Positions 1 through 51,038 of a stretch of DNA of 51,038 nucleotides are shown in pieces (within the stretch, counting starts at the first letter, position 1; each line of letters begins with the position of its first letter). The stretch is from the IMG/VR virus record IMGVR_UViG_2778261009_000008, positions 1 through 51,038 of that record; one strand, given 5' to 3'. The stretch comes from a virus (taxonomy: Duplodnaviria; Heunggongvirae; Uroviricota; Caudoviricetes). The notes beneath the pieces were generated by a model that did not search any database, had not been told where the DNA came from, and worked only from the letters and a program-made list of their open reading frames with translations. Position numbers and translations under genes: made by a program.

Positions 1-1131
1 TCAAATGACCAGTTTTTTCCATTCCTTACCGCGTGCGTCGTTGTAAATATCGGTCATTTTTTGATTCGAATGGCCCAGCAAAATTTTGGTATCAATTCCC
101 TGTTCTCTGAACAATCGTTCTGATAAAGATCTCTGCTCATGGAAAGAGGGTGGGGTGCCATTAGCACGCCAGTTGTAATCCACAGAATCCCGGGCTTTTT
201 TAAATGCAACGGTTAACGTTGCTGGCTTAACCATCCCGCCGCGCTTAGCTGTCCCTTTAGCATGATGGTGGTGCAATAGCCACGGACTAAGAACGCAATC
301 GCGACAGGATGACACCACATCATCCAGGGTGAGATTTAATTTATCGCAACGCAGAGCCAGAGGGATGGCAATCCGGGTTCCTGTTTTTTGCTGTTCGACA
401 TGAAGATAACCATCCCTGATATCCGAAAATTTCATTTTGCAAATATCTGAAAGGCGCTGGCCTGTCATCAGTGCCAGCAGCATACCACGCTGTAAAAAGT
501 AACCATCCTTTTCCGCTGCATTATAAATCATCATCCACTCATCAAAGGTCAGTCGTTGCCGTGATATCCGTACCTGTGGTTTTTTTGCCGATTCTGCAGG
601 GTTAAAGCCTAGCGGGACATCGCCCGTTTGCTGGGCCTCCCGGAAAACATCGATCAGTACTTTCCTGAAAATTTGTCCCATTCTGTTATGTCCTTTTGCC
701 TTGTAATCTTCCAGCACCGATACCACATCTTTTACGGTTATGGCATCTAATGGTCTGGTACCAAAACGTTCATCAAATACTCTGAGAGGGGATGCTTTCT
801 GTTTCAGTGTGTTGAGTTTGATCTCTCCGTTTTCATATCTTTCCTGTTGAATTTTTCGGTAACTATTCAGAAAAGCAGAAACGGTTGATGGACTACCGGT
901 ATCACTAATAATTTTCTCCTGCAGACTGAGCATTTGTTCCATTTGTTGCCTGGCAAGACGGCTGTTCGCTTCTGCTGCAAGAGCTTCTGCCTGTTTCTGG
1001 TCAATACTGCCGAGTCCGTGATTTTTTCCTGTTATGGGATGCCTGTAACGCCAGTAAACTTTGTTATTTCTTTTGTCAAAATACGGAGATAATCCCGGAA
1101 CTTCAGTTTTATATTTTCGTGGGCGCGCCAT
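1..1131 (-). CDS. int: Phage tyrosine integrase (lambda Int family)
   Basis: 376 aa ORF ending at window edge; N-terminal arm-binding-like region and C-terminal catalytic domain (…HDARG…Y) typical of lambdoid integrases; followed by an xis-like gene. Confidence 0.9.
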   Translation of the reverse strand: MARPRKYKTEVPGLSPYFDKRNNKVYWRYRHPITGKNHGLGSIDQKQAEALAAEANSRLARQQMEQMLSLQEKIISDTGSPSTVSAFLNSYRKIQQERYENGEIKLNTLKQKASPLRVFDERFGTRPLDAITVKDVVSVLEDYKAKGHNRMGQIFRKVLIDVFREAQQTGDVPLGFNPAESAKKPQVRISRQRLTFDEWMMIYNAAEKDGYFLQRGMLLALMTGQRLSDICKMKFSDIRDGYLHVEQQKTGTRIAIPLALRCDKLNLTLDDVVSSCRDCVLSPWLLHHHHAKGTAKRGGMVKPATLTVAFKKARDSVDYNWRANGTPPSFHEQRSLSERLFREQGIDTKILLGHSNQKMTDIYNDARGKEWKKLVI

Positions 1132-1357
1132 CTTCCAGTATCCTCTTCAAAGCAGGGTGATCTGTGGCGATCACTTCCGGCTTGTTTACCATTCCGACAA
1201 AGCGAGCTCGAGGATCCACTCGCCAGTGTCTTCCAACTTTTTTGGGGAGAGGAAATATCATTCCGGCTTTAGCGTATTTACTTAACGTGCCCGGAGTCGG
1301 GACCGGGTCACTGAATTCCTCTTTTGCCCACTCAGTGAGAAGAATAAGTCTTGCCAT
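1109..1357 (-). CDS. xis: Excisionase (Xis-like DNA-binding protein)
   Basis: 82 aa ORF immediately upstream of and overlapping the int start; small basic winged-helix-like protein in the canonical xis position. Confidence 0.7.
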   Translation of the reverse strand: MARLILLTEWAKEEFSDPVPTPGTLSKYAKAGMIFPLPKKVGRHWRVDPRARFVGMVNKPEVIATDHPALKRILEDGAPTKI

Positions 1358-1421
1358 GAGAGTTGTTCGCTAATCATGGTCGCCGCCACTATAGCTTGCG
1401 GGCGACGACCGGGGTTGAACA

Positions 1422-3893
1422 TTAAAAATCAGCCTGACTCGGGATCAGTTTTTGCCAGATGGCTGAAACGTATTTTGCCTGGTAACGCGCATCGTGCAGC
1501 GCGTTATGGCGTTCACCTTCGAATGGAATAGTCGTTCTTGCGTCGAAATCCATCACCAGTCCCAGAGCAACCATCGTTCTTACATCGCGATCATTGGTGT
1601 AACGCCACGGGCAGGGGATCCCCTGCCGTTCATATGAACGGCGTAAAATCACGTTGTCGAAAGTTGCACCGTTACCCCAGACCTGAACAAAAAATTCACC
1701 GGAGTTTTCGTCGATAAATTCCCGGAATTGCAGCAGTGCATCATCCAACGGGATTTCATCGGTCAGAATGGCGGATTGTGCTTCGCGTGACTGTTTCAGC
1801 CACCACTTAATGGTGTCCCGATCGATGACCCCGCCTGCGGTTTCCAGATCGATAGTTTTGCTGAATTCTGGCCCCATCTCTCCGGTTGCCGGATCAAAAA
1901 ACTTACCGGCTATAGCGTTTATTGGCGCATCAGGATTTTTTCCCATTGTTTCAAGGTTAATCATCAGATGGTGCCACAACCTGCTGGTGGATGTGGTTTC
2001 ATGATGACCGTTCACTTTAATTAAGGGATTTGCTGTTTCGCCAGTTTTATTATCGCTGGCGTGATACTGATCGCTGACAGTGTTCTCCTTGTGCAGATGT
2101 TCAGTGCCTTCCATTTCCTCCGGATCATTTTCCTGAGCTTCAGCCTGATTCTCTTCATCGAATGTTTCCTGGTAGGTTGCGTTCCCCATCACCGCACCAC
2201 AGTCAGGACAGTTGCCGCCACCGGTCTGACCGCATGCGGTGCAAACTTTTTCCAGTTCCTGTTGCACTGCTGGTTCTGGTTGTTGTTCTTCTGGCCCGTT
2301 TTGTTGCGTATCCGGGCTGTTTTGTTCCGCTTCTGGCTCATTTTGTTTCACGTTGGGCTGATTCTGGTCCTCAGCGTCGCGACTCTGGATCCCTTTCACC
2401 CATTTCGGATCATCCGGGTCGCTAATCCCTTCAACAAATTCACCACGTGATGCAGCAAGCAATTTATCGGCGTCAGGCTGGCTGATATTGGCTGCCTGCA
2501 TCATTTTGTTTACTTCGTCAGCGGTAACTTTTACCGGCTCTGGTTGTTCGGAATCTTCAGTGCTATCCACATTTTGCGGTAAGCCCGTGTATGTGCCATT
2601 TTTTCGGGCAAAATATTCTTCTTTTGAGATTTCGGTACCGCCGGCAGCCAGCGCCCTGTCCAGACCAGAAAGTTTGTTTGCCCTGCCGTATTTTTCCCCG
2701 CCCTTATCGGTAAAGACGAAATAAAATGGTCCTTCACGCTCTACAGATGGTTCAGCTTCCACCAGGATTTCATTTTTTTGAGTATCGGATTCTGCCGTCT
2801 CCACTGGAGCAGTTTGTGCTGCTGGTGACTGGAGAGCATCAGCAGAGCTCTGGTCTGTTTCTTCATGTTCAAACACGCCCTTTGTCGTCAGGTATTCGCT
2901 GATATATTTGTTCAGTGCAACGGGATCTTTGTGAATATCGATCGGACGTTCGCGAACAAGGCCAAAAATAGTCTGATGGTCATAGGCAAGTGCTTCGGGC
3001 TGTTTGCGCATTGATGCTGAGATACGCTTCCAGTCTTCGCGATCCTTGTCGATAACCTCATTTGTCGCCCAGCGATGGATGGTACCGTCAATGTTTCCTG
3101 CATCCACATCACCGGGCCAGAGGGCGCAGGCCAGTTCATTGTCGAGTGTTTTCCATGTCTGTTTGTATTCGCGGCGAACGGCAACAGTGACAGCCCCGGT
3201 TTTTTCAGCAGCGTTTTCAGTGTTCTGTTGGTTTACTCTGGAACGGGCGATATCAACGACAGATATGTATTTCCCGGTTTCCTTGCGTTCACTTTCGCGA
3301 CGTTTTTTCCAGATGCGCATCTCTGCCTGAATTTCGGGCCATTTAGCAGCAGGTTTACATTTATGCTTAACCCACCCGATGGCATGCAGCTTAAGCTCCG
3401 GATACATGGCGTTAACTTCTGGCATCTTCATCAACGCTTCAACGATATGGCCGTCGAATGTTGCCATGTCTTCCTGCAACAATTCCTGAGCGCTAATCAC
3501 CATATCAACAGTGATGTTTTCACATGCGTCGAACTTAACCATGACGGCGTTCTGTACTTCAGGGGCCAGATTGTCAAAAGTGACGTTCATCGGTTCGGAT
3601 TCGGGTTCGACCGGGACAAAGGACGCAGACTCCTCATCCCAGCGGTTTTCCTGCATATATTCGGTATCCCAGGAATCGAGGGCAGGGCGGGGTATACCGG
3701 GTTTATCCTCGCAGACAATAAATTTATAAGCGCAGTCCTGAGCTGCCGGGAATTGCTCCAGAAATTGCCAGTGAAATTTTGCGCGTGCGCGACGCTCATC
3801 ACCGGCTTCAATGGCAGTGGCCACCGCAACAGCGCTATCTTCTTCTATGGCCTGTTCGTCAGGAATAGCAGCGCAAATAAAGATTTTATTCAT
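1422..3893 (-). CDS. Early-left exonuclease (exodeoxyribonuclease VIII-like; C-terminal DnaQ/DEDDh-type 3'-5' exonuclease domain)
   Basis: 823 aa ORF; C-terminal motifs (…[12 protein letters not shown]…, …[13 protein letters not shown]…) resemble DEDDh exonucleases; central CxxC…CxxC zinc-ribbon-like motif (CTACG…CPDCG) and an acidic/Q-rich low-complexity linker; position equals the recombination gene slot of lambdoid phages. Confidence 0.75.
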
Positions 3894-3988
3894 TGTGTTT
3901 TAACCTCATTACAGATTTCAGGGTGAACGAATCCCTGCCATTGCTGGCATTTTTAATCCGTTGGTATGGCGTTAATATGGCTGGCGGG

Positions 3989-4177
3989 TTATCCAGCCGG
4001 TGTTTCGTTATTCAGGTACAGCGATACTTTTTTTACCGGTAGGCATTCACCAGAAATTTTTTGCTCGTCTCTTGCCTGGAGGCAGGATTCTTTACTGGCA
4101 TAAATTCCGGTAATCACATTCTGTGATTCACCCGTTATAAGAAAAACCGTCATCACCAGTGCAAATGCTGAAGTCAT
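3989..4177 (-). CDS. Hypothetical small protein with N-terminal hydrophobic helix
   Basis: 62 aa ORF in the early-left region between exonuclease and repressor; N-terminal hydrophobic segment; no recognisable family. Confidence 0.3.
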   Translation of the reverse strand: MTSAFALVMTVFLITGESQNVITGIYASKESCLQARDEQKISGECLPVKKVSLYLNNETPAG

Positions 4178-4362
4178 TGACGTTCTCCGAAAATACCAAG
4201 TTTAATAAGGGCAATTCGGGAAAGAATGGAATTATCATTGAGCAGATAAGGCTCATATTTCCGCATATTAATGGCATCCTCAGTAAACGCTTTATTACTG
4301 AGCAGAACACCAATATCAAAACAACCTTCAGACGTATTAACGTTTGGTAATAACGTTTCCAT
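4174..4362 (-). CDS. Hypothetical small early-left protein
   Basis: 62 aa ORF abutting the previous one (kil/sieB-like position); composition AT-rich; weak support. Confidence 0.3.
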   Translation of the reverse strand: METLLPNVNTSEGCFDIGVLLSNKAFTEDAINMRKYEPYLLNDNSILSRIALIKLGIFGERQ

Positions 4363-4843
4363 TATCGCGTCCTCAACAATGAATTTTGTGATGCAGCGCC
4401 TGGTGCCTCCAGGTGACGTTAACCAGTTAACAATTAACGTCGGGTTAGTTGATGCTCGTTACGCCAGTAAAAGACCGCCTTACTGCTTTAACTGTTCCGC
4501 GTGCGCATAGCCGCATTCACAGCATCACAAAATTCACTTTAAAAAGGGCGGATATTCATTTCCGCCGAATCACCAGAAAAGTGATAACAGAGGTTGTTGT
4601 GGCTGGGGTGTCACTTAAGCGTATGGTCAACCTGACAACCCGGTGTCCTCAACGGGGGAAGGAATAACCCCGCCATACTTACCGCCGCGCCATTTCGCGG
4701 ATTGCCACAACCGGAAGCGCACGGTCGAAGAAATCTAACCTTATATGCAAAGGAATCTCGCCGTGCGCTTTCGTGTTATGCCCTGACTTTTCAGGGTAAA
4801 TTAACCTGTGGAAACCTGTTTTTACTGGCGCTAATCAGTTAGC

Positions 4844-4987
4844 GTTTCTGGCTAACCAGCGATGCGCGCCAGCTTCGGTTTTAAACGTTTTACTTTTGGT
4901 ATACGTCATCGCGGTAAACGTGCCGTCTTGGTTGGGGAATACTCCGCACACCAGAGATTCGTTGTTGCCAAGCTCGATAGTATCCAT
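4844..4987 (-). CDS. Hypothetical small protein (47 aa), first gene of the leftward early operon
   Basis: ORF below the 60-aa cutoff of the track, read by hand (MDTIELGNNESLVCGVFPNQDGTFTAMTYTKSKTFKTEAGAHRWLARNAN); lies downstream of candidate operator palindromes. Confidence 0.25.
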
Positions 4988-5172
4988 GTTGACCCCATTT
5001 ACCCTTAACGCCGGGTAGCGGAACTAAAAACCTGCTGCGCTGTTATACAAAGTGTTCCCGCCGTCATGTTCATACGCCTCGGGCTGGCTACTTAACCCCT
5101 GACCACTGCCGGGTAACTCGAGGTATTGCCCTGCATTCTGTGGGGCGGAGTGGGTTGGTATGAAAGGAAGTA

Positions 5173-5209
5173 TACCCACGGGTATCCAAAAAGTAAATAC
5201 CCATGGGTA
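5173..5209. promoter_or_regulatory. Pair of 12-bp palindromes (TACCCACGGGTA / TACCCATGGGTA), candidate left operator sites
   Basis: Two near-identical palindromes 25 bp apart, the second perfect, located just beyond the repressor gene 3' end and upstream of the leftward early genes. Confidence 0.35.
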
Positions 5210-5254
5210 ACTTTTTTTTCAGGCGTCTTAACTGGTGACTGGTTGTTTGGTGAG

Positions 5255-5716
5255 TTATGATGCGTTTTGTGCTTTCTTTTTACGGATTTCTTCGTAGATC
5301 ATATTGTAATACTGTTTTTTCTCTTCAAGAGTTTTTAATAAGTTATCCGCTTCACTTTCTGGCAGCTCGTCTAAGAGATCTAAAAAAATACGTTGTCGTG
5401 GCGTTAGAACCCTTGTTTCATAATTGGAGGCTGTGTTCGTTGATGATGAAACGATACCATCCATCCATCCTCGGGGTAACCCAAAGGACTCTTCGATAAT
5501 CTCCACCATATCATCAGCGATCCGTTTTTTTCCCTTTTTCCCCTCTGGGTACAACATTCTTGATACATAAGAAGGCTCGCGACCGATCTTTCTGGCTACG
5601 TTAACCGCTTTACCATCGCATTTCTCATCACGAATTTTGATGAGCTGCTGTCGTCTAAATTCATATTTGTCCATAGGTAAATAATAGATGTGATTACCGT
5701 AAGGTAAACAACCCAA
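5255..5716 (-). CDS. Prophage repressor (RacR-like)
   Basis: 153 aa ORF transcribed divergently from a Cro-like gene; resembles Rac-prophage-type repressors by recollection; predicted TTG start is doubtful, an internal Met (MDKYEF…) may be the real start. Confidence 0.7.
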   Translation of the reverse strand: MGCLPYGNHIYYLPMDKYEFRRQQLIKIRDEKCDGKAVNVARKIGREPSYVSRMLYPEGKKGKKRIADDMVEIIEESFGLPRGWMDGIVSSSTNTASNYETRVLTPRQRIFLDLLDELPESEADNLLKTLEEKKQYYNMIYEEIRKKKAQNAS

Positions 5717-5774
5717 AGGTATTGACTTTTGTTTACCTATAGGTATTCTTTGCTGTGTTTACTAAGGAGTAGCT
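5660..5774. promoter_or_regulatory. Divergent promoter/operator region of the immunity switch
   Basis: Intergenic region between the divergent repressor and Cro-like genes; inverted repeats ATAGGTAAA…TTTACCTAT and a TTGACT hexamer; SD AGGAG precedes the rightward gene. Confidence 0.45.
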
Positions 5775-6056
5775 ATGGAAGAATTAAGAATATTTCTCAA
5801 TTCTCTTTCGTCAGATGAACAGCGTATGTTTGCATGCGAGTGTGGTACCAGCATCGGTTATCTAAGAAAGGCATTGAGTAAAGGCCAAGTGTTAGGGGCA
5901 TCGTTATGTGTCCTTATTGAGCGAGCCAGTAATGGTGAAGTTACACGTCAGCAACTAAGGCCTTTTGATTGGATGAATATTTGGCCTGAGCTGGAAGATA
6001 CCAAAACGTTAACACAACCACTTTCTAGGAGCTTGATTCATGAAAATCAAGCATGA
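5775..6056 (+). CDS. Cro/YdaS-like HTH transcriptional regulator
   Basis: 93 aa ORF with good SD, divergent from the repressor; HTH-like segment (…GTSIGYLRKALSKGQ…). Confidence 0.7.
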   Translation: MEELRIFLNSLSSDEQRMFACECGTSIGYLRKALSKGQVLGASLCVLIERASNGEVTRQQLRPFDWMNIWPELEDTKTLTQPLSRSLIHENQA

Positions 6057-6465
6057 GCACATCCGCATGGCGATCAATGCCTGGGCCTATCCGGACGGTG
6101 AGAAAGTTCCTGCAGCTGAAATAGCCCGGACTTATTTCGAACTGGGGATGACATTCCCTGAACTGTACGACGACAGCCATCCGGAAGCCCTGGCCCGTAA
6201 TACACAGAAAATTTTCCGTTGGCTGGATAAAGACACCCCTGATGCTGTTGAAAAAATGCAGGCTCTGTTACCGGCGATCGAAAAGGCGATGCCGCCTTTG
6301 CTGGTGGCCCGTATGCGCAGCCACAGTTCTGAATATTACCGTGAGATCGTCGAACGGAGGGATCGGCTGGTGAAGGATGTCGATGATTTTGTTGCGTCAG
6401 CGGTTGTTTTGTATGACCAGATGAATCGCGGCGGCCCGGCAGGGAATGCTGTGGTGATGCACTAA
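6040..6465 (+). CDS. YdaT-like protein (CII-position regulator)
   Basis: 141 aa ORF starting MKIKHEHI…, overlapping the Cro-like stop; resembles YdaT-family proteins of Rac-like prophages. Confidence 0.65.
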   Translation: MKIKHEHIRMAINAWAYPDGEKVPAAEIARTYFELGMTFPELYDDSHPEALARNTQKIFRWLDKDTPDAVEKMQALLPAIEKAMPPLLVARMRSHSSEYYREIVERRDRLVKDVDDFVASAVVLYDQMNRGGPAGNAVVMH

Positions 6466-6487
6466 AAGCACGGTGTTCGGGGGGGTT

Positions 6488-7456
6488 ATGAGCAGCAAGC
6501 TTCATGGTCTTGTCTGGGAAGGGTGCGCCTTCACCGGCATGATCTTATCCAGGGTGGCGGTTATGGCCCGTCTTGCAGACTACAGCAATGACGAGGGCGT
6601 GTCATGGCCTGCCATTGAAACTATCCGGCGTCAGATCGGTGCAAGAAGTGAATCCACCGTTAAATCTGCTATTGCAGAACTGGCGAAAGAGGGCTGGCTG
6701 ACGAAGGAAGAGCGTAAGGTCGGTGGGCGTAACGTAAGCAATATCTATCGGCTTAATGTGGAAAAACTCGAAGCAGCTGCAACTGCGGCGCGTGAGGCAT
6801 ATAAACCGAAAAGAAAAATTAGCCCGGCAAAAAATGACCCGTTAACAGTTAACCCGTCAAATATTGCCCCCTCAACGGTTGACCCGTCAAATGTTGATGG
6901 ATCAACGGTTGATAAAAAACTGCGTATTAGGGGGGCGATGATTGACCCCGATCCGTCAGTATTAAAACCTGATCCGTCAGATAAAAGATCTTCTTGTCCG
7001 GACGTTTCACTGCCGGACGAAAAACGATCATCACCAGTTGAGCGATTTCTGGAGAAACACCCAGATGCGCATACCTGGAATGTACCGAAGCGACAGTGGG
7101 GTACCCGTGAGGATGTCGCCTGTGCGCAGTGGATTTGGGGACGGGTTGTGGCGTTGTATGAACAGGCCGCCAGTGATGATGGTGAGGTGTCACGCCCCAG
7201 AGAACCTAACTGGACGACCTGGGCGAATGATGTGCGCATGATGCGTATGCTGGATGGACGTAGTCACCGGCAGATTTGTGAAATGTTTGGGCGTGTCCAG
7301 CGGGATTCGTTCTGGGTAAAAAACATCATGAGTCCGGCAAAACTCAGGGAAAAATGGGATGAACTGGTTATCCGCCTGGGGCGTTCGCCCGCGCAGCGTT
7401 GCGTAAATCACATTTCTGAACCGGACACTGAAATACCGCCGGGATTCAGGGGGTGA
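6488..7456 (+). CDS. Replication initiation protein (lambda O-like)
   Basis: About 322 aa; N-terminal winged-helix-like domain, central repeat-encoding linker containing DNA iterons, C-terminal domain; followed by a DnaC-like gene. Confidence 0.75.
   Translation: MSSKLHGLVWEGCAFTGMILSRVAVMARLADYSNDEGVSWPAIETIRRQIGARSESTVKSAIAELAKEGWLTKEERKVGGRNVSNIYRLNVEKLEAAATAAREAYKPKRKISPAKNDPLTVNPSNIAPSTVDPSNVDGSTVDKKLRIRGAMIDPDPSVLKPDPSDKRSSCPDVSLPDEKRSSPVERFLEKHPDAHTWNVPKRQWGTREDVACAQWIWGRVVALYEQAASDDGEVSRPREPNWTTWANDVRMMRMLDGRSHRQICEMFGRVQRDSFWVKNIMSPAKLREKWDELVIRLGRSPAQRCVNHISEPDTEIPPGFRG
6836..6995. repeat. Iteron-like direct repeats inside the O-like gene followed by an A/T-rich tract (candidate replication origin)
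   Basis: CCCGTCAAAT(A/G)TTG x2, TCAACGGTTGA x2, CCCGTTAACAGTTAA, then GATAAAAAACTGCGTATTA and GATCCGTCAG x2; mirrors the lambda arrangement of ori within O. Confidence 0.5.
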
Positions 7457-7462
7457 TGTGGC

Positions 7463-8209
7463 ATGAAAAACATTGCGGCAGTTGGGGTTCTTGAATGTAT
7501 TCGCAGACTTGCACCACTGGGGGCGGTTCCACCGTACCGGACGGTGGAGGAGTGGCGGGAATGGCAACTTGCTGAAGGACGAAAACGCAGCGAGGAGATT
7601 AACCGCCAGAATCGCCAGTTGCGGGTGGAAAAAATCCTGAATCGTTCGGGCATCCAGCCTCTGCACAGCAAATGCTCGTTTGCAAATTATCAGGTGCAGA
7701 ACGACGGGCAAAAATACGCGCTGAGCTAGGCCAAATCCATAGCTGACGAACTGATGACCGGGTGCACGAATTTTGTGTTCAGCGGTAAAACCGGCACCGG
7801 GAAAAATCACCTTGCAGCGGCGATGGGCAACCGGCTGATGGTGAAGGGGCGCAGCGTGATTATCGTCACCGTGTCTGACGTCATGAGCGTGTTGCATGAC
7901 AGCTACGACAACGGCAAATCCGGGGAAAAATTTTTACAGGAGCTTTGCGGGGTTGATTTGCTGGTCCTGGATGAAATAGGCGTCCAGCGGGAGACGAAAA
8001 ACGAGCAGGTGGTATTGCACCAGATAATTGATCGCCGGACAGCATCACTGTGCAGTGTTGGGATGTTAACAAACCTGAATCATGCCGCAATGAGTACGCT
8101 TCTTGGTGAGAGGATTATGGACCGCATGACCATGAACGGTGGTCGATGGGTGACGTTTAACTGGGATAGCTGGCGTCCAAATGTCAGCAATATGAGGGTT
8201 GTGAAGTAA
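7463..8209 (+). pseudogene. DnaC-like helicase loader interrupted by an in-frame TAG (7727-7729)
   Basis: ORFs 7463-7729 and 7754-8209 are in the same frame and together align along the length of DnaC (…NRSGIQPLHSKCSFANYQ… then Walker A FSGKTGTGKNHLAAA, Walker B LLVLDEIG); the TAG sits where DnaC has a Lys codon. Confidence 0.65.
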
Positions 8210-8230
8210 TTTTGTCCGGAGGAAATTTTA

Positions 8231-8947
8231 ATGGAAACCGTATCTGACGCACTGAAAGCACTGAAAAAAGCCTCTTCACATGTGGTGGCTGCGCGCCTTG
8301 GAATCAGTCGTGAAGAGGCTGTCAACGAACTGTGGAAACTGAAACGCCGTGGTGAAGCGGATAACAGGGGGGCGATGTGGTGGCTGACTCAGGCTGGGGA
8401 AAGTGAATCTGTGATACAACCACCAAAAGTGACGGCGCAAATGCTGACAGAGGCGATTGAACAACATGGCCCACAAACGGCGGATGAGCTGGCATTGATG
8501 TTCGGAATTACCTCCCGCCGTGCGAATTCATCGCTGGCAATGGCAATCAGCAAAGGGCGTCTGATTCGCGTGAATCAGGGCGGTAAATTTCGTTACTGCA
8601 TGCCGGGCGATAATTTACCAGTAGAGCCGAAAGCCGCATCTGTAGCGGAAACGGATGGTAAAGCCCTTCCTCAGCCAGCAGGTGTTGCGTTACCAGTCCA
8701 GCAAACGACTACACAGGAAGATATTAAAACAGAAACTGTGGTGGACATTGTGCAGTCGTTGCCACTGTTCACCGAAACGCAAGCGGATGACCTGGTTTTA
8801 CCATCGCTGCATATGGCAAACCGCGAACTGCGTCGGGCGAAAAGTGATGTCCAGAAGTGGGAGCGAGTCTGTGCTGCGCTGCGGGAACTGAACAAACACA
8901 GGGATATTCTCCGGGATATTACCGCCACCAGAGAGCAGCAGCGGTGA
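8231..8947 (+). CDS. Hypothetical protein with N-terminal winged-helix-like domain
   Basis: 238 aa ORF with good SD (GGAGGAAATTTTAATG); no family recognised. Confidence 0.6.
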
Positions 8948-9261
8948 GTGGCTGGAAGAAGTGGCGTTGGGCTGAAATCCTGATACTCCGGCAGTGTGCG
9001 GGAACGATGAGAGTCGAAAGCATCGGTTATCTGATTGGCCGTAGTGAGTCAGCCGTCAGGACGAAAGCGCGGGAACTGGGGATCAGCATGATGTTACGGG
9101 GTGATTATCACCAGTCAGCCAAATTCTCACAGCGTGATATTGAGCTGGCGCGGCAACTGCATCAGCGTGGCGTACCCCGACGGGAAATTGCCGAAAAGTT
9201 TGGGATGAAGTTGGGCGCAGTGAATAACTACGTTTATTTCGACAGGAGGCTTCAGGAGTGA
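8944..9261 (+). CDS. Hypothetical small HTH protein
   Basis: GTG start overlapping the preceding stop (GTGA); about 105 aa with HTH-like segments; translationally coupled. Confidence 0.45.
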
Positions 9262-9554
9262 GGATTTATATCGCCGGTCCGATGACGGGATATGAAAATT
9301 TTAACCGCGAGGCATTTCACAAGGCGGCAGAGGCGCTGAAACGGGAAGGGCATACCGTTTTAAATCCGGCTGTGCTTCCGGACGGGCTGACTCAGCCACA
9401 CTACATGGATATTTGCATGGCAATGCTCCGTTGCGTGGATGCGGTTTACATACTGAAAGGCTGGCAGCAGTCGGCAGGTGCAAGGACTGAGCTGGCACTG
9501 ACGGAGAAACTGGGTCATGCGGTTATTTTTCAGGAGGTGGTCAGTGAATATTGA
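9258..9554 (+). CDS. Nucleoside 2-deoxyribosyltransferase-like protein (DUF4406-like)
   Basis: 98 aa; N-terminal IYIAGPMTG and downstream SAGARTELALTEKLG resemble the NDT-fold signature with a catalytic Glu. Confidence 0.6.
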   Translation: MRIYIAGPMTGYENFNREAFHKAAEALKREGHTVLNPAVLPDGLTQPHYMDICMAMLRCVDAVYILKGWQQSAGARTELALTEKLGHAVIFQEVVSEY

Positions 9555-9814
9555 CCCGGCGATAACGATTGATACGGCCCTGAATACCGGCCTGGCACTT
9601 CTTGGTTATTTCTACATCATGTTCTGCAGCGGACGATGGATGTCACTGTTGTTCATGAAAAAATGGAATAAACGCCGTAGGCAGGATCAACGCCAGCAGG
9701 CAATGGATGCATTTTTCGAAGCCTTCGGGATTGACGGTATGGAACCAGGAGATCCAGCTCGCGCAATCAGCAGAGGGGGCGTAGTAATCCTTGTATATCG
9801 GAGTGAAGAGAAAA

Positions 9815-10132
9815 ATGACGATCACAAAACAACGTGTAGAAGAAATCATATCCCGCATTGGAATGTATGGACATGGTGCAGGGTATACCGCAGACGAGGT
9901 TAATGATCTGGCTGTACTGGCGCTGAATTTATCAAATATCGCGAACCTGAAGCGATACGAGCTTGATATGGGTGGTTGCGACTCGTGCGGTCAGGATTGT
10001 GGCGCTGATATGACTGAAGATCCTGATGGTGATTATGTCCTGTTTGATGACGTGGTTAAGTTGTTTGAATTTGATACAACCACTCAAAAGTTAGAAATCC
10101 CGGCAAAGGAGGCAGCCAGTGAGCAAGATTGA
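9815..10132 (+). CDS. Hypothetical acidic protein
   Basis: ORF 9791-10132; most plausible start MTITKQR at 9815 after a purine-rich SD; C-terminal Cys cluster CDSCGQDCG. Confidence 0.45.
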   Translation: MTITKQRVEEIISRIGMYGHGAGYTADEVNDLAVLALNLSNIANLKRYELDMGGCDSCGQDCGADMTEDPDGDYVLFDDVVKLFEFDTTTQKLEIPAKEAASEQD

Positions 10133-10556
10133 CTATCAGGCACTGCGTGAGGTAGCACAAAACTATCAATCGACGCTGGCGTGGTATCAGGAAAAGCCAG
10201 ACAGTCCAAACGCTGAACAGGATTGTGATGCAGCTTTAGCGGCGTTTAAGCGTCACATCCGTCATCGGGAAGCGGATATTATCGCTGATTTGCTGGATGG
10301 ACTGGAAGAAGCAAAATCACAACTCAACGAGCAGCGTGAGTATTACGAAGGCGTTATCTCTGATGGGAGCAAGCGTATTGCTGAACTGGAAGCGCGGGAA
10401 GTTCAATTACCGACTCGCTACGACCTTCGATATGGACACCCGATAAATGCAGATGAGCGACAAGTCATGATACCTAAAGAAAATGGCAGTTGGCTTTACC
10501 TGATTGACCTAGAACACGCATTACGCGTCGCTGGCATTCGCATCAAAGGAGAGTGA
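10119..10556 (+). CDS. Hypothetical phage protein
   Basis: 145 aa ORF overlapping the previous stop; coiled-coil-like middle. Confidence 0.55.
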   Translation: MSKIDYQALREVAQNYQSTLAWYQEKPDSPNAEQDCDAALAAFKRHIRHREADIIADLLDGLEEAKSQLNEQREYYEGVISDGSKRIAELEAREVQLPTRYDLRYGHPINADERQVMIPKENGSWLYLIDLEHALRVAGIRIKGE

Positions 10557-10557
10557 T

Positions 10558-10857
10558 ATGGCGTTAACACACCACGAACTCTGTCAGATTGCGTACAAGT
10601 TCCTTAAGCGCAACGGGTTCAAGGTTTGCTTTCATGACCGCTTTGTTGCTGTAACCAGTACCGGAGAACAGCCAGATGCTATGGGATTCAGAAATTCAGC
10701 ATCATGCCTGATAGAGGCGAAGTGTTCTCGTGCTGACTTGTTGGCAGATAGAAAAAAGCGTTTCCGTAAAAATCCCTCATTTGGCATGGGCGACTGGCGA
10801 TTCTTTATTAGTGAGCCGGGAATTATTTCAGTTGAGGATTTACCTCCCGGCTGGTGA
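10558..10857 (+). CDS. Small PD-(D/E)xK / VRR-NUC-like nuclease-fold protein
   Basis: 99 aa; motif …QPDAMGF…(12)…CLIEAKC… matches a PD…E.K catalytic core; start 1 nt after the preceding stop. Confidence 0.5.
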   Translation: MALTHHELCQIAYKFLKRNGFKVCFHDRFVAVTSTGEQPDAMGFRNSASCLIEAKCSRADLLADRKKRFRKNPSFGMGDWRFFISEPGIISVEDLPPGW

Positions 10858-11144
10858 TTACTTCACGTTGTTAACGGAAGAGTACGGAAAGTACATGGAT
10901 GGCCCAGGGGTAATTGCTGTTGGGGTAATCCTGACGATAAGCCATTTACTGGAAATAAGCAGGTTGAATGCGATTACATGTTATCTGCATTAAGGCGCAT
11001 GGAGTTGAGAGGGCACCTTAATGAAATATATGACGGTGTAATTGTTAATAAGAAAGAAGGAAACGCGGCATGACCACTATTACCAAAGATTGACTGCTGA
11101 CAATCCAGCATTGGCGCGAAACATACGGACCGGGTAGCAACGTT

Positions 11145-11657
11145 GTGCTTCCAGCAGAAGAAGCGGAAGAGCTGGCACGGATTGCGCTGGCATCACTGGC
11201 AGCAGTATCGGATGAACGAGCAGCCTATGAATTATTTATGGAGAAGCGTTTCGGAGAATCTGTAGATCGCCGCAGAGCAAAAAATGGCGATAGAGAATAC
11301 ATGGCATGGGATATGGCGCTTGGCTGGATTATCTGGTGTCACCGCGCCGCCATGCTTCAGGCTGGAAACTTTCGGGAAAATAAGGGTTCGTCAACCAATA
11401 ATTTTCGGGAAATCTCGGAAACGTCAACCAACTATCCGGTAACTCCGGATGGTTGGATAAGCTGTAGTGAGCGAATGCCGGATGATGGTCAGCACGTAAT
11501 TATTTTATGTGATGGCGCATTCGTTCTTTATGCGCAATATCGAGACGGTGAGTTTTTTGATGTAGTCCGTAATGGTGATGAATTTTTCGAAACACAGAGC
11601 CGCAATGTAACCGGCTGGATGCCGCTACCAGAACCGCCGCAGGAGGTGCGCCAATGA
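11145..11657 (+). CDS. DUF551-domain phage protein
   Basis: 170 aa (GTG start); C-terminal …WISCSERMPDDGQHVIILCDG…VTGWMPLPEPP is the typical DUF551 signature. Confidence 0.65.
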   Translation: MLPAEEAEELARIALASLAAVSDERAAYELFMEKRFGESVDRRRAKNGDREYMAWDMALGWIIWCHRAAMLQAGNFRENKGSSTNNFREISETSTNYPVTPDGWISCSERMPDDGQHVIILCDGAFVLYAQYRDGEFFDVVRNGDEFFETQSRNVTGWMPLPEPPQEVRQ

Positions 11658-11737
11658 ACTGGCCTGAAGCATTTGCAATTACAGGCGTTGCTATGGTTAT
11701 CGCTTTTTTAATATATGTTATTTGTCGGTGGGGGTAA
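11654..11737 (+). CDS. Small hydrophobic peptide (27 aa)
   Basis: MNWPEAFAITGVAMVIAFLIYVICRWG with perfect SD AGGAGG 7 nt upstream; single predicted TM helix; below track cutoff. Confidence 0.45.
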   Translation: MNWPEAFAITGVAMVIAFLIYVICRWG

Positions 11738-11772
11738 AAACGTTCGCCGGGATTCACACCAAAGGAGGGAAT

Positions 11773-11877
11773 ATGTCGGATGATATCTCACTGGCAATGG
11801 AAGGCGCTCTGGCCGTTATTGTTGTTGTGGGTGTTTACTGCCTGGTCGTGCTTTTGATGGATCGTCTGGGGAGCTGA
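11773..11877 (+). CDS. Small hydrophobic peptide (34 aa)
   Basis: MSDDISLAMEGALAVIVVVGVYCLVVLLMDRLGS with SD AAAGGAGGG upstream; single TM helix. Confidence 0.45.
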   Translation: MSDDISLAMEGALAVIVVVGVYCLVVLLMDRLGS

Positions 11878-12043
11878 ATTCATTACGATATGGGAATTTC
11901 CATATCGGGTAAAAAGGGGGGAGTAAAACGAGAGTCAAGTAGATGTATCGGTCAAAAATTGAGCAGTAAAAGGGGCGATATTAATCGCCCTTGAGTTGTA
12001 TTAGTTATCATTTTGTTGCCTTGCCGGGAGTAAGTCGAGCTTG

Positions 12044-12688
12044 CTATTTAACTGTCCATGCCGGGCTGAAATCCACTTCCTGAAATAACTCAGTTAGCCC
12101 GCTAATTTGTTTAAGTCTCAGTACTTCATCCTGATCCATACCCAACTCAGTGCCAATGCGTTCATCTGCCCATCCCAAGCGTGAAAGATCTCTTACAATA
12201 TCAGACACTGAGTCTATCTGGTGTTTCCCCCTAGCCCGGTTATGTCGAATGGTTGCGGCAATGCGTGCGGCTTGCCCTTTTCTCTCTGGATTAATACAGG
12301 CTACAGGCAGCCAGCCCCTCAGACGTTTTCCTGTAACTGATTCTCTGCCCAATAACTGACGATGAAAACCATCCACCACCAGATAATGATTCTTCTCCTC
12401 TGACACCACCACCGGTTGTGTGAAACCATCTTTTTCCAGTGACTGCTTCAGCAGTTTCTTCTCACTTGGTGCCATGACATTGGGGTTATAATCGTTGGCT
12501 ACCACCTCATCCGCTTTCACCCACAGCACACAGTCTACAGGCTCCTGTGCAAAAGGACTGACTTCATGCAGTACCCCGCGCAGATGGTTAAGGGCTCGTA
12601 TGGACTCTTCTTCGGGCTGTTCCCGACTGAAGTACTGACGAATCATGTTGCTTAGTACATCCATCTCAGGCGTCACAGAATCCCCCAT
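12044..12688 (-). CDS. ParB-like nuclease domain protein (IbrB-like)
   Basis: 214 aa; ParB/Srx-fold motifs (…YLVVDGFHRQ…, …IRHNRARG…); overlaps the upstream PAPS-reductase-like gene. Confidence 0.8.
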   Translation of the reverse strand: MGDSVTPEMDVLSNMIRQYFSREQPEEESIRALNHLRGVLHEVSPFAQEPVDCVLWVKADEVVANDYNPNVMAPSEKKLLKQSLEKDGFTQPVVVSEEKNHYLVVDGFHRQLLGRESVTGKRLRGWLPVACINPERKGQAARIAATIRHNRARGKHQIDSVSDIVRDLSRLGWADERIGTELGMDQDEVLRLKQISGLTELFQEVDFSPAWTVK

Positions 12689-13899
12689 TCTTTCCTCCTT
12701 TCCTTCATTCGTTGCAGATAACGCTCATAGTGCCGGGGTTTGTTCGGACTGAAGGAGAGGGTCCGGCACCAGAAGTCATTCTTTATGAGCGTCTTACAGA
12801 TACGTCGCCAGGACGGGATATCCCGGCTCCCCAGGTCATTCTCCTGTTCATCCGGGATATCATCCGGGAAGCCCCGCGTCTGATACCAGCGCAGGTAGAC
12901 TGCAATTTTGTTACGGTAATGTTCTGCTGTTCTTTCTGGCATAACATCCAGCATGAACATTGCGTAGCTGCGCCAGGTATGATGAGCCGGTTTTGTGATT
13001 CGTTTACGCAGAGCAAAATAGGCACCGCTTTCATTGGCATAAAGAGCGCCACTGGCAGCCCCTGACACTCGCTCACACATCCTGGCCCAGGTTTCCGGCT
13101 CCAGAACATGGTAAAGCCACAGCCCCTTACGCTGTTCCGGGCCAAAGGGCTCACAAACACGCATGTTGCGTAACGACACTCCGGCACGGTACATTAGGTC
13201 GTACAGGGGATTGTAGATGGCGCGGGTTCTTGAGTTATACGTCCATATATCATTTGTTTTCCAGTCATACAATGGATACATGGTGTAGTAAAAACCATCG
13301 GGTGAAGCGGTGGTCCAGGGTTTATCATCTGCATATCTCAGTTTGCGCTGAGACACCAGTCCCATAAAGCGATTGAGCGATTCATCAGCACGAACACCAG
13401 TTAGTATTCCCACTCCACATCGGTTACCGGCAAACCAGGAAGAAAATGCCGGAACAAATTCTTCAAACGTCATGGCATACCGATAAAATGGGAAATACGA
13501 CATATCTGTAATAGCGTCATCTGGTGGCTGACGAACCCATTCTACACCTGGCTCCCAACATATCCATTCTGGCTGAAACTGAGAGACGCCATTTACCGTA
13601 GTCAGAGGAAGCGCTACCCAGTAAAAATTGTCTGTCACATGCCGGTACATTTCCCTCATCTTTTGGATATGATTAATCGTGCACTGATATTGGGCTTCCC
13701 AGTCAATGAATAAAACCGAAAAACGACGTTTTTTTCTACTGGCGACTTCTGCCACAAGATGGAAAAGCACAGTAGAGTCTTTGCCACCAGAAAAAGACAA
13801 GCAGACCTCATTAAACGTTTCGAACAACCATTCAATGCGATGGATTGCTGCTGACAGAACATTTTCCCCTGTGCTGATTTTTGTTATGGTTCCTGACAT
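12673..13899 (-). CDS. PAPS-reductase-like PP-loop ATP pyrophosphatase (IbrA-like)
   Basis: 408 aa; PP-loop motif SFSGGKDS near the N-terminus; AT-rich promoter-like region upstream (13900-14050). Confidence 0.85.
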   Translation of the reverse strand: MSGTITKISTGENVLSAAIHRIEWLFETFNEVCLSFSGGKDSTVLFHLVAEVASRKKRRFSVLFIDWEAQYQCTINHIQKMREMYRHVTDNFYWVALPLTTVNGVSQFQPEWICWEPGVEWVRQPPDDAITDMSYFPFYRYAMTFEEFVPAFSSWFAGNRCGVGILTGVRADESLNRFMGLVSQRKLRYADDKPWTTASPDGFYYTMYPLYDWKTNDIWTYNSRTRAIYNPLYDLMYRAGVSLRNMRVCEPFGPEQRKGLWLYHVLEPETWARMCERVSGAASGALYANESGAYFALRKRITKPAHHTWRSYAMFMLDVMPERTAEHYRNKIAVYLRWYQTRGFPDDIPDEQENDLGSRDIPSWRRICKTLIKNDFWCRTLSFSPNKPRHYERYLQRMKERRKEWGIL

Positions 13900-14053
13900 A
13901 CAATCTTCTAATGATAAAACGGTAAAACCTATACTTATTAAGTAATATTATGTAACAATCATTTTGCATGAATGCAATATGTGATGGTCTTATACACTTT
14001 TTATCGCATTCTGGTTAAAATCATCCAGCCAGCCTGAACAACTGGCACCTGCT

Positions 14054-14344
14054 GTGTCACCGGAGAACCCGATGGCGCAACATATAAAATCCCACAATTC
14101 TGAAGCCGTCCCGGCCATTAAGCGGGGGCGGCATTCGCACGTATTTAAAACCCACTGGTACCAGCATCCTCCATGCACTGAAGAACAGGCCGAATGGCTG
14201 ATTCAGTGTTACCGCAGGCGCGGATACGAGGTTAAGAAAGCCCTCAGCCTCAATTATCGTCACTGGATAATCTCTGTCAGGCTCCCTTATTCCGAACGTC
14301 CACCGCGTCCGTCCCGCACATTCCAGCAACGTATCTGGAGGTAA
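14054..14344 (+). CDS. Hypothetical small basic protein
   Basis: 96 aa ORF (alternative start MAQHIK at 14072) immediately upstream of the DUF968 gene. Confidence 0.45.
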   Translation: MSPENPMAQHIKSHNSEAVPAIKRGRHSHVFKTHWYQHPPCTEEQAEWLIQCYRRRGYEVKKALSLNYRHWIISVRLPYSERPPRPSRTFQQRIWR

Positions 14345-14345
14345 C

Positions 14346-15395
14346 GTGCGGGTATTACTTCGACCTGTTCTGGTGCCGGAACTTGGCCTGGTGGTCCTTA
14401 AGCCCGGACGCGAATCACTGCCTGTTTTTCATTGCGGCAGGGTGCTGGTGGAGCCGGAACCGAAAAGCATGCGTGCTCTGCCGTCCGGGTTTGTACCTGC
14501 CGTTCGCCAGCCGCTGGCGGAAGATAAATCATTACTGCCATTTTTCAGCGATGAGCGGGTGATCCGTGCTGCGGGTGGCGCTGGTGTACTGTCTGACTGG
14601 TTATTACGTCACGTGAAATCCTGCCAGTGGCCACACGGCGATTATCATCACAGCGAAACCGTCATTCACCGTTACAGTACCGGCGCGATGGTGTTGTGCT
14701 GGCACTGCGACAACCACCTGCGGGAGCAGACATCTGATTCACTGGAGCTACTTGCTCAACAGAATCTGGCCGCCTGGATGATTGACGTCATCCGTCACGT
14801 AATGAATGGCGCACAGGAGCGTGAATTATCGCTGGCTGAATTATCCTGGTGGGCGGTCTGCAATCAGGTGGCTGATGCGCTTCCGGAATCTGTATTGCGT
14901 CGTTCGCTGGGATTACCGGTGGAAAAAATTCGCTCCGTATACAGTGAGAGCGACATCATACCGGGAGAGCAGACCGCCACCAGCATCCTGAAGCAGCGGA
15001 CAAAAAACATAGCGCCACCGCTTCACGCCCACCAGCCACAAACCACGCCACAGGAAAAGACGGTAGTAAGCATCGCCGTTGATCCGGAGTCCCCGGAATC
15101 TTTCATGAAACGGCCTAAACGTCGTCGCTGGGTTAATGAAAAGTTCACGCGCTGGGTTAAGACGCAGCCGTGTGCATGCTGTGGAAAGCCAACTGATGAT
15201 CCGCATCACTTGATTGGCCATGGGCAGGGCGGTATGGGGACAAAATCCCACGATATTTTCACACTACCGTTGTGCCGGGAGCACCACAACGAACTTCATG
15301 CTGACCCGCTGGAGTTTGAGAAAAAGTACGGGTCCCAGGTTGAGTTAATTTTTCATTTTCTTGATCACGCCTTTGCGACTGGCGTGCTCGGGTAA
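14346..15395 (+). CDS. DUF968-domain protein (YdfU-like)
   Basis: 349 aa; Cys/His-rich C-terminus (…CACCGKPTDDPHH…CREHHNELH…); standard position upstream of rusA. Confidence 0.8.
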   Translation: MRVLLRPVLVPELGLVVLKPGRESLPVFHCGRVLVEPEPKSMRALPSGFVPAVRQPLAEDKSLLPFFSDERVIRAAGGAGVLSDWLLRHVKSCQWPHGDYHHSETVIHRYSTGAMVLCWHCDNHLREQTSDSLELLAQQNLAAWMIDVIRHVMNGAQERELSLAELSWWAVCNQVADALPESVLRRSLGLPVEKIRSVYSESDIIPGEQTATSILKQRTKNIAPPLHAHQPQTTPQEKTVVSIAVDPESPESFMKRPKRRRWVNEKFTRWVKTQPCACCGKPTDDPHHLIGHGQGGMGTKSHDIFTLPLCREHHNELHADPLEFEKKYGSQVELIFHFLDHAFATGVLG

Positions 15396-15407
15396 AAGAG
15401 GTGACTG

Positions 15408-15767
15408 ATGCTCATAGATTTGGTTTTACCTTACCCGCCAACGGTGAACACCTACTGGCGTCGTCGTGGCAGCACATATTTTATCTCGGAGGAGGGAAAG
15501 CGCTATCGCCGTGCTGTGGCGCTTATTGTTAACCAGCAGCGGCTGAAATTAAGCCTGTCCGGAAGGCTGGTAATCAGGATTATTGCAGAGCCACCGGATA
15601 AGCGCCGCCGTGACCTGGACAATATTCTGAAAGCGCCGCTGGATGCGCTTACGCATGCGGGGTTGTTAATGGACGATGAGCAGTTTGATGAAATCAATAT
15701 TGTGCGTGGCCTGCCTGTTCCTGGCGGGCGGCTGGGGATAAAAATCACAGAACTGGAGTGCGCATGA
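15408..15767 (+). CDS. rusA: Holliday junction resolvase RusA
   Basis: 119 aa; aligns with E. coli RusA including the catalytic block RRRDLDN…DAL…G…DD. Confidence 0.85.
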   Translation: MLIDLVLPYPPTVNTYWRRRGSTYFISEEGKRYRRAVALIVNQQRLKLSLSGRLVIRIIAEPPDKRRRDLDNILKAPLDALTHAGLLMDDEQFDEINIVRGLPVPGGRLGIKITELECA

Positions 15768-16447
15768 ATAACCAGTATTTACAGTTTGTTCGTGAGCAAC
15801 TCATGATTGCCACTGCGGATCTCAGTGGGGCGACAAAAGGCCAGCTGGAAGCCTGGCAGGAGAATGCCCTGTTCGATACAGGGCGTTACAGACGCAAAAA
15901 AATTCGTTATCGCGATGAGGTAACCGGAAAAATGATCACGCGGGATAATCCACCGATCCCGGGTAAACAATCACTGGCGAAAGGCTCATCAATTGCGCTG
16001 GTCAGTCCGGTTGAGTTTGCAACATCATCGTGGCGGCGTGCCGTTCTGGAACTGGAAGAACATCAGAAGGCGTGGTTACTGTGGTGCTACAGTGGAAATG
16101 TTTGCTGGGAAGATCAGGTCACTATAACACAATGGGTATGGGGTGAGTTTAAAGCTCAGGCTGGTACCAGAAAAATTGCAGGGAAAACGCTGGATCGTCT
16201 GAAGAAACTGATTTGGCTGGCGGCACAGGATGTGAAGAGTGAGCTGGCAGGGCGTGAGACCTATGAACATCAGGAGTTAGCGGTGTTCATAGGAGTTGCT
16301 AAATCTACATGGACAAAAACACACAGGCCTCACTGGTTGGCTATGCGGGGTAGTGCAGAGATGCTGGACAGGGATGCTCTTATTTCAGTAATGCGGGTAC
16401 GTTCACGGCAAAAGTCGCTTAATTTAGAACCATATCTTGCAAAATAG
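15758..16447 (+). CDS. Q-like late antiterminator (putative)
   Basis: 229 aa ORF directly after rusA, followed by a TATAAT hexamer and two intrinsic terminators; assignment rests on position, not on recognised similarity. Confidence 0.5.
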   Translation: MRMNNQYLQFVREQLMIATADLSGATKGQLEAWQENALFDTGRYRRKKIRYRDEVTGKMITRDNPPIPGKQSLAKGSSIALVSPVEFATSSWRRAVLELEEHQKAWLLWCYSGNVCWEDQVTITQWVWGEFKAQAGTRKIAGKTLDRLKKLIWLAAQDVKSELAGRETYEHQELAVFIGVAKSTWTKTHRPHWLAMRGSAEMLDRDALISVMRVRSRQKSLNLEPYLAK

Positions 16448-16516
16448 AACTGAAGAGCATATATTCCGTGTAAATCTGATATTTTGCAGATTTTGTACGC
16501 GATGGCAAAGTAAGCA

Positions 16517-16543
16517 AACCCCGCCGCCGAGCGGGTTTTTTGT
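16517..16543 (+). terminator. Intrinsic terminator downstream of the Q-like gene
   Basis: GC-rich hairpin CCCGC-CGCCGA-GCGGG followed by TTTTTTG. Confidence 0.6.
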
Positions 16544-16562
16544 TGGCTTAACAGGTTATAAT
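16530..16562 (+). promoter_or_regulatory. Candidate late promoter (pR'-like) with consensus -10 TATAAT
   Basis: Perfect TATAAT at 16556-16561 with a weak -35 (TTGTTG) about 17 bp upstream; the upstream edge overlaps the T-run of the preceding terminator. Confidence 0.35.
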
Positions 16563-16743
16563 GTACAGTGCGAAACTGCCTGTTCAGCAGAATCATAGAG
16601 TGTTGACTGATACTGTCGCTGTACCCTGATGGGACTTGTGAGACTTCCGAACTGGAAGCCAGGAGTAGCAATAAGGTGATGACAAGCCTGCTGCCCTGTG
16701 TAAAAGGCACCTTAATGGTGCCTTTGTCGTTTTTATCAAAAGA

Positions 16744-16768
16744 TCCCCGCCACTGGCGGGTTTTTTAT
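16744..16768 (+). terminator. Intrinsic terminator (tR'-like)
   Basis: Hairpin CCCGCC-ACTG-GCGGG followed by TTTTTTA, about 190 nt downstream of the TATAAT. Confidence 0.6.
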
Positions 16769-16889
16769 GCCCGAAAAACGGCACAGGACGTTAAACGCGC
16801 TGGTGCTCGTGAATAGCGACCTTTCATCTTGCTGGCTTTTTCGACAAGAGTTATTGGTGTGTCACGTTAACCGGAAAAGGGAAAAAGAC

Positions 16890-17087
16890 ATGCTGAAACA
16901 GCAGGATATGACAGAAACCGCCAGAGTGGTGTTTAATGAATTAAGCGTCACCGAACCGGCGACAGTCGGGGAGATTGCGCAGAATACTTACCTTTCACGC
17001 GAACGCTGCCAGTTAATACTGACCCAGCTGGTTATGGCGGGGCTGGCAGACTATCAGTTCGGTTGTTACAGACGCCTTCAGTCCTGA
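16890..17087 (+). CDS. Small winged-helix-like DNA-binding protein
   Basis: Shorter start MLKQQDMTE chosen because the longer ORF (16767) would begin inside the terminator; 65 aa with HTH-like segment (…PATVGEIAQNTYLSRERCQLILTQLV…). Confidence 0.45.
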   Translation: MLKQQDMTETARVVFNELSVTEPATVGEIAQNTYLSRERCQLILTQLVMAGLADYQFGCYRRLQS

Positions 17088-17100
17088 AGGCTTTTTTATT
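17074..17100 (+). terminator. Intrinsic terminator
   Basis: Inverted repeat GCCTTCAG/CTGAAGGC followed by TTTTTTATTT. Confidence 0.5.
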
Positions 17101-17237
17101 TGTGGTAAATGGGCGGCTGGTGGGTGTTAGGGGCACTCACCAGCCATCTGCTCATGCGTCAGGATCACAAGCAAACCTCAGGCCCACTGCTTTGCGCAAA
17201 AGCAGAATGAGCCTATCAGAGACAGGCTTAATGATCC

Positions 17238-18296
17238 ATGCTTAATACTGTAAAAATATCCAGTTGTGAGTTAATCAACGCTGACTGCCTGGAATTTATC
17301 CGGTCGTTACCCGAAAATTCTGTTGATCTGATAGTCACGGACCCGCCGTACTTTAAAGTGAAGCCTGAGGGCTGGGATAACCAGTGGAAGGGCGACGATG
17401 ATTACCTGAAGTGGCTGGACCAGTGTCTTGCGCAGTTCTGGCGGGTGCTGAAACCTGCCGGAAGTCTTTACCTGTTCTGTGGCCATCGCCTGGCATCTGA
17501 TATCGAAATCATGATGCGTGAACACTTCAGTGTGCTGAACCATATTATCTGGGCAAAGCCGTCCGGACGCTGGAACGGGTGCAACAAGGAAAGCCTGAGG
17601 GCGTATTTCCCCGCCACAGAGCGCATTCTGTTCGCGGAACATTATCAGGGGCCGTATCGCCCGAAAGATGCCGGGTATGAGGCGAAGGGCAGGGCACTGA
17701 AACAGCATGTGATGGCCCCGCTGATTTCTTACTTTCGTGATGCGCGTGCTGCCCTGGGGATAACGGCAAAACAGATAGTGGATGCCACAGGAAAGAAAAA
17801 CATGGTGTCGCACTGGTTCAGTGCCAGCCAGTGGCAGTTACCGGACGAAAGCGATTATCTGAAATTACAGGCGCTGTTTGCCCGGGTGGCAGAAGAGAAG
17901 CATCAGCGCGGAGAACTGGAAAAGCCACATCACCAACTGGTCAGCACATACAGTGAACTGAACCGGCAGTATACGGAACTGCAGAGTGAATATAAGCATC
18001 TGCGGCGGTATTTCGGTGTGACGGTGCGGGTGCCGTACACCGATGTGTGGACGCATAAACCGGTGCAGTACTATCCCGGGAAACATCCGTGCGAAAAACC
18101 GGCAGAAATGCTGCAGCAGATAATCAGTGCGAGCAGTCGTCCGGGTGACCTAGTTGCAGATTTCTTCATGGGGTCGGGTTCGACAGTCAAAGCAGCGATG
18201 GTGTTGGGGCGTCGTGCTACAGGCGTTGAGCTGGAGACTGAACGTTTTGAGCAGACGGTCAGGGAAGTTCAGGATTTAGCCAGCCAGAACGGATGA
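17238..18296 (+). CDS. DNA methyltransferase (N6-adenine/N4-cytosine class, DPPY motif), orphan
   Basis: 352 aa; catalytic motif IVTDPPYF; no adjacent restriction endonuclease gene visible. Confidence 0.85.
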   Translation: MLNTVKISSCELINADCLEFIRSLPENSVDLIVTDPPYFKVKPEGWDNQWKGDDDYLKWLDQCLAQFWRVLKPAGSLYLFCGHRLASDIEIMMREHFSVLNHIIWAKPSGRWNGCNKESLRAYFPATERILFAEHYQGPYRPKDAGYEAKGRALKQHVMAPLISYFRDARAALGITAKQIVDATGKKNMVSHWFSASQWQLPDESDYLKLQALFARVAEEKHQRGELEKPHHQLVSTYSELNRQYTELQSEYKHLRRYFGVTVRVPYTDVWTHKPVQYYPGKHPCEKPAEMLQQIISASSRPGDLVADFFMGSGSTVKAAMVLGRRATGVELETERFEQTVREVQDLASQNG

Positions 18297-18336
18297 TATT
18301 GCAGGATTAGTTACGTACCGTTATTATCCTGCGCCC

Positions 18337-18412
18337 GGCCCTTTAGCTCAGTGGTGAGAGCGAGCGACTCATAATCGCCAGGTCGCTGGTTCAAATCCAG
18401 CAAGGGCCACCA
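18337..18412 (+). tRNA. tRNA with anticodon CAT (Met, or Ile2 if lysidine-modified)
   Basis: Hand-folded cloverleaf: acceptor GGCCCTT/AAGGGCC, D-arm GCTC…GAGC, anticodon loop CTCATAA, T-arm GCTGG-TTCAAAT-CCAGC, encoded CCA. Confidence 0.85.
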
Positions 18413-18421
18413 TATCACATA

Positions 18422-18498
18422 CCGCCATTAGCTCATCGGGATAGAGCGCCAGCCTTCGGAGCTGGCTGCGCGGGGTTCGAGTCCTCGATGGCGGTCCA
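18422..18498 (+). tRNA. tRNA-Arg (anticodon TCG)
   Basis: Hand-folded cloverleaf: acceptor CCGCCAT/ATGGCGG, anticodon stem CCAGC/GCTGG with loop CTTCGGA (U33, G37), T-loop TTCGAGT, encoded CCA. Confidence 0.8.
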
Positions 18499-18776
18499 TT
18501 ATCTGCATCATGCGTTGTTAGCTCTGATGAGTGAATCATTGTCTTTTGAGCAACAGGCTATCATATAAGATAGTCTCAGATTTCCTTGTTTATTCTCGCC
18601 GGATGCTTCGTAGATATTTGCAGGCATCTGTATGCAGGGGTATTATTGCGGCATATATCATCCGGAAAAATAAAAACTACATGCTGATCCGGAGATGATA
18701 GTTACAAGTCCTCCCGGATCCCGCATATTTACTATATTTTATAGATAATTGTTCTTGTTAATATGGAGATGGATAA

Positions 18777-19205
18777 ATGTATTGCCGTGCTGTACCGGTT
18801 CTTGTTTTGATATTAGCCAGTCTGACAACTGGCTGCACAAAAGATGTATCGACAAATAATTATGATGCTTCGCTGCATCACTCAGATAAATTAATAAAGT
18901 CGCAAAATTTGAGCTTATCGGAACGTACCCCTGATGCCAGTGAAGAAATCCGGCAGTATGCCATTCAGGTCAGGGAAGCCATAGAAGAACAGTTAAAGGA
19001 TGCGGGTAAGTATTCAGGAAAAGAGTGTTCACTGAGAATGTATATGGCCCCGAATGGTCTTCTGCTACAGGTTAAAAGAGAAAGCGGTGATCCCGATTTA
19101 TGTCGTGAAGCGATGAATGCAGTAAAGAATGCTGATATACCATCACCACCGTCTTCAGGAGTATATAAAGCATTTAGAAATGGCGTGCTGGATTTTAAAC
19201 TCTGA
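18777..19205 (+). CDS. Lipoprotein with TolA C-terminal domain (domain III)-like fold
   Basis: 142 aa; signal peptide plus lipobox-like LTTGC; C-terminal about 90 aa align with E. coli TolA domain III (…YSGKECSLRMYMAPNGLLLQVKRESGDPDLCREAMNAVKNADIPSPPSSGVYKAFRNGVLDFK…). Confidence 0.7.
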   Translation: MYCRAVPVLVLILASLTTGCTKDVSTNNYDASLHHSDKLIKSQNLSLSERTPDASEEIRQYAIQVREAIEEQLKDAGKYSGKECSLRMYMAPNGLLLQVKRESGDPDLCREAMNAVKNADIPSPPSSGVYKAFRNGVLDFKL

Positions 19206-19261
19206 CTGGGGGAGAAGATTTTCTCCTGTCCAGATGATTTTGGGGTGCTGGAAAGATATTG

Positions 19262-20640
19262 TGCTGTGAAGTGTTAAATTCCTCACAATTCAGTAAGTTG
19301 ACAGTTGCCTGTCAGACTGGGCATTTGTTAAAAAAATTTCGCATGGTGAATCCCCCTGTGCGGAGGGGCGACTGGTGAACGGTATGATCTCTTTGATGAT
19401 CGTAAGCGAGAATACGCGGGTTTAGTGTCACCGGGCTGAACTCACCGGGAGGCACCCGGCACCATGCTCATGGTGATACAGAAATGCGGCTTCAGCCCCT
19501 CTCTGGAGGGGCTTTCTTATGGACAAAAAAGCCCGCGCTGGGAGACGCGGGCGGCAAGGAATAAACAATAAAACGTGAAGTAATATTTCAGCTGGCGAAT
19601 AATACCCCATAGTAATCACTCTGCGCAACTGCGCGGCCTTTTTCGAATTGCGGGCTGTAGTCTCCCTTCTGCCGGGTGGCCTGGTTGCAGATTTCTTCAT
19701 GGGGTAGGGTTCGGCAGTTAAAGCAGCGATGGCGCTGGGGCGTCGTGCTATAGGCGTTGAGCTGGATACCGGGCGTTTTGAACAGACTGCGCAGGCAATC
19801 AGGGATATATTTATCGGTAGCTGTTTGCAGAAGTAATCTCCCAAAATTCCATTTTTGGAATGCAGTGGTTGTTGCTGTAGTGTGGGCAAGTTCTGGAACT
19901 GGCTTCGTCCATTGCAGATGATTGTTAGCTGGATATCAGTTACCTCATGGAAATGTTAAATGACTCACAGTTCGGTTGATGGACTATTGTCTGATTGATG
20001 GAAGTCTTGTAAAAACGAGCCAGCATAGTGAATCCCCCTGTGCGGAGGGGCGTCTGACATGGTCTCCATAGCGATGGTCACAATACGCAGATTCAGTAGT
20101 CAGGCTGAATCTACCGGGAGGCACCCGGCACTATGCTGCTTATGGTGTATACACAGCGATCGGCCCCTCTCCTGAGGGGCTTTTTTTGTGCGGGAAAAGG
20201 CTGTGTTGTGAAATGTTAAATTCCTCACAATTCATGAGGTTGATGATTGTCTGATTGATGAGGAGTTTGTTAAAAAAAGCGGGCATGGTGAATCCCCCTG
20301 TGCGGAGGGGTGATATCGTATCATTTCCTGTGTGGTCGACTGATATCACGGACATTTGTTCACCGGGAGGCACCCGGCACCATGTAGTATACAGAGATTA
20401 GGCATACATCCAGGCTCCTCATTGCAGGAGCCTTTTTACATGCAAAAAAAACCGCTCCAGGGAAGAGCGGTTGGCAAGGAATAAATAACAAAACGTGAAG
20501 TAATTTATTCAGCGCCCTAATAATACCTTACAGTAATCACATTGCGCAACTGTATGTAAGGGCGTATTTCTTTTTTGCGGGCTGTTTTGTGTGACTTTTG
20601 TGTTTCCGGAGGTCAGCCCGTGCCTTCTCTGACTCAGAAC
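19262..20640. repeat. Triplicated non-coding module (conserved blocks A-B-C plus hairpin, three tandem paralogous copies)
   Basis: Block A (GAAATGTTAAATTCCTCACAATTCA) at about 19270/19949/20210; block B (GTGAATCCCCCTGTGCGGAGGGG) at 19347/20028/20287; block C (CACCGGGAGGCACCCGGCACCATG) at 19443/20112/20361; each followed by a GC hairpin (T-run clear only in copy 2); an about 80-bp block D at 19554 and 20473. Confidence 0.6.
19681..19835 (+). pseudogene. Duplicated 3' fragment of the DNA methyltransferase gene
   Basis: About 125 bp near-identical to 18156-18290 (the C-terminal 47 codons of the 17238-18296 gene) with a TCG to TAG change; no start or upstream gene body. Confidence 0.7.
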
Positions 20641-20662
20641 ATTATTCCGGCCGGGAGGATTC

Positions 20663-22651
20663 ATGGCATTTAAACACTACGATGTGGTCAGGGCGGCATC
20701 GCCGTCAGACCTTGCTGAACGACTGACACAAAAACTGAAGGAGGGGTGGCAGCCATTTGGCAGCCCTGTCGCCATCACGCCTTATACCCTGATGCAGGCT
20801 ATTGCGGCGGAAGGTGATGTCACCACGCCGGTGCTGGTTAAACCATCGGGTGACGGGGAGACGGCTATCAGCAAGACCGGTGAGCCTGAATATTATTATG
20901 TTGTCGCGCTGGCGGGTCAGTCAAATGGTATGTCTTTTGGAGAGGGAGTACCGTTACCTGATTCTTATGATCGCCCTGATCCGAGAATTAAGCAGCTTGC
21001 CCGTCGACGTACCGTTACGCCGCGAGGCGTTCCCTGCACCTATAACGATGTTATTCCGGCAGATCATTGTCTTCATGATGTGATGGATATGAGTGAAAAA
21101 AATCACCCCCGGGCAGACCTCAATAAAGGTCAGTATGGTTGTGTGGGTCAGGGACTGCATATTGCCAAAAAACTGTTACCGTTTATACCGGCGAATGCGG
21201 GCATTCTTCTGGTTCCATGCTGTCGTGGAGGCTCGGGAGTGACTACAGGTAATGAGGGAACATTTAACGCCTCTTCCGGGGCAAGCCCTGATTCTGCATT
21301 GTGGGGAGCTGATAAGCCGCTGTACCAGGATCTGTTAAGTCGCACGAAAGTCGCGCTGGCTAAAAATCCCGGAAATATCCTGCTGGCGGTAATCTGGATG
21401 CAGGGGGAGAGTGATCTGGCTTCAGGAAGCCAGAGTCATAATGCTCTTTTTACTGGCATGGTACAGAAATTCCGTGCTGACATCGCTGATATGTCAGGGC
21501 AGTGCGTGGGGGGCTCGGCACTGAGCGTTCCGTGGGTTTGTGGCGATACGACGCATTACTGGAAAGAAAAATATGCTGCGTCTTATGAAACTGTATACGG
21601 TGGATATAAAAATAAGGCAGCGCAGAATATTCACTTTGTCCCTTTCATGGTTGATGGAAGCGGGGTAAATGTGCAGACCAATAATCCGGCAGAAGATCCT
21701 GATATTGAAGGTATTGGCTACTCCGGTTCGAAGTGGCGAGACAGTTCTGTCAGCTGGACGTCAGGTGACAGGGCAAGCCATTTCGGTTCATGGGCGCGGC
21801 GTGGAATTATTTCAGATCGTCTTGCAACCGCAATTCTGACCCACGCAGGCAAATACCCGGCGTTTATCACCGGGCGGTCAGAAACGGTAGTTGCAGGAGA
21901 TGAACGGGAAAACGTTACATCCGGAGATTTCCCGTCACCTGTGGAGGATGCTGCGTTATCACAGGATGCACCTCAGAGAAGAACGGTTGTTGAGTATAAT
22001 TCAGCTGTTGAGAAAGACAGCCTCGGTGGTAACTGGGCAGCCCAGCACTGGAATGCCCGGGACGGTGTCGCCGAGTTTGTTAATGATGAAAGCAGACAGG
22101 TGCTGAAGATTAAGCAGCATGAGGGCAAACAGGGACCGTGGATGCTGTCAGCAGGAGTATCAGCTGAAGATGCCCGTGCTCTGTATGAAAATGGCGGTGA
22201 AATAAAACTTGAATTCAGGTTGCCGGATGGTACCCAGGTTGCAGATAACAAATACCTCTTTGGTGTTTACCTGCCAGTTTCCGGGTGGACTCAGGAAGGC
22301 AACAGCAGCAATATGATGGCCTCCTTTTTCACTCAGACAAAAGCCAGTAACCTGGATGTCATGTATCACGGTAAAACACAGCCTAATACAAAAATTGAGT
22401 CATTCGGTGCGGTTAATAACAACTGGCACACGCTTGTCTTTAAATATAAAGGAGGCGGCAATCACCAGGTTATTCCGGTACTTGACGGAGAAGAGAAAAC
22501 AGGTTTTGCACTGAAAGAAGGTCCGGTCACTTCTGCCTTTACGGTGGATAACATCACAGTGACAGGTATCAGCGCAAATCAGGGAAAATCTTATCCTGTC
22601 ATGTTCCGCAGTATCATGGTAAGCATTAACCAGGCAACCTCTTCATCATAA
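20663..22651 (+). CDS. Sialate O-acetylesterase, NanS-p-like (DUF1737 + SGNH esterase)
   Basis: 662 aa; N-terminus MAFKHYDVVRAAS… and esterase block YYVVALAGQSNGM; matches the prophage nanS-p gene that follows stxAB in Stx phages. Confidence 0.8.
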   Translation: MAFKHYDVVRAASPSDLAERLTQKLKEGWQPFGSPVAITPYTLMQAIAAEGDVTTPVLVKPSGDGETAISKTGEPEYYYVVALAGQSNGMSFGEGVPLPDSYDRPDPRIKQLARRRTVTPRGVPCTYNDVIPADHCLHDVMDMSEKNHPRADLNKGQYGCVGQGLHIAKKLLPFIPANAGILLVPCCRGGSGVTTGNEGTFNASSGASPDSALWGADKPLYQDLLSRTKVALAKNPGNILLAVIWMQGESDLASGSQSHNALFTGMVQKFRADIADMSGQCVGGSALSVPWVCGDTTHYWKEKYAASYETVYGGYKNKAAQNIHFVPFMVDGSGVNVQTNNPAEDPDIEGIGYSGSKWRDSSVSWTSGDRASHFGSWARRGIISDRLATAILTHAGKYPAFITGRSETVVAGDERENVTSGDFPSPVEDAALSQDAPQRRTVVEYNSAVEKDSLGGNWAAQHWNARDGVAEFVNDESRQVLKIKQHEGKQGPWMLSAGVSAEDARALYENGGEIKLEFRLPDGTQVADNKYLFGVYLPVSGWTQEGNSSNMMASFFTQTKASNLDVMYHGKTQPNTKIESFGAVNNNWHTLVFKYKGGGNHQVIPVLDGEEKTGFALKEGPVTSAFTVDNITVTGISANQGKSYPVMFRSIMVSINQATSSS

Positions 22652-22798
22652 AACAAAAAAAACGCCAGCGCAGAGGAGAACGGGAGGATAAGTTTGACGC
22701 TGGCGGAGGAGTATCCTCATGGAGAACGATATGTAACACATATCGCCTTTCTTTTATTGAAAAGTCATCGCCATTGTCAACCATAACGGTAAGAAACT

Positions 22799-22981
22799 AT
22801 GACATTTGTTCATCAACTGATGCTGTACTTCTGTACGGTGGTATGCGTGCTGTATCTTCTTTCGGGTGGGTACAGAGTCGTGCGCGATTTCTGGCGCAGG
22901 CAGATTGATAAAAGGGCCGCTGAGAAAATCAGCGCCAGTCAGTCAGCCGGAAGCAAACCCGAAGATCCGCTCATTCCGTAG
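22799..22981 (+). CDS. Hypothetical small membrane protein
   Basis: 60 aa ORF with one hydrophobic helix (LMLYFCTVVCVLYLL) between the esterase and lysis genes. Confidence 0.35.
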   Translation: MTFVHQLMLYFCTVVCVLYLLSGGYRVVRDFWRRQIDKRAAEKISASQSAGSKPEDPLIP

Positions 22982-23018
22982 TCACTTTCTTGACAACACC
23001 TTTCAACGAGAAAATCCT

Positions 23019-23288
23019 ATGTCAGAAATAAAATCGCTGGTCACTGCTGAGGCAGTGAAGGAAGTCCTGCGCTCTGAAGAAGTCCTGAGCGCACTGAAAC
23101 AAAAACTCCGCCAGAATCTTGAGGCGCGTCTTGATGCAGAAGTGGATGCCATTCTGGATGAACTGCTGGGCGCACCGACTGTTCCGGAGCCGGAAGGCAT
23201 TGCGGATGACAGTGCTGTTTCAGATGGCGTCGGGTCTCAGCCTGACGGTAGTGAAGAGCCTCAGCCTGACGGCGAAATGATGATGTAA
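23019..23288 (+). CDS. Hypothetical acidic protein
   Basis: About 89 aa starting MSEIKSLVTAEAV…; acidic C-terminus; start chosen at the internal Met of the longer track ORF. Confidence 0.45.
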   Translation: MSEIKSLVTAEAVKEVLRSEEVLSALKQKLRQNLEARLDAEVDAILDELLGAPTVPEPEGIADDSAVSDGVGSQPDGSEEPQPDGEMMM

Positions 23289-23362
23289 CCATGCGCAGGG
23301 GTGTCGGTGTGAGCTGATGCCCCACTTGTTGTTGTGAGCTTCCGGATTGCGGGAGACGGGGT

Positions 23363-23578
23363 ATGTACCAGATGGAAAAAATCACAACAGGTGTGTCATA
23401 CACCACGTCAGCGGTGGGAACGGGCTACTGGATCCTGCAGTTGCTGGACAGGGTTTCCCCGTCTCAGTGGGCGGCAATAGGCGTGCTGGGGAGTCTGCTG
23501 TTTGGGCTGCTGACATATCTGACGAACCTGTATTTCAAAATTAAAGAAGACCGGCGTAAGGCGGCGCGGGGAGAGTAA
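23363..23578 (+). CDS. Holin (lambdoid S / EssD-like, class II)
   Basis: 71 aa with two TM segments and a charged C-terminus (…[13 protein letters not shown]), immediately upstream of the lysozyme gene. Confidence 0.85.
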
Positions 23579-23582
23579 GCTG

Positions 23583-24116
23583 ATGAGCAGGAAACTCCGC
23601 TATGGTTTATCGGCTGCCGTTCTGGCGCTGATTGGTGCAGGGGCGTCTGCGCCTAAAATCCTCGACCAGTTTCTGGATGAAAAAGAAGGCAACCACACCA
23701 CGGCATACCGTGATGGCGCGGGTATCTGGACCATCTGCCGTGGAGCCACCCGGGTGGATGGTAAGCCTGTTATTCCTGGCATGAAGTTGACGAAGGAAAA
23801 ATGCGACCAGGTTAACGCCATTGAACGTGATAAGGCGCTGGCATGGGTGGAGAAAAACATCAAAGTGCCACTGACCGAACCCCAGAAAGCGGGTATTGCG
23901 TCATTCTGCCCGTATAACATTGGCCCAGGTAAGTGTTTCCCGTCGACGTTTTATAAACGAATTAATGCAGGCGATCGCAGGGGAGCGTGTGAGGCGATTC
24001 GCTGGTGGATTAAGGACGGTGGCAGAGACTGCCGTATTCGCTCAAATAATTGCTATGGTCAGATATCCCGTCGTGACCAGGAGAGCGCGCTGGCGTGCTG
24101 GGGAATCGACAGATAA
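23583..24116 (+). CDS. Endolysin (phage lysozyme, GH24, signal-anchor type)
   Basis: 177 aa; N-terminal hydrophobic SAR-like segment and lysozyme catalytic region (…EGNHTTAYRDGAGIWTICRG…). Confidence 0.85.
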   Translation: MSRKLRYGLSAAVLALIGAGASAPKILDQFLDEKEGNHTTAYRDGAGIWTICRGATRVDGKPVIPGMKLTKEKCDQVNAIERDKALAWVEKNIKVPLTEPQKAGIASFCPYNIGPGKCFPSTFYKRINAGDRRGACEAIRWWIKDGGRDCRIRSNNCYGQISRRDQESALACWGIDR

Positions 24117-24207
24117 GCAGAATATTTTGCTGAAAAATGACGTTGACCAACGCGGACGGATAACACGAAATCCTGCGAACTGGCAAAACCTAAGTGAATA
24201 AAAGTAA

Positions 24208-24246
24208 AAACCCCGTTTGTTGGCAGCAAGCGGGGTTTTGTGTTTC
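24208..24246 (+). terminator. Candidate intrinsic terminator after the endolysin gene
   Basis: Hairpin CCCCG…CGGGG followed by TTTTGTGTTT; long loop, moderate support. Confidence 0.35.
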
Positions 24247-24305
24247 CTGACTCCGGAAAAGTCAAAGGAGAAAGTGTGTTTAATTTTAGCAAACTGATTC
24301 GGGAG

Positions 24306-24404
24306 ATTCGAGTGATGGCTGAAAAATTATCCACCTGGAAGTTCATCCTTATCTGGCTGGTGTTTGTGATTATGGCCTCCGGTTATTTCATCGGTCAGAT
24401 ACGC
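24306..24404 (+). CDS. Small hydrophobic peptide (32 aa) between R and Rz
   Basis: [32 protein letters not shown]; a single TM helix; below track cutoff; weak RBS. Confidence 0.3.
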
Positions 24405-24414
24405 TGGTGGTGAA

Positions 24415-24909
24415 ATGAACCGCGTTCTGTGTGTGGTCATTATTGCCTTGCTGGTGGCCTGTGGTGCGCTTAGTCTGGGGCTGAATCATTACCGTGATAA
24501 CGCCATCACCTACAAAGCGCAGCGCGATAAAAAAGCCAGAGAGCTGGAGCTGGCAAACGCAACCATTACTGACATGCAGCAGCGCCAGCGTGATGTTGCT
24601 GCGCTTGATGCCAGATACTCAAGGGAATTAGCCGATGCGAGAGCTGAAAATGAAACTCTGCGTGCTGATGTTGCCGCTGGTCGTAAGCGCCTGCGGCTCA
24701 ACGCCACCTGCCCCGGTACCGTGCGTGAAGCCACCGGCACCTCCGGCGTGGATAATGCAACCGGCCCCCGACTGGCAGACACCGCTGAACGGGATTATTT
24801 CAACCTCAGAGAACGGTTGATGACAATGCAGAAGCAGCTGGAAGGGGCGCAGGAATATATACGCACTCAGTGCACTAAGCTGGCTTTTTATTATCCGGAG
24901 GATACATGA
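24415..24909 (+). CDS. Rz: Spanin inner-membrane subunit Rz
   Basis: 164 aa; strong alignment with lambda Rz (…[16 protein letters not shown]…[14 protein letters not shown]…[23 protein letters not shown]…). Confidence 0.85.
24635..24820 (+). CDS. Rz1: Spanin outer-membrane lipoprotein Rz1 (embedded in Rz, +1 frame)
   Basis: 61 aa; aligns with lambda Rz1 (…[11 protein letters not shown]…[27 protein letters not shown]…); lipobox VSAC. Confidence 0.8.
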
Positions 24910-25130
24910 AGAAATTACGGGTAACCGTAGAACCTTTTCAGGGAACAATTCCGTTCCGTATTTTGCAGCGTGGTCGTGTTCTTGTTGAAGGTTCGTTCAG
25001 TGGTAAATGTACGCAATTACACTCCCGGACCTTTCAGGTGAATGCCACGAATGAAGAGCTAACCGTTGAGTGTACGATGAATGCCGCTAAATGCCGCATG
25101 GTATCCGCTGCATTACAGCCAGTGTGTTGA
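24906..25130 (+). CDS. Hypothetical small protein
   Basis: 74 aa ORF overlapping the Rz stop (ATGA); Cys-containing; no family recognised. Confidence 0.4.
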
Positions 25131-25460
25131 GCGACCTTATTATCCATGGCGCGGTATTGTCGCCGTATTCCCGTATTAACAGAGACCGCAGCCCGACAGG
25201 GAGACTCCTCTGCGCGAGTGTGCGGGGATAATCAAAAACGATACACACCGGGGTTTACCGCGTTAACGGAGCGCGGCGTTGTCCCCTCATGGTCGCTGGT
25301 CCGGTGCGATGGTGGAAGAAACCGGACGATGTGTTACCTCGCATGACCTGTTATGTCATGTGTCTGATTTGTGATTTAAGTCGGATAATTGTCGTTGCCA
25401 TTAAGCAGAGGATTGATGGCCGACAGGGTGGCATTGTTAGAATAAGACTTATTCTTATCT

Positions 25461-25802
25461 GTGCCGGGAATGAAAATGAAAAGAAATCTTCCGTTAATTA
25501 TTTTGTTGTCTTCTCTGGTTATGGGCTGTACGCAACATAAAACAGATATGCCCCGACAGTTGGTTAAGGCATTACCACAATATCCGGCCTATGCAGCGGC
25601 AAATTATATAAAGGGACGGGTTGATGTGAAGTTTGATATTGGTGCTGATGGTACTGTCACCCGAATTGAGTTTATCCGTTCAGAGCCGCACCATCTGTTT
25701 GATGAGCAGGTTGTAAAGGCGATGGCAAAATGGCGATTTGAGAAGGACAGGCCGCGTAAAGGCGTGAAGAAATCGTTTATCTTTAGTCCTTCTGCACCCT
25801 GA
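25461..25802 (+). CDS. Lipoprotein with TonB C-terminal domain-like fold
   Basis: 113 aa; signal peptide with lipobox-like LVMGC; …LPQYPAYAAANYIKGRVDVKFDIGADGTVTRIEFIRSEPHHLFDEQVVKAMAKWRFE… fits the TonB_C signature. Confidence 0.7.
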   Translation: MPGMKMKRNLPLIILLSSLVMGCTQHKTDMPRQLVKALPQYPAYAAANYIKGRVDVKFDIGADGTVTRIEFIRSEPHHLFDEQVVKAMAKWRFEKDRPRKGVKKSFIFSPSAP

Positions 25803-25933
25803 TTATTTCATCAGAAATTAATTATCACTCTGTTGTTATTCTGTACATCCCGGCAGGGTAAGTCTTGTTCCGTCGGATATGAAGATGAAATATTGTTGGA
25901 GGACAGTGGGTACCTGCTCCTGTAACCGAACGT

Positions 25934-26134
25934 TCATTTCTCGTTATTTGTCATGCTGGCCGGGCGCAGGTGCGTTGCATCTGTTGCCAGCCTTCTCCGG
26001 CAGGCTTCAATAACCCACGCTGAAAAGTTACCGGACCCTTTATGCTCAAGGGCGATGTTGATCTGTTCAATCATGTGATTGGGGAAACGGATATTGCGGG
26101 TTGTGGTTCTGCGGGTCCGGTTTTTCGATGACAT
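25934..26134 (-). CDS. Ribbon-helix-helix (CopG/Arc-like) DNA-binding protein
   Basis: About 66 aa from internal start MSSKNRTRRTT…; RHH-like N-terminal region (…IRFPNHMIEQINIALEHKGSGNFSAWVIEA…); divergent from the HNH gene. Confidence 0.55.
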   Translation of the reverse strand: MSSKNRTRRTTTRNIRFPNHMIEQINIALEHKGSGNFSAWVIEACRRRLATDATHLRPASMTNNEK

Positions 26135-26175
26135 ATTTATTTCCTTTACTGATTGCCATATGACGGGGATTTTAC

Positions 26176-26541
26176 ATGGCTGAGCTTCGTACACTCCAGA
26201 GCAGAATCAAAACACTGAATACCCGACGGGTGAATATTCTGAAGGGGGAACAGCGTCGTGTCAGTGGCAGTGCACGTGTTTCCCTCAAGCGTCATATCTG
26301 GCTCAGGGACGCCGGGCAGTGCTGTATCTGTGGTCGTGTGGTTGACCTCTGTGACAGTGAACTCGATCACCGAATTGCACTTCAGTTCGGTGGTGGTAAT
26401 GAGGAGACGAATCTCTGGACGCTCTGTACCGAATGCCATCGACAAAAGTCTGCTCGTGAAGCGGCGGGTGGTATGCCGGACCCGACGTTGCCGGAGGTGT
26501 CCGGAGGTAGTGGCACAGCGGACGACATCATCGGACTGTAA
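26176..26541 (+). CDS. HNH endonuclease (terminase-associated)
   Basis: 121 aa; HNH motif …CCICGRVVDLCDSELDHRIALQFGGGNEETNLWTLCTECHRQK…; lies just upstream of the terminase genes. Confidence 0.8.
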   Translation: MAELRTLQSRIKTLNTRRVNILKGEQRRVSGSARVSLKRHIWLRDAGQCCICGRVVDLCDSELDHRIALQFGGGNEETNLWTLCTECHRQKSAREAAGGMPDPTLPEVSGGSGTADDIIGL

Positions 26542-26631
26542 CCCGACCGGGGGGGTATCATTCGGCGTAAAAAACGATCGCTCCGGACACCGCGCCCCCT
26601 CTCACGCAGAGAAAAAATTCCCGTTTCAGGG

Positions 26632-26760
26632 CAGTTAACATGTTAACTGGCTGCCCGGGCATTTTTGCGGTTTTTATCTTTATTATTCAGTTTGTTGTGC
26701 GGAAAAAATGTTAACTGGCTTTTTCAGCAAATGTTAACCAGGCAGCAGTTAACATTTGCG
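26632..26760. repeat. ATGTTAAC repeat cluster (candidate cos/terminase-binding region)
   Basis: Perfect 14-bp palindrome GTTAACATGTTAAC (26635-26648) plus AATGTTAACTGG, AATGTTAACCAGG and CAGTTAACATTTG within 130 bp between the HNH and terminase small-subunit genes. Confidence 0.45.
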
Positions 26761-26829
26761 GCATGAGACGCCGGGAAAAATGGGCTGAACCATACCCGGC
26801 TGAGTGCGTTCTGGACCCGGGAGGAGGCT

Positions 26830-27393
26830 GTGCTGACAACGCAAAAACGAAAATTTGCGCTGGCGCTCATGTCCGGGAAAAACAAAACAGCGTCAGCCAT
26901 TGCCGCCGGTTATTCGGCGAAGACCGCCAGGGTTAAAGGCTCGCAGCTGGCAAAAGATCCGGAGGTGCTTGCGTTTATAGCCCGTAAACAATGCGAGACG
27001 GTGGAGGTGGATGAGGTTCCTGTTTACCGGCAGAAAAAATCAGAGCAGGAGGATAAAACCCGTCGCCGTGAGGCGGCTGCAATACCACAGCCGGACGAAA
27101 ACAATCCGGAGATGCCACCGTCCGCGGTGATGTCTCCTGGTATTGAATATATGGAGGATGGTCTTCCCGATCCGGTGAAAGCCATGGGGCGGATCCTGGT
27201 GGAAAACCTCTGCATTGATCCGAAACTGGCACTGGATGCGGCCTGGCGTCTGGCGCAGTTCACGCACCATAAAAAAGGGGATACCGGGAAAAAATCGGCA
27301 AAAGGTGATGCCGCGAAAAAAGCGGCTAACCGTTTTGCGGTGCCACCGCCACCCCGACTGGTGGTGAATAACGATAATGAGGGCAACGGATGA
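26830..27393 (+). CDS. Terminase small subunit
   Basis: 187 aa (GTG start after SD GAGGAGG); N-terminal HTH-like segment (…KNKTASAIAAGYSAKTARVKGSQL…); directly upstream of and overlapping the large subunit. Confidence 0.8.
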   Translation: MLTTQKRKFALALMSGKNKTASAIAAGYSAKTARVKGSQLAKDPEVLAFIARKQCETVEVDEVPVYRQKKSEQEDKTRRREAAAIPQPDENNPEMPPSAVMSPGIEYMEDGLPDPVKAMGRILVENLCIDPKLALDAAWRLAQFTHHKKGDTGKKSAKGDAAKKAANRFAVPPPPRLVVNNDNEGNG

Positions 27394-36839: not shown

Positions 36840-39800
36840 ATGGCGACGTTACGTGAACTGATTATCAAAATTTCGGCAAATTCGCAGTCATTCCAGTCGG
36901 AGATCCAGCGGGCGTCCCGTATGGGCAGTGAATATTACCGGACCCTGCAGAATGGCGGACGTCAGGCTGCTGCGGCAGCCAGGGAGCAGCGCCGGGTTCT
37001 GGCTGAGCTGAACAGCCAGTTGACGGAAATCCGCGCTTCAGCTGCCGGAACGGCGGGGGCATTTGCAGGTGCCTTTGCCACCGGACACCTGATTTCTCTG
37101 GCCGATGAATGGAGTTCCGTGAATGCCCGACTGAAACAGGCGTCGCAGTCATCCGATGAATTTTCGTCATCACAGAAAGTGCTGATGGATATCAGCCAGC
37201 GTACGGGCACGGCATTTTCAGATAATGCGGCCCTGTTTGCCCGCTCGGCAGCCTCAATGCGTGAATATGGCTACAGTGCCGGTGATGTACTGAAGGTGAC
37301 GGAGGCCATTTCCACGGGACTGAAAATCTCCGGTGCCAGTACGGCAGAGGCGGGCTCGGTGATCACCCAGTTCAGCCAGGCGCTGGCACAGGGTGTGTTA
37401 CGCGGTGAGGAATTTAATTCGGTCAATGAAAGCGGAGACCGGATCGTACGTGCACTGGCTGCGGGTATGGGCGTGGCCCGTAAAGACCTTAAGGCGATGG
37501 CGGACGACGGAAAACTGACGGCGGATAAAGTCGTTCCTGCGTTAATCAGCCAGCTGGGGGTATTGCGTGATGAATATGCCGCCATGCCGGAAACGGTCTC
37601 TGACGGGATCACGAAGGTGGAAAACGCCTTTATGGCCTGGGTGGGCGGCGCGAATGAGGCCAGCGGAGCGACGAAAATGCTCTCCGGGGCGCTGAACGGT
37701 GTGGCCGGAAATATTGATACCGTGGCAACAGCTGCGGGTGTGCTGGTTGCTGTCGGGGTGGCCCGGTACTTTGGTAATCTGGCTTCCGGAGCGATGTCTG
37801 CCACGGCAGGACTTGTGACCGCTGCACGTAATGAAGTGGCACTGGCTGAGGCCCAGTTAAGGGGAACGCAGATTGCCACTGCGCGGGCAAGGGCAGCCGT
37901 GTACCGGGCTCAGCAGGCTGTGGCGGCAGCCCGCGGGACTGAGATGCAGATTGCCGCAGAGGCCCGTCTGGCGGTCACACAGGAACGCCTGAACAGAAAT
38001 ATTGCTGCCAGAACCGCCGCCCAGAATGCGCTGAACAGTACAACGGCGGTGGGCTCACGTCTGATGAGCGGTGCGCTGGGACTGGTTGGAGGCGTACCCG
38101 GACTGGTGATGCTGGGAGCTGCCGCATGGTACACGCTGTACCAGAATCAGGAACAGGCCAGGGAGTCTGCGCGCCAGTATGCACTGACGATAGATGAAAT
38201 CGCGCATAAAACGCCATCAATGTCTCTGCCTGAAGCCTCAGATAACGAAGGGCGAACACGGGAGGCGCTGACAGAGCAGAACCGGCTGATTGATGAGCAG
38301 GCCAGCCGGGTGAAATCCCTGCAGGAAAAAATCGCCGGGTATCAGTATGTGCTGGCTAATCCGGGCTGGACGACCGGTAACGGCTTCATGATAAACCATC
38401 TGACATCGGTGAAAACTGTAACGGAAGAGCTTGCTCAGGCAACAGAGCAGTTTGCTGTTGAGCAGTCCCGCCTGGCACAGATGCAGGAAAAAGCGCAGTC
38501 CATTCAGGATGTGCTTGCCGGACTGGAAGAGCGCCGTGTTGTGTTAATTCGTCAGCAGGCAGCAGAGCAGAATAAAGCGTATCAGTCACTGCTGGTCATG
38601 AACGGTCAGCATACGGAATTCAACCGCCTGCTGGGGCTGGGTAATGAACTGCTGCAACAGCGTCAGGGACTGGCGAGTGTACCGCTGCGACTGCCACAGG
38701 CCACTCTGGATGATAAACAGCAGAGCGCCCTGAATAACACAGAGCGTCAACTGGCCCTGTCCCGGCTGAAAGGGGAAGAAAAAGAGCGTGCCCGGCTGGG
38801 GTATGCAGCGGATGACCTTGGTCTGGTGGGGGATATGTATCAGGAGGCGAGGCAGCGTTACATCCGTAATTCGATGGAAGCCTGGCGCAATAATGAGGCG
38901 AATAAACCCAAATCCCGGGGCGGAAAATCAGAGACGGAAAAAGCGGAAGACAGTTTTTCCCGTCTGCTGAAGCAGCAGAAGGAACAACTGGGACTGGCAG
39001 GGAAGAATACAGAACTGGCGAAGCTGAAGTACCAGACCTCGCAGGGCGAGCTGAAAACCCTGACGGAGATGCAGAAGCAGGAGCTGCTGCGCAATGCTGC
39101 CCTGATTGACCAGAAGAAAATCCGGGAGCAGTTACGGGCCCGGGAGGAGACCCTGAAAAATGATAATGTGGCTGCGCGTGCATCAAATGAAGCCGAACTG
39201 CTGGGATACGGGCAGGGAGAACGAGCCAGGGAACGCATGCGGGAGTTGCAGCAGATCCGCGACAGCTTCCGCCAGAAGGATGCGGACCTTCAGTCTCAGT
39301 ATCAGACCGGGGATATCAGTGAGGATTTTTACAGACAGGCACGGGCACAGAACGCGCAGTATCTGAGCGAACGCCTTAAGGACCAGGCAGCCTTTTATGC
39401 CGAATCGGATGCGCAGCGTGCTGACTGGCAGAAAGGGCTGCAGGAAGGGTTAAGTAACTGGGTGGACAGCGCATCAGATTACGCTTCACAGGCAGCACAG
39501 CTTGCGACAGACGGTATCTCAGGGATGGTGAATAACATCACGGAGATGCTGAACGGAAATAAAGTGGAATGGCGCAGCTGGGCTGCATCAATCCTGCAGG
39601 AAATATCAAAAGTTCTTATGAATGCGGCCATTGTCAACGGCATTAAGATGGCGGCAAACAGTATGTCCGGTGCAGGAGGATTTTTCGGCAGTATAGGTAA
39701 CTGGCTGGGTGGCGCGGTGGCCAATGCAAAAGGCGGCGTGTATACCTCGGCAAACCTGAGTGCGTACAGCAACAGTATTGTGGACACGCCCACGTACTTT

Positions 39801-40082
39801 GCCTTTGCAAAAGGGGCAGGGCTGATGGGGGAGGCCGGACCTGAAGCCATCATGCCCCTGACCCGGGCAGCGGATGGTTCACTCGGCGTGCGTGCGGTGG
39901 GCCGCATGAACGGCAGTGCGGGTCTGGTGTATTCCCCGGTGTACCACATCGTCATTCAGAATGACGGCGCTAACGGGCAGATAGGGCCGGAAGCGGCGGG
40001 CACCCTTGTGCAACTGATTGACCAGCGGGTACAGGCGGTGATGTTATCCATGCGTCGTGACGGAGGAATGCTGAGTGGATGA
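36840..40082 (+). CDS. Tail tape measure protein (lambda H-like)
   Basis: 1080 aa, Ala/Gln-rich coiled-coil protein with hydrophobic segments, directly after G/GT. Confidence 0.9.
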   Translation: MATLRELIIKISANSQSFQSEIQRASRMGSEYYRTLQNGGRQAAAAAREQRRVLAELNSQLTEIRASAAGTAGAFAGAFATGHLISLADEWSSVNARLKQASQSSDEFSSSQKVLMDISQRTGTAFSDNAALFARSAASMREYGYSAGDVLKVTEAISTGLKISGASTAEAGSVITQFSQALAQGVLRGEEFNSVNESGDRIVRALAAGMGVARKDLKAMADDGKLTADKVVPALISQLGVLRDEYAAMPETVSDGITKVENAFMAWVGGANEASGATKMLSGALNGVAGNIDTVATAAGVLVAVGVARYFGNLASGAMSATAGLVTAARNEVALAEAQLRGTQIATARARAAVYRAQQAVAAARGTEMQIAAEARLAVTQERLNRNIAARTAAQNALNSTTAVGSRLMSGALGLVGGVPGLVMLGAAAWYTLYQNQEQARESARQYALTIDEIAHKTPSMSLPEASDNEGRTREALTEQNRLIDEQASRVKSLQEKIAGYQYVLANPGWTTGNGFMINHLTSVKTVTEELAQATEQFAVEQSRLAQMQEKAQSIQDVLAGLEERRVVLIRQQAAEQNKAYQSLLVMNGQHTEFNRLLGLGNELLQQRQGLASVPLRLPQATLDDKQQSALNNTERQLALSRLKGEEKERARLGYAADDLGLVGDMYQEARQRYIRNSMEAWRNNEANKPKSRGGKSETEKAEDSFSRLLKQQKEQLGLAGKNTELAKLKYQTSQGELKTLTEMQKQELLRNAALIDQKKIREQLRAREETLKNDNVAARASNEAELLGYGQGERARERMRELQQIRDSFRQKDADLQSQYQTGDISEDFYRQARAQNAQYLSERLKDQAAFYAESDAQRADWQKGLQEGLSNWVDSASDYASQAAQLATDGISGMVNNITEMLNGNKVEWRSWAASILQEISKVLMNAAIVNGIKMAANSMSGAGGFFGSIGNWLGGAVANAKGGVYTSANLSAYSNSIVDTPTYFAFAKGAGLMGEAGPEAIMPLTRAADGSLGVRAVGRMNGSAGLVYSPVYHIVIQNDGANGQIGPEAAGTLVQLIDQRVQAVMLSMRRDGGMLSG

Positions 40083-40416
40083 GATTAAGACCCTTCACTG
40101 GTGTCCCCGGGAAGGGATGCAGGTGACGGAGAAACCGTCGGTGATGACGGTGAAGTTTGGCGACGGTTATCAGCAACGTCGTCCGGCAGGACTGAATGCG
40201 CAACTGAAGACCTTTCAGGTGGTTTTTCGGGTGACAACGGATGCTGAGCGGGAGGCACTGTCCGCGTTTCTGTCATGGCATGGTGGTTACCGGGCTTTTT
40301 TGTGGAAGCCCCCGAAACATAACCGGACGGTCAGGGTGGTGTGCCGGGAGTGGAGTGTTACGGATAACGCCCGGTACAGTGATTTCAGTTGCACGATAGA
40401 GCAGGTGGTGAACTGA
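40075..40416 (+). CDS. M: Minor tail protein M
   Basis: 113 aa; aligns with lambda gpM (…FGDGYQQRRPAGLNAQLKTFQV…GGYRAFLWKPP…EQVVN). Confidence 0.85.
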   Translation: MDEIKTLHWCPREGMQVTEKPSVMTVKFGDGYQQRRPAGLNAQLKTFQVVFRVTTDAEREALSAFLSWHGGYRAFLWKPPKHNRTVRVVCREWSVTDNARYSDFSCTIEQVVN

Positions 40417-41114
40417 TGCAGGATATTCACGAAGAAAGCTTGAACGAGTCGGTTAAGTCAGAGCAGTCACCGCGGGTGGTGCTCTGGGAAATCGACCTGA
40501 CGGTGCAGGGCGGTGAGCGGTATTTTTTCTGCAATGAGCTGAATGAAAAAGGGGAGCCGGTGACCTGGCAGGGGCGTGAATATCAGGCGTACCCGATTGA
40601 GGGCAGCGGCTTTGAGATGAACGGAAAGGGCAGCAGTGCCCGCCCGTCGCTGACGGTGTCCAATCTTTTCAGCCTTGTCACCGGGATGGCGGAGGATTTG
40701 CAGAGCCTGGTGGGTGCCACGGTGGTCCGCCGCCGGGTGTATGCGCGTTTTCTTGATGCGGTGAACTTTGTGGCGGGGAATCCGGAGGCAGACCCGGAGC
40801 AGGAGCTGACGGACCGGTGGGTGGTGGAGCAGTTATCAGCGCTGACGGCCATGACGGCCTCGTTTGTGCTGGCGACACCGACGGAGACGGACGGTGCGCT
40901 GTTTCCCGGTCGCATCATGCTGGCGAACACCTGTATGTGGGATTACCGGGGCGATGAATGCGGGTATAACGGTCCGGCAGTGGCGGATGAGTTCGACAAC
41001 CCCACCACGGATATCCGGAAGGACAGATGCAGTAAATGCATGCGCGGGTGTGAGATGCGCGGCATGGTGGCTAATTTCGGCGGTTTCCTTTCCATTAATA
41101 AACTTTCGCAGTAA
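40416..41114 (+). CDS. L: Minor tail protein L
   Basis: Start MQDIHEE overlapping the M stop; strong alignment with lambda gpL (…VVLWEIDLT…GERYFFCNE.NEKGEPVTWQGR.YQ…GGFLSINKLSQ). Confidence 0.85.
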   Translation: MQDIHEESLNESVKSEQSPRVVLWEIDLTVQGGERYFFCNELNEKGEPVTWQGREYQAYPIEGSGFEMNGKGSSARPSLTVSNLFSLVTGMAEDLQSLVGATVVRRRVYARFLDAVNFVAGNPEADPEQELTDRWVVEQLSALTAMTASFVLATPTETDGALFPGRIMLANTCMWDYRGDECGYNGPAVADEFDNPTTDIRKDRCSKCMRGCEMRGMVANFGGFLSINKLSQ

Positions 41115-41124
41115 ATCCCGTTTT

Positions 41125-41868
41125 ATGACACAGACTGAATCAGCGATTCTGGCGCATGCCCGGCGGTGTGCGCCAGCGGAGTCGTGCGGCTTCGTGATAA
41201 GCACCCCGGAGGGCGAACGGTACCAGCCCTGCGTGAATATCTCCGCAGAGCCGGAGGCGTATTTTCGTATTGCACCGGAAGACTGGCTGCAGGCACAGAT
41301 GCAGGGGGAGATTGTGGCGCTGGTCCACAGTCATCCCGGTGGACTGCCCTGGCTGAGCGAGGCGGACCGGCGGCTGCAGATAAAGAGTGCCCTGCCCTGG
41401 TGGCTGGTCTGCCGGGGTGACATTCACCGGTTCCGCTGTGTGCCGCACCTGACCGGACGGCGCTTTGAACACGGTGTGACGGACTGTTACACCCTGTTCC
41501 GGGATGCTTACCATCTGGCGGGGATAACGCTGCCGGATTTTGTGCGTGAGGATGACTGGTGGCGCAACGGTCAGAACCTGTACCTGGACAACCTGGCGGA
41601 AAACGGCTTTTACCGGGTGTCTCCGTCCCGTGCACAGGCAGGCGATATTCTGCTGTGCTGCTTTGGCGCATCGGTGCCGAATCATGCCGCCATTTACTGT
41701 GGCAACGGTGAACTGCTTCACCATATACCTGAACAACTGAGTAAACGGGAGAGGTATTCAGAGAAATGGCAACGACGAACGCATTCTGTCTGGCGTCACC
41801 GCCACTGGTCCGCATCTGCCTTCACGGGGATTTACAACGATTTGGTCGCCGCATCAGCCTGTATGTGA
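41125..41868 (+). CDS. K: Tail assembly protein K (JAB/MPN + NlpC/P60 domains)
   Basis: About 247 aa from MTQTESAILAHARRCAP…; motif HSHPGG (JAB) and Cys/His peptidase block. Confidence 0.85.
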   Translation: MTQTESAILAHARRCAPAESCGFVISTPEGERYQPCVNISAEPEAYFRIAPEDWLQAQMQGEIVALVHSHPGGLPWLSEADRRLQIKSALPWWLVCRGDIHRFRCVPHLTGRRFEHGVTDCYTLFRDAYHLAGITLPDFVREDDWWRNGQNLYLDNLAENGFYRVSPSRAQAGDILLCCFGASVPNHAAIYCGNGELLHHIPEQLSKRERYSEKWQRRTHSVWRHRHWSASAFTGIYNDLVAASACM

Positions 41869-42446
41869 ACACGGCAGCGGAGGCCATCCGTGCCCTGTCG
41901 CTGCAGGTGCCGGGATTCCGCTGTCAGATGAACGAAGGCTGGTATCAGATACGTATTGCCGGTGAGGATACCGCGCCGGAGGCGGTGTATGCCCGTCTTC
42001 ATGAGCCACTGAGCGGGAGGGCCGTGATTCATATTGTACCGCGGCTGGCAGGGGCCGGGGGAAATGGTGTTTTTCAGGTTGTGCTGGGGGTTGCAGCGAT
42101 TGTCGGGTCATTTTTCACTGGTGGTGCAACACTGGCGGCATGGGGCGCAGCCCTGAGTGCCGGAGGGCTGACTGCCACCACGATGCTGTTCTCACTGGGG
42201 GCCAGCATGATTCTGGGTGGTGTGGCCCAGATGCTGGCCCCGAAGGCAAAGACGCCGGAATACAAAAGTACGGATAACGGTAAACAGAACACGTATTTTT
42301 CGTCACTGGACAACATGATTGCTCAGGGTAACCCGATGCCGGTGCCTTACGGTGAAATGCTGGTTGGTTCACGACGGATATCCCAGGACATCAGCACCCG
42401 TGATGAGGGCGGTGACGGGAAAGTGGTGGTTATCGGGCGGGGATGA
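41766..42446 (+). CDS. I: Tail assembly protein I
   Basis: 226 aa; overlaps the K 3' end as in lambda; C-terminal hydrophobic Gly/Ala-rich segment. Confidence 0.8.
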   Translation: MATTNAFCLASPPLVRICLHGDLQRFGRRISLYVNTAAEAIRALSLQVPGFRCQMNEGWYQIRIAGEDTAPEAVYARLHEPLSGRAVIHIVPRLAGAGGNGVFQVVLGVAAIVGSFFTGGATLAAWGAALSAGGLTATTMLFSLGASMILGGVAQMLAPKAKTPEYKSTDNGKQNTYFSSLDNMIAQGNPMPVPYGEMLVGSRRISQDISTRDEGGDGKVVVIGRG

Positions 42447-42613
42447 AAATAAAAAAATCCCGCAGAGTTAGCGGAGCTGCGGGAGAGAACGATGAAGATT
42501 AACTTTATGGAGTTATTTTTCAGGCATCAAAAAAGTAACGCAGCGTCATTATTGCGGCTACAGGCAATTGCCGGAAATGTGAAGAGTTTCAGAAATTTTA
42601 TTCCGTCATGACA

Positions 42614-42643
42614 CAGGCACCCTCCGGGGTGCCTGTTGTTTTT
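42614..42643 (+). terminator. Strong hairpin plus T-run in the I-J intergenic insert
   Basis: CAGGCACCC-TCCG-GGGTGCCTG followed by TTGTTTTT, about 45 bp upstream of the J start. Confidence 0.5.
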
Positions 42644-42686
42644 GGGCATAAACAGATTCAGACATCAGACAGGAGAGGGGGACAGT

Positions 42687-45600
42687 GTGGGTAAAGGGGG
42701 CGGCAAGGGGCACACACCGCGTGAGGCGAAGGACAATCTCAAATCAACGCAGATGATGAGCGTGATTGATGCCATTGGTGAGGGACCGGTGGAAGGTCCG
42801 GTGAAGGGACTGCAGAGTATTCTGGTGAACAAAACCCCGCTGACGGACACGGACGGTAATCCTGTGATACACGGTGTGACCGCCGTCTGGCGTGCCGGGG
42901 AGCAGGAGCAGACACCGCCGGAAGGCTTTGAGTCCTCCGGGGCGGAAACCGCACTGGGCGTGGAGGTGACGAAGGCAAAGCCGGTGACGCGCACCATCAC
43001 GTCAGCGAACATTGACCGTCTGCGGGTCACCTTCGGGGTGCAGTCACTGGTGGAGACCACCTCAAAGGGTGACCGTAACCCCTCTTCTGTCCGCCTGCTG
43101 ATTCAGCTTGAGCGTAACGGTAACTGGGTGACGGAGAAGGATATCACCATTAACGGCAAGACTACCTCGCAGTACCTGACGTCGGTGATTCTGAATAATC
43201 TCCCTGAGCGCCCCTTTAACATCCGGATGGTCAGGGAGACGGCGGACAGCACCACGGACCAGCTGCAGAACAGAACGCTGTGGTCGTCATACACCGAAAT
43301 CATCGATGTGAAACAGTGCTACCCGAACACGGCGATTGTGGGGCTGCTGGTGGATGCGGAGCAGTTTGGTGGCCAGCAGCTGACGGTGAACTACCATATC
43401 CGTGGTCGCATCATCCAGGTGCCGTCAAACTATGACCCGGAAAAACGCACCTACAGCGGTATCTGGGACGGGAGTCTGAAACCGGCATACAGCAATAACC
43501 CGGCCTGGTGCCTGTGGGACATGCTGACCCACCCGCGCTACGGGATGGGAAAACGCCTGGGGGCCGCGGATGTGGACAAGTGGGCACTGTATGCCATCGG
43601 GCAGTACTGCGACCAGACGGTCCCGGATGGTTTCGGAGGCACAGAGCCGCGGATGACCTTTAATGCGTACCTGTCACAGCAGCGTAAGGTGTGGGATGTC
43701 CTGGGGGATTTCTGCTCGGCGATGCGCTGTATGCCGGTATGGAACGGCCAGACGCTGACGTTCGTTCAGGACCGCCCGTCGGATGTGGTGTGGCCGTACA
43801 CCAACAGCGATGTGGTGGTGGATGATAACGGCGTGGGGTTCCGCTACAGCTTCAGTGCCCTGAAGGACCGGCACACGGCGGTGGAGGTGAATTACACTGA
43901 CCCGCAGAACGGCTGGCAGACTTCCACGGAACTGGTGGAAGACCCGGACGCCATCCTGCGCTACGGACGCAATCTGCTGAAGATGGATGCGTTTGGCTGT
44001 ACCAGCCGCGGTCAGGCCCACCGTGCCGGACTGTGGGTGATAAAGACCGAACTGCTGGAAACGCAGACGGTGGATTTCACGCTCGGGTCACAGGGGCTGC
44101 GGCACACACCCGGTGACATCATTGAAATCTGTGATAACGACTACGCCGGGACCCTGACCGGCGGACGCATCCTGTCCATGGATGCCGCCAGTCGCACCCT
44201 GACGCTGGACCGTGAGGTGACCCTGCCGGAGACAGGTACATCGACGGTGAACCTGATTAACGGCAGCGGTAAGCCGGTGCGCGTGGACATCACTGCACAC
44301 CCCGCCCCTGACCGGATACAGGTCAGCGTCCTGCCGGATGGCATGGAGACATACGGTGTGTGGGGACTCTCCCTGCCGTCACTGCGTCGTCGCCTGTTCC
44401 GCTGTGTTTCCATCCGGGAAAACACGGACGGCACTTTTGCCATCACGGCAGTGCAGCACATACCGGAAAAAGAAGCCATCGTGGATAACGGGGCCCGCTT
44501 TGAGCCGCTGTCCGGTTCACTGAACAGCGTCATCCCGCCGGCAGTGCAGCACCTCACGGTGGAGGTGAGTGCCTCAGACGGCCAGTATCTGGCGCTGGCG
44601 AAATGGGACACGCCGCGGGTGGTGAAGGGCGTGCGCTTCAGTCTGCGCCTGACCAGTGGCAGTGGTGAAAACAGCCGCCTGGTGACCACCGCCATCACTG
44701 CCGACACGGAGCACCGTTTCAGTGGCCTGCCTCTGGGGGAATACACCCTGACGGTCAGGGCGATAAACAGCTACGGCCAGCAGGGCGAACCTGCCACCAC
44801 CACGTTCCGGATTAACGCCCCGGCAGCACCGGACAGCATTGAGCTGACGCCGGGGTATTATCAGATAACAGCAGTACCGGTGCTGGCGGTGTATGACCCG
44901 ACGGTACAGTATGAATTCTGGTTCTCAGAAAAACGCATCACGGACACGGCACAGGTGGAAATCTCTGCCCGTTATCTGGGGACAGGCAGCCAGTGGAGTG
45001 TCTCCGGCCCGCACATTAAGCCGGGGAGGGATTTCTGGTTTTATGTGCGCAGCGTCAACCTGGTGGGGAAATCTGCGTTTGTGGAAGCCAGTGGCCGGGC
45101 GAGCAATGATGCGGAAGGGTATCTGGACTTTTTCAGAGGAGAAATCGGGAAGACACATCTGGCACAGGGGATGTGGGAGCTGATTGATAACAGCCAGCTT
45201 GACGATGAGATGGCGGAGATGAAGACCACCATCACCGAAACCCGCAATGAAATCACGCAGACGGTCAGTAAAACTCTGGAAGACCAGAGTGCCACCATAC
45301 AGCAGATACAGCGGGTGCAGACAGACACAAATAACGACCTGGCTGCGCTGTACATGCTGAAGGTGCAGAAAACAAAAAACGGCATTCCGTATGTTGCCGG
45401 TATAGGTGCGGGGATTGAGGATGCTGATGGCCAGCCCCTGAGCAATATACTGCTGCAGGCGGACCGTATCGCGATGATTAACCCGGAGAACGGCAACACC
45501 ACGCCGCTGTTTGTGGCGCAGGGGAATCAGCTGTTCATGAACGATGTGTTCCTGAAGCGGTTGTTTGCAGTGAGCATCACCTCGTCCGGCAATCCCCCGA

Positions 45601-46154
45601 CGTTCTCCCTGACGCCGGAGGGCAGGCTGACGGCCCGCAATGCGGACATCAGCGGACATATCAGTGCGAACTCGGGCACGCTCAATAATGTCGTGATAGC
45701 GGAGAACTGTACGATAAATGGCACGCTGAAAGCGGAGAACATTATTGGTGATCTTGTGAAATGTGCAGGGGTGGCTTTTCCGGTGGATGGTAGTTACCTT
45801 GCGAACGGTACACGAACGCTGACGGTGTATGACGATCACAGCTTTGACCGGCAGATTATAATCCCGCCGATAATCTATGTCGGGTCAAAACAGGAATCCC
45901 GCACCAGTAATGACATCTGGACAGAGTGCTTCCTGCATGTTGATCAGAACGGACGCCGGATTTATTCAGGCAGGTCAGTGACAGATCCGGGAATTTTCAG
46001 CGGGATCATCGATATGCCAGCCGGTCATGGTCATATCACCCTGAGTTTTACCGTAAGTTCACGACGTCAGAACGGGAGTTTTGGCAGTTCACGTATCAGT
46101 AACCTTCAGGCGATAGTGGTGAAGAAAAACAGCGCGGGGATCAGTATCCGCTGA
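42687..46154 (+). CDS. J: Tail tip / host specificity protein J
   Basis: About 1155 aa from GTG after SD AGGAGAGGGGG; N-terminus (M)[21 protein letters not shown]… parallels lambda J, with similarity along the length. Confidence 0.9.
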
Positions 46155-46352
46155 ACATCGCGCCCCGGGATTGCCGGAAGGAGACAAAAACCGTACAGTA
46201 TGCGCGGGTGCCTTTGGCTGATGGCCGGAGGGAACACCTGAAGGCCGGATGTGAAAAGGCCCCGGGCAAACATTCATGTTTAACCCGAGGCCTGACCATT
46301 CATCCTAAGCAAGTGAAAGGTTAGCGCCTCTCCGTAAAAGGAGCAAGCGTTT

Positions 46353-46493
46353 ATGTCGCAAAAACCGTTAAAAACCACCGTGATTTGTATCACGGTAGTG
46401 CTCATTATCTGGATCACCCACAGTTCACTGTGCGAGTTCCGGTTCCGGATAGCGGGCGCGGAGATTGCGGCGTTCTTACAGTGTAAGCAGTAA
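46353..46493 (+). CDS. Hok/Gef-family type I toxin (putative)
   Basis: 46 aa ORF (MSQKPLKTTVICITVVLIIWITHSSLCEFRFRIAGAEIAAFLQCKQ): one TM helix then the Hok signature SLCE…EIAAFL; SD GGAG upstream; below track cutoff. Confidence 0.55.
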   Translation: MSQKPLKTTVICITVVLIIWITHSSLCEFRFRIAGAEIAAFLQCKQ

Positions 46494-46635
46494 GAAACCG
46501 TGGCGGGGGAGAATATCCCCCGCCGACCGGTTGCTGAGGGTGGTCAGCCGGATGGCACCGTTTTAACACCAACAAACCACAAATATTACCGCAGGCCGGG
46601 AAACCGGTACTGCGGTTTTTTTATGGGGGAAATCC

Positions 46636-48363
46636 ATGACAGTCAGAATATCGGGTGTGCTGAAGGATGGTACGGGAAAAGCGGTACCGGGATGCACGAT
46701 AGAGCTGAAAGCGCGCCGCACAACGGAGACGGTGATTGTCACCACGGTGGCGTATGGTCAGCCGGGGGAAACCGGCAGTTACAGTATGGATGTTGAGCCG
46801 GGGTTGTACCGGGTGACGCTGAACACGGAAGGGTACGCGCCGTCATATGTGGGTGACATTCTGGTGAAGGCGGATTCTGCACCGGGAACGCTGAATAAAT
46901 TTCTGATGGACCTGGAGGACGCACAGTATTACCCGAAAGCCCTTGCAGAGCTGGAAGCGGTGGCAGCGGAAATCCTGAAACGTGCAGAAGCGTCAGCGGC
47001 CAGTGCGGAGGAGGCAAAAAAACGGGCAGAGAATGCGCGGGGACCGAAGGGGGATAAGGGGGACACCGGGCCGCAGGGTATTCCCGGGCCAAAAGGCGAT
47101 ACCGGCGAGCGGGGGCCAAAGGGTGAGCGTGGTGAGACAGGACCACAGGGGCTTCAGGGTGTGAAAGGTGAACGGGGAGAGAAGGGCGAAAAAGGCGAGC
47201 CGGGAGGGCCGGATGCGACGACGGCACAGAAGGGAATTGTGCAGTTAAGCAGCACAACGGACAGTGATGATGAAACGAAGGCAGCCACCCCGAAAGCGGT
47301 GAAAGCGGCAATGGACAAAGCGGACGGATGCCTGGAGAAAGCGAAAAACGGTGACGATATCCCGGATAAGGTGAAGTTTCTGAACACCGTGGGAGCAGCC
47401 AGAGTATACGGGCGGGACATTCATACGGGGGCCGGTGAATGGACCACGAGTGAGTTTGTCGCCTGGCTGAAAGAAAAAGGGGCATTTGACCAGCCTTACT
47501 GGATGATGAAGGCATCACTGCCTGCGGTAATGAATAAAGTCATCACGGATGTCGGACCGGGAAAACTCAATCTGGGTGGCTGCGCCATTGAGGTGATGGG
47601 GACGTATAACGCAGCCATAGTCCGGGTCACCATTGGCGAATACGGTGCAACGGGGTTTATTAATGGCACGGTCTGTACCTGTACGGTTTACGGCGACACA
47701 CAGTATTTCCACTGGCGGGTGGATTACAGCACAAAAAACAAACCGGATACGGTCAGCCAGCGGGATGCCAGCACGACGCAGAAAGGTGTGGTGCAGTTAA
47801 GCAGTGATACTGGCAGTAATGACGAAACAAAGGCAGCCACGCCGAAGGCCGTGAAGGCGGCAATGGATGTGGCAAATGAAGCGAAAACAAAGGCAGAAGA
47901 GGCTGCAGCAGGAGGTGGTGTTCCCGGTCCGAAAGGAGAGAAAGGTGACCCCGGAGCACAGGGTCCGAAAGGTGAAACGGGAGCAACAGGCCCCGCTGGT
48001 CCGCGGGGAGCGCAGGGACCGAAAGGGGAGAAAGGAGACCCCGGTCCCAGAGGTGAGCGTGGAGAAACCGGGCCGATGGGGCCGCCCGGGGCATCAGACG
48101 GGAAGAGCCGGGTTGTGGGTATCAGGCTGGGTAATAAACAGACTTATGCGCCGCAAACAGACAGCACTACATGGGCAGTGGATTTGGATATTGGTGCGAT
48201 GATTACGGGGATTGGCGGTTACAACGACGGAAACAAAACCCTTATTGACAGGGTATCTTACAGGCCGCTTCAGGTGACATTTGATGGTTCTCAGTGGCGT
48301 ACAGTCAGCGTGGGTGAGTATGTGTCGTCAGGAGCTTCGGGGTTTGAGTATTTTCCATTATAA
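46636..48363 (+). CDS. stf: Side tail fibre protein (Stf-like) with collagen-like Gly-X-Y repeats
   Basis: 575 aa; N-terminus [15 protein letters not shown]… parallels lambda Stf; two fibre-repeat motifs (QKG.VQLSS…[15 protein letters not shown]) and two Gly-X-Y tracts. Confidence 0.85.
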
Positions 48364-48404
48364 AGCGCATAATCTTTCAGACATGTAACCGGGAGGACTT
48401 ACAG

Positions 48405-51038: not shown

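What the first reader, a model, noticed from the sequence alone, without database searches (positions are those of the whole stretch)
6836..6995. Iteron-like repeats and A/T-rich tract inside the O-like gene (candidate origin)
Several short direct repeats (CCCGTCAAAT.TTG, TCAACGGTTGA, GATCCGTCAG) are clustered within about 160 bp and flanked by an A-rich tract; they encode the repetitive linker (…PSNIAPSTVDPSNVDGSTVD…) of the initiator. This mirrors lambda, where the O-binding iterons lie within O itself.
Basis: partly seen in the sequence, partly recalled or inferred. Interest (0 to 1): 0.4.

Follow-up and report, generated by a model that had tools for sequence, protein, structure and literature searches.

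The report
Prophage replication origin inside initiator gene
The short repeats are real and are very probably the binding sites of a lambda-style replication origin that sits inside the prophage's own initiator gene; this layout is well known, but here it uses a different DNA-binding domain and repeat type that I did not find described.

Summary
Window 6835-6913 holds five 15-bp units, each with an 11-bp dyad of the form TCAA-N3-TTGA. It is the strongest short-period repeat in the 51-kb window. Two GATCCGTCAG copies follow, inside the window's densest GATC cluster, then an inverted repeat GTCCGG-N11-CCGGAC.

- **Host gene:** 6488-7456 encodes a winged-helix (HTH_36) N-domain, a disordered linker and a C-domain homologous to lambda O (41% identity, E 1e-24).
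- **Position:** the array occupies codons 118-142. Lambda's iterons occupy codons 117-145 of O.
- **DNA-level constraint:** in 74 enterobacterial homologues the repeat keeps a DNA motif, not a peptide. The key codon is TCA in 96% of units. Where the residue changes, the codon becomes CCA or TTA. Synonymous sites in the adjacent domain are nearly saturated.
- **Conserved core:** a GATC-bearing block (GGGGATCCGTCAGTAAA in most relatives) lies just downstream across genera. It travels with the N-domain whichever C-domain follows.
- **Link to lambda:** Proteus and Providencia relatives carry lambda's ori-right palindrome after this core.

It is best read as a new member of the lambdoid ori-in-initiator kind. 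The downstream loader gene has a nonsense codon, so the module may be inactive in this prophage.

The parts
6488..7456 (+). Replication initiator gene (322 aa): winged-helix HTH_36 N-domain, disordered linker, lambda-O-like C-domain, short tail
   Evidence: ORF list. RefSeq start in the identical E. coli record. Pfam HTH_36, E 2.4e-6. AlphaFold: folded 1-104, pLDDT below 50 for 110-180, helical 183-297. C-domain homologous to lambda O and phi80 gp15.
6799..6838 (+). A-rich tract upstream of the array (encodes KPKRKISPAKN)
   Evidence: 63% A+T with high A/T skew. Absent from the larger clade of relatives, clade B, so probably not the conserved unwinding element.
6835..6913 (+). Iteron array: five 15-bp units with 11-bp dyads at 6842-6852 TTAACAGTTAA, 6857-6867 TCAAATATTGC, 6872-6882 TCAACGGTTGA, 6887-6897 TCAAATGTTGA and 6902-6912 TCAACGGTTGA. 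The two flavours alternate, giving a 30-bp super-period.
   Evidence: DNA-level conservation in homologues.
6944..6999 (+). Conserved origin core: GACCCCGATCCGTCAGTATTAAAACCTGATCCGTCAGATAAAAGATCTTCTTGTCC. It has two GATCCGTCAG copies 21 bp apart and a third GATC at 6987. The least stable 40-mer of the gene (about 6955-6998) lies here and is the candidate unwinding region.
   Evidence: Block conserved across genera. GATC kept in 73 of 74 and 65 of 74 homologues. Stability profile. GATC density. CAGTATTAAAA...GATCTTC also present to the right of the phi80 iterons.
6996..7018 (+). Inverted repeat GTCCGG-N11-CCGGAC, in the position of lambda's ori-right palindrome
   Evidence: Read. A longer imperfect version is I8. 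Same arms in the Shigella relative, and the true lambda-type palindrome in Proteus/Providencia relatives at the same place.
7037..7393 (+). Coding region of the lambda-O-like C-terminal domain (aa 184-302), presumed contact with the helicase-loading machinery
   Evidence: BLASTP to lambda O residues 188-277 and to phi80 gp15 residues 173-291. Confident helical model.
7397..7453 (+). C-terminal tail (RCVNHISEPDTEIPPGFRG) shared with K-12 Rac YdaU
   Evidence: It is the only segment similar to YdaU (13 of 19 identical). Both genes are followed by a YdaV-type loader. A docking role is inferred.
7463..8209 (+). YdaV/DnaC-type (IstB-like AAA+) helicase-loader gene, interrupted by an in-frame stop at 7727-7729
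   Evidence: Pfam IstB_IS21, E 1.3e-17. 79% identical to K-12 YdaV. Translation shows the stop. RefSeq flags 'internal stop' in the identical strain.

Best explanation
The segment 6835-7018 is the cis-acting replication origin of this lambdoid prophage, embedded in the linker-coding part of its initiator gene.

Proposed mechanism:
1. Dimers of the initiator's N-terminal winged-helix domain bind the five 11-bp dyads (TCAA-N3-TTGA), which are spaced 15 bp apart. Together they build an O-some-like nucleoprotein complex.
2. This complex destabilises the adjacent, conserved, moderately A/T-rich core that carries GATC sites (about 6944-6999). The core is bounded by the inverted repeat GTCCGG-N11-CCGGAC.
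3. The lambda-O-like C-domain and its tail recruit the YdaV/DnaC-type loader with host DnaB to the opened DNA.

Because the linker is disordered in the protein, the DNA there is free to be shaped by the binding sites. That produces the pentapeptide repeats as a by-product.

Shown here: the anatomy, the homology of the C-domain to lambda O, the equivalent position of the array, the DNA-level constraint, and the co-inheritance of the N-domain with the repeats and core.

Inferred: binding, unwinding, loader recruitment, and any role of Dam or SeqA at the GATC pair.
For: 1. The repeat is real and unique in the window.
2. The gene's C-domain is homologous to lambda O (41% identity, E 1e-24) and phi80 gp15 (E 4e-25). 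Both of those genes contain their origins, with annotated iterons, at the same relative position (PMC7466680).
3. The constraint acts on DNA, not on the peptide. In 74 homologues from many enterobacterial genera, Ser at repeat position 3 is TCA in 330 of 405 cases and Ser at position 5 is TCT in 308 of 431. Elsewhere in the same genes these codons make up 17% and 9% of Ser codons.
4. In units not selected for TCA, the codon is TCA in 175 of 182 (clade B, the larger group of relatives). In clade A (the window's group) it is TCA 12, CCA 10, TTA 4, so the residue changes among Ser, Pro and Leu while the YYA bases stay. The codon at position 2 is free.
5. Four-fold degenerate sites at conserved residues of the adjacent N-domain are near saturation (mean top-base frequency 0.49).
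6. The motif differs between the two N-domain clades: TCAA(A/C)(T/G)(A/G)TTGA against TCAAAATCTGA. That is expected for an initiator and its cognate sites.
7. Copy number is 2-9 and mostly 4-5. Close E. coli proteins differ in length by multiples of 5 aa in this stretch, as lambda and Stx phages differ by iteron number (PMC7466680).
8. The downstream core is conserved at the DNA level across genera. Its two GATC sites are kept in 73 of 74 and 65 of 74 homologues, and the Asp codon switches from mostly GAC in the array to GAT in the core.
9. The 17-mer GGGGATCCGTCAGTAAA occurs in at least 120 viral contigs, always inside an ORF. In 109 of them the ORF has this N-domain. The C-domain is O-like in 60 and of another type in 51.
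10. Proteus and Providencia relatives carry TTCGTCGCAGAATTCTGACGAATCC, the lambda/phi80 ori-right palindrome, directly after the core.
11. The linker is predicted to be disordered.
Against: - No experiment on this family was found: no binding data, no ori mapping and no plasmid test.
- The presumed unwinding region is only about 63% A+T, far less extreme than in lambda.
- A 15-bp centre-to-centre spacing puts neighbouring sites on roughly opposite faces of the helix, unlike lambda's spacing of about two turns. Possibly only alternate sites (30-bp period) are bound.
- Homologues are not phylogenetically independent, and phage modules spread horizontally. This inflates the apparent conservation, although the saturated synonymous sites in the same genes argue against that explanation.
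- In this prophage the loader gene has a nonsense codon. Its integrase is frameshifted in the annotation of the identical strain. The origin may therefore not fire here.
Confidence: 0.8

Rival explanations
1. The repeats are only a slippage-generated, low-complexity protein linker (pentapeptide D-P-S-N/T-V). The DNA repetition is a by-product with no cis-acting role, and the origin lies elsewhere in the prophage.
For: The region encodes a disordered linker. Copy number varies in 5-aa steps, as slippage would produce. No experimental origin mapping exists.
Against: The peptide is not what is conserved. Position 2 is free and position 3 switches among Ser, Pro and Leu while keeping YYA. Ser codons are almost fixed as TCA and TCT across genera whose synonymous sites are otherwise saturated. 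The dyad symmetry, the motif change with N-domain clade and the homologous lambda ori-right element next to it in relatives are not explained. No other repeat cluster of similar strength exists in the window.
Confidence: 0.07
2. The conserved DNA marks a recombination junction between exchangeable modules (N-domain module and C-domain module). It persists because it promotes or results from mosaic exchange among lambdoid phages, rather than because it is an origin.
For: The conserved core sits exactly where the C-terminal domain type switches: O-like in 60 and another type in 51 of 120 viral contigs. Many genomic relatives match the window protein only over residues 1-177.
Against: It does not explain the iterated dyads, their clade-specific sequence or the codon-level fixation inside the array. 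Lambda's origin also sits at this domain boundary, so a junction role and an origin role are compatible rather than exclusive.
Confidence: 0.06
3. The array binds the initiator or another regulator for control rather than initiation. Examples would be autoregulation, copy-number 'handcuffing', incompatibility, or Dam/SeqA-dependent sequestration. Strand opening would then occur at a separate site.
For: Iterons in plasmids serve both initiation and control (general knowledge). The GATC pair is highly conserved and the cluster is the densest in the window.
Against: No second iteron cluster or alternative A/T-rich iteron-flanked site is present in the replication region. Single motif matches elsewhere are at chance level. 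The layout matches lambda's origin part for part.
Confidence: 0.05
4. The DNA-level conservation reflects an overlapping gene in another frame or on the opposite strand, such as the 164-aa antisense ORF at 6745-7239.
For: An antisense ORF spans the region in the window. One antisense frame is open in 10 of 74 relatives.
Against: No alternative frame is open in the other 64 relatives, which show the strongest codon fixation. The antisense ORF is expected from palindromic repeats. There is no Rfam match.
Confidence: 0.02

Closest known systems
ori-lambda within gene O of phage lambda (and the six-iteron origins of Stx phages 933W and P27)
   Same: The origin lies in the middle of the initiator gene, between the DNA-binding N-domain and the C-domain. 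It has tandem dyad-symmetric iterons (4 in lambda, 6 in Stx phages, 5 here), and copy number changes alter protein length. A less stable region and then an inverted repeat lie on the C-terminal side. The C-domains are homologous (41% identity). The origin sits in the early rightward operon after cro/cII-like genes (PMC7466680).
   Different: The N-domain is Pfam HTH_36, not the lambda-O N-domain, and shows no sequence similarity to it. Iterons are 11-bp dyads at 15-bp spacing, read as pentapeptides, instead of 18-19-bp sites about two turns apart. The A/T-rich tract is much weaker. A conserved GATC pair is present. The loader is a DnaC/IstB-type AAA+ protein (YdaV-like), not lambda P.
phi80 gene 15 origin (four annotated gp15 binding sites inside gene 15)
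   Same: The C-domains are homologous (E 4e-25). The DNA to the right of the iterons shares CAGTATTAAAA...GATCTTC(G/T)T...TCC with the window. The relative position is the same.
   Different: The N-domain and iterons are different (CCCGAAAACGGGAA-type, 21-bp spacing). phi80 uses a lambda-P-like gp14.
Rac prophage replication module ydaU-ydaV of E. coli K-12 (oriJ)
   Same: The operon layout is the same: YdaS-like, YdaT-like, initiator, YdaV-type loader, DUF1627-type gene. The loader is 79% identical over its C-terminal 151 aa. The initiator tail ...IPPGFRG is shared.
   Different: YdaU has a DUF1376 N-domain and no other similarity. It carries its own mid-gene repeats (AAACAGATGTTCAA-like, four copies). 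The exact position of oriJ was not found in the papers available here.
P22 gene 18 origin
   Same: The origin is annotated inside the initiator gene, with tandem repeats (TCGGTAAAAC-type) followed by an A/T-rich run.
   Different: There is no detectable protein similarity. P22 pairs gene 18 with a DnaB-type helicase (gene 12).
Iteron plasmid origins (Rep_3/RepA/pi type)
   Same: A winged-helix initiator binds tandem iterons next to an unwinding element, and iteron sequence co-varies with the initiator.
   Different: In plasmids the iterons are intergenic direct repeats of about 17-22 bp phased at about 22 bp, usually with DnaA boxes. Here the sites lie inside a gene, have a 15-bp period and are dyad-symmetric. 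DnaA boxes are not enriched, and the initiator has no Rep_3 match.

Membership tests
Lambdoid origin located inside the initiator (O-type) gene | Cis element lies within the initiator ORF, between the N-terminal DNA-binding domain and the C-terminal domain | tested here: met
   The array is at codons 118-142 of a 322-codon gene. The N-domain is folded over 1-104 and the C-domain over 183-297. Lambda's iterons are at codons 117-145 of O.
Lambdoid origin located inside the initiator (O-type) gene | Several tandem iterons with internal dyad symmetry | tested here: met
   There are five 15-bp units. Three are perfect TCAA-N3-TTGA, plus TTAA-N3-TTAA and TCAA-N3-TTGC.
Lambdoid origin located inside the initiator (O-type) gene | A/T-rich unwinding region adjacent to the iterons on the C-terminal side | tested here: inconclusive
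   The least stable 40-mer of the gene is at about 6955-6998. It ranks in the top 1.7% of the window but is only about 63% A+T.
Lambdoid origin located inside the initiator (O-type) gene | Inverted repeat to the right of the A/T-rich region (ori-right palindrome) | tested here: met
   GTCCGG-N11-CCGGAC at 6996-7018. Relatives carry either the same arms or the lambda/phi80 palindrome itself at this position.
Lambdoid origin located inside the initiator (O-type) gene | Initiator C-terminal domain homologous to lambda O | tested here: met
   BLASTP gives 41% identity over 100 aa, E 1e-24. For phi80 gp15 the value is E 4e-25.
Lambdoid origin located inside the initiator (O-type) gene | Initiator N-terminal domain of the lambda-O type (Pfam Phage_rep_O) | tested here: not met
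   Pfam finds HTH_36 only. There is no N-terminal similarity to lambda O, phi80 gp15 or P22 gp18. The element is therefore lambda-like in design, with a non-homologous recognition module.
Lambdoid origin located inside the initiator (O-type) gene | Sequence-specific binding of the initiator to the repeats, and initiator-dependent replication of DNA carrying them | not testable with these tools
   This needs EMSA or footprinting and a plasmid replication assay. The only indirect hint is a 16-kb circular record made of the immunity, replication, Q and lysis region. Its initiator reading frame is broken, and the record may be an assembly or sequencing artefact.
Lambdoid origin located inside the initiator (O-type) gene | Repeats constrained as DNA, beyond what the encoded protein requires | tested here: met
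   Shown by codon fixation, residue changes that keep the bases, and saturated synonymous sites nearby. No conserved alternative-frame ORF exists.
Iteron-plasmid origin (Rep_3 / RepA type) | Rep_3-type initiator, intergenic direct iterons of about 22 bp, DnaA boxes | tested here: not met
   No Rep_3 match. The period is 15 bp and the sites are inside a gene. DnaA-box-like sites occur at the chance level.
Rac oriJ / YdaU-type module | DUF1376 initiator paired with a YdaV loader | tested here: not met
   The loader is YdaV-like. The initiator shares only its last 19 residues with YdaU.

The most novel reading that the evidence does not exclude
The element would represent a very widespread origin module of enterobacterial temperate phages that I did not find described. 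Its parts are an HTH_36 winged-helix initiator domain, codon-phased 15-bp iterons (TCA-N5-TGA, read as pentapeptides), and a near-universal core with a pair of Dam sites (GGGGATCCGTCAGTAAA...GATCC). The module recombines as one unit with at least two different C-terminal, loader-matching domains. The conserved GATC pair, spaced two or more helical turns apart, would make initiation subject to Dam methylation or SeqA. The 17-mer would then serve as a sequence tag that pinpoints the origin in thousands of prophages.
Probability: 0.35. Interest if true: 0.5.

Novelty: new member of a known kind. Interest (0 to 1): 0.38.

Why it matters
If correct, the origin of a common class of E. coli, Shigella, Klebsiella and other enterobacterial prophages can be located from sequence alone. 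Homologues at 80% identity or more occur in 1818 of 5426 complete E. coli genomes. Relatives include SfII/SfIV-type phages and records named Stx1a-converting phages.

It also gives a clean natural example of a protein-coding stretch whose sequence is dictated by overlapping protein-binding sites. Finally, it yields a compact initiator-specificity module (domain plus sites) that could be tested for incompatibility, for replication control by Dam or SeqA, and for use in plasmid tools.

It does not change the known picture of lambdoid replication. It extends that picture to another recognition module.

Tried and rejected
- **Phage DNA search:** megablast of the gene against the phage collection found nothing. 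Only protein-level relatives exist there, at about 50% identity.
- **P22 gp18:** no similarity, so the P22 gene-18 family was rejected.
- **K-12 YdaU:** only the last 19 residues match, so the gene is not a YdaU orthologue despite the Rac-like operon.
- **Solved structures:** a profile search of PDB sequences gave no meaningful hit. Foldseek gave only generic winged-helix regulators at weak E-values. This supports the fold class but no specific initiator family.
- **DnaA boxes:** not enriched. One 1-mismatch site lies about 80 bp upstream.
- **Rfam:** no match in 5000-9000, so a structured RNA was rejected.
- **Overlapping ORF:** rejected, because other frames are closed in 64 of 74 relatives.
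- **Literature:** searches for this family's origin found no description. The topics tried were phi80/gene 15, oriJ/ydaU, Eru replication types of Stx phages, SfII/SfIV, and lambdoid iterons with DnaC. The Stx 'Eru' paper does not mention iterons. Older subscription papers are not in the library, so prior description cannot be excluded.
- **Circular 16-kb record:** NZ_CP148542.1 carries the module with no replicon type listed. It looked like a natural lambda-dv-like replicon, but its initiator frame is broken by two nearby indels. I count it as ambiguous.

Full report
**Context.** The window matches an E. coli chromosome at 100% identity (NZ_AP045179.1). There the region is a lambdoid prophage next to ompW, with a frameshifted integrase. 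The finding lies in the early rightward operon. The gene order is a repressor-like gene on the minus strand, a YdaS-like Cro analogue, a YdaT-like protein, the initiator (6488-7456), a YdaV/DnaC-type loader (7463-8209) and a DUF1627 gene.

**The observation.**
- Tandem Repeats Finder reports a 15-bp period (6835-6912, 5.2 copies) and a 30-bp super-period.
- Each 15-bp unit contains an 11-bp dyad: TTAACAGTTAA, TCAAATATTGC, TCAACGGTTGA, TCAAATGTTGA, TCAACGGTTGA. They start at 6842, 6857, 6872, 6887 and 6902.
- Three of the four exact TCAANNNTTGA matches in 51 kb are here, 15 bp apart.
- The stretch is the best self-matching segment of the whole window at any period from 6 to 60, with z of about 6.6 at period 15 and 7.9 at period 30.
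- Downstream lie two GATCCGTCAG copies 21 bp apart, inside the densest GATC cluster of the window, with five sites in 130 bp.
- The least stable 40-mer of the gene is at about 6955-6998 and is about 63% A+T.
- An inverted repeat GTCCGG-N11-CCGGAC lies at 6996-7018.

**The gene.** Pfam finds only an N-terminal HTH_36 winged-helix domain.
- The C-terminal part is homologous to the C-domain of lambda O (41% identity over 100 residues, E 1e-24) and to phi80 gp15 (E 4e-25). There is no similarity to P22 gp18.
- An AlphaFold model built on 27 homologues gives a folded winged-helix domain (1-104), a disordered stretch (110-180, pLDDT below 50) and a confident helical C-domain (183-297). Structural neighbours are generic dimeric winged-helix DNA binders.
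- The repeats therefore encode a disordered linker at codons 118-142. The annotated iterons of lambda occupy codons 117-145 of O, and those of phi80 lie mid-gene too.
- The last 19 residues (..IPPGFRG) are the only part shared with K-12 Rac YdaU. The next gene is 79% identical to YdaV. I infer that the tail docks that loader type.

**Is the repetition a property of the DNA or of the protein?** I collected 80 loci from one genome per species, of which 74 were usable. All have pentapeptide repeats after the N-domain, but it is a nucleotide pattern that stays constant.
- Ser at repeat position 3 is TCA in 330 of 405 cases. Ser at position 5 is TCT in 308 of 431 cases. In the rest of the same genes these codons account for 17% and 9% of Ser codons.
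- I then counted only units that were not used to define the register. In the larger clade B (64 loci) the position-3 codon is TCA in 175 of 182 units. In clade A, the window's clade (10 loci), it is TCA 12, CCA 10 and TTA 4. The residue changes among Ser, Pro and Leu while the bases stay.
- The position-2 codon is essentially free.
- Four-fold sites at conserved residues of the neighbouring N-domain are close to saturation (mean top-base frequency 0.49). Recent common descent therefore does not explain the fixation.
- No alternative reading frame is open across the family, and no Rfam family matches.
- The consensus differs between the two N-domain clades: TCAA(A/C)(T/G)(A/G)TTGA(C) against TCAAAATCTGAC. 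That is the pattern expected for a protein and its cognate sites.
- Copy number is mostly 4-5, with a range of 2-9. Close E. coli alleles differ in length by multiples of five residues in this stretch. Stx-phage O proteins likewise differ from lambda O by extra iterons (PMC7466680).

**The conserved core.** A block lies just after the array. In most relatives it reads ...TCTGG(C/G)GGGGATCCGTCAGTAAA..TCAA.....GATCC(A/G)TCAGATAAAAAACCTTCTTGTC.... In the window it reads GACCCCGATCCGTCAGTATTAAAACCTGATCCGTCAGATAAAAGATCTTCTTGTCC.
- It is conserved at the nucleotide level from Escherichia to Proteus, Yersinia, Rahnella and Tatumella.
- The two GATC sites are kept in 73 of 74 and 65 of 74 loci. Asp codons are mostly GAC in the array but GAT in the core, which creates the GATC.
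- The 17-mer GGGGATCCGTCAGTAAA occurs in at least 120 IMG/VR contigs, always inside an ORF. In 109 the ORF has this N-domain, and 118 of the 120 have 15-bp-spaced units upstream. The C-domain is O-like in 60 and of a different type in 51.
- The N-domain, the repeats and the core are thus inherited together and combined with different C-domains. This is how an origin-recognition module should behave.
- In Proteus and Providencia relatives the core is followed by TTCGTCGCAGAATTCTGACGAATCC..GAC. This is the ori-right palindrome of lambda and phi80 with few changes.
- The window shares CAGTATTAAAA...GATCTTC with the right side of the phi80 origin.

**Mechanism proposed.** By homology and anatomy the element should work like ori-lambda. 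Initiator dimers bind the dyads and assemble a nucleoprotein complex. The adjacent core melts. The C-domain and tail bring in the loader-DnaB complex. Transcription from the early promoter passes through the site, as in lambda. Binding, melting and recruitment are all inferred.

Three open points remain:
- **Weak A/T richness.** The presumed unwinding region is much less A/T-rich than lambda's.
- **Site spacing.** The 15-bp spacing places neighbouring sites on opposite faces of the helix. The alternation of two site flavours in the window suggests a functional 30-bp period.
- **The GATC pair.** Its role is unknown. Dam or SeqA control is a reasonable guess only.

**State in this prophage.** The loader gene has an in-frame stop at 7727-7729, which RefSeq also flags in the identical strain. 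The integrase is frameshifted there too. The origin sequence looks intact, but the module may be unable to fire without a substitute loader.

**Comparison with what is known.** Origins inside initiator genes are textbook for lambda, phi80, P22 and Stx phages (PMC7466680). This element meets the positional, repeat, palindrome and C-domain criteria. It fails only the criterion of a lambda-type N-domain. The A/T-rich criterion is inconclusive. It is not a Rep_3-type plasmid origin, and its initiator is not the Rac YdaU type. I found no paper describing the origin of this HTH_36 family, but the library lacks much of the older literature. I classify it as a new member of a known kind.

**Verdict.** I put the probability that this is the functional origin element of this phage type at about 0.8. 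Interest is moderate (0.38). The design is familiar. The codon-phased iterons, the near-universal GATC core and the module's very wide distribution are useful additions that can be tested directly.

Noticed in passing
window 7463-8209 (stop at 7727-7729): The YdaV/DnaC-type helicase-loader gene downstream of the initiator carries an in-frame stop at codon 89. The same strain's annotation marks it 'internal stop' and shows a frameshifted integrase, so the prophage is probably defective.
   Followed up: partly
window 7397-7453; L085 4918-4974 (K-12 ydaU 3' end): The last 19 residues of the initiator (..VNHISEPDTEIPPGFRG) are the only part shared with K-12 Rac YdaU, and both genes precede a YdaV-type loader. 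This is possibly a loader-docking peptide that is exchanged independently of the rest of the protein. Other homologues end in ..EGWRDVL or ..EAWENTL.
   Followed up: partly
L085 4472-4563 (E. coli K-12 ydaU, Rac prophage): K-12 ydaU has four copies of an AAACAGATGTTCAA-like 14-mer in the middle of the gene (start-to-start spacing 33, 33 and 12 bp). This is a candidate position for the Rac origin oriJ, whose exact location I could not find in the available papers.
   Followed up: no
L087 (NZ_CP148542.1, whole 15,977-bp circular record): A record deposited as an E. coli plasmid consists only of prophage genes: repressor, cro, this initiator type (about 85% identical), YdaV-type loader, nin-region genes, Q and lysis genes. 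No replicon type is listed. It could be a natural lambda-dv-like replicon or an assembly artefact. The initiator frame is broken by two indels 34 nt apart in homopolymer runs.
   Followed up: partly
window 6745-7239 (- strand): A 164-aa antisense ORF runs through the repeat region. Because the repeats are palindromic, it encodes a similar peptide (..STVDPSTFDGSTVEG..). The corresponding frame is open in only 10 of 74 relatives, so it is probably not a gene.
   Followed up: yes
window about 47923-48010 and 47020-47110: Further short-period self-similarity (periods 54, 36, 9, 27 and 45) appears in the periodicity scan, probably coding repeats in a late or tail-fibre gene.
   Followed up: no
window about 2246-2350: A 21/42-nt periodic stretch lies inside the large 3'-5' exonuclease gene on the minus strand. 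It is the third-best periodic signal in the window.
   Followed up: no
window about 18724-18764: This is the least stable (most A/T-rich) 40-mer of the whole window (nearest-neighbour dG -39 against a mean of -58 kcal/mol). It lies far from the replication genes and was not examined.
   Followed up: no
L010-L016, L023 (Proteus/Providencia loci, about 80 nt after the conserved GATCC.TCAGTAA block): These distant relatives carry an almost exact copy of the lambda/phi80 ori-right palindrome (TTCGTCGCAGAATTCTGACGAATCC) next to non-lambda iterons. The right arm of the origin therefore seems to travel with the O-like C-domain, and the iterons with the N-domain.
   Followed up: partly

Follow-up and report, generated by a model that had tools for sequence, protein, structure and literature searches.

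The helicase loader DnaC of Escherichia coli (PDB: 6QEL/6QEM) is built of two domains, a helicase-binding domain comprising residues 1-75 (PMC8213410) and an AAA+ module. In vitro, the isolated helicase-binding domain loads the helicase DnaB about half as efficiently as the wild type and stimulates unwinding nearly like full-length DnaC (PMC8213410). The YdaV/PRK12377 'ATP-binding proteins' (WP_000788945.1) of Rac-like and Stx-converting lambdoid prophages share this architecture with the gene described here, which is their orthologue. Intact orthologues sit in the replication module of the Stx phages POCJ13, 75/02 Stx and phiSTEC1589. A search of the literature for functional data on lambdoid 'DnaC-like' replication genes or on ydaV found none.

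The window analysed in this study is a stretch of 51,038 nt of a virus of the Caudoviricetes (IMG/VR record IMGVR_UViG_2778261009_000008, positions 1 to 51,038). It contains a DnaC-type loader gene that differs from its YdaV/PRK12377 relatives in having TAG in place of CAG at codon 89. The gene and its surroundings comprise the following features:

6488-7456, plus strand: O-like replication initiator of 322 aa (Pfam HTH_36), annotated by PGAP as a 969-bp 'helix-turn-helix domain-containing protein'
7463-7729, plus strand: N-terminal fragment of the DnaC-type loader, 88 codons and TAG, with the helicase (DnaB)-binding domain, about 11 linker residues and a strong Shine-Dalgarno sequence
7726-7730, plus strand: CTAGG, a putatively mutated Dcm site (ancestral CCAGG), in which T7727 begins the amber codon and presumably occupies the place of the former 5-methylcytosine
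7754-8209, plus strand: C-terminal fragment of the loader in the same frame, a 151-codon ORF with the entire AAA+ module (Pfam IstB_IS21)
8231-8947, plus strand: DUF1627 (YdaW-like) gene of the same early operon (Pfam DUF1627), intact in the window

Translation of the loader gene from ATG 7463 to TAA 8207-8209 gives one frame with a sole internal stop, TAG at 7727-7729 (codon 89). The product read through this stop with Gln89 has 248 amino acid residues and scores 500.5 bits over its full length (1-248/248) against the NCBIfam family PRK12377 (NF009043), for which the curated cut-off is 389 bits. It aligns with E. coli DnaC (6qel_G) over residues 9-242 (E=1.5e-73), and the motifs GKTGTGKN, LDEIG, MLTN and GERIMDRM are conserved. 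Hence the claims of an earlier note on this DNA, that both ORF halves lie in one frame, jointly match full-length DnaC and are interrupted by this TAG only, are borne out. The C-terminal fragment holds the Walker A motif GKTGTGKN, the Walker B motif DEIG, sensor I and arginines shared with DnaC, and the loader protein is matched by both Pfam IstB_IS21 and Bac_DnaA. With the profile of the host DnaC equivalog (NF005931) it reaches 294.6 bits, below the cut-off of 357, and thus represents a phage-borne paralogue (YdaV of Rac-like prophages) rather than the host equivalog. Unlike DnaC, it has a histidine in place of the ssDNA-binding K143, and its ORF is broken at the equivalent of DnaC K87. The gene therefore has the family profile and the two-domain architecture of a DnaC/DnaI-type loader without an uninterrupted two-domain ORF. 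PGAP annotates the TAG copies as 'ATP-binding protein, internal stop' and RefSeq lists them as pseudogenes. A second loader gene was not detected in the window by tblastn.

The gene order in the window is repressor, Cro/YdaS-like, YdaT-like, HTH_36 O-like initiator, loader and DUF1627 (YdaW-like), and the YdaV/PRK12377 relatives have the same synteny from the cro/YdaS-like gene to DUF1627. Judged by its gene content, this set makes up the replication module in the early-right region of a lambdoid prophage, which adjoins ompW in relatives. The O-like initiator has an anti-Shine-Dalgarno duplex of -10.8 kcal/mol at ATG 6488, and the mechanically called ORF begins at GTG 6473. The Shine-Dalgarno sequence of the loader gene lies within the 3' end of the O-like initiator gene, and the DUF1627 gene may suffer polarity from the TAG upstream of it.

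The earlier note had compared the stop with a lysine codon (AAG) of DnaC and proposed a single transversion. Host DnaC does have a lysine at this position of the 6qel_G alignment, but the intact orthologues in related prophages, in which the gene is uninterrupted, carry CAG (Gln) at codon 89, so that the change is a C>T transition and not an A>T transversion from AAG. Among these intact alleles are those of FDAARGOS_1290 and SCU-106; intact E. coli alleles share 98.8-99.6% nucleotide identity with the window, SCU-106 being the nearest with four differing nucleotides, and the phage genes of the Shigella phages POCJ13 and 75/02 Stx share 81%. Around the stop, the intact alleles read GAGCCAGGCC. 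CAG was present in 119 and TAG in 15 of the fetched loci, a sample that was partly selected for TAG; an unselected scan of viral contigs gave a single TAG contig.

Nucleotides 264-268 of the gene are CCAGG in the intact alleles and CTAGG in the window, which is the C>T change of the inner C of a Dcm site. The loader gene has two CCWGG sites; three of their four deamination outcomes are synonymous and one, at nt 265, creates a stop, which is one among the 79 possible single-base nonsense changes in this gene. The ancestral sequence would have been GAG-CCAGG-CC, with the inner C of the Dcm site opening the CAG (Gln) codon. If 5-methylcytosine was deaminated to T there and the change evaded very-short-patch repair, the result would have been CTAGG, which is read as TAG, as in the Coulondre-Miller amber hot-spot mechanism. 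From this sequence context we infer that Dcm deamination gave rise to the TAG.

Of 1,170 complete E. coli genomes with the sequence, nine (~0.8%) contain the exact 61-mer with TAG; they originate from Japan, Switzerland, China and the USA. In the remaining 1,161 genomes one base of this 61-mer differs, and the codon appears to be CAG. In a collection of 15 billion proteins, the 88-aa ORF occurs on 64 contigs, its R48C variant on 222 and the 151-aa ORF on 353, whereas the exact Gln-containing protein of 248 aa occurs on four contigs (against 64+222 for the TAG form). The contigs with the TAG allele come from NCBI, ENA and Logan assemblies. The draft assembly GCA_002536795.1 matches window positions 1-17700 with 100% identity, and across the late region none of the complete E. 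coli genomes is identical to the window (best match 96.8%).

In a comparison of alleles, TAG was present on at least three haplotype backgrounds:

Background 1: window clade, with the markers 34T, 56T and 522C and with sub-variants
Background 2: the commonest intact haplotype with C265T only, in locus L149 (at ompW, a different mosaic) and locus L150 (a prophage at another chromosomal site)
Background 3: the 337A haplotype with C265T, in GN02050 (whose prophage differs in its integrase and has a LexA-type repressor), of which locus L026 is the CAG twin

This distribution points to recurrent mutation. All other loader disruptions among the sampled loci were singletons (stops at codons 130 and 229, and one indel), so C265T recurs on separate backgrounds and exceeds the other nonsense sites. 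That the recurrence is confined to the only Dcm site with a nonsense outcome agrees with a mutational hot spot. Within the gene, the markers flanking nt 265 are limited to 142 and 337/522, and some of the seemingly independent origins of TAG might instead reflect short gene-conversion tracts exchanged between prophages. Separately, GN02050 (L006:9266-10012) and L026 share the change 337G>A, which replaces the conserved Walker A glycine preceding the catalytic lysine by arginine (G113R). Judged by the residue affected, G113R is a probable second, missense route to an inactive loader, and L026 combines it with an open reading frame.

The two possible starts of the loader gene differ strongly in their predicted initiation. 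The anti-Shine-Dalgarno duplex at ATG 7463 amounts to -10.7 kcal/mol, and translation from there would end after 88 residues, in the linker past the helicase-binding domain. ATG 7754 sits 24 nt past the TAG and its duplex of +0.1 kcal/mol is weaker than that of 89% of the ATGs in the window, bona fide starts having -6 to -11 kcal/mol. On this energy ATG 7754 was rejected as a genuine start, and since it has no ribosome-binding site the AAA+ module (7754-8209), with its ATPase and ssDNA-binding functions, would essentially not be made; the C-terminal fragment is probably untranslated, or translated only through rare re-initiation. The tRNAs recognized by ARAGORN in the window are a tRNA(cat) and a tRNA-Arg(tcg). 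Neither has a CUA anticodon, in agreement with the earlier note, and the window thus encodes no amber suppressor. In E. coli, UAG is read through at about 0.02%, some 500-fold below the 12% reported for UGA, and the residue inserted is Gln (PMC9481147, PMC4333366). At this rate the full-length wild-type loader would arise in trace amounts only, through read-through by a near-cognate tRNA-Gln at about 1e-4.

Among the explanations for the interrupted frame, an error of sequencing or assembly (true codon CAG or AAG), raised in the earlier note, has in its favour the prior that single-base stops can be artefacts. It is excluded for practical purposes by the identical TAG in nine complete genomes sequenced independently in separate projects, by the occurrence of the halves on hundreds of contigs and by the 'internal stop' that PGAP reports. 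Amber suppression, which the same note had considered as a need of the gene, or a programmed read-through would restore the exact wild-type residue if a near-cognate tRNA-Gln decoded the codon. A dependence of the gene on either is nevertheless very improbable, given that a CUA tRNA is missing from the window, that the stop is rare and derived rather than conserved in the orthologues (9/1,170), and that basal read-through of UAG is so low; the sequence downstream of the stop is also identical to that of CAG alleles and hence holds no dedicated read-through signal. Only marginally better is the case for the 151-codon ORF as an independent gene with its own start, although gene callers predict this ORF and the short distance between the stop and ATG 7754 allows occasional re-initiation. 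In the intact alleles this ATG encodes a Met within the protein, its Shine-Dalgarno energy is that of a non-start, and an AAA+ module that lacks the helicase-binding domain cannot dock on DnaB (PMC8213410). The independent start that the earlier note had named as an argument against a single split gene was accordingly not found. ORFs 7463-7729 and 7754-8209 should be annotated as one nonsense-interrupted prophage gene, that is, neither as two genes nor as an assembly error.

The position of the stop defines what is left of the loader. Codon 89 corresponds to DnaC residue 87 in the alignment to 6qel_G and DnaC's helicase-binding domain ends at residue 75, so the fragment consists of the complete helicase-binding domain and a short linker, and the AAA+ module lies wholly downstream. 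From the signals described above, the gene probably yields an 88-aa DnaB-binding fragment and no AAA+ module. A prophage without its own ATP-dependent loader is supported by these data, and its autonomous replication is most likely impaired, as judged by the part that the orthologue plays in the Stx-phage replication module. The earlier note's proposal of a replication-defective prophage is therefore the best supported as far as the loss of its own full-length loader is concerned, but 'dead' would be too strong a word for it. The helicase-binding domain is intact, the TAG prophage has spread, and the residual activity of the isolated DnaC domain in vitro (about half) implies that some function may be left.

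The spread of the TAG prophage between hosts was followed at loci that carry the exact integrase of the window and cover both sides of the attachment junction, with the source of the window as reference. Two of these loci compare with the reference as follows:

L155, TAG present: 104 SNPs (~1.0%) in the 10-kb flank from ompW to oppD, 4 SNPs in 11.1 kb of prophage (0.036%)
L156, TAG present: 97 SNPs (~1.0%) in the 10-kb flank from ompW to oppD, 2 SNPs in 10.4 kb of prophage (0.019%)

The contrast between flank and prophage is significant in both loci (Fisher's exact test, p ~1e-28 each). The set of 28 loci comprises 14 distinct 2-kb flank haplotypes at ompW, and every locus that covers the site has TAG. 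The TAG prophages at ompW are at least 99.96% identical, and divergence drops 25-50-fold at the junction, with flank SNPs approaching the integrase stop as closely as 152-331 bp. A prophage adjoining mtfA (locus L017) likewise has this replication module with TAG. Vertical inheritance within one clone as the sole explanation was rejected because the flanks form 14 haplotypes and divergence falls off sharply at the junction. An independent hot-spot mutation after each integration is unlikely as well, since the near-identical clade is almost entirely TAG (the Gln form on 4 contigs versus 64+222). Near-identical TAG prophages in hosts with flanks diverged by about 1% mean that the defect has not stopped horizontal spread, and the simplest reading of these comparisons is that the TAG phage, or prophage modules bearing TAG, moved horizontally after the mutation. 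As judged from the distribution of its prophages, the TAG clade has spread, which speaks against a completely disabled phage. Candidate routes of transfer are residual activity of the helicase-binding domain, help from a co-resident prophage and rare packaging without replication. In four of the nine complete TAG genomes, no second gene copy that could complement was found by megablast.

Further changes were observed in the window and in related prophages. An amber codon in the DUF1627 gene (TCG>TAG, codon 192, nt 575 C>A) is present in S19-651, LZSFT34 and SCU-106, where PGAP likewise reports an 'internal stop'. The sister prophages have this gene at the following positions:

L002, 2432-3148: DUF1627 gene
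L007, 10034-10750: DUF1627 gene
L008, 9932-10648: DUF1627 gene

SCU-106 combines an intact loader with the DUF1627 amber, and all four combinations of the two ambers exist, which implies recombination or repeated mutation. In locus L153 (GCA_038077175.1), a member of the TAG clade, a deletion corresponding to about 7700-15400 of the window extends from within the loader near the amber to near rusA and takes out the remaining loader gene and the nin-like region. This deletion and the DUF1627 amber of the sister lineages support a reading of the loader as a decaying pseudogene.

Other differences concern regions away from the loader. At window positions 10558-10857, a 99-codon ORF corresponds to a hypothetical protein of 171 aa in loci L012 and L013 and is 'frameshifted' in complete genomes; it is another small defect of the early region. 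The minus strand at 12044-13899 carries two genes in the middle of the early-right operon, one PAPS-reductase-like/DUF3440 and one IbrB-like, and by its gene content this insert looks like an ibrAB-type accessory cassette ('moron'). The portal region of the window consists of two ORFs, 31264-32628 (454 aa) and 32625-33848 (407 aa), that overlap by ATGA; in KY203 and KY177 PGAP calls this region one 'frameshifted' gene of 2585 bp. As the first ORF has a complete Phage_portal domain, the 'frameshift' may be an annotation artefact and not a defect. The tRNA at 18337-18412 is assigned by ARAGORN to Met(cat), and PGAP calls the identical gene in relatives tRNA-Ile; presumably it is of the lysidine-modified Ile2 type, which is common in Stx-like phages. 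KY203 is 99.97% identical to the window over the early 25.6 kb, the late regions being mosaic (90-96% identity). It also has an ompC-like porin gene between tail genes (L005:10887-12050) that is absent from the window at about 40406-40416.

Taken together, we favour, with a probability of roughly 75%, an inherited nonsense mutation at a Dcm hot spot in a YdaV/PRK12377 loader, that is, ordinary prophage decay in which the loader was lost and replication is likely impaired. The loader stop would then be an ordinary step of prophage decay made frequent by the hot spot, and the TAG allele would have persisted by stable inheritance, passed into other prophages through recombination and reached many E. 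coli backgrounds. The foremost competing explanation is that the truncated loader still functions, the 88-aa peptide, with or without a re-initiated AAA+ fragment, binding and opening host DnaB well enough for phage replication. The location of the stop just beyond the helicase-binding domain, the strong native Shine-Dalgarno sequence retained by the fragment, the half-wild-type DnaB loading by the isolated DnaC domain in vitro (PMC8213410), the near-identical TAG prophages in 14 flank haplotypes and the four complete TAG genomes without a complementing copy are all consistent with it. That loading result, however, was obtained in vitro with host DnaC rather than a phage loader, the truncation of only ~0.8% of the orthologues indicates that the AAA+ module is normally kept, and the deletion in L153 and the DUF1627 amber gained by sister lineages are what decay predicts. 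We regard a functional truncation as unlikely, and to the same degree the stronger form of this proposal, in which the TAG allele is a natural 'helicase-binding domain only' loader whose 88-aa fragment suffices in vivo to capture and open DnaB. If it were true, it would account for the lysogeny of many E. coli lineages by a prophage whose loader gene has a nonsense codon, and would be a natural demonstration that a phage replicon can do without the AAA+ module of its DnaC-type loader.

Somewhat more doubtful still is a selected inactivation, in which a leaky phage loader sequesters or inhibits host DnaB and lysogens with a knocked-out loader are favoured. An excess of DnaC is inhibitory to DnaB, and the P protein of lambda is toxic. 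The same nonsense change on several backgrounds together with other independent disruptions, and the additional Walker A change G113R in GN02050 and L026, would agree with such selection. On the other hand, the recurrence is restricted to the Dcm nonsense site and is explained by a hot spot without selection, more than 99% of the copies are intact, and the truncated product still has the DnaB-binding domain, the very part expected to sequester DnaB. Current views remain unchanged unless the truncated loader proves functional. The CAG/TAG allelic pair in a near-identical prophage can be used to ask whether the AAA+ module is needed in vivo, and likewise how defects in replication genes affect prophage mobility.

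The loader amber has close counterparts among described systems. The amber hot spots of lacI, according to a later summary of the original study, lie at the second C of CCAGG (Coulondre et al. 1978, summarised in PMC12606429). The feature common to the lacI sites as summarised there (Coulondre, Miller, Farabaugh and Gilbert 1978) and the loader is a recurrent CAG>TAG change at this second C; the loader case differs in that it concerns natural isolates and a prophage gene, and in that methylation of the site is presumed. The loader would illustrate, cleanly and in wild E. coli prophages, how the Dcm amber hot spot known from textbooks acts time and again in nature. With regard to mobility, defective prophages of O157 Sakai are still excised, packaged and transferred, often with the help of other prophages (Asadulghani et al. 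2009, PMC2669165). They resemble the window prophage in being complete-looking lambdoid prophages with a point defect in an essential-looking function, and differ from it in that another prophage and another gene are affected and that the window is known from its sequence alone. Against this background, the interrupted loader is an instance of two known phenomena, the pseudogenisation of prophages and amber mutation at a Dcm hot spot.

Follow-up and report, generated by a model that had tools for sequence, protein, structure and literature searches.

A probably ordinary cassette of early accessory genes, including a nonsense-cut nuclease gene, in a defective lambdoid prophage of Escherichia coli

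What is the run of small genes that follows the replication genes of this lambda-like prophage, and does it hold functions directed against host defence? The window is the whole stretch of DNA analysed, 51,038 nucleotides. The prophage adjoins ompW in E. coli and matches E. coli JNEC-KY203 at 100% identity. The run spans positions 9258 to 11877 and contains eight small, closely coupled genes, all on the plus strand (Table 1). An initial annotation made from the letters alone had described a nin-like block of tightly coupled genes with a nucleoside deoxyribosyltransferase (NDT)-fold protein, a mini nuclease and two tiny membrane peptides, and had suggested anti-defence or host-takeover functions. 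We put the probability at about 80% that the block is a mosaic accessory cassette of an ordinary kind, made up of non-essential early genes and carried by a defective lambdoid prophage near ompW, in which the DUF4406 protein, the nuclease and the peptides have the roles proposed from fold below.

Table 1. Genes and other features of the block and its 3' flank, in window coordinates
Feature	Position	Strand	Evidence or remark
DUF4406 gene, 98 aa, GTG start, intact	9258..9554	+	stand-alone minimal NDT-fold protein
DUF4752 gene, 119 aa, GTG start	9544..9903	+	Pfam PF15944 2.7e-38; PHROG 667 5e-41
Hypothetical protein, 105 aa, PHROG 3126	9815..10132	+	E 3.8e-66, full length; PGAP-annotated
Ead/Ea22-like protein, 145 aa	10119..10556	+	Pfam PF13935 3.2e-13; PHROG 250 1e-44; PGAP annotation
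MmcB/Hjc-like PD-(D/E)xK nuclease gene, 171 codons, TGA at codon 100	10558..11073	+	PHROG 9263 2e-123 (full-length)
Nonsense TGA for GGA (Gly100, W-G-L motif)	10855..10857	+	alignment column 298; sister genomes read G
DUF551 gene, 195 codons, in-frame TGA at codon 8 (11091-11093)	11070..11657	+	Pfam PF04448 2.7e-20
27-aa single-pass membrane peptide MNWPEAFAITGVAMVIAFLIYVICRWG, unannotated	11654..11737	+	ATGA-coupled to DUF551; tblastn conservation
34-aa single-pass membrane peptide MSDDISLAMEGALAVIVVVGVYCLVVLLMDRLGS	11773..11877	+	AGGAGG 7 nt upstream; PGAP WP_072149359
Hairpin, GC-rich	11971..11992	.	terminator pattern match on both strands; between the plus-strand block and the minus-strand IbrB/IbrA-like pair

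The co-directional run is genuine, and its tight coupling was borne out at the junctions, which overlap or nearly abut. The HTH gene that precedes the block overlaps the DUF4406 gene by 4 nt (GTGA). The following overlaps are 11 nt (DUF4406/DUF4752), 89 nt (DUF4752/PHROG-3126 gene) and 14 nt (PHROG-3126 gene/Ead-Ea22 gene). The nuclease gene has a 1-nt spacer on its 5' side, and ATGA overlaps of 4 nt each join it to the DUF551 gene and the DUF551 gene to the 27-aa ORF. The 34-aa ORF is preceded by a 35-nt spacer with AGGAGG. The ORFs are not random, as six of the genes have Pfam or PHROG matches with E-values from 3e-13 to 2e-123. NCBIfam returned no match to the block proteins, and Rfam found no RNA family in the block.

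The block is flanked by replication genes (6473-8209) on one side and by a minus-strand IbrB/IbrA-like pair (12044-13899) on the other. No internal plus-strand promoter was found in the block, and the total promoter count equaled the shuffle expectation. Together with the coupling of the genes, this suggests that the block would most likely be read rightward from the early promoter, as a single unit with the replication genes. The total match count of the terminator scan does not surpass the shuffle expectation, so the hairpin 3' of the block is a putative terminator by position.

The nin-like label holds as a description of position, with the block lying between the replication genes and DUF968-RusA-Q. 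The lambda nin region (P to Q) occupies the equivalent position, with replication genes upstream and a Holliday-junction resolvase gene (RusA) and Q downstream. The genes of both regions are small, overlapping, co-directional and non-essential. None of the lambda/P22 nin families (NinA-I, including NinB/Orf, NinG/Rap and NinH; NinX, NinY, NinZ) appears among the Pfam matches of the eight ORFs.

The cassette is present in 291 complete E. coli genomes. It is already known, mostly under DUF or hypothetical annotations, from hundreds of complete E. coli genomes, including long-sequenced O157:H7 prophages. In the latter (e.g., strain 493/89, NZ_CP038412.1 2267311-2269932) the shared parts are 96 to 98% identical to the window. 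The shared order is DUF1627, HTH, DUF4406, DUF4752, the 105-aa protein, Ead/Ea22-like, DUF551, the 27-aa ORF and the 34-aa peptide. The O157 cassette is also placed as in the window, with replication genes on one side and DUF968-RusA-Q on the other. It differs in four respects. It contains a 63-aa gene in place of the 171-codon nuclease gene, it encodes an uninterrupted DUF551 protein (195 aa) whereas the window copy has a stop, its DUF4752 protein has 105 aa rather than 119, and hokD comes next instead of the IbrB/IbrA-like pair. A second relative is the exo-xis (ea) region of Stx2 phage 1717, JLK-2012, 933W and PhiR12_5, which contains Ead/Ea22-like, nuclease, DUF551 and the 27-aa ORF in the same relative order. 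These modules, whose usual place in Stx phages is the exo-xis region, are found in the window on the opposite side of the immunity region, as part of the rightward early operon.

The title of the initial annotation omitted the DUF4752, PHROG-3126 and Ead/Ea22-like proteins. The DUF4752 protein scores 130.3 bits against PF15944 (cutoff 27). It contains one moderately hydrophobic N-terminal segment (maximum 17-residue hydropathy 1.51, residues 12-28). The PHROG 667 match covers residues 1-93 only, and the C-terminal tail extends 89 nt into the PHROG-3126 gene. The length of this tail is set by a TGG (window) versus TGA (O157) polymorphism. The PHROG-3126 protein matched no family in a Pfam search and has 562 members in its 90%-identity cluster. 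The Ead/Ea22-like protein scores 50.9 bits against PF13935, above the cutoff of 27, and is shorter than lambda Ea22 (182 aa). Its gene lies here downstream of the replication genes, outside exo-xis. Among the variant C-terminal domains of the mosaic Ea22 proteins is DUF551 (PMC10834534). Ea22 proteins of the Stx-phage exo-xis region tilt development to lysogeny.

The nuclease had been described as a mini PD-(D/E)xK enzyme of 99 aa; the fold was confirmed and the size was not. The 99-aa ORF (10558-10857) is the 5' part, 99 codons long, of a 171-codon gene, and beyond the single nonsense codon the frame stays open to 11073. The alpha-beta-beta-beta-alpha-beta core with its D...(D/E)xK motif is present. 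The core fold and residues D40, E53 and K55 all lie inside the 99-aa product, and the 72 downstream codons are still open and in frame. These features would fit a real minimal nuclease, or a programmed read-through of the TGA that yields the full-length protein. Either is highly improbable, given the relatives. Sister prophages with 99.6 to 99.7% identity encode GGA at codon 100 and an intact nuclease; strain SCU-106 is one source of an intact allele. The exact 99-aa product was found on 15 contigs, versus at least 1000 for the 171-aa form. Family members are uniformly 150-190 aa long; E137 is invariant in them, R146 and W99-G100-L101 are nearly so, and the stop at codon 100 removes or breaks all of these. 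The open downstream frame is consistent with a recent mutation, and stops of other types occur elsewhere in the prophage (TAG in the DnaC-like gene; TGA for Arg in DUF551). The window carries a strain-specific allele in which a recent GGA-to-TGA change at codon 100 has inactivated the nuclease gene. Ribosomes read through TGA at low frequency, and a trace of full-length nuclease may therefore be made. PGAP labels 10558-10736 as "frameshifted"; we rejected this label, as there is no frameshift and the same label appears where the 171-codon ORF is intact.

The phage and prophage family of this nuclease (PHROG 9263/631) contains 3,228 cluster representatives. Pfam, including PF06319, gave nothing above threshold, and sub-threshold Hjc and MmcB-like matches occurred in relatives only. 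MmcB of Caulobacter crescentus (PF06319) and archaeal Hjc share the PD-(D/E)xK core with D40 and E53-x-K55. The stretch S-R-x-D-(F/L)-x-A-D-x-K, which follows these residues, aligns to the MmcB-like structure 3dnx. The C-terminal part superposes on 3dnx as well (132/146 residues), at 24% identity, and viral structural neighbours carry MmcB-like names. The window nuclease differs from MmcB and Hjc in that it is truncated, has no above-threshold Pfam match and is carried by phages and prophages. Judged by its fold, the intact nuclease would be a structure- or damage-specific DNA endonuclease in phage DNA recombination or repair.

The DUF551 gene is also interrupted, by a stop that the initial annotation missed. 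The protein scores 73.4 bits against PF04448 (cutoff 22). The window reads MTTITKD*LLT at its start, where the O157 homologue reads MTTITKDRLLT. The same stop is found in SCU-106 and STEC2018-607, and the intact 195-aa form is found on at least 1000 contigs. An N-terminally shortened product from CTG 11094 (PGAP) or GTG 11145 is possible. The DnaC-like gene contains an internal TAG stop, and the prophage integrase is annotated as frameshifted. The prophage is decaying, and therefore at least two of the eight block genes probably yield no full product. Two in-frame TGAs at a distance of 236 nt raised the possibility of systematic TGA recoding, or of a suppressor, which we rejected. The third internal stop is TAG, and the TGAs differ in origin, GGA-to-TGA in the nuclease gene (shown) and CGA-to-TGA at the DUF551 Arg codon (inferred). 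Relatives have sense codons at the positions of the nuclease, DUF551 and DnaC-like stops. Stops of different kinds in several prophage genes thus point to random decay and not to recoding.

The DUF4406 gene is intact. Its product matches Pfam PF14359 at 120.5 bits (cutoff 22; E 4.1e-35) over profile positions 1-91/91. It scores far below threshold against PF05014 (Nuc_deoxyrib_tr; 14.8 bits, cutoff 28.8). Single-sequence PDB searches with DUF4406, the nuclease and DUF551 gave nothing significant, as did profile searches with DUF4406 and the nuclease. Only fold comparison was informative against the PDB for these two proteins. By that comparison DUF4406 has a flavodoxin-like alpha/beta fold that superposes on solved NDT superfamily members, which upholds the NDT-fold assignment of the initial annotation. 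The nearest known relatives are the NDT superfamily (NDT, Rcl/DNPH1, MilB) and DUF1937 (PDB 1t1j). In some genomes PGAP places the start of DUF4406 late.

E78 is near-invariant and Y4 invariant in the DUF4406 family, both at secondary-structure positions expected for NDT catalysis. Motif spacing and secondary-structure position suggest that Glu78 and Ser72 correspond to the catalytic Glu and the phosphate-binding Ser of Rcl/MilB. An hhalign alignment to human DNPH1 (approximate query sequence) gave a probability of 0.4 and was not usable, so we infer this mapping without it. From its fold, DUF4406 would bind, and probably cleave, the N-glycosidic bond of a nucleoside 5'-monophosphate-type ligand, like Rcl/DNPH1 or MilB. 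Cleavage would use the conserved Glu78, which follows the Ser72-x-Gly74 loop. In true NDTs (135-160 aa) the active site of the neighbour is completed by a C-terminal segment that DUF4406 does not contain, and DUF4406 may therefore only bind a ligand and not cleave it. It has a trait of its own within the superfamily, the invariant loop NPAxLPxGLxQxxYM. A functional link between DUF4406 and DUF4752 was raised by a fused 169-aa protein, P0128, and rejected. With an 11-nt overlap between the two genes, one indel suffices to fuse them, and the more distant DUF4406 genes never adjoin DUF4752.

The two tiny membrane peptides are supported by conservation and hydropathy, and both look like real genes from their sequences. 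The 27-aa ORF was found by tblastn in 92 phage records, full-length in 90 of them. O157, JLK-2012, 933W, the virulent phage Av-05 and PhiR12_5 contain it at the same length, with the ATGA overlap, an SD upstream and the motif MxWP(E/D)A...(C/F)RW(G/R). POCJ13 has a stop inside it. Its hydropathy is 2.64 (17 residues). The 34-aa peptide has a hydropathy of 3.15, is conserved in O157, and occurs with the exact sequence on 653 contigs and as one variant on at least 1000. Both peptides would be expected to insert into the inner membrane. The main function of the block's 3' end could reside in them, as membrane-active toxins or modulators (e.g., in killing like that by type I toxins, in exclusion or in the timing of lysis). 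Each has a single strongly hydrophobic span, temperate and virulent phages alike keep the length and terminal motifs of the 27-aa ORF, and the peptide ORFs lie directly 5' of hok/sok loci in O157 and 933W. However, neither peptide matches Hok/Gef or another toxin family in Pfam, and an Rfam search of the block gave no antisense RNA family. The N-terminus of the 34-aa peptide is acidic and its C-terminus is not basic, and the hok adjacency may reflect nothing but mosaic boundaries. We therefore consider a toxin or modulator role quite unlikely.

The remaining question is whether the block acts against host defence. DUF4406 would then break down or bind up either an immune signal derived from nucleotides or a nucleotide pool, and the other small proteins would inhibit defence systems. 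The DUF4406 fold is common to enzymes and domains for nucleotides and NAD-derived signals (NDT, Rcl, MilB, TIR, ThsB). DUF4406 behaves as a mobile stand-alone accessory gene whose contexts vary across phages, from nin-like regions to positions beside Dam methylase and gpA and islands amid structural genes. Like many known anti-defence genes, those of the block are early, small and non-essential. Against this, no conserved gene partner of DUF4406 was found across the phage contexts compared, and no co-varying host system. The eight proteins matched no PADLOC-DB model at E up to 0.01; that library holds models of defence and not of anti-defence proteins. A literature search returned nothing on the function of DUF4406 or DUF4752 and no link of DUF4406, DUF4752 or DUF551 to defence. 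In the window copy two genes of the cassette are disrupted. The only relatives characterised by experiment suggest other roles, the lysogeny decision for Ea22 and DNA repair for MmcB (PMC7093339, PMC9578287). We judge an anti-defence or host-takeover block to be unlikely, although nothing here supports or excludes an anti-defence role as such.

The reading as an ordinary accessory cassette is thus preferred. The initial annotation had named the assignment of these genes to well-characterised housekeeping phage functions as the result that would speak against it; the profile searches assigned no gene to such a function, so its description stands on this point. The cassette is common and its nuclease is an ordinary one cut by a nonsense codon, and so there is nothing unusual in the block. 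It is a long shot that DUF4406 is a minimal, stand-alone nucleotide N-glycosidase or sponge, which temperate and virulent phages would use as a mobile single-gene module against a nucleotide-derived host immune signal or a modified nucleotide. At similarly long odds, and as a separate matter, the 27-aa peptide could represent a new family of small membrane effectors of phages. If DUF4406 did act on immune signalling nucleotides it would be a very small new anti-defence enzyme, of which there is no indication here. The locus carries little weight as a discovery, and its value lies in corrections. What had been called a "mini nuclease" is a 171-aa gene with a nonsense mutation. The nuclease belongs to a large phage family without a Pfam model, with MmcB-like repair nucleases as its closest structural relatives. 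The 27-aa membrane ORF that is coupled to DUF551/Ea-type genes is conserved and is missing from the annotations of all records examined.

Sequence comparison matched positions 9000-12000 to the E. coli JNEC-KY203 chromosome at 100% identity. The matching region lies within a lambdoid prophage adjoining ompW. In order, this prophage carries integrase, excisionase, exonuclease, dicB, a repressor region, YdaT, replication genes, DUF1627, an HTH protein, the block of eight small genes, an IbrB/IbrA-like pair on the opposite strand, DUF968, RusA, and Q. This order puts the block at the position of the lambda nin region, with replication genes upstream and DUF968-RusA-Q downstream, and its description as "nin-like" in the initial annotation holds. 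Of 5426 complete E. coli genomes, 291 contained 80% or more of the 3-kb query, and 3186 contained pieces of it. Two tRNA genes (Ile and Arg by annotation of the matching genome) and, downstream of Q, three copies of the sRNA family STnc100 (Rfam, 121-172 bits) lie at 18337-18495 and 19312-20443 (+). The IbrA-like protein gave weak PADLOC matches to BrxP (4.5e-8) and DndC.

Features of the accessory block and its surroundings
Feature	Position	Strand	Remarks
Prophage integrase	1-1131 (JNEC-KY203 locus 1001-2132)	-	Frameshifted (PGAP)
DnaC-like replication ATPase gene	7463-8209	+	Internal TAG at 7727-7729 (YALS*AKS); PGAP pseudogene
DUF4406	9258-9554	+	98 aa
DUF4752	9544-9903	+	119 aa
PHROG-3126 protein	9815-10132	+	105 aa
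Ead/Ea22-like protein	10119-10556	+	145 aa
Nuclease gene	10558-11073	+	171 codons, stop at codon 100
DUF551 gene	11070-11657	+	195 codons, stop at codon 8
27-aa peptide	11654-11737	+	
34-aa peptide	11773-11877	+	
GC-rich hairpin	11971-11992		Between block and convergent IbrB/IbrA-like genes
IbrB-like and IbrA-like pair	12044-13899	-	ParB_N (weak); PAPS_reduct plus DUF3440

The block junctions are overlaps of 4, 11, 89, 14, 4, and 4 nt and spacers of 1 and 35 nt. Every block gene of more than 100 codons had strong support in profile searches. No promoter-like site was found on the + strand across 8800-12200, and a hairpin follows the block. The run of small, tightly coupled genes proposed initially is therefore real, and it most likely belongs, by inference, to the rightward early transcript. 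The DUF4752 ORF overlaps the following gene by 89 nt (9815-9903), read in a different frame. Its length is set by a polymorphism, TGG in the window (119 aa) versus TGA in the prophage of O157:H7 strain 493/89 (105 aa), and its conserved domain ends at about residue 93.

The nuclease gene had been described as encoding a 99-aa "mini" PD-(D/E)xK nuclease. The ORF aligns base for base with gp06 (171 aa) of Stx2 phage 1717. Only one difference disrupts it: codon 100 (10855-10857) has changed from GGA to TGA. After it, 71 sense codons continue in the same frame to a normal stop at 11071-11073. The sister prophages of E. coli SCU-106 and STEC2018-607 (99.6-99.7% identity) have GGA at codon 100 and an intact 171-codon ORF. 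In a collection of 15 billion proteins, the exact 99-aa product occurred on 15 contigs versus at least 1000 for the 171-aa form. A profile search retrieved 3228 family representatives at 50% identity, nearly all of 150-190 aa and covering the whole profile. Among 49 diverse members, L8, D40, D60, G78, R81, and E137 are invariant, and H5, E37, P39, G43, E53, K55, S57, D64, K67, R70, G76, P96, W99, G100, L101, and R146 are nearly so. The mutation strikes the conserved W-G-L motif, and E137 and R146 are lost. The AlphaFold model (pLDDT 87) contains an alpha-beta-beta-beta-alpha-beta core at residues 5-85, followed by a hairpin (100-113) and then a long helix (134-150). The fold assignment thus stands, but the mini size does not. 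It is the result of a recent pseudogenizing mutation, and the most eye-catching element of the block is a nonsense allele.

The nuclease family has no Pfam model. Its relatives gave only sub-threshold Pfam matches, to Hjc (30/49) and MmcB-like (13/49), and viral structural neighbors include proteins named MmcB-like. The family profile aligned its D...IExKxSRxD(F/L)xADxK stretch with the MmcB-like structure 3dnx, without significance (E 0.43). In Caulobacter, MmcB is an endonuclease of the PD-(D/E)xK type and confers protection from mitomycin C and cisplatin (PMC9578287). PGAP labels 10558-10736 "hypothetical protein, frameshifted" and gives the same label (1559-1737) to sister loci with the intact 171-codon ORF. 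This looks like an annotation artifact in a family without a Pfam or NCBIfam model.

The DUF551 gene reads MTTITKD*LLT in the window versus MTTITKDRLLT in the O157 homologue, and both sister prophages share its stop. The PGAP call begins at CTG 11094, and the first standard start is GTG 11145; inspection by eye showed no obvious Shine-Dalgarno sequence before either. Recoding of the stops was rejected. The stops are not all the same codon and did not all arise by the same kind of change, and so reflect random decay. Together with the integrase frameshift called by PGAP, the other stops indicate a defective (cryptic) prophage.

DUF4406 starts with GTG at 9258, 8 nt downstream of AGGAGG, and the Pfam profile alignment begins at residue 1 (E 4e-35). 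In JNEC-KY203, PGAP takes a later ATG that excludes invariant Y4, A6, and P8 and near-invariant G7; in SCU-106 it takes the earlier start. Judged from the sequence, GTG 9258 is the correct start. The AlphaFold model, built on 51 homologues (pLDDT 92), alternates beta-strands and helices. Conserved residues include Y4, G7-P8-M9, G11, N16-R17, S72, G74, E78, and the loop N36-P37-A38-x-L40-P41-x-G43-L44-x-Q46-x-x-Y49-M50. The nucleoside 5'-monophosphate N-glycosidases Rcl/DNPH1 and MilB use a catalytic Tyr, a 5'-phosphate-binding Ser, and a Glu nucleophile. The N-terminal Tyr and the Ser-x-Gly-x-x-x-Glu after strand 4 of DUF4406 presumably match these residues. Profile comparison with a DNPH1 sequence gave no usable alignment.

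Distant DUF4406 genes occur in varied phage contexts, such as beside Dam methylase and a P2-type gpA gene, near NinX, NinH, and DUF968, and in islands between capsid and portal genes. DUF4752 was not a neighbor at any of the distant loci examined. On this evidence, DUF4406 is a mobile, single-gene module that has no fixed partner. A few database proteins, such as P0128 (169 aa), join DUF4406 to DUF4752, probably through a single indel across the 11-nt overlap and not as a true domain fusion. A literature search found nothing on DUF4406 function. An anti-defense role for the block is a prior and not a finding. The stand-alone, mobile nature of DUF4406 and its fold, related to nucleotide- and NAD-processing domains, make such a role conceivable. 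However, PADLOC, whose models cover defense systems, matched no block protein, and literature searches found nothing tying the block genes to anti-defense. The initial observation is partly confirmed, and its interpretation is partly supported.

The two tiny membrane peptides are likely real genes, judging by conservation, hydrophobic spans, and upstream signals. The 34-aa ORF encodes a strongly hydrophobic span and begins 7 nt downstream of AGGAGG; PGAP annotates it, and the contigs that carry it number in the hundreds to thousands. None of the records examined annotates the 27-aa ORF, and the collection of 15 billion proteins does not contain its exact sequence. By tblastn this ORF was found in 92 phage records (90 full length) at 48-67% amino-acid identity. 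In O157, JLK-2012, 933W, virulent phage Av-05, and PhiR12_5, it has 27-28 aa, a hydrophobic core, and the ends MxWP(E/D)A and (C/F)RW(G/R). Its start there overlaps the 3' end of the upstream gene (mostly ATGA) and is preceded by a Shine-Dalgarno sequence. In phage POCJ13 it carries a stop. It lies directly upstream of hokW/sokW, a hok/sok-type locus, in 933W (901-1350 of the segment examined). In O157 (6343-6967 of the segment examined) both peptide ORFs lie directly upstream of hokD, where the window has the IbrB/IbrA-like pair.

The Ead/Ea22-like protein also matched the MucB_RseB N-terminal domain in Pfam (23.9 versus a threshold of 22.3 bits, residues 65-117), probably a coiled-coil artifact. 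Some members of its cluster carry MucB_RseB-based names at NCBI. The PHROG-3126 protein (at 9815-9900), the DUF551 protein (at 11070-11200), and small gp05 of phage 1717 (at 3513-3647 of the segment examined) share the N-terminal pattern MT(T)ITK, then an acidic/hydrophobic helix ending ...ALASL/ALNL. This segment may be a recombination linker between mosaic modules.

Phage 1717 has the order exo ... Ead/Ea22, nuclease, small ORF, DUF551 ... int. In JLK-2012, 933W, and PhiR12_5, too, this early-left region holds Ea22 or DUF551 genes together with the 27-aa ORF. An O157:H7 prophage has the same arrangement as the window, except that a 63-aa gene replaces the nuclease gene and hokD replaces the IbrB/IbrA-like pair. 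Ea22 proteins are mosaic and favor lysogeny; DUF551 is one of the variant C-terminal domains of these proteins and is found in YfdS of prophage CPS-53 as well (PMC10834534, PMC7093339, PMC4776307). The most fitting description of the cassette is exo-xis-type modules combined with DUF4406 and DUF4752 at a nin-like site. As an accessory cassette within a decaying prophage, it is both known and common.

Follow-up and report, generated by a model that had tools for sequence, protein, structure and literature searches.

The window, that is, the whole 51-kb stretch of DNA that was analysed, is an E. coli lambdoid prophage of the Shiga-toxin type. Two consecutive micro-ORFs, pep1 and pep2, lie on its plus strand downstream of an Ea22-like mosaic gene; the features of the locus are collected in Table 1. 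A comparison genome annotated by PGAP is 99.9% identical across a 1-kb query (11100-12100) spanning both ORFs. The annotated order there starts with a repressor and a cro-like gene, a YdaT-family gene and replication genes, followed by genes for DUF1627, DUF4406, DUF4752 and Ea22-like proteins. It continues with DUF551, a 105-nt 'hypothetical protein' that corresponds to pep2, the oppositely oriented IbrB and IbrA, and then DUF968, RusA and the Q antiterminator. The two ORFs are located in the nin region, with the replication genes on one side and Q on the other, and they are convergent with IbrB/IbrA. This annotated order bears out an earlier, sequence-only reading of the window, which had placed the ORFs in a nin-like region facing an IbrAB-like pair. 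The same reading had also taken the peptides to end the rightward nin-like operon, but they do not, as DUF968, RusA and Q resume on the plus strand past the inverted IbrAB insert. O157:H7 prophages have the same backbone, with hokD at the place of IbrAB. The pep1/pep2 site is an accessory-gene insertion site, at which related prophages carry hok/sok.

Table 1. Features of the pep1/pep2 locus, with positions in the window.
Feature	Position	Strand	Basis and details
Ea22-like mosaic gene, C-terminal DUF551 domain	11145..11657	+	Pfam DUF551, E=2.7e-20; PGAP start at ~11094 in the 99.9% identical genome
Shine-Dalgarno AGGAGG of pep1	11641..11646	+	7 nt 5' of the ATG; from sequence
pep1, 27 aa, predicted single-helix micro-protein MNWPEAFAITGVAMVIAFLIYVICRWG	11654..11737	+	start codon at 11654, stop codon at 11735-11737; ATGA shared with the stop of the gene before it
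Modest RNA hairpin around the pep1 stop codon, in the 35-nt pep1-pep2 spacer	11725..11750	+	fold z=-2.0
Shine-Dalgarno AAAGGAGGG of pep2	11761..11769	+	sequence; kept in all loci
pep2, 34 aa, predicted single-helix micro-protein MSDDISLAMEGALAVIVVVGVYCLVVLLMDRLGS	11773..11877	+	ATG at 11773, stop at 11875-11877; PGAP CDS WP_072149359.1
22-bp palindrome/hairpin CGATATGGGAATTTCCATATCG closing the pep2 cassette	11886..11907	+	fold dG -11.7 kcal/mol, z=-4.1; alignment
Decayed hok promoter region	11908..11945	+	alignment with O157, 933W and pPE4 loci
hok remnant, codons 3-12	about 11962..11992		Smith-Waterman 39 vs 16±2.2 in shuffles (maximum 26); 26/28 identities
Bidirectional terminator hairpin between nin genes and inverted IbrAB cassette	11971-11992	both	dG -18 kcal/mol, z=-4.1; terminator scan

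Sequence and hydropathy agree with the initial description of ORFs of 27 and 34 amino acids, each with one predicted transmembrane helix. Each peptide has a single, strongly hydrophobic stretch; the Kyte-Doolittle mean over 19 residues is 2.6 in pep1 (residues 6-24) and 2.9 in pep2 (residues 11-29). An AlphaFold2 model of pep2 is a single helix over residues 3-33, with a pLDDT of 91. The start codon of pep1 and the TGA that closes the preceding DUF551 gene overlap; the final codons of that gene (..PPQEVRQ-stop) include the pep1 ribosome-binding site. Strong Shine-Dalgarno sequences at ideal spacing had been claimed for both ORFs. Both sequences are indeed present, and the spacing holds for pep1, at 7 nt; that of pep2 is slightly short, since its GGAGG ends 4 nt 5' of the ATG. 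The spacer between the two ORFs is near-invariant, with 2/35 columns variable among 43 haplotypes. Sites of the form GGAGG-N3-9-ATG occur 18 times on the two strands of the whole window, two of them being those of pep1 and pep2, and 50 mononucleotide shuffles of the window yielded no hydrophobic ORF of 20-50 aa with a GGAGG-type site. On these counts, the arrangement of the two ORFs is not a product of chance.

A tblastn search with pep1 against 50,697 phage records gave 92 matches, at 48-67% identity, and more than 512 copies were confirmed in IMG/VR. In the four loci that were fetched first, the match begins exactly at the ATGA overlap with the upstream gene; this overlap is kept in 165/165 copies, i.e., in all fetched loci. 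At least four unrelated upstream C-termini precede the coupled pep1, mostly that of DUF551 (..HWMPLPEPPQEV[RN]Q) but also three other tails. A purine-rich Shine-Dalgarno sequence precedes pep1 in every variant, including those with a different coding sequence upstream. At least 18 protein variants were seen, nearly all of 27 aa, with M1, W3, P4, A6 and G11 invariant and a tail that is usually CRWG. The family motif is M-x-W-P-E/D-A-(F/I), followed by a hydrophobic helix of ~17 residues that contains the invariant Gly11. Shortened alleles of 25 aa occur in 9 loci, and the VT1-Sakai variant has C24 replaced by F.

The pep1 gene is also found in 933W and other Stx phages, there in the exo-xis region, as well as in the virulent Vequintavirinae myovirus Av-05. 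The P1-like phage-plasmid SJ46 has a 24-aa form (MSWPEAFAIVGVAMAIAAIFIFWG) that retains the ATGA overlap, downstream of a different, 86-aa protein. A strict-pattern search of one genome per species detected pep1 in Escherichia and Shigella only, apart from two short, contaminant-looking contigs. The alignments thus describe pep1 as a conserved family that ranges from Stx lambdoid phages to a virulent myovirus and a P1-like phage-plasmid, and the ATGA overlap identifies it as a gene predicted to be translationally coupled to the upstream Ea22-like/DUF551 gene. We also considered whether a transmembrane micro-ORF might be a general partner of DUF551 genes. This idea was rejected, as the distant DUF551 genes of the Salmonella phage SEN34, a P22-like phage, Skate, the Klebsiella phage SBP, the E. 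coli phage K1H and E. coli K-12 (YfdS, yfdS) have no pep1 beside them. In IME346, only an 18-aa hydrophobic ORF was seen.

Substitutions in pep1 follow the proposed reading frame. Across 23 haplotypes, the variable columns are distributed as 12/11/23 over the three codon positions, and pN/pS is 0.31 in frame, compared with 0.81 and 1.44 when read out of frame. A minimum spanning tree of these haplotypes gives a ratio of synonymous to nonsynonymous changes of 74:79, where the expected synonymous fraction is 0.23 (p=1.6e-11); the synonymous excess is absent from the other two frames. For pep2, the 143 copies examined comprise 10 protein variants and 15 nucleotide variants, with pN/pS of 0.21 in frame vs 0.69 and 2.1 out of frame. 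The allele in the window differs from the commonest one by 8 synonymous and 3 nonsynonymous changes. The spanning-tree test gives 24.5:15.5 for pep2 (p=5e-6), again in the proposed frame only, and draws on ~40 substitutions from a shallow sample in which all relatives are at least 82% identical. The start codon is GTG instead of ATG in 14 loci, which is still a valid start, and alleles shortened to 32 aa occur in 4 loci. Because the synonymous excess and the third-position changes appear in the proposed frames only, these comparisons confirm pep1 and pep2 as genuine conserved coding sequences for predicted single-helix peptides, under purifying selection. The sequence-only reading had named a lack of conservation across homologous prophages as evidence against its proposal; what was found is conservation of both frames, with frame-specific selection on each.

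The distribution of pep2 is much narrower than that of pep1. Among 1.84 billion representative proteins scanned exhaustively with HMMER, six matched pep2, all at least 82% identical, and tblastn against the phage collection returned no match to pep2. The peptide is a young orphan restricted to E. coli, with no deep family. Alignment shows that pep2 is part of a block of ~175 bp, consisting of the Shine-Dalgarno sequence, the ORF and the 22-bp palindrome, which is inserted between pep1 and the hok/sok promoter and is flanked by GGGTAAAAACG repeats. The block is absent from 933W, pPE4 and one further locus (L087), in which pep1 abuts the hok promoter. The palindrome is perfect in the O157 allele, and its hairpin is not followed by a U-tract. 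As a unit of 241 nt, the pep1-pep2 block was found in 674/5426 complete E. coli genomes, or about 1 in 8, at 1467 places; carriers have a median of 2 copies and a maximum of 5, and are mostly STEC (O157, O145, O111, O104:H4). The allele in the window is rare, with an identity of at least 99% in 9 records only.

In most related loci, hok/sok lies downstream of pep1. In 933W-type phages, the inferred hok promoter (TTGCGG..TAGAAT) lies ~10 nt away from the pep1 stop. In the window, this promoter region has decayed: it contains GGGTAAAAA, a repeat of the pep1-stop sequence, and GAGAGTCAAGTAGATG in the position of GAGAGTTAAGTAGAAT of 933W and O157. Homology to the hok-bearing O157 prophages stops at ~11943, as given by the extent of the megablast alignment. 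Because the homology ends at this point and a remnant of the hok codons persists, the inverted IbrAB cassette has evidently displaced hok/sok in the window. The hok remnant now forms the predicted terminator between the nin genes and IbrAB. A derivation of pep2 from hok was also considered and rejected; its only basis is a hydrophobic match of 7/21 residues (E about 2.8), the best local match between the two.

Searches of Pfam, PHROGs v4, NCBIfam and PADLOC gave no significant match to either peptide, the only signals being sub-threshold noise (PTR2 at 17 bits vs a cut-off of 27; phrog_38566 at E=0.027). Rfam gave no match to the pep1/pep2 region at E<=1. That such peptides are routinely missed by annotation, as had been suggested, holds for one of them. 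PGAP does not call pep1 in the two RefSeq genomes that were inspected, and few GenBank records list the gene, their names for it being 'hypothetical protein' or 'bacteriophage protein'. In contrast, pep2 is annotated by PGAP, as the hypothetical proteins WP_072149359.1 and WP_001278453.1, is listed in UniProt as an uncharacterised protein, and has been reported as XECs145. No main text containing either peptide sequence was found in the literature, and neither peptide is present in the supplements of the EDL933 translatomics study (PMC4765031).

XECs145 belongs to the 465 intergenic ORFs for which RIBOseq gave support in O157:H7 Sakai (Hücker et al. 2017; PMC5597208). The Sakai allele is identical to pep2 at 31/34 residues and occupies the same place, after the DUF551 gene and pep1; hok/sok follows XECs145 in Sakai-type prophages, whereas IbrAB follows pep2 in the window. 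In that study, XECs145 is given a longer form of 54 aa, which starts upstream and overlaps pep1; it is predicted to be an inner-membrane protein, and no function is assigned to it. The conserved Shine-Dalgarno sequence and ATG/GTG start support the 34-aa form as the likelier of the two. The RIBOseq reads for XECs145 may be common to several near-identical prophage copies, and its expression may come from defective or spontaneously induced prophages; with these qualifications, the transcriptome and translatome RPKM in LB are 79.1 and 346.1, respectively, corresponding to a ribosomal coverage value (RCV) of 4.35 with a coverage of 0.99, compared with an average RCV of 1.55 for short annotated genes in this medium (PMC5597208). 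The corresponding values are 121.3 and 150.1 in BHI (RCV 1.14, coverage 0.84), and 73.3 and 1.1 under cold/osmotic stress (RCV 0.01, coverage 0.37). According to these published data, pep2 is efficiently translated in growing O157:H7 lysogens. Translation, which the sequence-only reading had proposed to look for, has thus been seen for pep2, with the caveat of multi-copy mapping. The RIBOseq analysis took ORFs of at least 30 aa only, a cut-off above the 27 aa of pep1.

The option raised initially was that the peptides are membrane-active toxins. They would then be type I toxins similar to Hok, Ldr, Ibs or TisB, or else killing or lysis peptides, restrained by an RNA or by weak expression. In size and in having a single hydrophobic helix, they do resemble type I toxins, Hok/Gef included, and most related prophages have a genuine hok/sok directly downstream. 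In addition, the minus strand has two pairs of sigma-70-like hexamers (11797-11770 and 11738-11710), which could in principle drive an antisense RNA over the start of pep2. However, the promoter-like matches number 4, against 2.4±1.5 in shuffles, which is no enrichment, and the RNA of the minus strand shows neither marked structure nor a terminator (z=-0.59); antisense regulation of pep2 is therefore unsupported, and the Rfam result also argues against the toxin explanation. No mok-like leader frame, Sok-like antisense RNA or long folded mRNA, as in hok/sok systems, is evident for pep1 and pep2, and there is no significant similarity to Hok/Gef. A charged or polar tail is typical of Hok, Ldr and TisB, and neither peptide has one. 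Both ORFs have a strong, exposed Shine-Dalgarno sequence, the gene to which pep1 is coupled is an ordinary early one, and a single genome can carry up to five copies of the pair. Repression in growing cells, lastly, is at odds with the RCV of 4.35 of the pep2 homologue in exponentially growing cultures (PMC5597208). Because pep2 is translated in growing cells, and because of the multiple copies, the exposed Shine-Dalgarno sequences, the coupling of pep1 and the lack of an antisense signal, we regard a toxic or lytic role as quite improbable, and we infer that the peptides are non-toxic.

A different explanation is that the ORFs are translated by-products, in sequence kept for reasons at the DNA or RNA level, such as a recombination linker, the context of the hok promoter, or translation that counters polarity. 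Several observations are in line with this idea. Mosaic junctions lie directly 5' of the pep1 Shine-Dalgarno sequence, conservation is higher in the 35-nt spacer than in pep1 or pep2, the relatives of pep2 are confined to a narrow clade, and shortened alleles of both peptides exist. Nonetheless, the start codons and Shine-Dalgarno sequences are maintained, and the motif and length of pep1 are kept at 48-67% amino-acid identity despite many nucleotide changes. Above all, the proposed frames alone show substitutions clustered at third codon positions and a preference for synonymous change; because this bias is frame-specific, a pure DNA- or RNA-level explanation is insufficient, and we consider it very unlikely. 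The coupling of pep1, on the other hand, raises the possibility that pep1 serves the upstream Ea22-like protein as its dedicated membrane anchor or partner subunit, being made in roughly matched amounts and acting jointly with it, e.g., in biasing the choice between lysis and lysogeny. The coupling to an Ea22-like mosaic gene is invariable (165/165), and pep1 and its upstream gene move jointly, being found side by side in the nin and exo-xis regions, in a virulent myovirus and in a phage-plasmid. Ea22 proteins have been reported to be pro-lysogenic, and the Ea22 of phage lambda is without a DUF551 signature (PMC10834534). Such a partnership is weakened by the variation of the upstream C-terminal domain, which is mostly DUF551 but in other loci one of three unrelated tails. 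Moreover, the protein upstream of pep1 in SJ46 is a different one, a mere 20-30-nt remnant of the DUF551 gene end, Shine-Dalgarno sequence included, precedes pep1 in two loci (L091/L092), and pep1 is missing next to the distant DUF551 genes of Salmonella and Klebsiella phages. A dedicated partnership with Ea22 thus seems unlikely. We are similarly doubtful of a broader proposal, namely that pep1 represents a so far unrecognised family of phage membrane micro-proteins, 24-27 aa long, obligately co-translated with Ea22-like proteins and having a specific phage role, possibly together with pep2. Candidate roles would be a membrane tether or relay of the pro-lysogenic Ea22, superinfection exclusion, or protection from the Hok encoded downstream.

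Our preferred interpretation is that pep1 and pep2 are probably accessory, very small single-pass inner-membrane proteins that act as non-toxic modulators or partners. pep1 would be made by termination-reinitiation at the ATGA, off the upstream Ea22-like/DUF551 gene, and would therefore appear whenever this early gene is translated. Hydropathy, together with the AlphaFold2 model and the inner-membrane prediction of PMC5597208 in the case of pep2, suggests that both peptides insert in the inner membrane, with one helix each. There they might tune or partner a membrane protein or complex, as AcrZ, MgtS and KdpF do, rather than form a pore. Both genes would be accessory cargo of the nin/ea accessory region of Stx-type lambdoid prophages. 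Small inner-membrane proteins of E. coli K-12 of at most 50 aa, among them AcrZ, MgtS, KdpF and CydX, have reportedly been characterised by Hemm, Storz and colleagues. pep1 and pep2 are comparable to these four in size, in having one hydrophobic helix with short polar ends and a Shine-Dalgarno sequence of their own, and in being often overlooked by annotation. AcrZ, MgtS, KdpF and CydX are also translated in growing cells, as pep2 is by RIBOseq. By contrast, there is no sequence similarity to them, pep1 and pep2 are phage-borne and multi-copy instead of core genes of the chromosome, and pep1 is coupled to an upstream protein that looks soluble.

EHEC Stx prophages are rich in accessory genes that have yet to be characterised, and some of these genes influence lysogeny, induction and toxin release. 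To these the analysis adds pep1, a widely conserved and essentially unannotated 27-codon gene that is always coupled to Ea22-like genes implicated in lysis-lysogeny, and pep2, a young orphan with efficient translation in O157:H7 that was already catalogued but uncharacterised (XECs145, or a PGAP hypothetical protein). The two peptides are concrete cases of micro-proteins overlooked by standard pipelines, an incremental advance unless a function is found.

The pep2 cassette also invites comparison with lambdoid morons. It differs from them in that no promoter of its own was detected, as no plus-strand promoter was predicted near pep1 or pep2, in the hairpin without a U-tract, and in its size of ~175 bp, far below that of classical morons. 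The resemblance lies in its being a discrete insertion relative to 933W-type phages, with short-repeat flanks, a hairpin at its end and a homologue that is expressed in lysogens.

The sequence CCGCCGCAGGAGGTG, which lies at the 3' end of the DUF551 gene directly upstream of pep1 (the 27-aa single-helix ORF), has two uses. That is, it encodes the conserved C-terminus of DUF551, and it provides a Shine-Dalgarno sequence for any gene that follows. It is kept in the DUF551 genes of the Klebsiella, Salmonella and E. coli phages examined (L177-L182), and among the phages examined it is absent from those of Salmonella SEN34 and the P22-like phage 22.

The 18-codon ORF of Klebsiella phage vB_KpnM_IME346 encodes a hydrophobic peptide with no similarity to pep1; this ORF may have arisen by chance. 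In the Salmonella phage-plasmid SJ46, a pep1 relative is coupled to an unrelated gene that sits one gene further downstream than the DUF551 gene. The pep1 family is thereby extended to P1-like elements, and this relative shows that the CRWG tail is dispensable. Among loci L007-L086, nine copies were found of a 25-aa pep1 allele, ending in ...VICR. A shortened, 32-aa allele of pep2 (the 34-aa ORF 3' of pep1), separate from the truncated pep1 allele, is present at four loci.

Coordinates of features in the window and in comparison loci
Feature	Location	Description
CCGCCGCAGGAGGTG	window 11630-11657	codes for DUF551 C-terminal motif ..PLPEPPQE(V)
22-bp palindrome CGATATGGGAATTTCCATATCG	window 11886-11907	directly 3' of pep2 stop
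Bidirectional terminator hairpin / hok remnant	window 11962-11992	between nin genes and IbrB; 26/28 identities to hok codons 3-12
IbrB/IbrA cassette	window 12044-13899	minus strand, inverted
18-codon GTG ORF MDYFLLCVGVVIWVAYLS	L178 (IME346) 912-968	begins 5 nt past DUF551 stop
24-aa pep1 relative MSWPEAFAIVGVAMAIAAIFIFWG	L181 (SJ46) 1182-1256	ATGA-coupled to 86-aa gene
DnaC-like ATP-binding gene	L001 2364-3110 (~window 7463-8209)	
Small hypothetical gene	L001 5459-5637 (~window 10558-10736)	

The palindrome that follows pep2 folds as a strong hairpin (fold-energy z-score, z=-4.1) without a U-tract, and the O157 alleles carry a perfect version of it, CGATATGGGAATTCCCATATCG. It may stabilise RNA, bind a protein or mark where a cassette ends. 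Further downstream, the terminator hairpin is what is left of the 5' end of hok, and in O157:H7 prophages hokD occupies the site that IbrB/IbrA occupies in the window. The inverted IbrB/IbrA cassette appears to have taken the place of hok/sok.

In L001, a genome with 99.9% identity to the window across a 1-kb query spanning the pep1 and pep2 ORFs, PGAP marks an internal stop in the DnaC-like gene and a frameshift in the small hypothetical gene. Because of these annotations in a relative, the prophage may be defective. Lastly, pep1 sequences like those of E. coli Stx phages were seen on two short contigs, one labelled as a Segatella copri MAG (L089), which stops before the hok position, and another labelled Xanthomonas pisi (L090), which also carries hok; both occurrences probably reflect assembly or binning contamination of public genomes.

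What the first reader, a model, noticed from the sequence alone, without database searches (positions are those of the whole stretch)
12044..13899. IbrA/IbrB-like operon (PP-loop PAPS-reductase-like enzyme + ParB-like nuclease): candidate DNA-modification or defence module
A PP-loop ATP pyrophosphatase (SFSGGKDS) is translationally coupled to a ParB/Srx-fold protein, transcribed against the surrounding early-right genes with its own AT-rich promoter region. Such pairs are known as IbrAB, regulators of Eib adhesin expression, and this prophage also carries a YadA/Eib-like adhesin at the far end (49483-50478). The domain pair also resembles enzymes of DNA sulfur-modification and related systems, so a role in DNA modification or phage defence is plausible but unproven.
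Basis: partly seen in the sequence, partly recalled or inferred. Interest (0 to 1): 0.65.

Follow-up and report, generated by a model that had tools for sequence, protein, structure and literature searches.

The report
Known IbrAB gene pair on prophage
The two genes are a real copy of the already named IbrA/IbrB pair, reported in 2002 to switch on an antibody-binding adhesin gene, here sitting on the same prophage as such an adhesin gene; what the two proteins do chemically is still unknown.

Summary
Two overlapping minus-strand genes sit at 12673-13899 and 12044-12688. The first (ibrA, 408 aa) has the PP-loop SFSGGKDS, a PAPS-reductase-like domain and DUF3440. The second (ibrB, 214 aa) is a divergent ParB-like protein. 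They overlap by 16 nt, and a strong ribosome-binding site precedes ibrB.

They lie antisense in the nin region of an ompW-integrated lambdoid prophage. That prophage ends with an EibD-like adhesin gene at 49483-50478.

RefSeq already names the second gene product IbrB-like (its name for IbrA is a PAPS-reductase misnomer), and a GenBank phage record annotates a 91.7% identical copy as IbrA/IbrB. About 39% of complete E. coli genomes carry an ~87% identical copy. K-12 YbdN/YbdM are 58%/56% identical paralogues.

IbrA and IbrB stay adjacent in 75 of 80 viral loci, usually inside replication and recombination modules, including a phage with no lysogeny genes.

Membership of Dnd, BREX-4, CysH, ParABS or any PADLOC defence family is not supported. 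Cysteines are not conserved across the family, whereas the PP-loop and the IbrB DGFHR and RHNRARG motifs are.

Most likely this is a self-contained, nucleotide-dependent, DNA-directed enzyme pair that raises expression of silent prophage genes such as eib. The chemistry is unresolved.

The gene pair is already known. Interest is moderate-low.

The parts
12673..13899 (-). ibrA: 408-aa PP-loop ATP-pyrophosphatase-type enzyme. It has a PAPS-reductase-like N-terminal domain (about residues 1-240) and a helical DUF3440 C-terminal domain.
12044..12688 (-). ibrB: 214-aa divergent ParB/Srx-fold protein. Its motifs NDYNPN, DGFTQP, VDGFHR and TIRHNRARGKH are invariant across the family. The helical C-terminal region (ELGMDQDEVLRLKQ) is probably a helix-turn-helix.
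   Evidence: The ORF was found. It matches phrog_2159 at 6.8e-83. A diverse profile (alignment A4) hits ParB, Noc and Spo0J structures at 1.3e-5 to 0.05. RefSeq names it 'IbrB-like domain-containing protein'. The helix-turn-helix is inferred only: Pfam finds none and the AlphaFold2 model is poor (pLDDT 52.5).
12673..12699 (-). Translational-coupling junction. The Shine-Dalgarno AGGAGG lies at 12699-12694, the ibrB ATG at 12688 and the ibrA stop TGA at 12675-12673, giving a 16-nt overlap.
   Evidence: Read directly from the sequence. The same 16-nt overlap occurs in A->B loci L003-L010, L018, L019, L021, L024-L027, L030 and L077.
13900..14053 (-). AT-rich region upstream of ibrA, the presumed promoter and regulatory region. 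It contains TTGCAT (13977-13972) and CATAAT (13952-13947) with a 19-nt spacer, and a 6-2-6 palindrome TTGCATTCATGCAA.
   Evidence: GC is 0.38 across 13650-14100. The block is partly conserved in relatives, but the palindrome is not. No consensus promoter was detected here and there is no Rfam match. The function is inferred.
11971..11992 (.). GC-rich hairpin with T-tracts on both strands, lying between ibrB (minus strand) and the convergent small ORF 11722-11877 (plus strand). It is probably a bidirectional terminator that closes the ibrAB unit.
   Evidence: The terminator scan finds it on both strands. The sequence was read.
49483..50478 (+). Eib-family trimeric autotransporter adhesin gene (331 aa, with signal peptide and YadA anchor). 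It is the likely regulatory target of IbrAB on the same prophage.
   Evidence: It matches EibD structure 2xqh at 6.9e-24 and YadA structure 2lme at 7.7e-18, and YadA_anchor at 1.9e-15. All 9 genomes with an ibrAB allele at least 99.9% identical also carry an eib-like gene; in 8 of them the coordinates place it 37-43 kb from ibrAB.

Best explanation
This is a genuine ibrA-ibrB operon of the IbrAB/YbdNM family. It is carried as an antisense, self-contained cassette in the nin region of a lambdoid prophage whose right end encodes an Eib-type adhesin.

Proposed working:
- IbrB is a ParB/Srx-fold nucleotide-binding protein with a C-terminal DNA-binding helical module. It takes the pair to DNA.
- IbrA uses its intact PP-loop to split ATP and adenylate a substrate on or near that DNA.
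- The two proteins are made in fixed ratio by translational coupling and act only together.
- In the lysogen their activity raises expression of otherwise poorly expressed prophage accessory genes. The eib-like gene on the same prophage is the likely target.

What is shown here: the gene structure, the domain content, the obligate pairing, the family-wide conservation of nucleotide-binding motifs and the linkage to eib.

What comes from the literature: ibrAB activates eib expression (Sandt et al. 2002, as cited in PMC7649339).

What is inferred: DNA targeting by IbrB, adenylation by IbrA, expression in the lysogen, and eib of this prophage being the target.
For: Identity:
- ORFs, domains and overlap are established.
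- The DNA is 100% identical to a RefSeq locus annotated 'IbrB-like domain-containing protein'.
- The protein is 91.7% identical to the annotated IbrA of phage PhiR5_2.
- UniRef names homologues 81% identical 'Co-activator of prophage gene expression IbrA'.

Obligate pair:
- IbrB is adjacent on the same strand in 75 of 80 viral loci.
- Identities of IbrA and IbrB to the window proteins co-vary, r=0.96 over 73 loci.
- A Neisseria chromosome carries the pair alone among housekeeping genes.

Enzyme-like conservation:
- In IbrA the PP-loop residues S37/G39/K40/D41/S42, plus D66, E68, R170, E173, S174, R177, D212, D217, N230, Y233, R247 and R277, are at least 90% conserved in 141 sequences reaching down to about 30% identity.
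- In IbrB the motifs NDYNPN, DGxTQP, DGFHR and TIRHNRARGxH are invariant.
- By sequence, the nearest solved relatives of IbrB are the DNA-binding ParB, Noc and Spo0J.

DNA-related context: neighbours in phages are RusA, NinG/Rap, RecT, replication initiators, SSB, a DNA methyltransferase and an HNH endonuclease.

Link to eib:
- The literature states the link.
- An eib-like gene lies on the same prophage.
- It co-occurs in all 9 genomes carrying this allele.

Lysogen expression is suggested by the antisense orientation, the AT-rich upstream region and the cassette's own terminator. ibrB mRNA was also reported to rise in Shiga-toxin-producing E. coli (STEC) after adherence to epithelial cells (PMC7649339).
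Against: - No biochemical activity of any IbrA or IbrB appears in the searchable literature.
- The founding paper could not be read.
- The IbrB helix-turn-helix is not detected by Pfam, and its structure model is unreliable.
- No consensus promoter was found upstream of ibrA.
- No significant shared motif links the ibrA and eib upstream regions.
- IbrAB homologues occur in phages without eib or any lysogeny genes, such as FCL-2 (PMC4541368), and co-directionally inside early and replication modules. Eib activation therefore cannot be the ancestral function and may be indirect.
- The nine co-occurring genomes carry one prophage lineage, so they are not independent evidence.
Confidence: 0.55

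Rival explanations
1. Phage DNA or nucleotide modification. IbrA adenylates a base or backbone position in DNA, or a nucleotide precursor. IbrB supplies DNA targeting or a ParB/Srx-type kinase or NTPase step. A further group is added in some phages by the associated GNAT acetyltransferase. The primary purpose is to protect or mark phage DNA, and eib activation is an epigenetic side effect.
For: - The pair sits in replication, recombination and nin-like modules next to DNA methyltransferases, RusA, NinG and RecT.
- It occurs in phages without lysogeny genes.
- Both proteins show strongly enzyme-like conservation.
- Extra cassette genes lie between ibrB and ibrA: a GNAT in 13 of 80 loci and an unknown protein X in 34 of 80.
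- The domain pair parallels DndB (ParB-like) plus DndC (PP-loop) (PMC10853773).
Against: - No modification has been reported.
- DndC similarity is marginal: 16.2 bits against a 290.4 cut-off.
- No cysteine is conserved family-wide, so sulfur insertion is unlikely as the general chemistry.
- In this prophage the cassette is antisense to the early operon, which does not fit a lytic-cycle DNA-modifying role.
- Chromosomal copies stand alone without any reader or restriction partner.
Confidence: 0.25
2. Prophage-encoded anti-phage defence or superinfection exclusion. The pair senses or attacks incoming phage DNA or nucleotides.
For: - The cassette is placed like a moron (an add-on prophage gene with its own promoter and terminator, expressed in the lysogen), antisense and with its own terminator.
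- There are weak PADLOC matches to BrxP (4.5e-8) and DndC (6e-5).
- A 2026 preprint lists untested operons of a nucleoid-associated protein with a PAPS reductase, some also with Arc- and ParBc-domain proteins, as defence candidates.
Against: - The PADLOC matches cover only the generic PP-loop region, and no system is called.
- No nucleoid-associated protein gene, nuclease or other effector lies adjacent.
- The pair is common in virulent-type and temperate phage genomes within replication modules.
- It also occurs in housekeeping chromosomal contexts, not in defence islands.
Confidence: 0.1
3. Small-molecule biosynthesis. IbrA acts like CysD or FMN adenylyltransferase and makes an AMP-linked compound. 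IbrB acts as a ParB/Srx-type kinase, like SerK or SbnI. The product is a signal or cofactor that alters gene expression.
For: - NCBIfam gives a CysD local match at 6.4e-10.
- The IbrB profile weakly touches SbnI, E=0.25.
- A GNAT partner occurs in some cassettes.
Against: - All these matches are remote, at 15-21% identity.
- The SbnI hit is not significant.
- The genomic context is DNA metabolism, not metabolic operons.
- The large helical DUF3440 domain and the ParB-like partner fit a macromolecular substrate better.
Confidence: 0.07
4. Ordinary sulfate-assimilation PAPS reductase (a CysH-type auxiliary metabolic gene) together with a plasmid-type ParB partition protein, as the database product names suggest.
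For: RefSeq names the product 'phosphoadenosine phosphosulfate reductase'. PHROG labels the partner 'ParB-like partition protein'.
Against: - CysH equivalog models score far below cut-off: 37.6 against 154 bits, and 33.5 against 254.
- IbrA keeps a full PP-loop and adds DUF3440.
- ParB_N is below its gathering score.
- There is no ParA gene, and the element is an integrated prophage.
Confidence: 0.02

Closest known systems
IbrA/IbrB of E. coli ECOR-9 (immunoglobulin-binding regulators; Sandt, Hopper & Hill 2002, J Bacteriol 184:3640)
   Same: - The two-gene operon is the same, with ibrA before ibrB and the genes overlapping.
- The domain content is the same.
- The DNA is about 87% identical to the widespread chromosomal ibrAB island copy (CFT073, Nissle 1917, UM146).
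- The protein is 91.7% identical to a phage gene annotated IbrA.
- Eib-family genes are associated in both cases.
   Different: - Here the pair is inside the same prophage that carries an eib-like gene, in the nin region and antisense. As far as I recall, the ECOR-9 pair lies on a separate chromosomal island.
- This allele (at least 95% identical) is rare, found in 11 of 5426 complete genomes.
- Function was not tested here.
YbdN/YbdM of E. coli K-12 (b0602/b0601)
   Same: They are paralogues with the same architecture and overlapping genes, 58% and 56% identical at protein level.
   Different: ybdNM is chromosomal and sits next to its LysR-type repressor CitR/YbdO (PMC9068703). No such regulator gene lies in the window.
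DndB/DndC of the DNA phosphorothioation system
   Same: A ParB-superfamily protein is paired with a PAPS-reductase-like PP-loop ATPase. The IbrB motif DGFHR resembles the DndB signature DGQHR; that signature is quoted from my own knowledge.
   Different: - The DndC model scores 16.2 bits against a 290.4 cut-off.
- There are no DndA, DndD or DndE genes.
- The cysteines are not conserved across the family.
- The DUF3440 domain is absent from DndC.
ParB-family CTP-dependent DNA clamps used as regulators (ParB/Noc; also KorB and VirB, named from my own knowledge)
   Same: The N-terminal ParB fold is shared, with the G-x-x-R nucleotide motif (GERR in Spo0J against GFHR here; alignment) followed by a helical DNA-binding region. 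VirB offers a functional analogy, since it counteracts silencing of horizontally acquired virulence genes.
   Different: The similarity is weak, at best 1.3e-5. The Box I motif QPR is replaced by NPN. IbrB strictly needs an enzyme partner. CTP binding is untested.
BrxP of type 4 BREX
   Same: Both have a PAPS-reductase-like PP-loop domain (PADLOC 4.5e-8, residues 17-96).
   Different: The match covers only about 80 residues. BrxP is 779 profile positions long and carries further domains, including DUF4007 (PMC12839542). No PglZ, BrxC or BrxL genes are present here.

Membership tests
IbrAB / YbdNM family | IbrA-type protein: PP-loop (SGGKDS), PAPS_reduct domain and C-terminal DUF3440. | tested here: met
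   Pfam gives PAPS_reduct at 60.8 bits (cut-off 22.5) and DUF3440 at 115.7 bits (cut-off 25). SFSGGKDS lies at residues 35-42.
IbrAB / YbdNM family | An IbrB-type ParB-like partner encoded immediately adjacent on the same strand. | tested here: met
   The two genes overlap by 16 nt. IbrB matches phrog_2159 at 6.8e-83. The same adjacency holds in 75 of 80 viral loci.
IbrAB / YbdNM family | Close sequence similarity to proteins already named IbrA/IbrB. | tested here: met
   The protein is 91.7% identical to PhiR5_2 IbrA. RefSeq names the partner 'IbrB-like domain-containing protein' at 100% DNA identity. K-12 YbdN and YbdM are 58% and 56% identical.
IbrAB / YbdNM family | Both genes are needed to activate expression of eib immunoglobulin-binding adhesin genes. 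| not testable with these tools
   This is known only from Sandt et al. 2002, as cited in PMC7649339. An eib-like gene is present on the same prophage.
Dnd DNA phosphorothioation (DndBCDE) | A DndC-equivalog sulfurtransferase. | tested here: not met
   TIGR03183 scores 16.2 bits against a cut-off of 290.4. PADLOC DndC gives 6.2e-5 with no passing stretch.
Dnd DNA phosphorothioation (DndBCDE) | Partner genes dndD (an ABC ATPase) and dndE in the same cluster. | tested here: not met
   None is annotated across the near-identical prophage. The pair stands alone in the CFT073, A41, K-12 and Neisseria loci.
Dnd DNA phosphorothioation (DndBCDE) | Conserved cysteines for a [4Fe-4S] cluster and sulfur relay. 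| tested here: inconclusive
   The window protein has C249, C275, C368 and C378. Across 141 family members these are only 67%, 23%, 59% and 67% conserved, and they occur in variable combinations.
Type 4 BREX (BrxP) | A full-length BrxP together with PglZ, BrxC and BrxL neighbours. | tested here: not met
   The BrxP match covers residues 17-96 only, at 29.8 bits. No such neighbours are annotated.
Assimilatory PAPS/APS reductase (CysH) | Passing the CysH equivalog models. | tested here: not met
   NF002537 scores 37.6 against 154, TIGR02057 33.5 against 254.2, and TIGR00434 32.1 against 165.1. Structural similarity is limited to the common fold at 15-21% identity.
ParABS partition system | A ParB_N domain above threshold, with a ParA partner and parS sites. 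| tested here: not met
   ParB_N scores 20 bits against a gathering score of 26.3. No ParA is annotated, and the element is an integrated prophage. parS sites were not searched for.
Known anti-phage defence systems (PADLOC-DB 2.0) | A match to a defence-system protein model beyond a generic domain. | tested here: not met
   IbrA gives only weak, local BrxP and DndC matches. IbrB gives one 13.6-bit PglX match.

The most novel reading that the evidence does not exclude
IbrAB is an uncharacterised two-enzyme system that acts on nucleic acid or protein and is widespread in phages. IbrA would adenylate the target, and IbrB would add a ParB/Srx-type nucleotide-dependent step. In many phages a GNAT acetyltransferase and a conserved ~135-aa protein of unknown fold extend the system. 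Its product would be a new DNA or nucleotide mark. 'Activation of eib' would then be the visible consequence of that mark on silenced prophage DNA.
Probability: 0.3. Interest if true: 0.75.

Novelty: already known. Interest (0 to 1): 0.33.

Why it matters
The gene pair is a long-annotated one, so finding it is not news. [quoted passage not shown]

It matters in three modest ways:
- Regulator and presumed target (ibrAB and an eib-like adhesin) lie on one prophage of human clinical and STEC-type E. coli. That gives a compact natural system for testing a 2002 genetic observation whose mechanism was never worked out.
- The RefSeq name 'PAPS reductase' is misleading, and so is the habit of counting such genes as viral sulfur-metabolism genes. 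The scores here show it is not CysH.
- The family is very large. More than 6,000 clusters at 90% identity were recovered, 310 clusters at 50% identity score E<=1e-30, and 142 isolated phage genomes carry it. It is conserved like an enzyme and sits in phage replication modules. A real biochemical activity, possibly a new nucleic-acid modification, remains to be found.

Tried and rejected
- **Literature.** Nine searches (IbrA/IbrB, ibrAB/eib, DUF3440, ybdN/ybdM, and PAPS reductase with ParB, anti-phage, Srx and DndB) found no mechanistic study. Sandt 2002 and Maindola 2014 are not held.
- **Solved structures by sequence.** There is no close relative of either protein.
- **IbrB structure.** The AlphaFold2 model was too poor to use (pLDDT 52.5), because only homologues at least 72% identical could be supplied. 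No fold search was run on it.
- **Domain fusions.** Eight long IbrA homologues were checked for informative fusions and none was found.
- **Iron-sulfur or catalytic cysteine.** This idea is rejected as a family-wide feature, because the cysteines are poorly conserved.
- **Shared operator.** Only an 11-mer is shared between the ibrA and eib upstream regions, and 21 of 300 shuffles do as well. The palindrome TTGCATTCATGCAA upstream of ibrA is not conserved in relatives.
- **Promoter.** The consensus scan found nothing in the proximal upstream region.
- **RNA families.** Rfam found no RNA family in 11600-14400.
- **Accessory genes.** The window has no homologue of protein X or of the GNAT. X has no Pfam, PHROG or PDB match.
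- **Another eib prophage.** The JNEC-KY174 prophage was inspected from Q to its right end and no ibrAB was seen. Its nin region was not covered, so this is uninformative.
- **HTH checks.** Pfam at E<=10 finds no LuxR/GerE-type or other helix-turn-helix match in ORF 50493-51038, and no helix-turn-helix in the IbrB C-terminus.
Full report
**1. Observation**

The finding's coordinates match two minus-strand ORFs exactly. One runs 12673..13899 (408 aa) and the other 12044..12688 (214 aa).

The first ORF carries SFSGGKDS. It matches Pfam PAPS_reduct (2.3e-16) and DUF3440 (2.7e-33), and PHROG families 2302 and 15645 (1.4e-85 and 1.3e-137).

The second ORF matches phrog_2159, 'ParB-like partition protein', at 6.8e-83. 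Its Pfam ParB_N match is below the gathering score, 20 bits against 26.3.

The sequence shows the ibrB ATG at 12688, preceded by AGGAGG at 12699-12694. The ibrA TGA is at 12675-12673, so the genes overlap by 16 nt. The same overlap recurs in relatives that are only 50-92% identical.

A hairpin at 11971-11992 reads as a terminator on both strands. It separates ibrB from a convergent small ORF.

The stretch around and upstream of the ibrA start has GC 0.38. No consensus sigma-70 site lies in the proximal 150 nt, and there is no Rfam match. The operon structure is therefore confirmed, but 'own promoter' is only inferred.

**2. Setting**

The window is a lambdoid prophage integrated next to ompW.
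- The ibrAB segment is 100% identical to E. coli JNEC-KY203.
- The window aligns to that prophage at 99.5% over its first 27 kb.
- In the RefSeq annotation the pair lies between a DUF551 gene and DUF968, RusA and antiterminator Q. That is the nin region, and the pair is on the opposite strand to all its neighbours.
- RefSeq calls the products 'phosphoadenosine phosphosulfate reductase' and 'IbrB-like domain-containing protein'.

The ORF at 49483-50478 is an Eib-family adhesin. It matches EibD structure 2xqh at 6.9e-24 and YadA_anchor at 1.9e-15.

**3. How common it is**

- About 39% of 5,426 complete E. coli genomes hold an ibrAB copy, nearly all at 80-90% DNA identity.
- These include CFT073, Nissle 1917 and UM146, where the pair sits in a chromosomal island.
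- The allele in the window (at least 95% identical) is in only 11 genomes.
- All nine genomes with an allele at least 99.9% identical also have an eib-like gene. In eight of them the coordinates place it 37-43 kb away in the same relative orientation. This is one prophage lineage, not independent evidence.
- K-12 YbdN/YbdM are paralogues at 58% and 56% protein identity. They are repressed by the adjacent LysR regulator CitR (PMC9068703).

**4. Family anatomy**

The IbrA family is very large.
- More than 6,363 clusters at 90% identity were recovered among the 8,000 candidates scored.
- Among representatives at 50% identity, 310 score E<=1e-30 and 1,103 score E<=1e-10.
- 142 isolated phage genomes carry a homologue. 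Hosts include Flavobacterium, Streptococcus, Lactobacillus, Mycobacterium, Microbacterium, Faecalibacterium and Pseudomonas.
- Flavobacterium phage FCL-2 has IbrAB but no integrase or repressor, and no lysogeny has been detected (PMC4541368).

The two genes travel together. In 80 viral contigs, IbrB lies next to IbrA on the same strand in 75. Their divergence from the window proteins co-varies, r=0.96.

Two gene orders exist: A->B with overlap, and B->...->A. In the second order the gap is filled in 34 loci by a conserved ~135-aa protein with no Pfam, PHROG or PDB match. In 13 loci, of either gene order, a GNAT acetyltransferase lies between the two genes. Some loci have both. The window has neither gene.

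Recurrent neighbours in phages are RusA, NinG/Rap, RecT, replication initiators, SSB, a cytosine methyltransferase, HNH endonucleases and the large terminase. This is the same early, nin-like module as in the window. In a Neisseria chromosome the pair stands alone among housekeeping genes.

**5. The proteins**

*IbrA.* The AlphaFold2 model has mean pLDDT 75.9. The N-terminal ~240 residues are confident and the helical C-terminal domain only moderately so.
- DUF3440 matches nothing.
- Across 141 family members the PP-loop and a set of acidic, basic and tryptophan residues are at least 90% conserved. No cysteine is: C249 67%, C378 67%, C368 59%, C275 23%, in variable combinations.
- The family core is therefore an ATP-pyrophosphatase or adenylating enzyme. 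It is not a cysteine-dependent reductase or an iron-sulfur sulfurtransferase.

*IbrB.* The model was unusable (pLDDT 52.5).
- A diverse alignment shows invariant NDYNPN, DGxTQP, VDGFHR, TIRHNRARGxH and ELGMxxDEVLRLxQ.
- Its profile hits ParB, Noc and Spo0J structures at 1.3e-5 to 0.05. In that alignment GFHR lines up with the GERR nucleotide-binding box.
- The C-terminal helix-turn-helix is my inference from helix pattern and sequence. Pfam does not detect one.

**6. Mechanism**

The evidence fits a self-contained two-protein machine that depends on nucleotides and acts on DNA or at DNA.
- IbrB would bring nucleotide-dependent DNA binding.
- IbrA would bring adenylation.
- Coupled translation fixes their ratio.

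In a lysogen, the antisense cassette with its AT-rich leader and its own terminator should be expressed independently of the lytic programme. This is an inference.

The only functional datum is genetic and from the literature: ibrAB enhances Eib expression (Sandt et al. 2002, as cited in PMC7649339). That paper also reports ibrB induction in STEC after adherence to epithelial cells.

I therefore take 'activator of silent prophage accessory genes, with the eib-like gene on the same prophage as likely target' as the best explanation (0.55).

The presence of the pair in phages without eib or lysogeny means this cannot be the ancestral role, and the effect may be indirect. The main rival (0.25) is a phage DNA or nucleotide modification function, supported by the replication-module context and the GNAT and X accessory genes. 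Defence (0.10), small-molecule synthesis (0.07) and true CysH plus ParB (0.02) follow.

**7. Comparison with known systems**

Membership of the IbrAB/YbdNM family is met on architecture, pairing and sequence. The functional criterion cannot be tested here.

Membership of the other candidate families is not met.
- **Dnd:** DndC scores 16.2 against 290.4 bits, there is no dndD or dndE, and the cysteines are not conserved.
- **Type 4 BREX:** the match is an 80-residue PP-loop stretch only, with no partner genes.
- **CysH:** 37.6 against 154 bits.
- **ParABS:** sub-threshold, with no ParA gene.
- **PADLOC defence systems:** none is called.

These rest. The RefSeq product name for IbrA is a domain-level over-annotation.

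**8. Verdict**

The gene pair is already known and annotated, so novelty is 'already known'.

The residual interest is that its biochemistry is unknown despite a very wide distribution. This prophage also links the pair physically to an eib-like gene, which makes the old genetic claim easy to test. Interest is 0.33.

The most novel reading not excluded is a new phage-borne modification system (probability about 0.3).

Noticed in passing
L038:131-2803 (B-X-GNAT-A); also L050, L073, L076, L080; alignment A3: In environmental phage contigs the ibrB and ibrA genes are often separated by one or two extra genes. One is a conserved ~135-aa helical protein with no Pfam, PHROG or PDB match, found in 34 of 80 loci. 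The other is a GNAT acetyltransferase, found in 13 of 80 loci. The window has neither.
   Followed up: partly
L086:11886-15092 (CFT073) and L084:1-8000 (strain A41): The common chromosomal ibrAB copy (~87% DNA identity) lies in both strains next to a cluster encoding a YaiO-type outer-membrane barrel, a glycosyltransferase, a deacetylase and an acetyl- or acyltransferase. In A41 it also lies next to Pix fimbrial genes. This is another association with surface structures.
   Followed up: no
window 50493-51038 (+); L085:24033-24506 and L085:43261-43734: The eib-like gene is followed directly by a 181-aa ORF with no Pfam family. Its C-terminus looks LuxR/GerE-HTH-like by eye only; Pfam at E<=10 gives no such match. 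In the JNEC-KY174 prophage two of the three YadA-like genes are each followed by a ~474-nt hypothetical gene, so adhesin plus small ORF may be a mobile two-gene cassette.
   Followed up: partly
window 12673-13899: RefSeq's product name 'phosphoadenosine phosphosulfate reductase' for IbrA is not supported. All CysH and CysD models score 4-10 times below their cut-offs. Counting such phage genes as sulfur-metabolism auxiliary genes would be an error.
   Followed up: yes
window 46636-48363 (+): The tail-fibre ORF (575 aa) contains two blocks of collagen-like Gly-X-Y repeats (for example [37 protein letters not shown]) flanking a globular middle part.
   Followed up: no
window 1-1131 (-) versus L001:8101-9232: The window starts exactly at the stop codon of an apparently intact 376-aa integrase ORF. 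In the 99.5% identical JNEC-KY203 prophage the integrase, capsid and portal genes are annotated as frameshifted and a replication ATPase has an internal stop.
   Followed up: partly
L085 (E. coli JNEC-KY174, 1803500-1849500): A prophage carries three separate YadA/Eib-like genes interspersed among tail genes, plus a type I restriction-modification HsdM/HsdS pair just downstream of Q. Up to six eib-like places occur per genome among the 69 eib-positive genomes.
   Followed up: no
window 13964-13977 (-): A perfect 6-2-6 palindrome, TTGCATTCATGCAA, lies 65-78 nt upstream of the ibrA start. The nearest -35-like and -10-like hexamers (TTGCAT and CATAAT) are 19 nt apart, an unusually long spacer. 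The palindrome is not conserved in the 92% and 87% identical relatives.
   Followed up: partly

Follow-up and report, generated by a model that had tools for sequence, protein, structure and literature searches.

A lipoprotein-tethered TolA domain III at the stxAB position in the late region of an stx-negative PPompW-type lambdoid prophage

In the 51,038-nucleotide stretch of viral DNA analysed here (the window), an AT-rich moron takes the place that stxAB holds in Stx phages; its product is a lipoprotein that carries a tethered copy of TolA domain III. The evidence supports reading 15.7-25 kb of the window as the stretch from Q to the lysis genes in a non-Stx lambdoid prophage, one of the PPompW lineage that integrates at ompW. 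The best joint explanation, which we consider very probable, is the late regulatory and lysis region of an stx-negative PPompW lambdoid prophage that carries the Stx-phage version of the moron slot. The region holds the following features:

15758-16447, + strand: late-gene antiterminator Q, 229 aa (PF06323, E 2.6e-89)
16437-16465, + strand: candidate PR' late promoter, TTGCAA-17-TATATT, at the end of Q (consensus scan, 9/12 matches)
16520-17091, + strand: tR'-type terminator cluster (hairpin plus T-run at 16520-16535, 16703-16725, 16746-16760 and 17074-17091)
16890-17087, + strand: small conserved ORF, 65 aa, common to Stx2 phages (RefSeq WP_000917768)
17238-18296, + strand: N6/N4 DNA methyltransferase, motif VTDPPYF (PF01555, 1.1e-42; PADLOC MTase_II, 5.6e-162)
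18337-18412, + strand: tRNA-Ile2 (CAU), ileZ equivalent (ARAGORN, Rfam)
18422-18498, + strand: tRNA-Arg (UCG), argN equivalent (ARAGORN, Rfam; Sakai comparison)
18512-18563 (end approximate), + strand: decayed argO remnant, left breakpoint of the cargo slot (alignment with Stx2a_WGPS2 and mEp460)
18777-19205, + strand: cargo gene, 142-aa lipoprotein with signal peptide, ~34-aa linker and TolA domain III (PF06519, 3.4e-22)
19312-19524, + strand: STnc100 sRNA gene copy 1 (RF02076, 172 bits; own terminator 19494-19513)
19524-19600 (5' end approximate), - strand: convergent element 1 (terminator 19552-19531; repeats D3/D4; fold)
19672-19836, + strand: 3' fragment of a second methyltransferase gene, a recombination scar (85-89% identical to the 3' end of the intact gene)
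19860-19869, no strand: deletion junction relative to close relatives, which have 1.28 kb more
19994-20189, + strand: STnc100 sRNA gene copy 2 (RF02076, 120.8 bits; terminator 20162-20181)
20254-20443, + strand: STnc100 sRNA gene copy 3 (RF02076, 139 bits; terminator 20412-20433)
20444-20520, - strand: convergent element 2, paralogue of element 1 (terminator 20472-20450; fold z-score -4.5)
20663-22651, + strand: NanS-p-type sialate O-acetylesterase, 662 aa (DUF1737, SASA, DUF6645; phrog_143, 7e-282)
22799-22981, + strand: DUF1378 small ORF (domain match; as in Stx phages)
23019-23288, + strand: DUF826 small ORF (domain match; as in Stx phages)
23363-23578, + strand: class II holin (PF04971)
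23583-24116, + strand: lysozyme (PF00959)
24415-24909, + strand: Rz (PF03245)
24635-24820, + strand: Rz1 embedded in Rz (ORF with lipobox LVVSAC)

Alignment to reference Stx phages gave the synteny that the original prediction had proposed. Stx2a_WGPS2 2918-4686 matched window 16746-18524 at 94% (terminator, small ORF, methylase, ileZ and argN), and the same gene order was found in an Stx1c phage and in Sakai Sp5. Within this block the methyltransferase gene is itself 94% identical in nucleotide sequence to the Stx2a phage gene, and the 65-aa ORF, whose sole Pfam match is TrmB-like and sub-threshold, has its counterpart in H3V23_gp28 of Stx2a_WGPS2. The stx2AB genes of that phage have no counterpart in the window in the alignment; window 19283-19520 is 89% identical to the sRNA immediately 3' of stx2B, and the DUF1378-to-lysozyme region is 81-90% identical. 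The esterase gene shares 72-73% nucleotide identity with those of Stx2a and Stx1c phages. All elements listed in the prediction (Q, terminators, methyltransferase, two tRNAs, nanS-p and lysis genes) are present in the order given and on the + strand, although the Q gene lies just outside the start of the region as it was first drawn. The two rare-codon-type tRNAs proved to be the ileZ and argN equivalents; ARAGORN labels the former Met, and RefSeq and the Sakai annotation give it as tRNA-Ile with anticodon cat. The third tRNA of Stx phages, argO, which had been overlooked, is left as a decayed remnant in which the first 13 nt are intact and the remainder has only patchy similarity. Neither ARAGORN nor Rfam called a tRNA there, and blastn homology stops at 18524 against both Stx2a_WGPS2 and mEp460.

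The Stx-like synteny does not extend to the regulatory module upstream. Similarity to Stx2a phages begins only at the 16746 hairpin, whereas Q and PR' are of the non-Stx PPompW type: the Q allele (RefSeq 'bacteriophage antitermination protein Q') differs from that of reference Stx2a phages, and its nearest phage alleles, at 77% identity, come from non-Stx PPompW prophages. The site at 16437-16465 is a putative PR' on the grounds that its position is analogous to that of lambda PR'; promoter-like sites numbered 8 in the scan against 5.8 expected, so promoter assignments here rest on weak consensus matches. Terminator-like sites numbered 20 in 16400-20700, compared to 4.2 +/- 2.5 in shuffles. 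The terminator scan predicted none on the + strand between the tRNAs and the cargo gene, and likewise none between tR' and that gene. By analogy with lambda and Stx phages, Q would modify RNA polymerase at the candidate PR', and the modified polymerase would pass through the tR' terminators to make a single late transcript covering the methylase, both tRNAs, the cargo gene, the sRNA array, nanS-p and S-R-Rz. The slot content, being on this transcript, would therefore be strongly expressed upon induction, like stx2. A lysogen could also make the sRNAs, and possibly the cargo gene product, from their own promoters. E. coli JNEC-KY203 carries a prophage with ~99.97% identity to the first 25.6 kb of the window. 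Induction of the window's own copy is uncertain because in the JNEC-KY203 copy a stop codon interrupts the replication ATPase gene and the int, portal and capsid genes are frameshifted; the window's int and capsid ORFs are long and open.

The TolA-like lipoprotein that had been placed in the slot is borne out by a PF06519 match, a lipobox (LTTG|C) and an ungapped alignment of residues 55-141 with E. coli TolA 334-420 (E 7e-25, 44/87 identical, 51%). All of its top PDB fold matches are TolAIII, and the predicted structure is moderate in quality (mean pLDDT 62, ~80 in the domain, 6-8 A rmsd to TolAIII structures). D139 and K141 are the equivalents of TolA D418 and K420. The protein belongs to phrog_5772 ('unknown function'), and we found no paper on it in the literature. 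The gene has a GC content of 42%, its upstream spacer 38% and the window 52.6%, and a GGAG Shine-Dalgarno sequence lies 8 nt upstream of the ATG. It was detected in 897 of 5,426 complete E. coli genomes (894 over at least 80% of its length), and in E. coli, phage mEp460 and Salmonella it always sits between the antiterminator gene and the holin. Only one of 50,697 phage records contains it. Homologs built as lipoproteins in the same way are also found on plasmids, 1,328 in all, of which 506 are conjugative, and there they have no lysis genes in their vicinity. Members that share only 29-64% identity retain the cysteine of the lipobox, the two cysteines of the domain and the C-terminal strand. 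Some family members (P0021, P0022 and P0028) have frameshifted C-termini, and the gene is therefore dispensable in some strains. Genome counts, conserved residues and the constant Q-to-holin location are evidence that the cargo is probably a real, selected gene.

The triplicated module of the original prediction is indeed present in three copies, which can now be named: they are Rfam STnc100 (EcOnc27/PasD-related) sRNA genes, all scoring well over the RF02076 gathering score of 47, and two of them are abutted by convergent terminator-bearing elements. Copy 1 is 89% identical to the copy 3' of stx2B, copies 2 and 3 have divergent central segments, and copy 3 lies ~220 nt upstream of the esterase gene. 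Convergent element 1 consists of a conserved core, a terminator hairpin and a U-run; element 2 shares this core, and its terminator stem departs from that of element 1 through compensatory changes. Element 1 is a candidate short sRNA located where AsxR sits in Sp5; it has no Rfam AsxR or AgvB match at E<=1 and no sequence similarity to AsxR.

The methyltransferase fragment noted earlier in the slot is annotated in RefSeq as a pseudogene ('missing N-terminus', internal stop). In the alignment with L004, window 18296-19869 corresponds to 2501-4074 and window 19860-20310 to 5354-5803. The deleted 1.28 kb held an AraC-family regulator gene (PF12833/PF00165) that is still present in close relatives: at 95-98% identity, these have in the same slot either the extra 1.28 kb with the AraC-family gene and four sRNA copies, or IS200C. 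With its argO breakpoint, moron, sRNA modules, methylase scar and deletion, the slot is thus a mosaic built from two late regions by recombination and deletion. The proposal of a recombination hotspot with exchanged cargo agrees with these differences among relatives and with the distribution of the TolA-III gene, which is found between Q and holin downstream of antiterminators from at least three families. Overall, the original observation is confirmed and its interpretation supported.

No AB5-toxin-like ORFs had been seen, and searches for stx1 or stx2 remnants found none at the protein or DNA level. In tblastn with the A and B subunits of Stx1c and Stx2a, the best E values were 0.5-21 within the slot and 0.03-3.8 across the entire window, and blastn with both stx operons gave chance matches only (12-42 nt, best E 0.18). 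The ten other slot ORFs, of 42-153 aa, had no Pfam match above threshold. This bears on whether the prophage descends from an Stx phage whose stxAB genes were lost and whose present cargo arrived by replacement recombination, rather than from a lineage that never held the toxin. Such a history would fit the Stx-phage flanks that reach the toxin position, ending 13 nt into argO on one side and resuming with the stx2B-3' sRNA on the other, as well as the scars in the slot and the use of the ompW site by Stx2a phages (tandem PPompW and Stx2 records). We nevertheless regard it as unlikely, given the missing stx remnant, the non-Stx type of the Q/PR' module, the argO breakpoint shared with mEp460 and the same moron in the Q-to-holin interval of unrelated non-Stx phages. 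The last two points argue for an old, mobile moron and therefore against a local patch over a deleted toxin. The lack of any stx remnant makes the direction of exchange unreadable from sequence.

What the lipoprotein does can be proposed only tentatively, and our best guess is that it diverts TolA-dependent colicins and filamentous phages as a decoy. Anchored at the inner face of the outer membrane, the tethered domain would bind the usual partners of TolA domain III, which are group A colicin translocation domains and the N1 domain of filamentous-phage g3p, and their capture would render the lysogen tolerant to these agents. The ungapped match retains D139 and K141; mutation of the corresponding TolA residues, D418 and K420, causes a tol phenotype and prevents killing by colicins (PMC4339652), and TolAIII is bound by g3p, TolB and colicin A, all via beta-strand augmentation (PMC7391070). 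Plasmid homologs without nearby lysis genes argue for a role in the living cell. Counting against a decoy, titration of TolB, with harm to the envelope, would be just as plausible an effect of free or tethered TolAIII. That activity is the basis of a second proposal, in which the protein, made in bulk from the Q-dependent late transcript, is an accessory to lysis and release: TolB (or CpoB) would be titrated from TolA and Tol-Pal switched off, with a looser outer membrane, more vesiculation and aid to spanin-mediated rupture and release. The gene does adjoin the lysis cassette in the late operon with no predicted + strand terminator between tR' and it, it lies ~1.5 kb upstream of the holin in prophages that have no esterase gene, and loss of the TolA-TolB contact makes the outer membrane leaky (PMC4339652, PMC7391070). 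However, we judge this role improbable, since the plasmid homologs have the same architecture, most lambdoid phages, including ~250 Stx phage records, lyse without the gene, the reported TolAIII-TolB affinity is low (Kd ~40-200 uM; PMC7391070), and low GC, an AT-rich spacer and a good Shine-Dalgarno are features usual in a moron that is expressed independently. That the slot is non-functional debris, the TolA-like ORF a captured fragment without a role and the repeats mere duplication scars, is hardly credible despite the decayed tRNA, methylase fragment, deletion junction and frameshifted family members, given the near-full-length ORF in 894 genomes, the complete signal peptide and lipobox with cysteines and C-terminal strand conserved in homologs down to 29%, the intact terminators of the three repeats and their scores of 121-172 bits under a curated covariance model, compensatory changes across sRNA copies in 17 of 54 predicted pairs, and Hfq-bound, expressed family members in EHEC and EPEC (PMC4104026, PMC12711010, Pas preprint 10.64898/2026.05.13.724894).

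As a layout, the region is not new. STnc100 is located downstream of stx2B (PMC12370729, PMC12711010), and members of the PasD/STnc100 family immediately precede the esterase gene (preprint 10.64898/2026.05.13.724894). In Sakai Sp5, STnc100 (3923-4128, + strand) abuts AsxR (4130-4182, - strand) with the geometry of copy 1 and element 1. Tree et al. (2014; PMC4104026) described morons inserted downstream of the Q-antiterminated PR', and a layout in which PR' is followed by a moron, convergent sRNAs and a conserved ORF, in that order. The architecture of the region is therefore already known, and what is uncharacterised is the TolA-III lipoprotein.

The antiterminator, terminators, methyltransferase, tRNAs, esterase and lysis genes of the late region were found in the predicted order, all on the + strand, by ORF, tRNA, Rfam and Pfam searches, with the Q gene lying just beyond the interval originally proposed.

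Features of the late region (window coordinates, strand, identity)
15408-15767, +, RusA (Pfam/ORF listing)
15758-16447, +, Q antiterminator, 229 aa (PF06323, E 2.6e-89)
16520-16535, 16703-16725, 16746-16760 and 17074-17091, +, terminator cluster, hairpin plus T-run (terminator scan)
16890-17087, +, small conserved ORF
17238-18296, +, N6/N4 DNA methyltransferase with motif VTDPPYF
18337-18412, +, tRNA-Ile2 (CAU), ileZ (tRNA and Rfam scans)
18422-18498, +, tRNA-Arg (UCG), argN (tRNA and Rfam scans)
18512 to about 18563, +, decayed remnant of argO (alignment)
18777-19205, +, TolA-C-domain protein, 142 aa (Pfam)
19312-19524, 19994-20189 and 20254-20443, +, three copies of a module of about 200 nt (Rfam STnc100)
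19672-19836, +, methylase 3' fragment
20663-22651, +, esterase, DUF1737/SASA/DUF6645 (Pfam)
3' of the esterase gene, +, DUF1378, DUF826, holin (PF04971), lysozyme (PF00959) and Rz/Rz1 (PF03245) (Pfam)

The slot between argN and the esterase gene (18499-20662), which is the position of stxAB in Stx phages, is 2,164 nt long. It is fully covered by the argO remnant, an AT-rich spacer, the gene at 18777-19205 (hereafter TolA-III), the sRNA modules and the methylase fragment, and the TolA-like lipoprotein, triplicated module and methyltransferase fragment of the original prediction were all recovered. The interval 16400-20700 contains 20 terminator-like sites, compared with 4.2 +/- 2.5 in shuffled sequences. 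By Pfam, the predicted esterase carries the DUF1737 N-terminal domain and the SASA esterase domain by which nanS-p was recognized.

Whole-region alignment showed synteny with the reference Stx phages Stx2a_WGPS2, Sakai Sp5 and one Stx1c phage, the latter two having the same gene order. We used blastn to compare Stx2a_WGPS2 with the window.

Matches between Stx2a_WGPS2 (NC_049941) and the window (phage coordinates, window coordinates, identity, content)
2918-4686, window 16746-18524, 94%, terminator, small ORF, methylase, ileZ, argN
4842-6082 (stx2AB), no match in the window
6128-6366, window 19283-19520, 89%, sRNA directly 3' of stx2B
6947-8133, window 20663-21849, 73%, esterase gene
8994-10828, window 22773-24211, 81-90%, DUF1378 to lysozyme

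Similarity to the Stx2a phages starts at the 16746 terminator and not before. Ahead of the slot, 1.78 kb is 94% identical to Stx2 phages; behind it identity is 73-90%, and the esterase-to-lysis genes are 72-90% identical in nucleotide sequence to those of Stx phages. The reading of this region as Stx-phage-like is supported. As in Stx phages, Q is followed by PR' and the tR' terminator cluster (16520-17091); Q and PR' belong to a different module: the 229-aa PF06323 antiterminator is of another family than that of the reference Stx2a phages and is 77% identical to the Q of PPompW, a non-Stx prophage lineage integrated at ompW. The window shares with Sp5, 933W and Stx2a_WGPS2 the succession of Q, PR'/tR', small ORF, DPPY methylase, ileZ, argN and cargo, followed by an STnc100/EcOnc27 sRNA, the nanS-p esterase, DUF1378, DUF826, holin and lysozyme. 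It differs from the Stx2 phages compared in lacking stxAB and, by Rfam, AsxR, in carrying the TolA-III lipoprotein as cargo, and in having three sRNA copies rather than one. Of the tRNA trio ileZ-argN-argO, the first two are intact and argO is decayed; homology to both the Stx2a phage and phage mEp460 ends 13 nt into argO, beyond which there is patchy tRNA similarity.

The absence of an AB5 toxin was borne out. With the A and B subunits of Stx2a and Stx1c as tblastn queries, the best E values were 0.5-21 in the slot and 0.03-3.8 across the window, and blastn with both stx operons at word size 7 returned matches of 12-42 nt in slot and window (best E 0.18), all at chance level. Ten slot ORFs of 42-153 aa on both strands were searched against Pfam at E<=0.1, and none was above threshold. 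The 153-aa minus-strand ORF at 19428-19889 runs over both an sRNA gene and the methylase fragment and was therefore judged spurious.

The slot has a composite history. The approximately 110 nt after sRNA copy 1, which continue into the methylase 3' end, have a paralogue immediately before the esterase gene (repeats D3 and D4). In the 97.6%-identical relatives STEC1585 and OkiPb01681, a further 1.28 kb, missing from the window at about 19860-19869, encodes an AraC-family regulator (PF12833); the window also has one distal STnc100 copy fewer, the relatives having a fourth. The regulator is 241 aa long (PF12833/PF00165, phrog_1450; 4105-4830 in the STEC1585 locus, L004, and 4106-4831 in locus L005). 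In another relative IS200C occupies the slot. The AraC gene, IS200C and the copy differences indicate that slot content varies among prophages that are otherwise 95-98% identical. On the sequence evidence, the simplest reading is that two late regions, one contributing methylase, tRNAs, tolA-III, sRNA and pre-esterase sequence and the other the methylase 3' end, AraC gene, sRNAs and esterase, would have been joined, with a later deletion. This reading favors the recombination hotspot that had been proposed, which the paralogous joins, the methylase scar and the differing cargo of close relatives also support.

The slot is 100% identical to the E. coli JNEC-KY203 chromosome, where the prophage adjoins ompW. 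Window positions 1-25663 are approximately 99.97% identical to JNEC-KY203 and the structural genes merely 90-97%, so the window represents a close relative and not the same strain. Of the non-Stx PPompW prophages, which have the nearest Q alleles (77%), some form a tandem with Stx2a phages. Among 5,426 complete E. coli genomes, 85 contain 80% or more of the slot. The JNEC-KY203 prophage has a 1.57-kb insert with an OmpC-type porin gene between tail genes (10690-12266 of L012) that is absent from the window at 40406-40416. Another moron-like insertion, a pair of genes for a PAPS-reductase-like (IbrA-like, 408 aa) and an IbrB-like (214 aa) protein, lies at 12044-13899 (-) between the early region and the DUF968/RusA/Q genes, on the opposite strand to them. 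The int, terminase, capsid and tail ORFs of the window are long and open. The prophage may nevertheless be replication-defective, because a stop codon interrupts the DnaC-like replication ATPase gene (window about 7460-8210, +) in the near-identical prophage of JNEC-KY203 and the window has no + strand ORF of at least 180 aa there.

The three STnc100 (RF02076) copies score 172.3, 139.0 and 120.8 bits in Rfam, each over model positions 1-206 and against a gathering threshold of 47 bits. Copy 1 begins 107 nt past the tolA-III stop codon, and each copy ends in an intrinsic terminator. Alignment of these and other phage copies showed two invariant hairpins and a retained terminator around a strongly divergent central segment of about 70 nt, with compensatory changes in 17 of 54 predicted pairs. 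Copy number is one in Stx2a_WGPS2, Sp5 and mEp460, two in the Stx1c phage, three in the window and four in close relatives. In published work the copy 3' of stx2B corresponds to the Hfq-bound EcOnc27/sRNA103 (PMC12711010; PMC12370729), and the family is related to PasD, whose place is immediately before the esterase gene (preprint 10.64898/2026.05.13.724894). In phage phiSTEC1589-Stx1c the interval from stx1B to the esterase holds two tandem STnc100-like copies (3501-4131 of L018), and the two opposite-strand 'hypothetical protein' CDSs annotated over them are probably spurious ORF calls.

Two paralogous minus-strand elements converge on the STnc100 copies.
19524 to about 19600, -, element 1, abutting STnc100 copy 1
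20444 to about 20520, -, element 2, abutting STnc100 copy 3
Both contain a conserved core of about 33 nt (ATTACTTCACGTTTTRTTRTTTATTCCTTGCC) and a terminator hairpin with a U-run, the stems differing by compensatory changes, and their geometry relative to STnc100 is identical to that of STnc100/AsxR in Sp5. By covariance model and by alignment the elements fall outside AsxR/AgvB: they did not match RF02702/RF02703 at E<=1 and did not align with Sakai AsxR. Weak matches to OmrA-B, anti-hemB and rli32 were discarded since terminator hairpins alone lay behind them. The elements occupy the AsxR position outside any Rfam family and may be short prophage sRNAs of a new family.

Such an architecture is of small import in itself: lambdoid phages are known to have a moron slot after PR', already described, of which this is another case, and RefSeq contains near-identical copies. 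The only part with real potential for novelty is the uncharacterized, lipoprotein-tethered TolA domain III. Residues 55-141 of this protein (WP_032330558.1) match E. coli TolA 334-420 without gaps (E 7e-25, 44 of 87 identical). PF06519 was detected at E 3.4e-22 and PDB TolAIII chains at E 7e-25, and the top Foldseek matches of the structure model were 3qdp, 3qdr, 1tol and 2x9a; the model is of moderate confidence (pLDDT 62; shallow alignment) and was used for fold class alone, not interfaces. Both cysteines of domain III are kept, and D139 and K141 are equivalent to TolA D418 and K420, whose mutation leads to a tol phenotype and prevents killing by colicins (PMC4339652). Tyr-352 of TolA has been implicated in TolB binding (PMC2707214); a test of its conservation was set aside because the numbering is ambiguous on the TolA-III alignment.

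The N-terminus carries a lipoprotein signal (MYCRAVPVLVLILASLTTG/C) with lipobox LTTG/C and Thr at +2, which, not being Asp, predicts sorting to the outer membrane. All 21 aligned family members keep the lipobox Cys, and a lipobox is present in almost every one of the 24 divergent homologs inspected. In the window's protein a linker of about 34 residues, predicted to be disordered (pLDDT below 50 for residues 1-52), separates the lipobox from domain III. The gene has a good Shine-Dalgarno sequence and a GC content of 42%, with 38% in the upstream spacer and 52.6% in the window. Compared with full-length TolA, the protein lacks the inner-membrane anchor (domain I), which the lipoprotein signal replaces, and the long helical domain II; NCBIfam PRK09510 matched over model positions 298-386 alone, at 99.8 bits versus a cutoff of 213. 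Without domains I and II it would be unable to couple to TolQR or transduce force, and it is not a TolA orthologue. The PGAP label of WP_032330558.1 and its relatives, 'cell envelope integrity protein TolA' (symbol tolA), is for this reason misleading, and this over-annotation recurs systematically, in hundreds of genomes and plasmids. PHROGs places the family in phrog_5772, 'unknown function'. PADLOC models matched neither this protein nor the TonB-C lipoprotein described below, and only the methylase was hit (MTase_II).

The TolA-III gene is present in 897 of 5,426 complete E. coli genomes but in only one of 50,697 phage records (mEp460) and in no Stx phage record. It always lies in the interval from antiterminator to holin, behind three antiterminator families, Salmonella included. 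Among species-representative genomes a single locus was found, in Shigella flexneri; that scan is a poor guide to distribution, on which the searches of E. coli genomes, plasmids and representative proteins tell more. Among 1.84 billion representative proteins, 292 relatives were detected, many of them 120-150 aa long and 31-47% identical over their full length. Lipoprotein homologs of about 32% identity are encoded on 1,328 plasmids (672 from Klebsiella and 550 from Escherichia; 506 conjugative). They are annotated 'TolA', and pKpQIL-sized plasmids are among the carriers. In the IncR (L015) and IncF (L016) plasmids examined, the homolog is at 5001-5435 in each, directly downstream of a gene for a thioredoxin-fold protein within a conserved block of hypothetical genes. 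In three aligned E. coli variants (P0021, P0022 and P0028) a frameshifted C-terminus replaces the last beta-strands, the expected ligand-binding part, which suggests that the gene is decaying in some lineages. Our literature search for the phage or plasmid protein found no dedicated study and only gene-list mentions, such as a 'TolA protein' in prophage regions of UPEC (PMC6854850).

A counterpart is encoded at 25476-25802 (+), a 108-aa TonB-C lipoprotein with lipobox LVMG/C and PF03544 (7.4e-15). Its ORF lies downstream of Rz/Rz1, at the lambda bor position, and is labeled 'TonB family protein' in RefSeq and 'Rz-like spanin' in PHROGs. One prophage thus has lipid-tethered ligand-binding domains of both transducers, TolA and TonB; the two genes were not found together in the other TolA-III prophages inspected.

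What the cargo might do can be approached from its expression and from the partners of TolAIII. By analogy with lambda and with Stx phages, polymerase that Q modifies at PR' would pass tR' and the sRNA terminators, and such readthrough would make the slot highly expressed upon induction. TolAIII is the docking site for filamentous-phage g3p, colicins A and N, and TolB (PMC7391070). We tentatively favor a function of the TolA-III lipoprotein as a decoy. Cells with periplasmic TolAIII were reportedly colicin- and phage-tolerant in the work of Levengood-Freyermuth, Click and Webster in 1993. The main rival, that late titration of TolB loosens the outer membrane, appears unlikely: the plasmid homologs speak against a lysis-specific role and point to one in living cells.

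The decoy reading could extend to a class. It is possible, if doubtful, that decoys of a widespread and unstudied class, each the ligand-binding C-terminal domain of an envelope energy transducer, motor-less and lipid-tethered under the outer membrane, are encoded on mobile elements of Enterobacteriaceae. Its members would be TolA domain III in the stx slot and the TonB C-terminal-domain lipoprotein at the 'bor' position, and it would be spread over lambdoid prophage late regions and more than 1,300 IncF/IncR-type plasmids. Colicin translocation domains and filamentous-phage g3p would be intercepted via TolA, and TonB-box-bearing colicins and TonB-dependent phages via TonB. Conjugative pili are the primary receptors of filamentous phages, and the hosts protected by the element would include those that display pili.

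The window cleanly illustrates the Stx-phage toxin position as a general cargo bay. Within the same strains its flanks (methylase/tRNAs on one side, sRNA/esterase on the other) recombine between prophages with and without the toxin, which bears on the movement of stx between backbones. About one complete E. coli genome in six contains the cargo itself, as do many plasmids of clinical importance. Should it confer tolerance to Tol-dependent colicins or filamentous phages, or alter outer-membrane stability or vesiculation, it would constitute a new lysogenic and plasmid conversion function, with consequences for colicins and phages as antimicrobials.

Several known systems resemble parts of this arrangement. 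In the available text of Tree et al. (2014; PMC4104026), convergent sRNAs are laid out at moron sites downstream of PR' in the non-Stx EHEC prophages Sp3, Sp4, Sp9, Sp10, Sp11, Sp15 and Sp17; the window shares with them a moron CDS after a Q-antiterminated PR', sRNA genes in convergent arrangement (candidates, in the window, on the minus strand) and a conserved phage ORF behind them, and the morons discussed in that text do not include TolA-III. In contrast to those sites, the minus-strand partners in the window are not AsxR/AgvB by sequence or covariance model.

Closer in cargo are mEp460 (LR597641) and prophages of E. coli, Shigella and Salmonella, in which a TolA-III gene (41-65% amino acid identity) lies between Q and holin, near phage tRNAs and an STnc100 copy as in the window. 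These prophages differ in having other antiterminator families (PF03589, DUF1133), usually no methylase and often no esterase, and in mEp460 the sRNA is upstream of the TolA-III gene whereas in the window it is downstream.

The nearest functional likeness may be to Cor (phi80/N15/HK022) and Llp (T5), outer-membrane lipoproteins of temperate and virulent phages that act on FhuA and block the entry of competitors. Like them, the TolA-III protein would be a small phage lipoprotein, expressed by the host and acting at the outer membrane against phages or colicins, a resemblance in manner of working. Cor and Llp, which have no sequence relation to it, act on the receptor FhuA, whereas the TolA-III protein duplicates the periplasmic co-receptor; this would imply a decoy rather than a receptor block.

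Follow-up and report, generated by a model that had tools for sequence, protein, structure and literature searches.

A predicted prophage lipoprotein built on TolA domain III in the stx slot, a candidate decoy for Tol-dependent import

What might a lambdoid prophage gain from a free copy of the tip of the host protein TolA, placed where Stx phages carry their toxin genes? The question arises from a small gene in the window, by which we mean the whole 51,038-nucleotide stretch of viral DNA analysed here. An earlier note had described the product as a lipoprotein with a lipobox cysteine whose C-terminal domain follows host TolA residue for residue, and had placed the gene in the stx slot, at a late moron position just past the tRNAs. 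Its functional suggestion, a decoy against Tol-dependent import or a disturbance of Tol-Pal, is a hypothesis that has gained support. The descriptions have stood up, as has the remark that no prophage decoy built on TolA domain III (TolA-III) has been characterised: a full-text literature search found no paper on such a TolA-III lipoprotein, the apparent matches being to host tolA or to author names. One item of background fared less well, since the direct contact between TolA-III and Pal cited there is disputed (review PMC7391070).

The cassette in the stx slot

Positions 16746-18524 of the window, and those from 19283 onward, align by blastn with the Stx2a phage WGPS2, and the 758 bp in between exactly take the place of the 1,441 bp argO+stx2A+stx2B of that phage (Table 1). 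Slot and flanks are thus those of the stx2AB cassette of Stx-converting lambdoid phages, the methylase and tRNAs lying to the left, and the nanS-p esterase with the lysis genes to the right. The two cassettes are also alike in being low-GC, rare-codon-rich cargo adjoining phage tRNAs, whereas the cargoes themselves are unrelated, and the TolA-III gene was found in none of the Stx phages of the phage collection searched. Its GC content is 42% and its GC3 34%, as against 52.6% GC for the window; ATA accounts for four of its six isoleucine codons and AGA or AGG for four of its eight arginine codons. The first of the adjoining tRNAs (CAU) is labelled Met by ARAGORN and tRNA-Ile by PGAP. The gene is a moron-like cargo, that is, a discrete and compositionally deviant insertion between conserved phage genes. 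Another moron, ompC, is annotated in a near-identical reference prophage but is absent from the window, whose tail end differs.

With Q upstream, the gene is placed in the late operon, tR′ probably corresponds to the terminator-like hairpins at about 16520-16760, and late, Q-dependent transcription can be inferred. A single weak promoter-like site (18617-18646) lies in DNA without counterpart in the other subtypes of the gene, and the 50 nt directly upstream of the gene, which are conserved with subtype b, contain no convincing −35/−10 pair by eye. Downstream, a terminator scan returned hairpins at 19306-19323 and 19494-19513. The protein may be made only after induction, in which case protection of the cell from colicins would be of little use; such protection needs expression in the lysogen.

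Table 1. Coordinates of the TolA-III lipoprotein gene, its parts and its neighbours in the window
Feature	Position	Strand	Basis
Antiterminator Q	15758..16447	+	PGAP annotation, ORF
DNA methyltransferase, conserved left flank common to Stx phages	17238..18296	+	ORF, PGAP, blastn
ileZ-like tRNA(CAU) and tRNA-Arg(TCG), directly upstream	18337..18498	+	ARAGORN, PGAP
Low-GC cassette replacing argO+stx2A+stx2B of Stx2 phages	18525..19282	+	blastn breakpoints against Stx2a_WGPS2; GC dip
TolA-III lipoprotein gene (stop codon included)	18777..19205	+	ORF, 142 aa
Predicted lipoprotein signal peptide, residues 1-19, and Cys20 (lipobox L-T-T-G-C)	18777..18836	+	PS51257-like pattern
Disordered linker between anchor and domain, residues 21-52 (~33 residues)	18837..18932	+	AF2 pLDDT <50 for residues 15-50
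TolA domain III, residues 53-142	18933..19202	+	Pfam, PDB alignment, AF2, Foldseek
SASA-family sialate esterase (nanS-p / yjhS-like), conserved right flank common to Stx phages	20663..22651	+	
Holin, 3′ of the esterase	23363-23578		
Lysozyme, 3′ of the esterase	23583-24116		
Rz, 3′ of the esterase	24415-24909		
TonB C-terminal-domain lipoprotein (lipobox LVMGC)	25476..25802	+	ORF; Pfam TonB_C E=8e-15; lipobox regex

A TolA domain III behind a lipoprotein signal

The open reading frame begins at the first start codon of its frame, an ATG with GGAG 7 nt upstream. The predicted signal peptide, MYCRAVPVLVLILASLTTGC, contains Arg4 in its n-region, and residues 10-20 (VLILASLTTGC) fit a PROSITE-PS51257-like lipobox pattern. 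In E. coli, Asp at position +2, next to the lipidated cysteine, is an inner-membrane retention signal. Here the three E. coli subtypes all have Thr rather than Asp directly after the cysteine, so release to the outer membrane is predicted. The lipobox cysteine is conserved in >90% of 35 diverse relatives, and a lipobox is present in 51 of 69 short representatives of the family. On these sequence criteria the protein is most likely an outer-membrane lipoprotein. The segment between anchor and domain often contains, in relatives, an 'EVDDLF' motif resembling the one that precedes domain III in full-length TolA homologues.

The remainder of the protein matches the Pfam profile PF06519 (TolA_C) over residues 53-140 (E=3.4e-22; 78.9 bits, cutoff 25; positions 8-96 of the 96 in the profile), and the TolA-III chains 1s62, 3qdp, 2x9a and 1tol of the PDB are matched at E about 1e-24. 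Residues 55-141 align without a gap with E. coli TolA 334-420, with 44 of 87 positions identical (51%) and both disulfide cysteines retained (C84 = C363, C109 = C388). The AF2 model has a pLDDT of 88-96 for residues 51-142, while residues 1-50 are disordered, and, showing the alpha/beta fold of TolA-III with its three-stranded sheet, it superposes on 2x9a_B with a TM of 0.94 and 0.7 Å rmsd; 3qdr_A gives E=9e-12, and the top Foldseek matches are all TolA-III. The profile search and the superposition, both suggested in the earlier note as checks, agree with it, and the similarity far exceeds chance.

Within the domain, the edges through which TolA receives its ligands deserve a closer look. Strand beta3 (residues 135-141) ends in LDFK, and L138-D139-F140-K141 are identical to L417-D418-F419-K420 of TolA. 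The beta3 edge of TolA is the docking site for g3p, ColN and TolB, and the substitutions D418P or K420P abolish binding of all three (PMC4339652). The edge of beta2 (residues 96-104) is retained in part. Colicin A contacts TolA-III through beta2, K379 and K396, and K368, which pairs with Tyr58 of ColA, is essential for the stability of the complex (PMC3365938). Two of these three lysines are retained (K100 = K379, K117 = K396), with Y89 in place of K368; across the three E. coli subtypes the equivalent of K368 is Tyr, Asn or His.

For all this likeness in fold, disulfide and beta3 edge to host TolA-III (PF06519; 1S62, 3QDP, 2X9A, 1TOL), the protein is not a TolA. It comprises 142 residues as against 421 and has no transmembrane segment: the place of TolA domain I, which couples to TolQ and TolR, is taken by what is predicted to be a cleavable lipoprotein signal peptide, and that of the long Ala/Lys/Glu-rich helical domain II, which in TolA reaches across the periplasm, by the short disordered linker. 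In contrast to host TolA, it would not couple to TolQR or the proton-motive force, and its predicted lipid anchor would lie in the opposite membrane. The model NF007065 gives it 99.8 bits (cutoff 213), matching positions 298-386 of 387, and TIGR02794 gives 72.6 bits (cutoff 59.45) by way of its C-terminal quarter only (positions 270-361 of 362). The gene also lies outside any tolQRA-tolB-pal operon, in a lambdoid prophage between Q with the tRNAs and the lysis genes. PGAP nevertheless names it 'tolA', and its PHROGs entry, PHROG 5772, is labelled as of unknown function.

Distribution, relatives and colicin neighbours

With 'distant' blastn the gene was found in 897 of 5,426 complete E. coli genomes (16.5%). 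Since this search does not match all 5,426, the gene is evidently unlike host tolA at the DNA level. Among the three E. coli subtypes dN/dS is 0.23-0.30 for the domain and higher, 0.39-0.60, for the linker, and the gene is under purifying selection. A recent capture from E. coli tolA was considered and rejected, on the grounds of the missing DNA similarity, the GC3 of 34% and a neighbour-joining tree that groups the clade with other short proteins. In that tree the full-length TolAs cluster together and the short proteins branch outside them in many deep lineages, but with only 88 columns and no bootstrap this is weak evidence.

The short TolA-III lipoproteins fall into at least 51 clusters at 50% identity, encoded in Q-holin intervals of prophages, on Klebsiella IncF plasmids, on chromosomes and at colicin A-like loci; the gene of the window belongs to a large, overlooked family and is not the oddity of one prophage. 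Five prophage contexts were found (the window, E. coli subtype b, mEp460, a Rac-like prophage and a Salmonella prophage), always between Q and holin, and mEp460 and the Rac-type prophages contain two diverged paralogues in tandem. The idea that all members reside on mobile elements had to be dropped, as two conserved chromosomal loci exist; the members there lie in conserved housekeeping neighbourhoods, without a link to mobile elements or colicins. An association with a microcin-type exporter on the Klebsiella plasmids was likewise discarded, being present on one plasmid only and absent from two others. A member within an F tra operon (P0170) was seen on two metagenomic contigs only and is absent from PLSDB.

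Three diverged members, with 45-58% mutual identity, adjoin genes for diverged colicin A-like pore-forming colicins. In one of these colicins the TolA-binding region is recognised by Pfam as ColA_N and in another a ColA-like stretch is visible by eye, while the third resembles colicin A at its N-terminus and pore domain only. One pair lies on an island of Pseudescherichia vulneris. Another is on an 8-kb Col plasmid of Enterobacter sp., which has its own immunity and lysis genes, and the remaining one on pMS-37d of E. hormaechei, where the TolA-III gene forms one operon with genes for the 'entry exclusion' lipoproteins Exc1 and Exc2. On the two small Col plasmids the TolA-III gene and the adjoining colicin A-like gene lie on opposite strands, and both plasmids have an Exc2-family gene beside the former, with Exc1 in addition on pMS-37d, an arrangement that recalls colicin immunity genes and the Exc1/Exc2 genes of ColE1-type plasmids. 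Immunity proteins, however, work at the inner membrane, where they neutralise the toxic domain, whereas the TolA-III protein would intervene sooner, during import, and irrespective of the pore domain.

The prophage of the window contains a counterpart for the other import system, a lipoprotein with a TonB C-terminal domain (Table 1). This TonB_C lipoprotein is also found in phage 21 and in Stx1a phages, and in 1,616 of the 5,426 E. coli genomes (about 30%). A natural lipoprotein, P0050, even fuses TonB_C to TolA_C. PADLOC-DB gave zero matches for the TolA-III lipoprotein, the TonB_C lipoprotein or the mEp460 paralogue.

Possible functions of the free domain

The reading we favour, drawing on sequence, structural model and analogy and held with about even confidence, is that the protein is a putative periplasmic decoy of the TolA tip which would block Tol-dependent import. 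The linker of ~33 residues would hold the disulfide-bonded domain just below the porins and receptors that group A colicins and g3p use for threading. There the beta3 and beta2 edges would capture TolA-binding epitopes (those of the colicin A, N, E1 and K types and of g3p-N1) by beta-strand augmentation. Since domains I and II are absent, the protein could neither couple to TolQR nor transmit force, and the captured colicin or g3p would be stranded at the outer membrane. Such ligands bind TolA more tightly than TolB does, at about 1 µM (ColN) as against about 40 µM (PMC4339652), so that a limited quantity of the decoy could stop the invaders while largely sparing Tol-Pal. With the very high expression to be expected of Q-dependent late transcription, it would titrate TolB as well, loosening the outer membrane. 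Together with the TonB counterpart it would confer an import-level tolerance covering both entry routes of colicins and phages. This reading gains from the identity of the beta3 LDFK and the retention of two of the three ColA-contacting lysines, from the three diverged members adjoining colicin A-like colicins and from the parallel TonB lipoprotein in the same prophage. On the other side, an identity of only 51% to host TolA-III does not guarantee binding, the lysine essential for the ColA complex is replaced, some members are ordinary chromosomal genes, PADLOC is silent and the candidate promoter for expression in the lysogen is weak.

There are precedents for parts of such a mechanism. Levengood-Freyermuth in 1993 and Wan and Baneyx in 1998 are said to have found that E. 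coli exporting TolAIII to the periplasm becomes tolerant to colicins and phage, and leaky. Periplasmic TolAIII is in use as a leakage construct (PMC6195910). The engineered protein is likewise a free domain III, but it is an artificial, soluble and overexpressed copy of the host domain, whereas the prophage protein is natural, diverged, predicted to be lipid-anchored and under selection on mobile elements. Two small lipoproteins encoded by phages or prophages, Cor (phi80, N15 and HK022) and the exclusion protein Llp (T5), act at the outer membrane's inner leaflet to block the entry of phages and colicins. Both plug the outer-membrane receptor FhuA and are related to the TolA-III lipoprotein in neither sequence nor fold; the latter would instead mimic the tip of the transducer and capture the invader or TolB. 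A further analogy is the g3p of filamentous phages, which reportedly renders cells tolerant to colicins and to superinfection (Boeke, Model and Zinder in 1982). The interface, g3p-N1 with TolA-III, is the same, but the situation is the mirror image: there a phage ligand saturates host TolA, while here a copy of TolA would saturate the ligand.

The late position of the gene can also be read as a sign of Tol-Pal sabotage, which we consider unlikely. Anchored TolA-III made in bulk would titrate the N-terminus of TolB, TolB-Pal complexes would stay undissociated with Pal kept off the cell wall, and the outer membrane would loosen or vesiculate, which would help the cell to lyse and virions or cargo to escape; in a milder variant, Tol-Pal stress would lead by way of Rcs and a colanic-acid capsule to broad phage resistance. 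All five prophage contexts are Q-to-holin sites, and the slot is that of the late-driven stx; yet morons are in any case readily accommodated in the Q-S interval, and the lysis cassette of the phage is already complete, with holin, endolysin and Rz. Overproduced periplasmic TolAIII reportedly causes leakage of periplasmic proteins (Wan and Baneyx in 1998). TolA beta3 mutants that have lost TolB binding show a full tol phenotype, but TolB binds TolA-III weakly, at 40 µM (PMC4339652). Help with lysis cannot be the general function of the family, given that chromosomes and plasmids, among them a Col plasmid with its own lysis protein, also encode members.

Similarly improbable, in our estimate, is that the fold serves a different partner, be it the entry protein of some other phage, a tailocin or contact-dependent toxin, CpoB or an outer-membrane protein, or that the protein tunes envelope physiology, a role that the chromosomal members may also have. 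The deep short-protein lineages of the tree, the housekeeping neighbourhoods of the chromosomal members and the variability at the K368 position between subtypes would fit such a role, and the tandem diverged paralogues of mEp460 and the Rac-type prophages suggest different specificities. Nevertheless, beta3, where docking is known to take place, is the same as in TolA, the neighbours of colicin A type point to the classical ligands and no neighbouring gene suggests an alternative one. That the gene is an inert piece of tolA captured by a phage, or a misannotated pseudogene, is suggested by the PGAP name, by copies sometimes flagged as partial and by many frameshifted database variants, but is effectively refuted by the dN/dS of the domain (0.23-0.30), an open reading frame intact in hundreds of genomes, a lipobox cysteine conserved across a family diverging to about 30% identity, DNA of 34% GC3 without detectable likeness to host tolA, and an N-terminus that is a new lipoprotein signal rather than TolA sequence.

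Returning to the decoy, it might be one instance of something broader, although we put this forward only tentatively and with the balance somewhat against it: mobile elements of the Enterobacterales may widely deploy free TolA-III and TonB C-terminal tips, anchored in the outer membrane or secreted, as a generic immunity at the level of import. Colicins of groups A and B, and phages dependent on Tol or Ton, would then be caught in the periplasm, at a stage where immunity to the particular toxin is not yet required. Prophages would carry the transducer tips as conversion genes (in 16.5% and 30% of complete E. coli genomes), tips at colicin A-type loci would provide a second, import-level immunity, and those of F-type conjugative plasmids would make up for the exposure to pilus-specific filamentous phages that comes with having a pilus.

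As things stand, the 'TolA' label in thousands of annotations hides the gene for this lipoprotein. If the decoy reading is true, about one in six E. coli genomes, many STEC included, would blunt Tol-dependent colicins, with the TonB counterpart present in ~30%, and competition in the gut by means of colicins would be affected. This would bear on the use of colicins against STEC in cattle and food and on phage-display and M13 tools in wild strains. Textbook accounts of colicin immunity would gain a second layer that does not depend on the toxin, and the copies on prophages, Col plasmids and F plasmids would come under one logic.

The lipoprotein and its place in the prophage

The TolA-III gene, on the + strand, lies exactly where the earlier note had put it, in position and length alike; the first start of the frame is an ATG with a GGAG 7 nt upstream. 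The signal peptide with a lipobox-like cysteine is likewise borne out, as the protein begins with MYCRAVPVLVLILASLTTGC, its residues 10-20 conform to a lipobox pattern of the PROSITE-PS51257 type and its n-region holds Arg4. In E. coli the residue at position +2 of a lipoprotein governs Lol-dependent outer-membrane sorting, and since this residue is Thr the sequence predicts such sorting for the window protein. The Pfam TolA_C model matches residues 53-140 along its full length (E=3.4e-22; 78.9 bits, cutoff 25), and residues 55-141 correspond without a gap to E. coli TolA 334-420 in seven PDB sequences (E about 1e-24). The alignment to domain III is thus indeed residue for residue, with 44 of 87 positions identical and both disulfide cysteines retained. 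The AlphaFold2 model has a pLDDT of 88-96 at residues 51-142 and below 50 at residues 1-50, and with this model every top Foldseek match in the PDB is a TolA domain III (2x9a_B, TM 0.94, 0.7 Å; 3qdr_A, E=9e-12), TonB C-terminal domains ranking far below. The two computational checks that had been proposed, profile search and structure prediction, both confirm TolA domain III.

The window, a lambdoid prophage, has near the TolA-III gene 100% identity to prophages of several STEC isolates, among them S19-651 (NZ_CP075852.1; identity over 18300-19500). Downstream of this stretch (about 19500-51038) it diverges from NZ_CP075852.1, with small indels in the repeat region, and both the IS600 insertion and ompC annotated in the tail region of that prophage are absent. 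A megablast of window 15400-23000 against phage genomes yielded 375 records, Stx-converting phages in the majority, whose matches are flanks with stx2A and stx2B annotated in between. Compared with Stx2a_WGPS2, homology ends at 18524 and restarts at 19283, 46 nt past the stx2B stop; 758 bp carrying the TolA-III gene therefore replace 1,441 bp with argO, stx2A and stx2B. The claim that the gene occupies the toxin slot, just after the tRNAs, is literally correct. In composition the cassette stands out as an island: its gene, with a GC content of 42% (GC3 34%; window 52.6%), uses ATA for four of six Ile and AGA/AGG for four of eight Arg codons, and adjoins a phage tRNA reading ATA. The only promoter-like site for the gene is weak and not conserved.

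The tRNA at 18337-18412 is a Met tRNA (anticodon CAT) according to ARAGORN and a tRNA-Ile according to PGAP, the latter of the ileZ type that reads AUA once lysidine-modified. A segment of ~240 bp that trails stx2B in Stx2 phages is present in about three copies between the TolA-III and esterase genes, each bearing GC-rich, terminator-like hairpins, and a methyltransferase gene fragment (19672-19787) lies amid them. Past the tail-fibre genes, another envelope moron (49483-50475, +) encodes a protein of 331 aa that has a YadA-like trimeric-autotransporter anchor.

Features of the window prophage and of loci (L) and proteins (P) carrying relatives
Feature	Location	Strand	Remarks
Q antiterminator	window 15758-16447		then terminator-like hairpins
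DNA methyltransferase	window 17238-18296		upstream of tRNAs
tRNA-Ile(CAU), tRNA-Arg	window 18337-18498		directly before TolA-III gene
TolA-III lipoprotein gene	window 18777-19205	+	ORF, 142 aa
stx2B-trailing segment copies	window 19283-19520, 20023-20185, 20225-20313 (and 20359-20386)
SASA sialate esterase	window 20663-22651		after repeats that trail TolA-III gene
DUF1378, DUF826, holin, lysozyme, Rz			in that order, beyond SASA sialate esterase
TonB_C lipoprotein gene	window 25476-25802	+	108 aa, lipobox LVMGC, Pfam TonB_C E=8e-15
Tandem TolA_C lipoprotein	L002 6580-6975 (mEp460); L007 7547-7921 (E. coli 1506)		FVAGC lipobox; Pfam TolA E=1e-14
119-aa secreted TolA_C protein	L005 6902-7261		K. 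pneumoniae plasmid pJinyinhai1_3; many similar plasmids
tra-operon TolA_C gene	L016 7001-7414; L017 5018-5431		two metagenomic contigs only
Exc2-family/TolA_C block	L029 2446-4204 (pMS-37d); L025 1696-2595		divergent from colicin A-like gene
P0050 domains	TonB_C residues 47-114; TolA_C residues 142-233

A family annotated as TolA

PGAP labels the gene 'tolA: cell envelope integrity protein TolA' and adds a GO transport term. The NCBIfam TolA models align to the window protein only in their last quarter, the stricter one scoring 99.8 bits against a cutoff of 213, and transmembrane domain I and helical domain II are both absent. The 'TolA' label on 142-aa lipoproteins in RefSeq is a systematic misannotation which hides the family. 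In PHROGs the protein belongs to phrog_5772, of unknown function, and PADLOC gave no defence-system match for it. PGAP at times flags intact relatives as 'partial, missing N-terminus' (L007 7115-7375).

Among 5,426 complete E. coli genomes a 'distant' blastn found the gene in 897, with almost every copy on the chromosome, and never matched host tolA; it is therefore a common, diverged cargo rather than a recent tolA fragment. Signal peptides differ among the three E. coli subtypes (MYCRAVPVLVLILASLTTGC, MYCRGLPVLVLIFACLTAGC and MGFRSASILTLIISGIIIGC). The IPAPPSP codons of the mEp460-type gene contain a C7 run (L007 about 7310-7320; proteins P0019-P0029), right at which many database variants are frameshifted into a common tail, ...RRKYIKYFKMGCWILNP; sequencing error or slippage could account for this.

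When 1.84 billion representatives were scanned exhaustively with HMMER, 292 matched. Among the best 150 of these, 69 are 115-165 aa long and 51 of the 69 have a lipobox, the remaining short ones being fragments or proteins with an ordinary signal peptide. Aligning 35 diverse short members shows the lipobox Cys to be >90% conserved and, in many of the linkers, an 'EVDDLF' motif resembling the one before domain III of full-length TolA homologues. Members occur in Serratia, Kosakonia, Klebsiella, Enterobacter, Dryocola and Pseudescherichia. In a rough neighbour-joining tree (88 columns, no bootstrap) the full-length TolAs form one cluster and the short proteins split into many deeper lineages, with the E. 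coli prophage clade nested among them.

In prophages the gene sits in the interval from Q to holin: in the window, in E. coli subtype b (after tRNAs or an AraC-like gene), in mEp460, in a Rac-like prophage and in a Salmonella prophage, where the domain shares 51% identity with that of the window protein. In mEp460 and the Rac-like prophage a second, strongly diverged TolA_C lipoprotein follows in tandem, directly upstream of holin. A family query matched 717 plasmid records in all; on Klebsiella IncF plasmids a lipoprotein type is carried by 322, of which 240 are conjugative MPF_F, and Klebsiella IncF/IncR plasmids also encode, convergent with psiA, a secreted 119-aa type whose signal peptide is ordinary (ALA-DD) and lacks a lipobox. 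Once, a 137-aa TolA_C protein is encoded within an F-like tra operon, after traM, traA (pilin), traL and a truncated traF-like ORF, a type absent from PLSDB; this site is suggestive because filamentous phages attacking F-type pili need TolA-III. A distant E. coli TolA_C lipoprotein (P0238, locus L012) has a YadA-anchor gene, Mig-14 and an Ail/Lom-type barrel in its vicinity.

Colicin neighbours and a TonB counterpart

TolA-III genes adjoin genes for colicin A-type colicins in three places. On a Pseudescherichia vulneris island the colicin has 438 aa (Pfam Colicin E=2e-35, ColA_N above cutoff). An 8-kb mobilisable Col plasmid of Enterobacter sp. combines a TolA-III gene with colicin, immunity and lysis genes in the layout of the colicin A operon, and on E. 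hormaechei pMS-37d (complete, 6.85 kb) tolA-III is the last gene of an operon with exc1 and exc2, divergent from the colicin gene. The three TolA-III proteins are mutually only 45-58% identical, and two of the colicins compared 25-33%; two colicins begin MPGFNYGGGVGDGT.WS.ERG, presumably the TolB-box region of colicin A. As colicin genes are rare, three such neighbours in roughly a dozen lineages examined, a count without a formal statistic, are a specific association. The gene for the TolA_C lipoprotein, on small ColE1-like colicin plasmids, trails that of an Exc2-family lipoprotein, on pMS-37d also exc1, and the role of the poorly understood Exc proteins may be connected with it.

The window prophage has a second lipoprotein gene of this kind, directly following Rz, which encodes a TonB_C domain and is probably the TonB-side counterpart. 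Phage 21, Stx1a phages and CP-933N-type prophages carry it as well, as do 1,616 of the 5,426 E. coli genomes; the literature searched gave no function for it. P0050, a natural 235-aa lipoprotein (LTGC) from two metagenomic contigs, fuses TonB_C (E=3e-12) to TolA_C (E=2e-32), a link of the Rosetta-stone type between the two lipoproteins.

Docking edges and possible functions

The g3p-N1 domain of filamentous phage, colicin N and the TolB N-terminus all use beta3 of TolA (A415-K420), to which they bind by beta-strand augmentation; either D418P or K420P destroys this binding and results in a tol phenotype, and affinities are about 1 µM for colicin N and about 40 µM for TolB (PMC4339652; PMC7391070). 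Colicin A uses the edge opposite to this, beta2 (L375-P380), where K368, K379 and K396 make cation-pi contacts with it (PMC3365938). Of the TolB and Pal contacts ascribed to the domain in the earlier note, the former stands (beta3 docking, PMC4339652) and the latter is contested (PMC7391070). In the window protein beta3 (L138-D139-F140-K141) is identical to that of TolA, beta2 reads LLQVKR against LLDIKP, K379 and K396 are retained, and the K368 position is Tyr (in the other subtypes, Asn or His). When TolAIII is exported to the periplasm, E. coli reportedly becomes leaky and gains tolerance of colicins and of filamentous phage (Levengood-Freyermuth 1993; Wan & Baneyx 1998). The use of exported TolAIII is documented in PMC6195910.

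We consider the chances about even that the lipoprotein serves as a decoy for TolA-binding epitopes. A TolA tip tethered to the outer membrane and uncoupled would catch such epitopes on their entry into the periplasm, the 40-fold difference in affinity would permit protection by amounts that leave Tol-Pal unharmed, and the late-transcription burst would further loosen the outer membrane. Deliberate sabotage of Tol-Pal seems to us unlikely. The Enterobacter sp. Col plasmid, which bears a lysis gene as well as the TolA-III gene, argues against release as the core function of the family. Another partner or role is also doubtful. Ordinary chromosomal loci of Klebsiella michiganensis and relatives have members too, so that the family cannot be seen solely as a weapon of mobile elements. 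Among the three E. coli subtypes the domain has a dN/dS of 0.23-0.30, and signal peptide plus linker one of 0.39-0.60, which indicates purifying selection; an inert fragment is highly improbable.

The TolA-III domain, its fold and its artificial dominant-negative effect are already known, as are phage exclusion lipoproteins acting on outer-membrane receptors, such as Llp and Cor. The full-text literature searched, which most subscription journals lie outside, contained no characterised prophage TolA-III decoy, in keeping with the earlier note, which knew of none, and no natural mobile-element-encoded TolA-III or TonB-CTD tip so used. Group A and group B colicins, and many phages besides, have TolA and TonB as their two gateways. 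With TolA_C and TonB_C lipoproteins in one prophage, the tips of both envelope energy transducers are thus found on a single element, and the TolA-III lipoprotein is widespread yet mislabelled in annotation.
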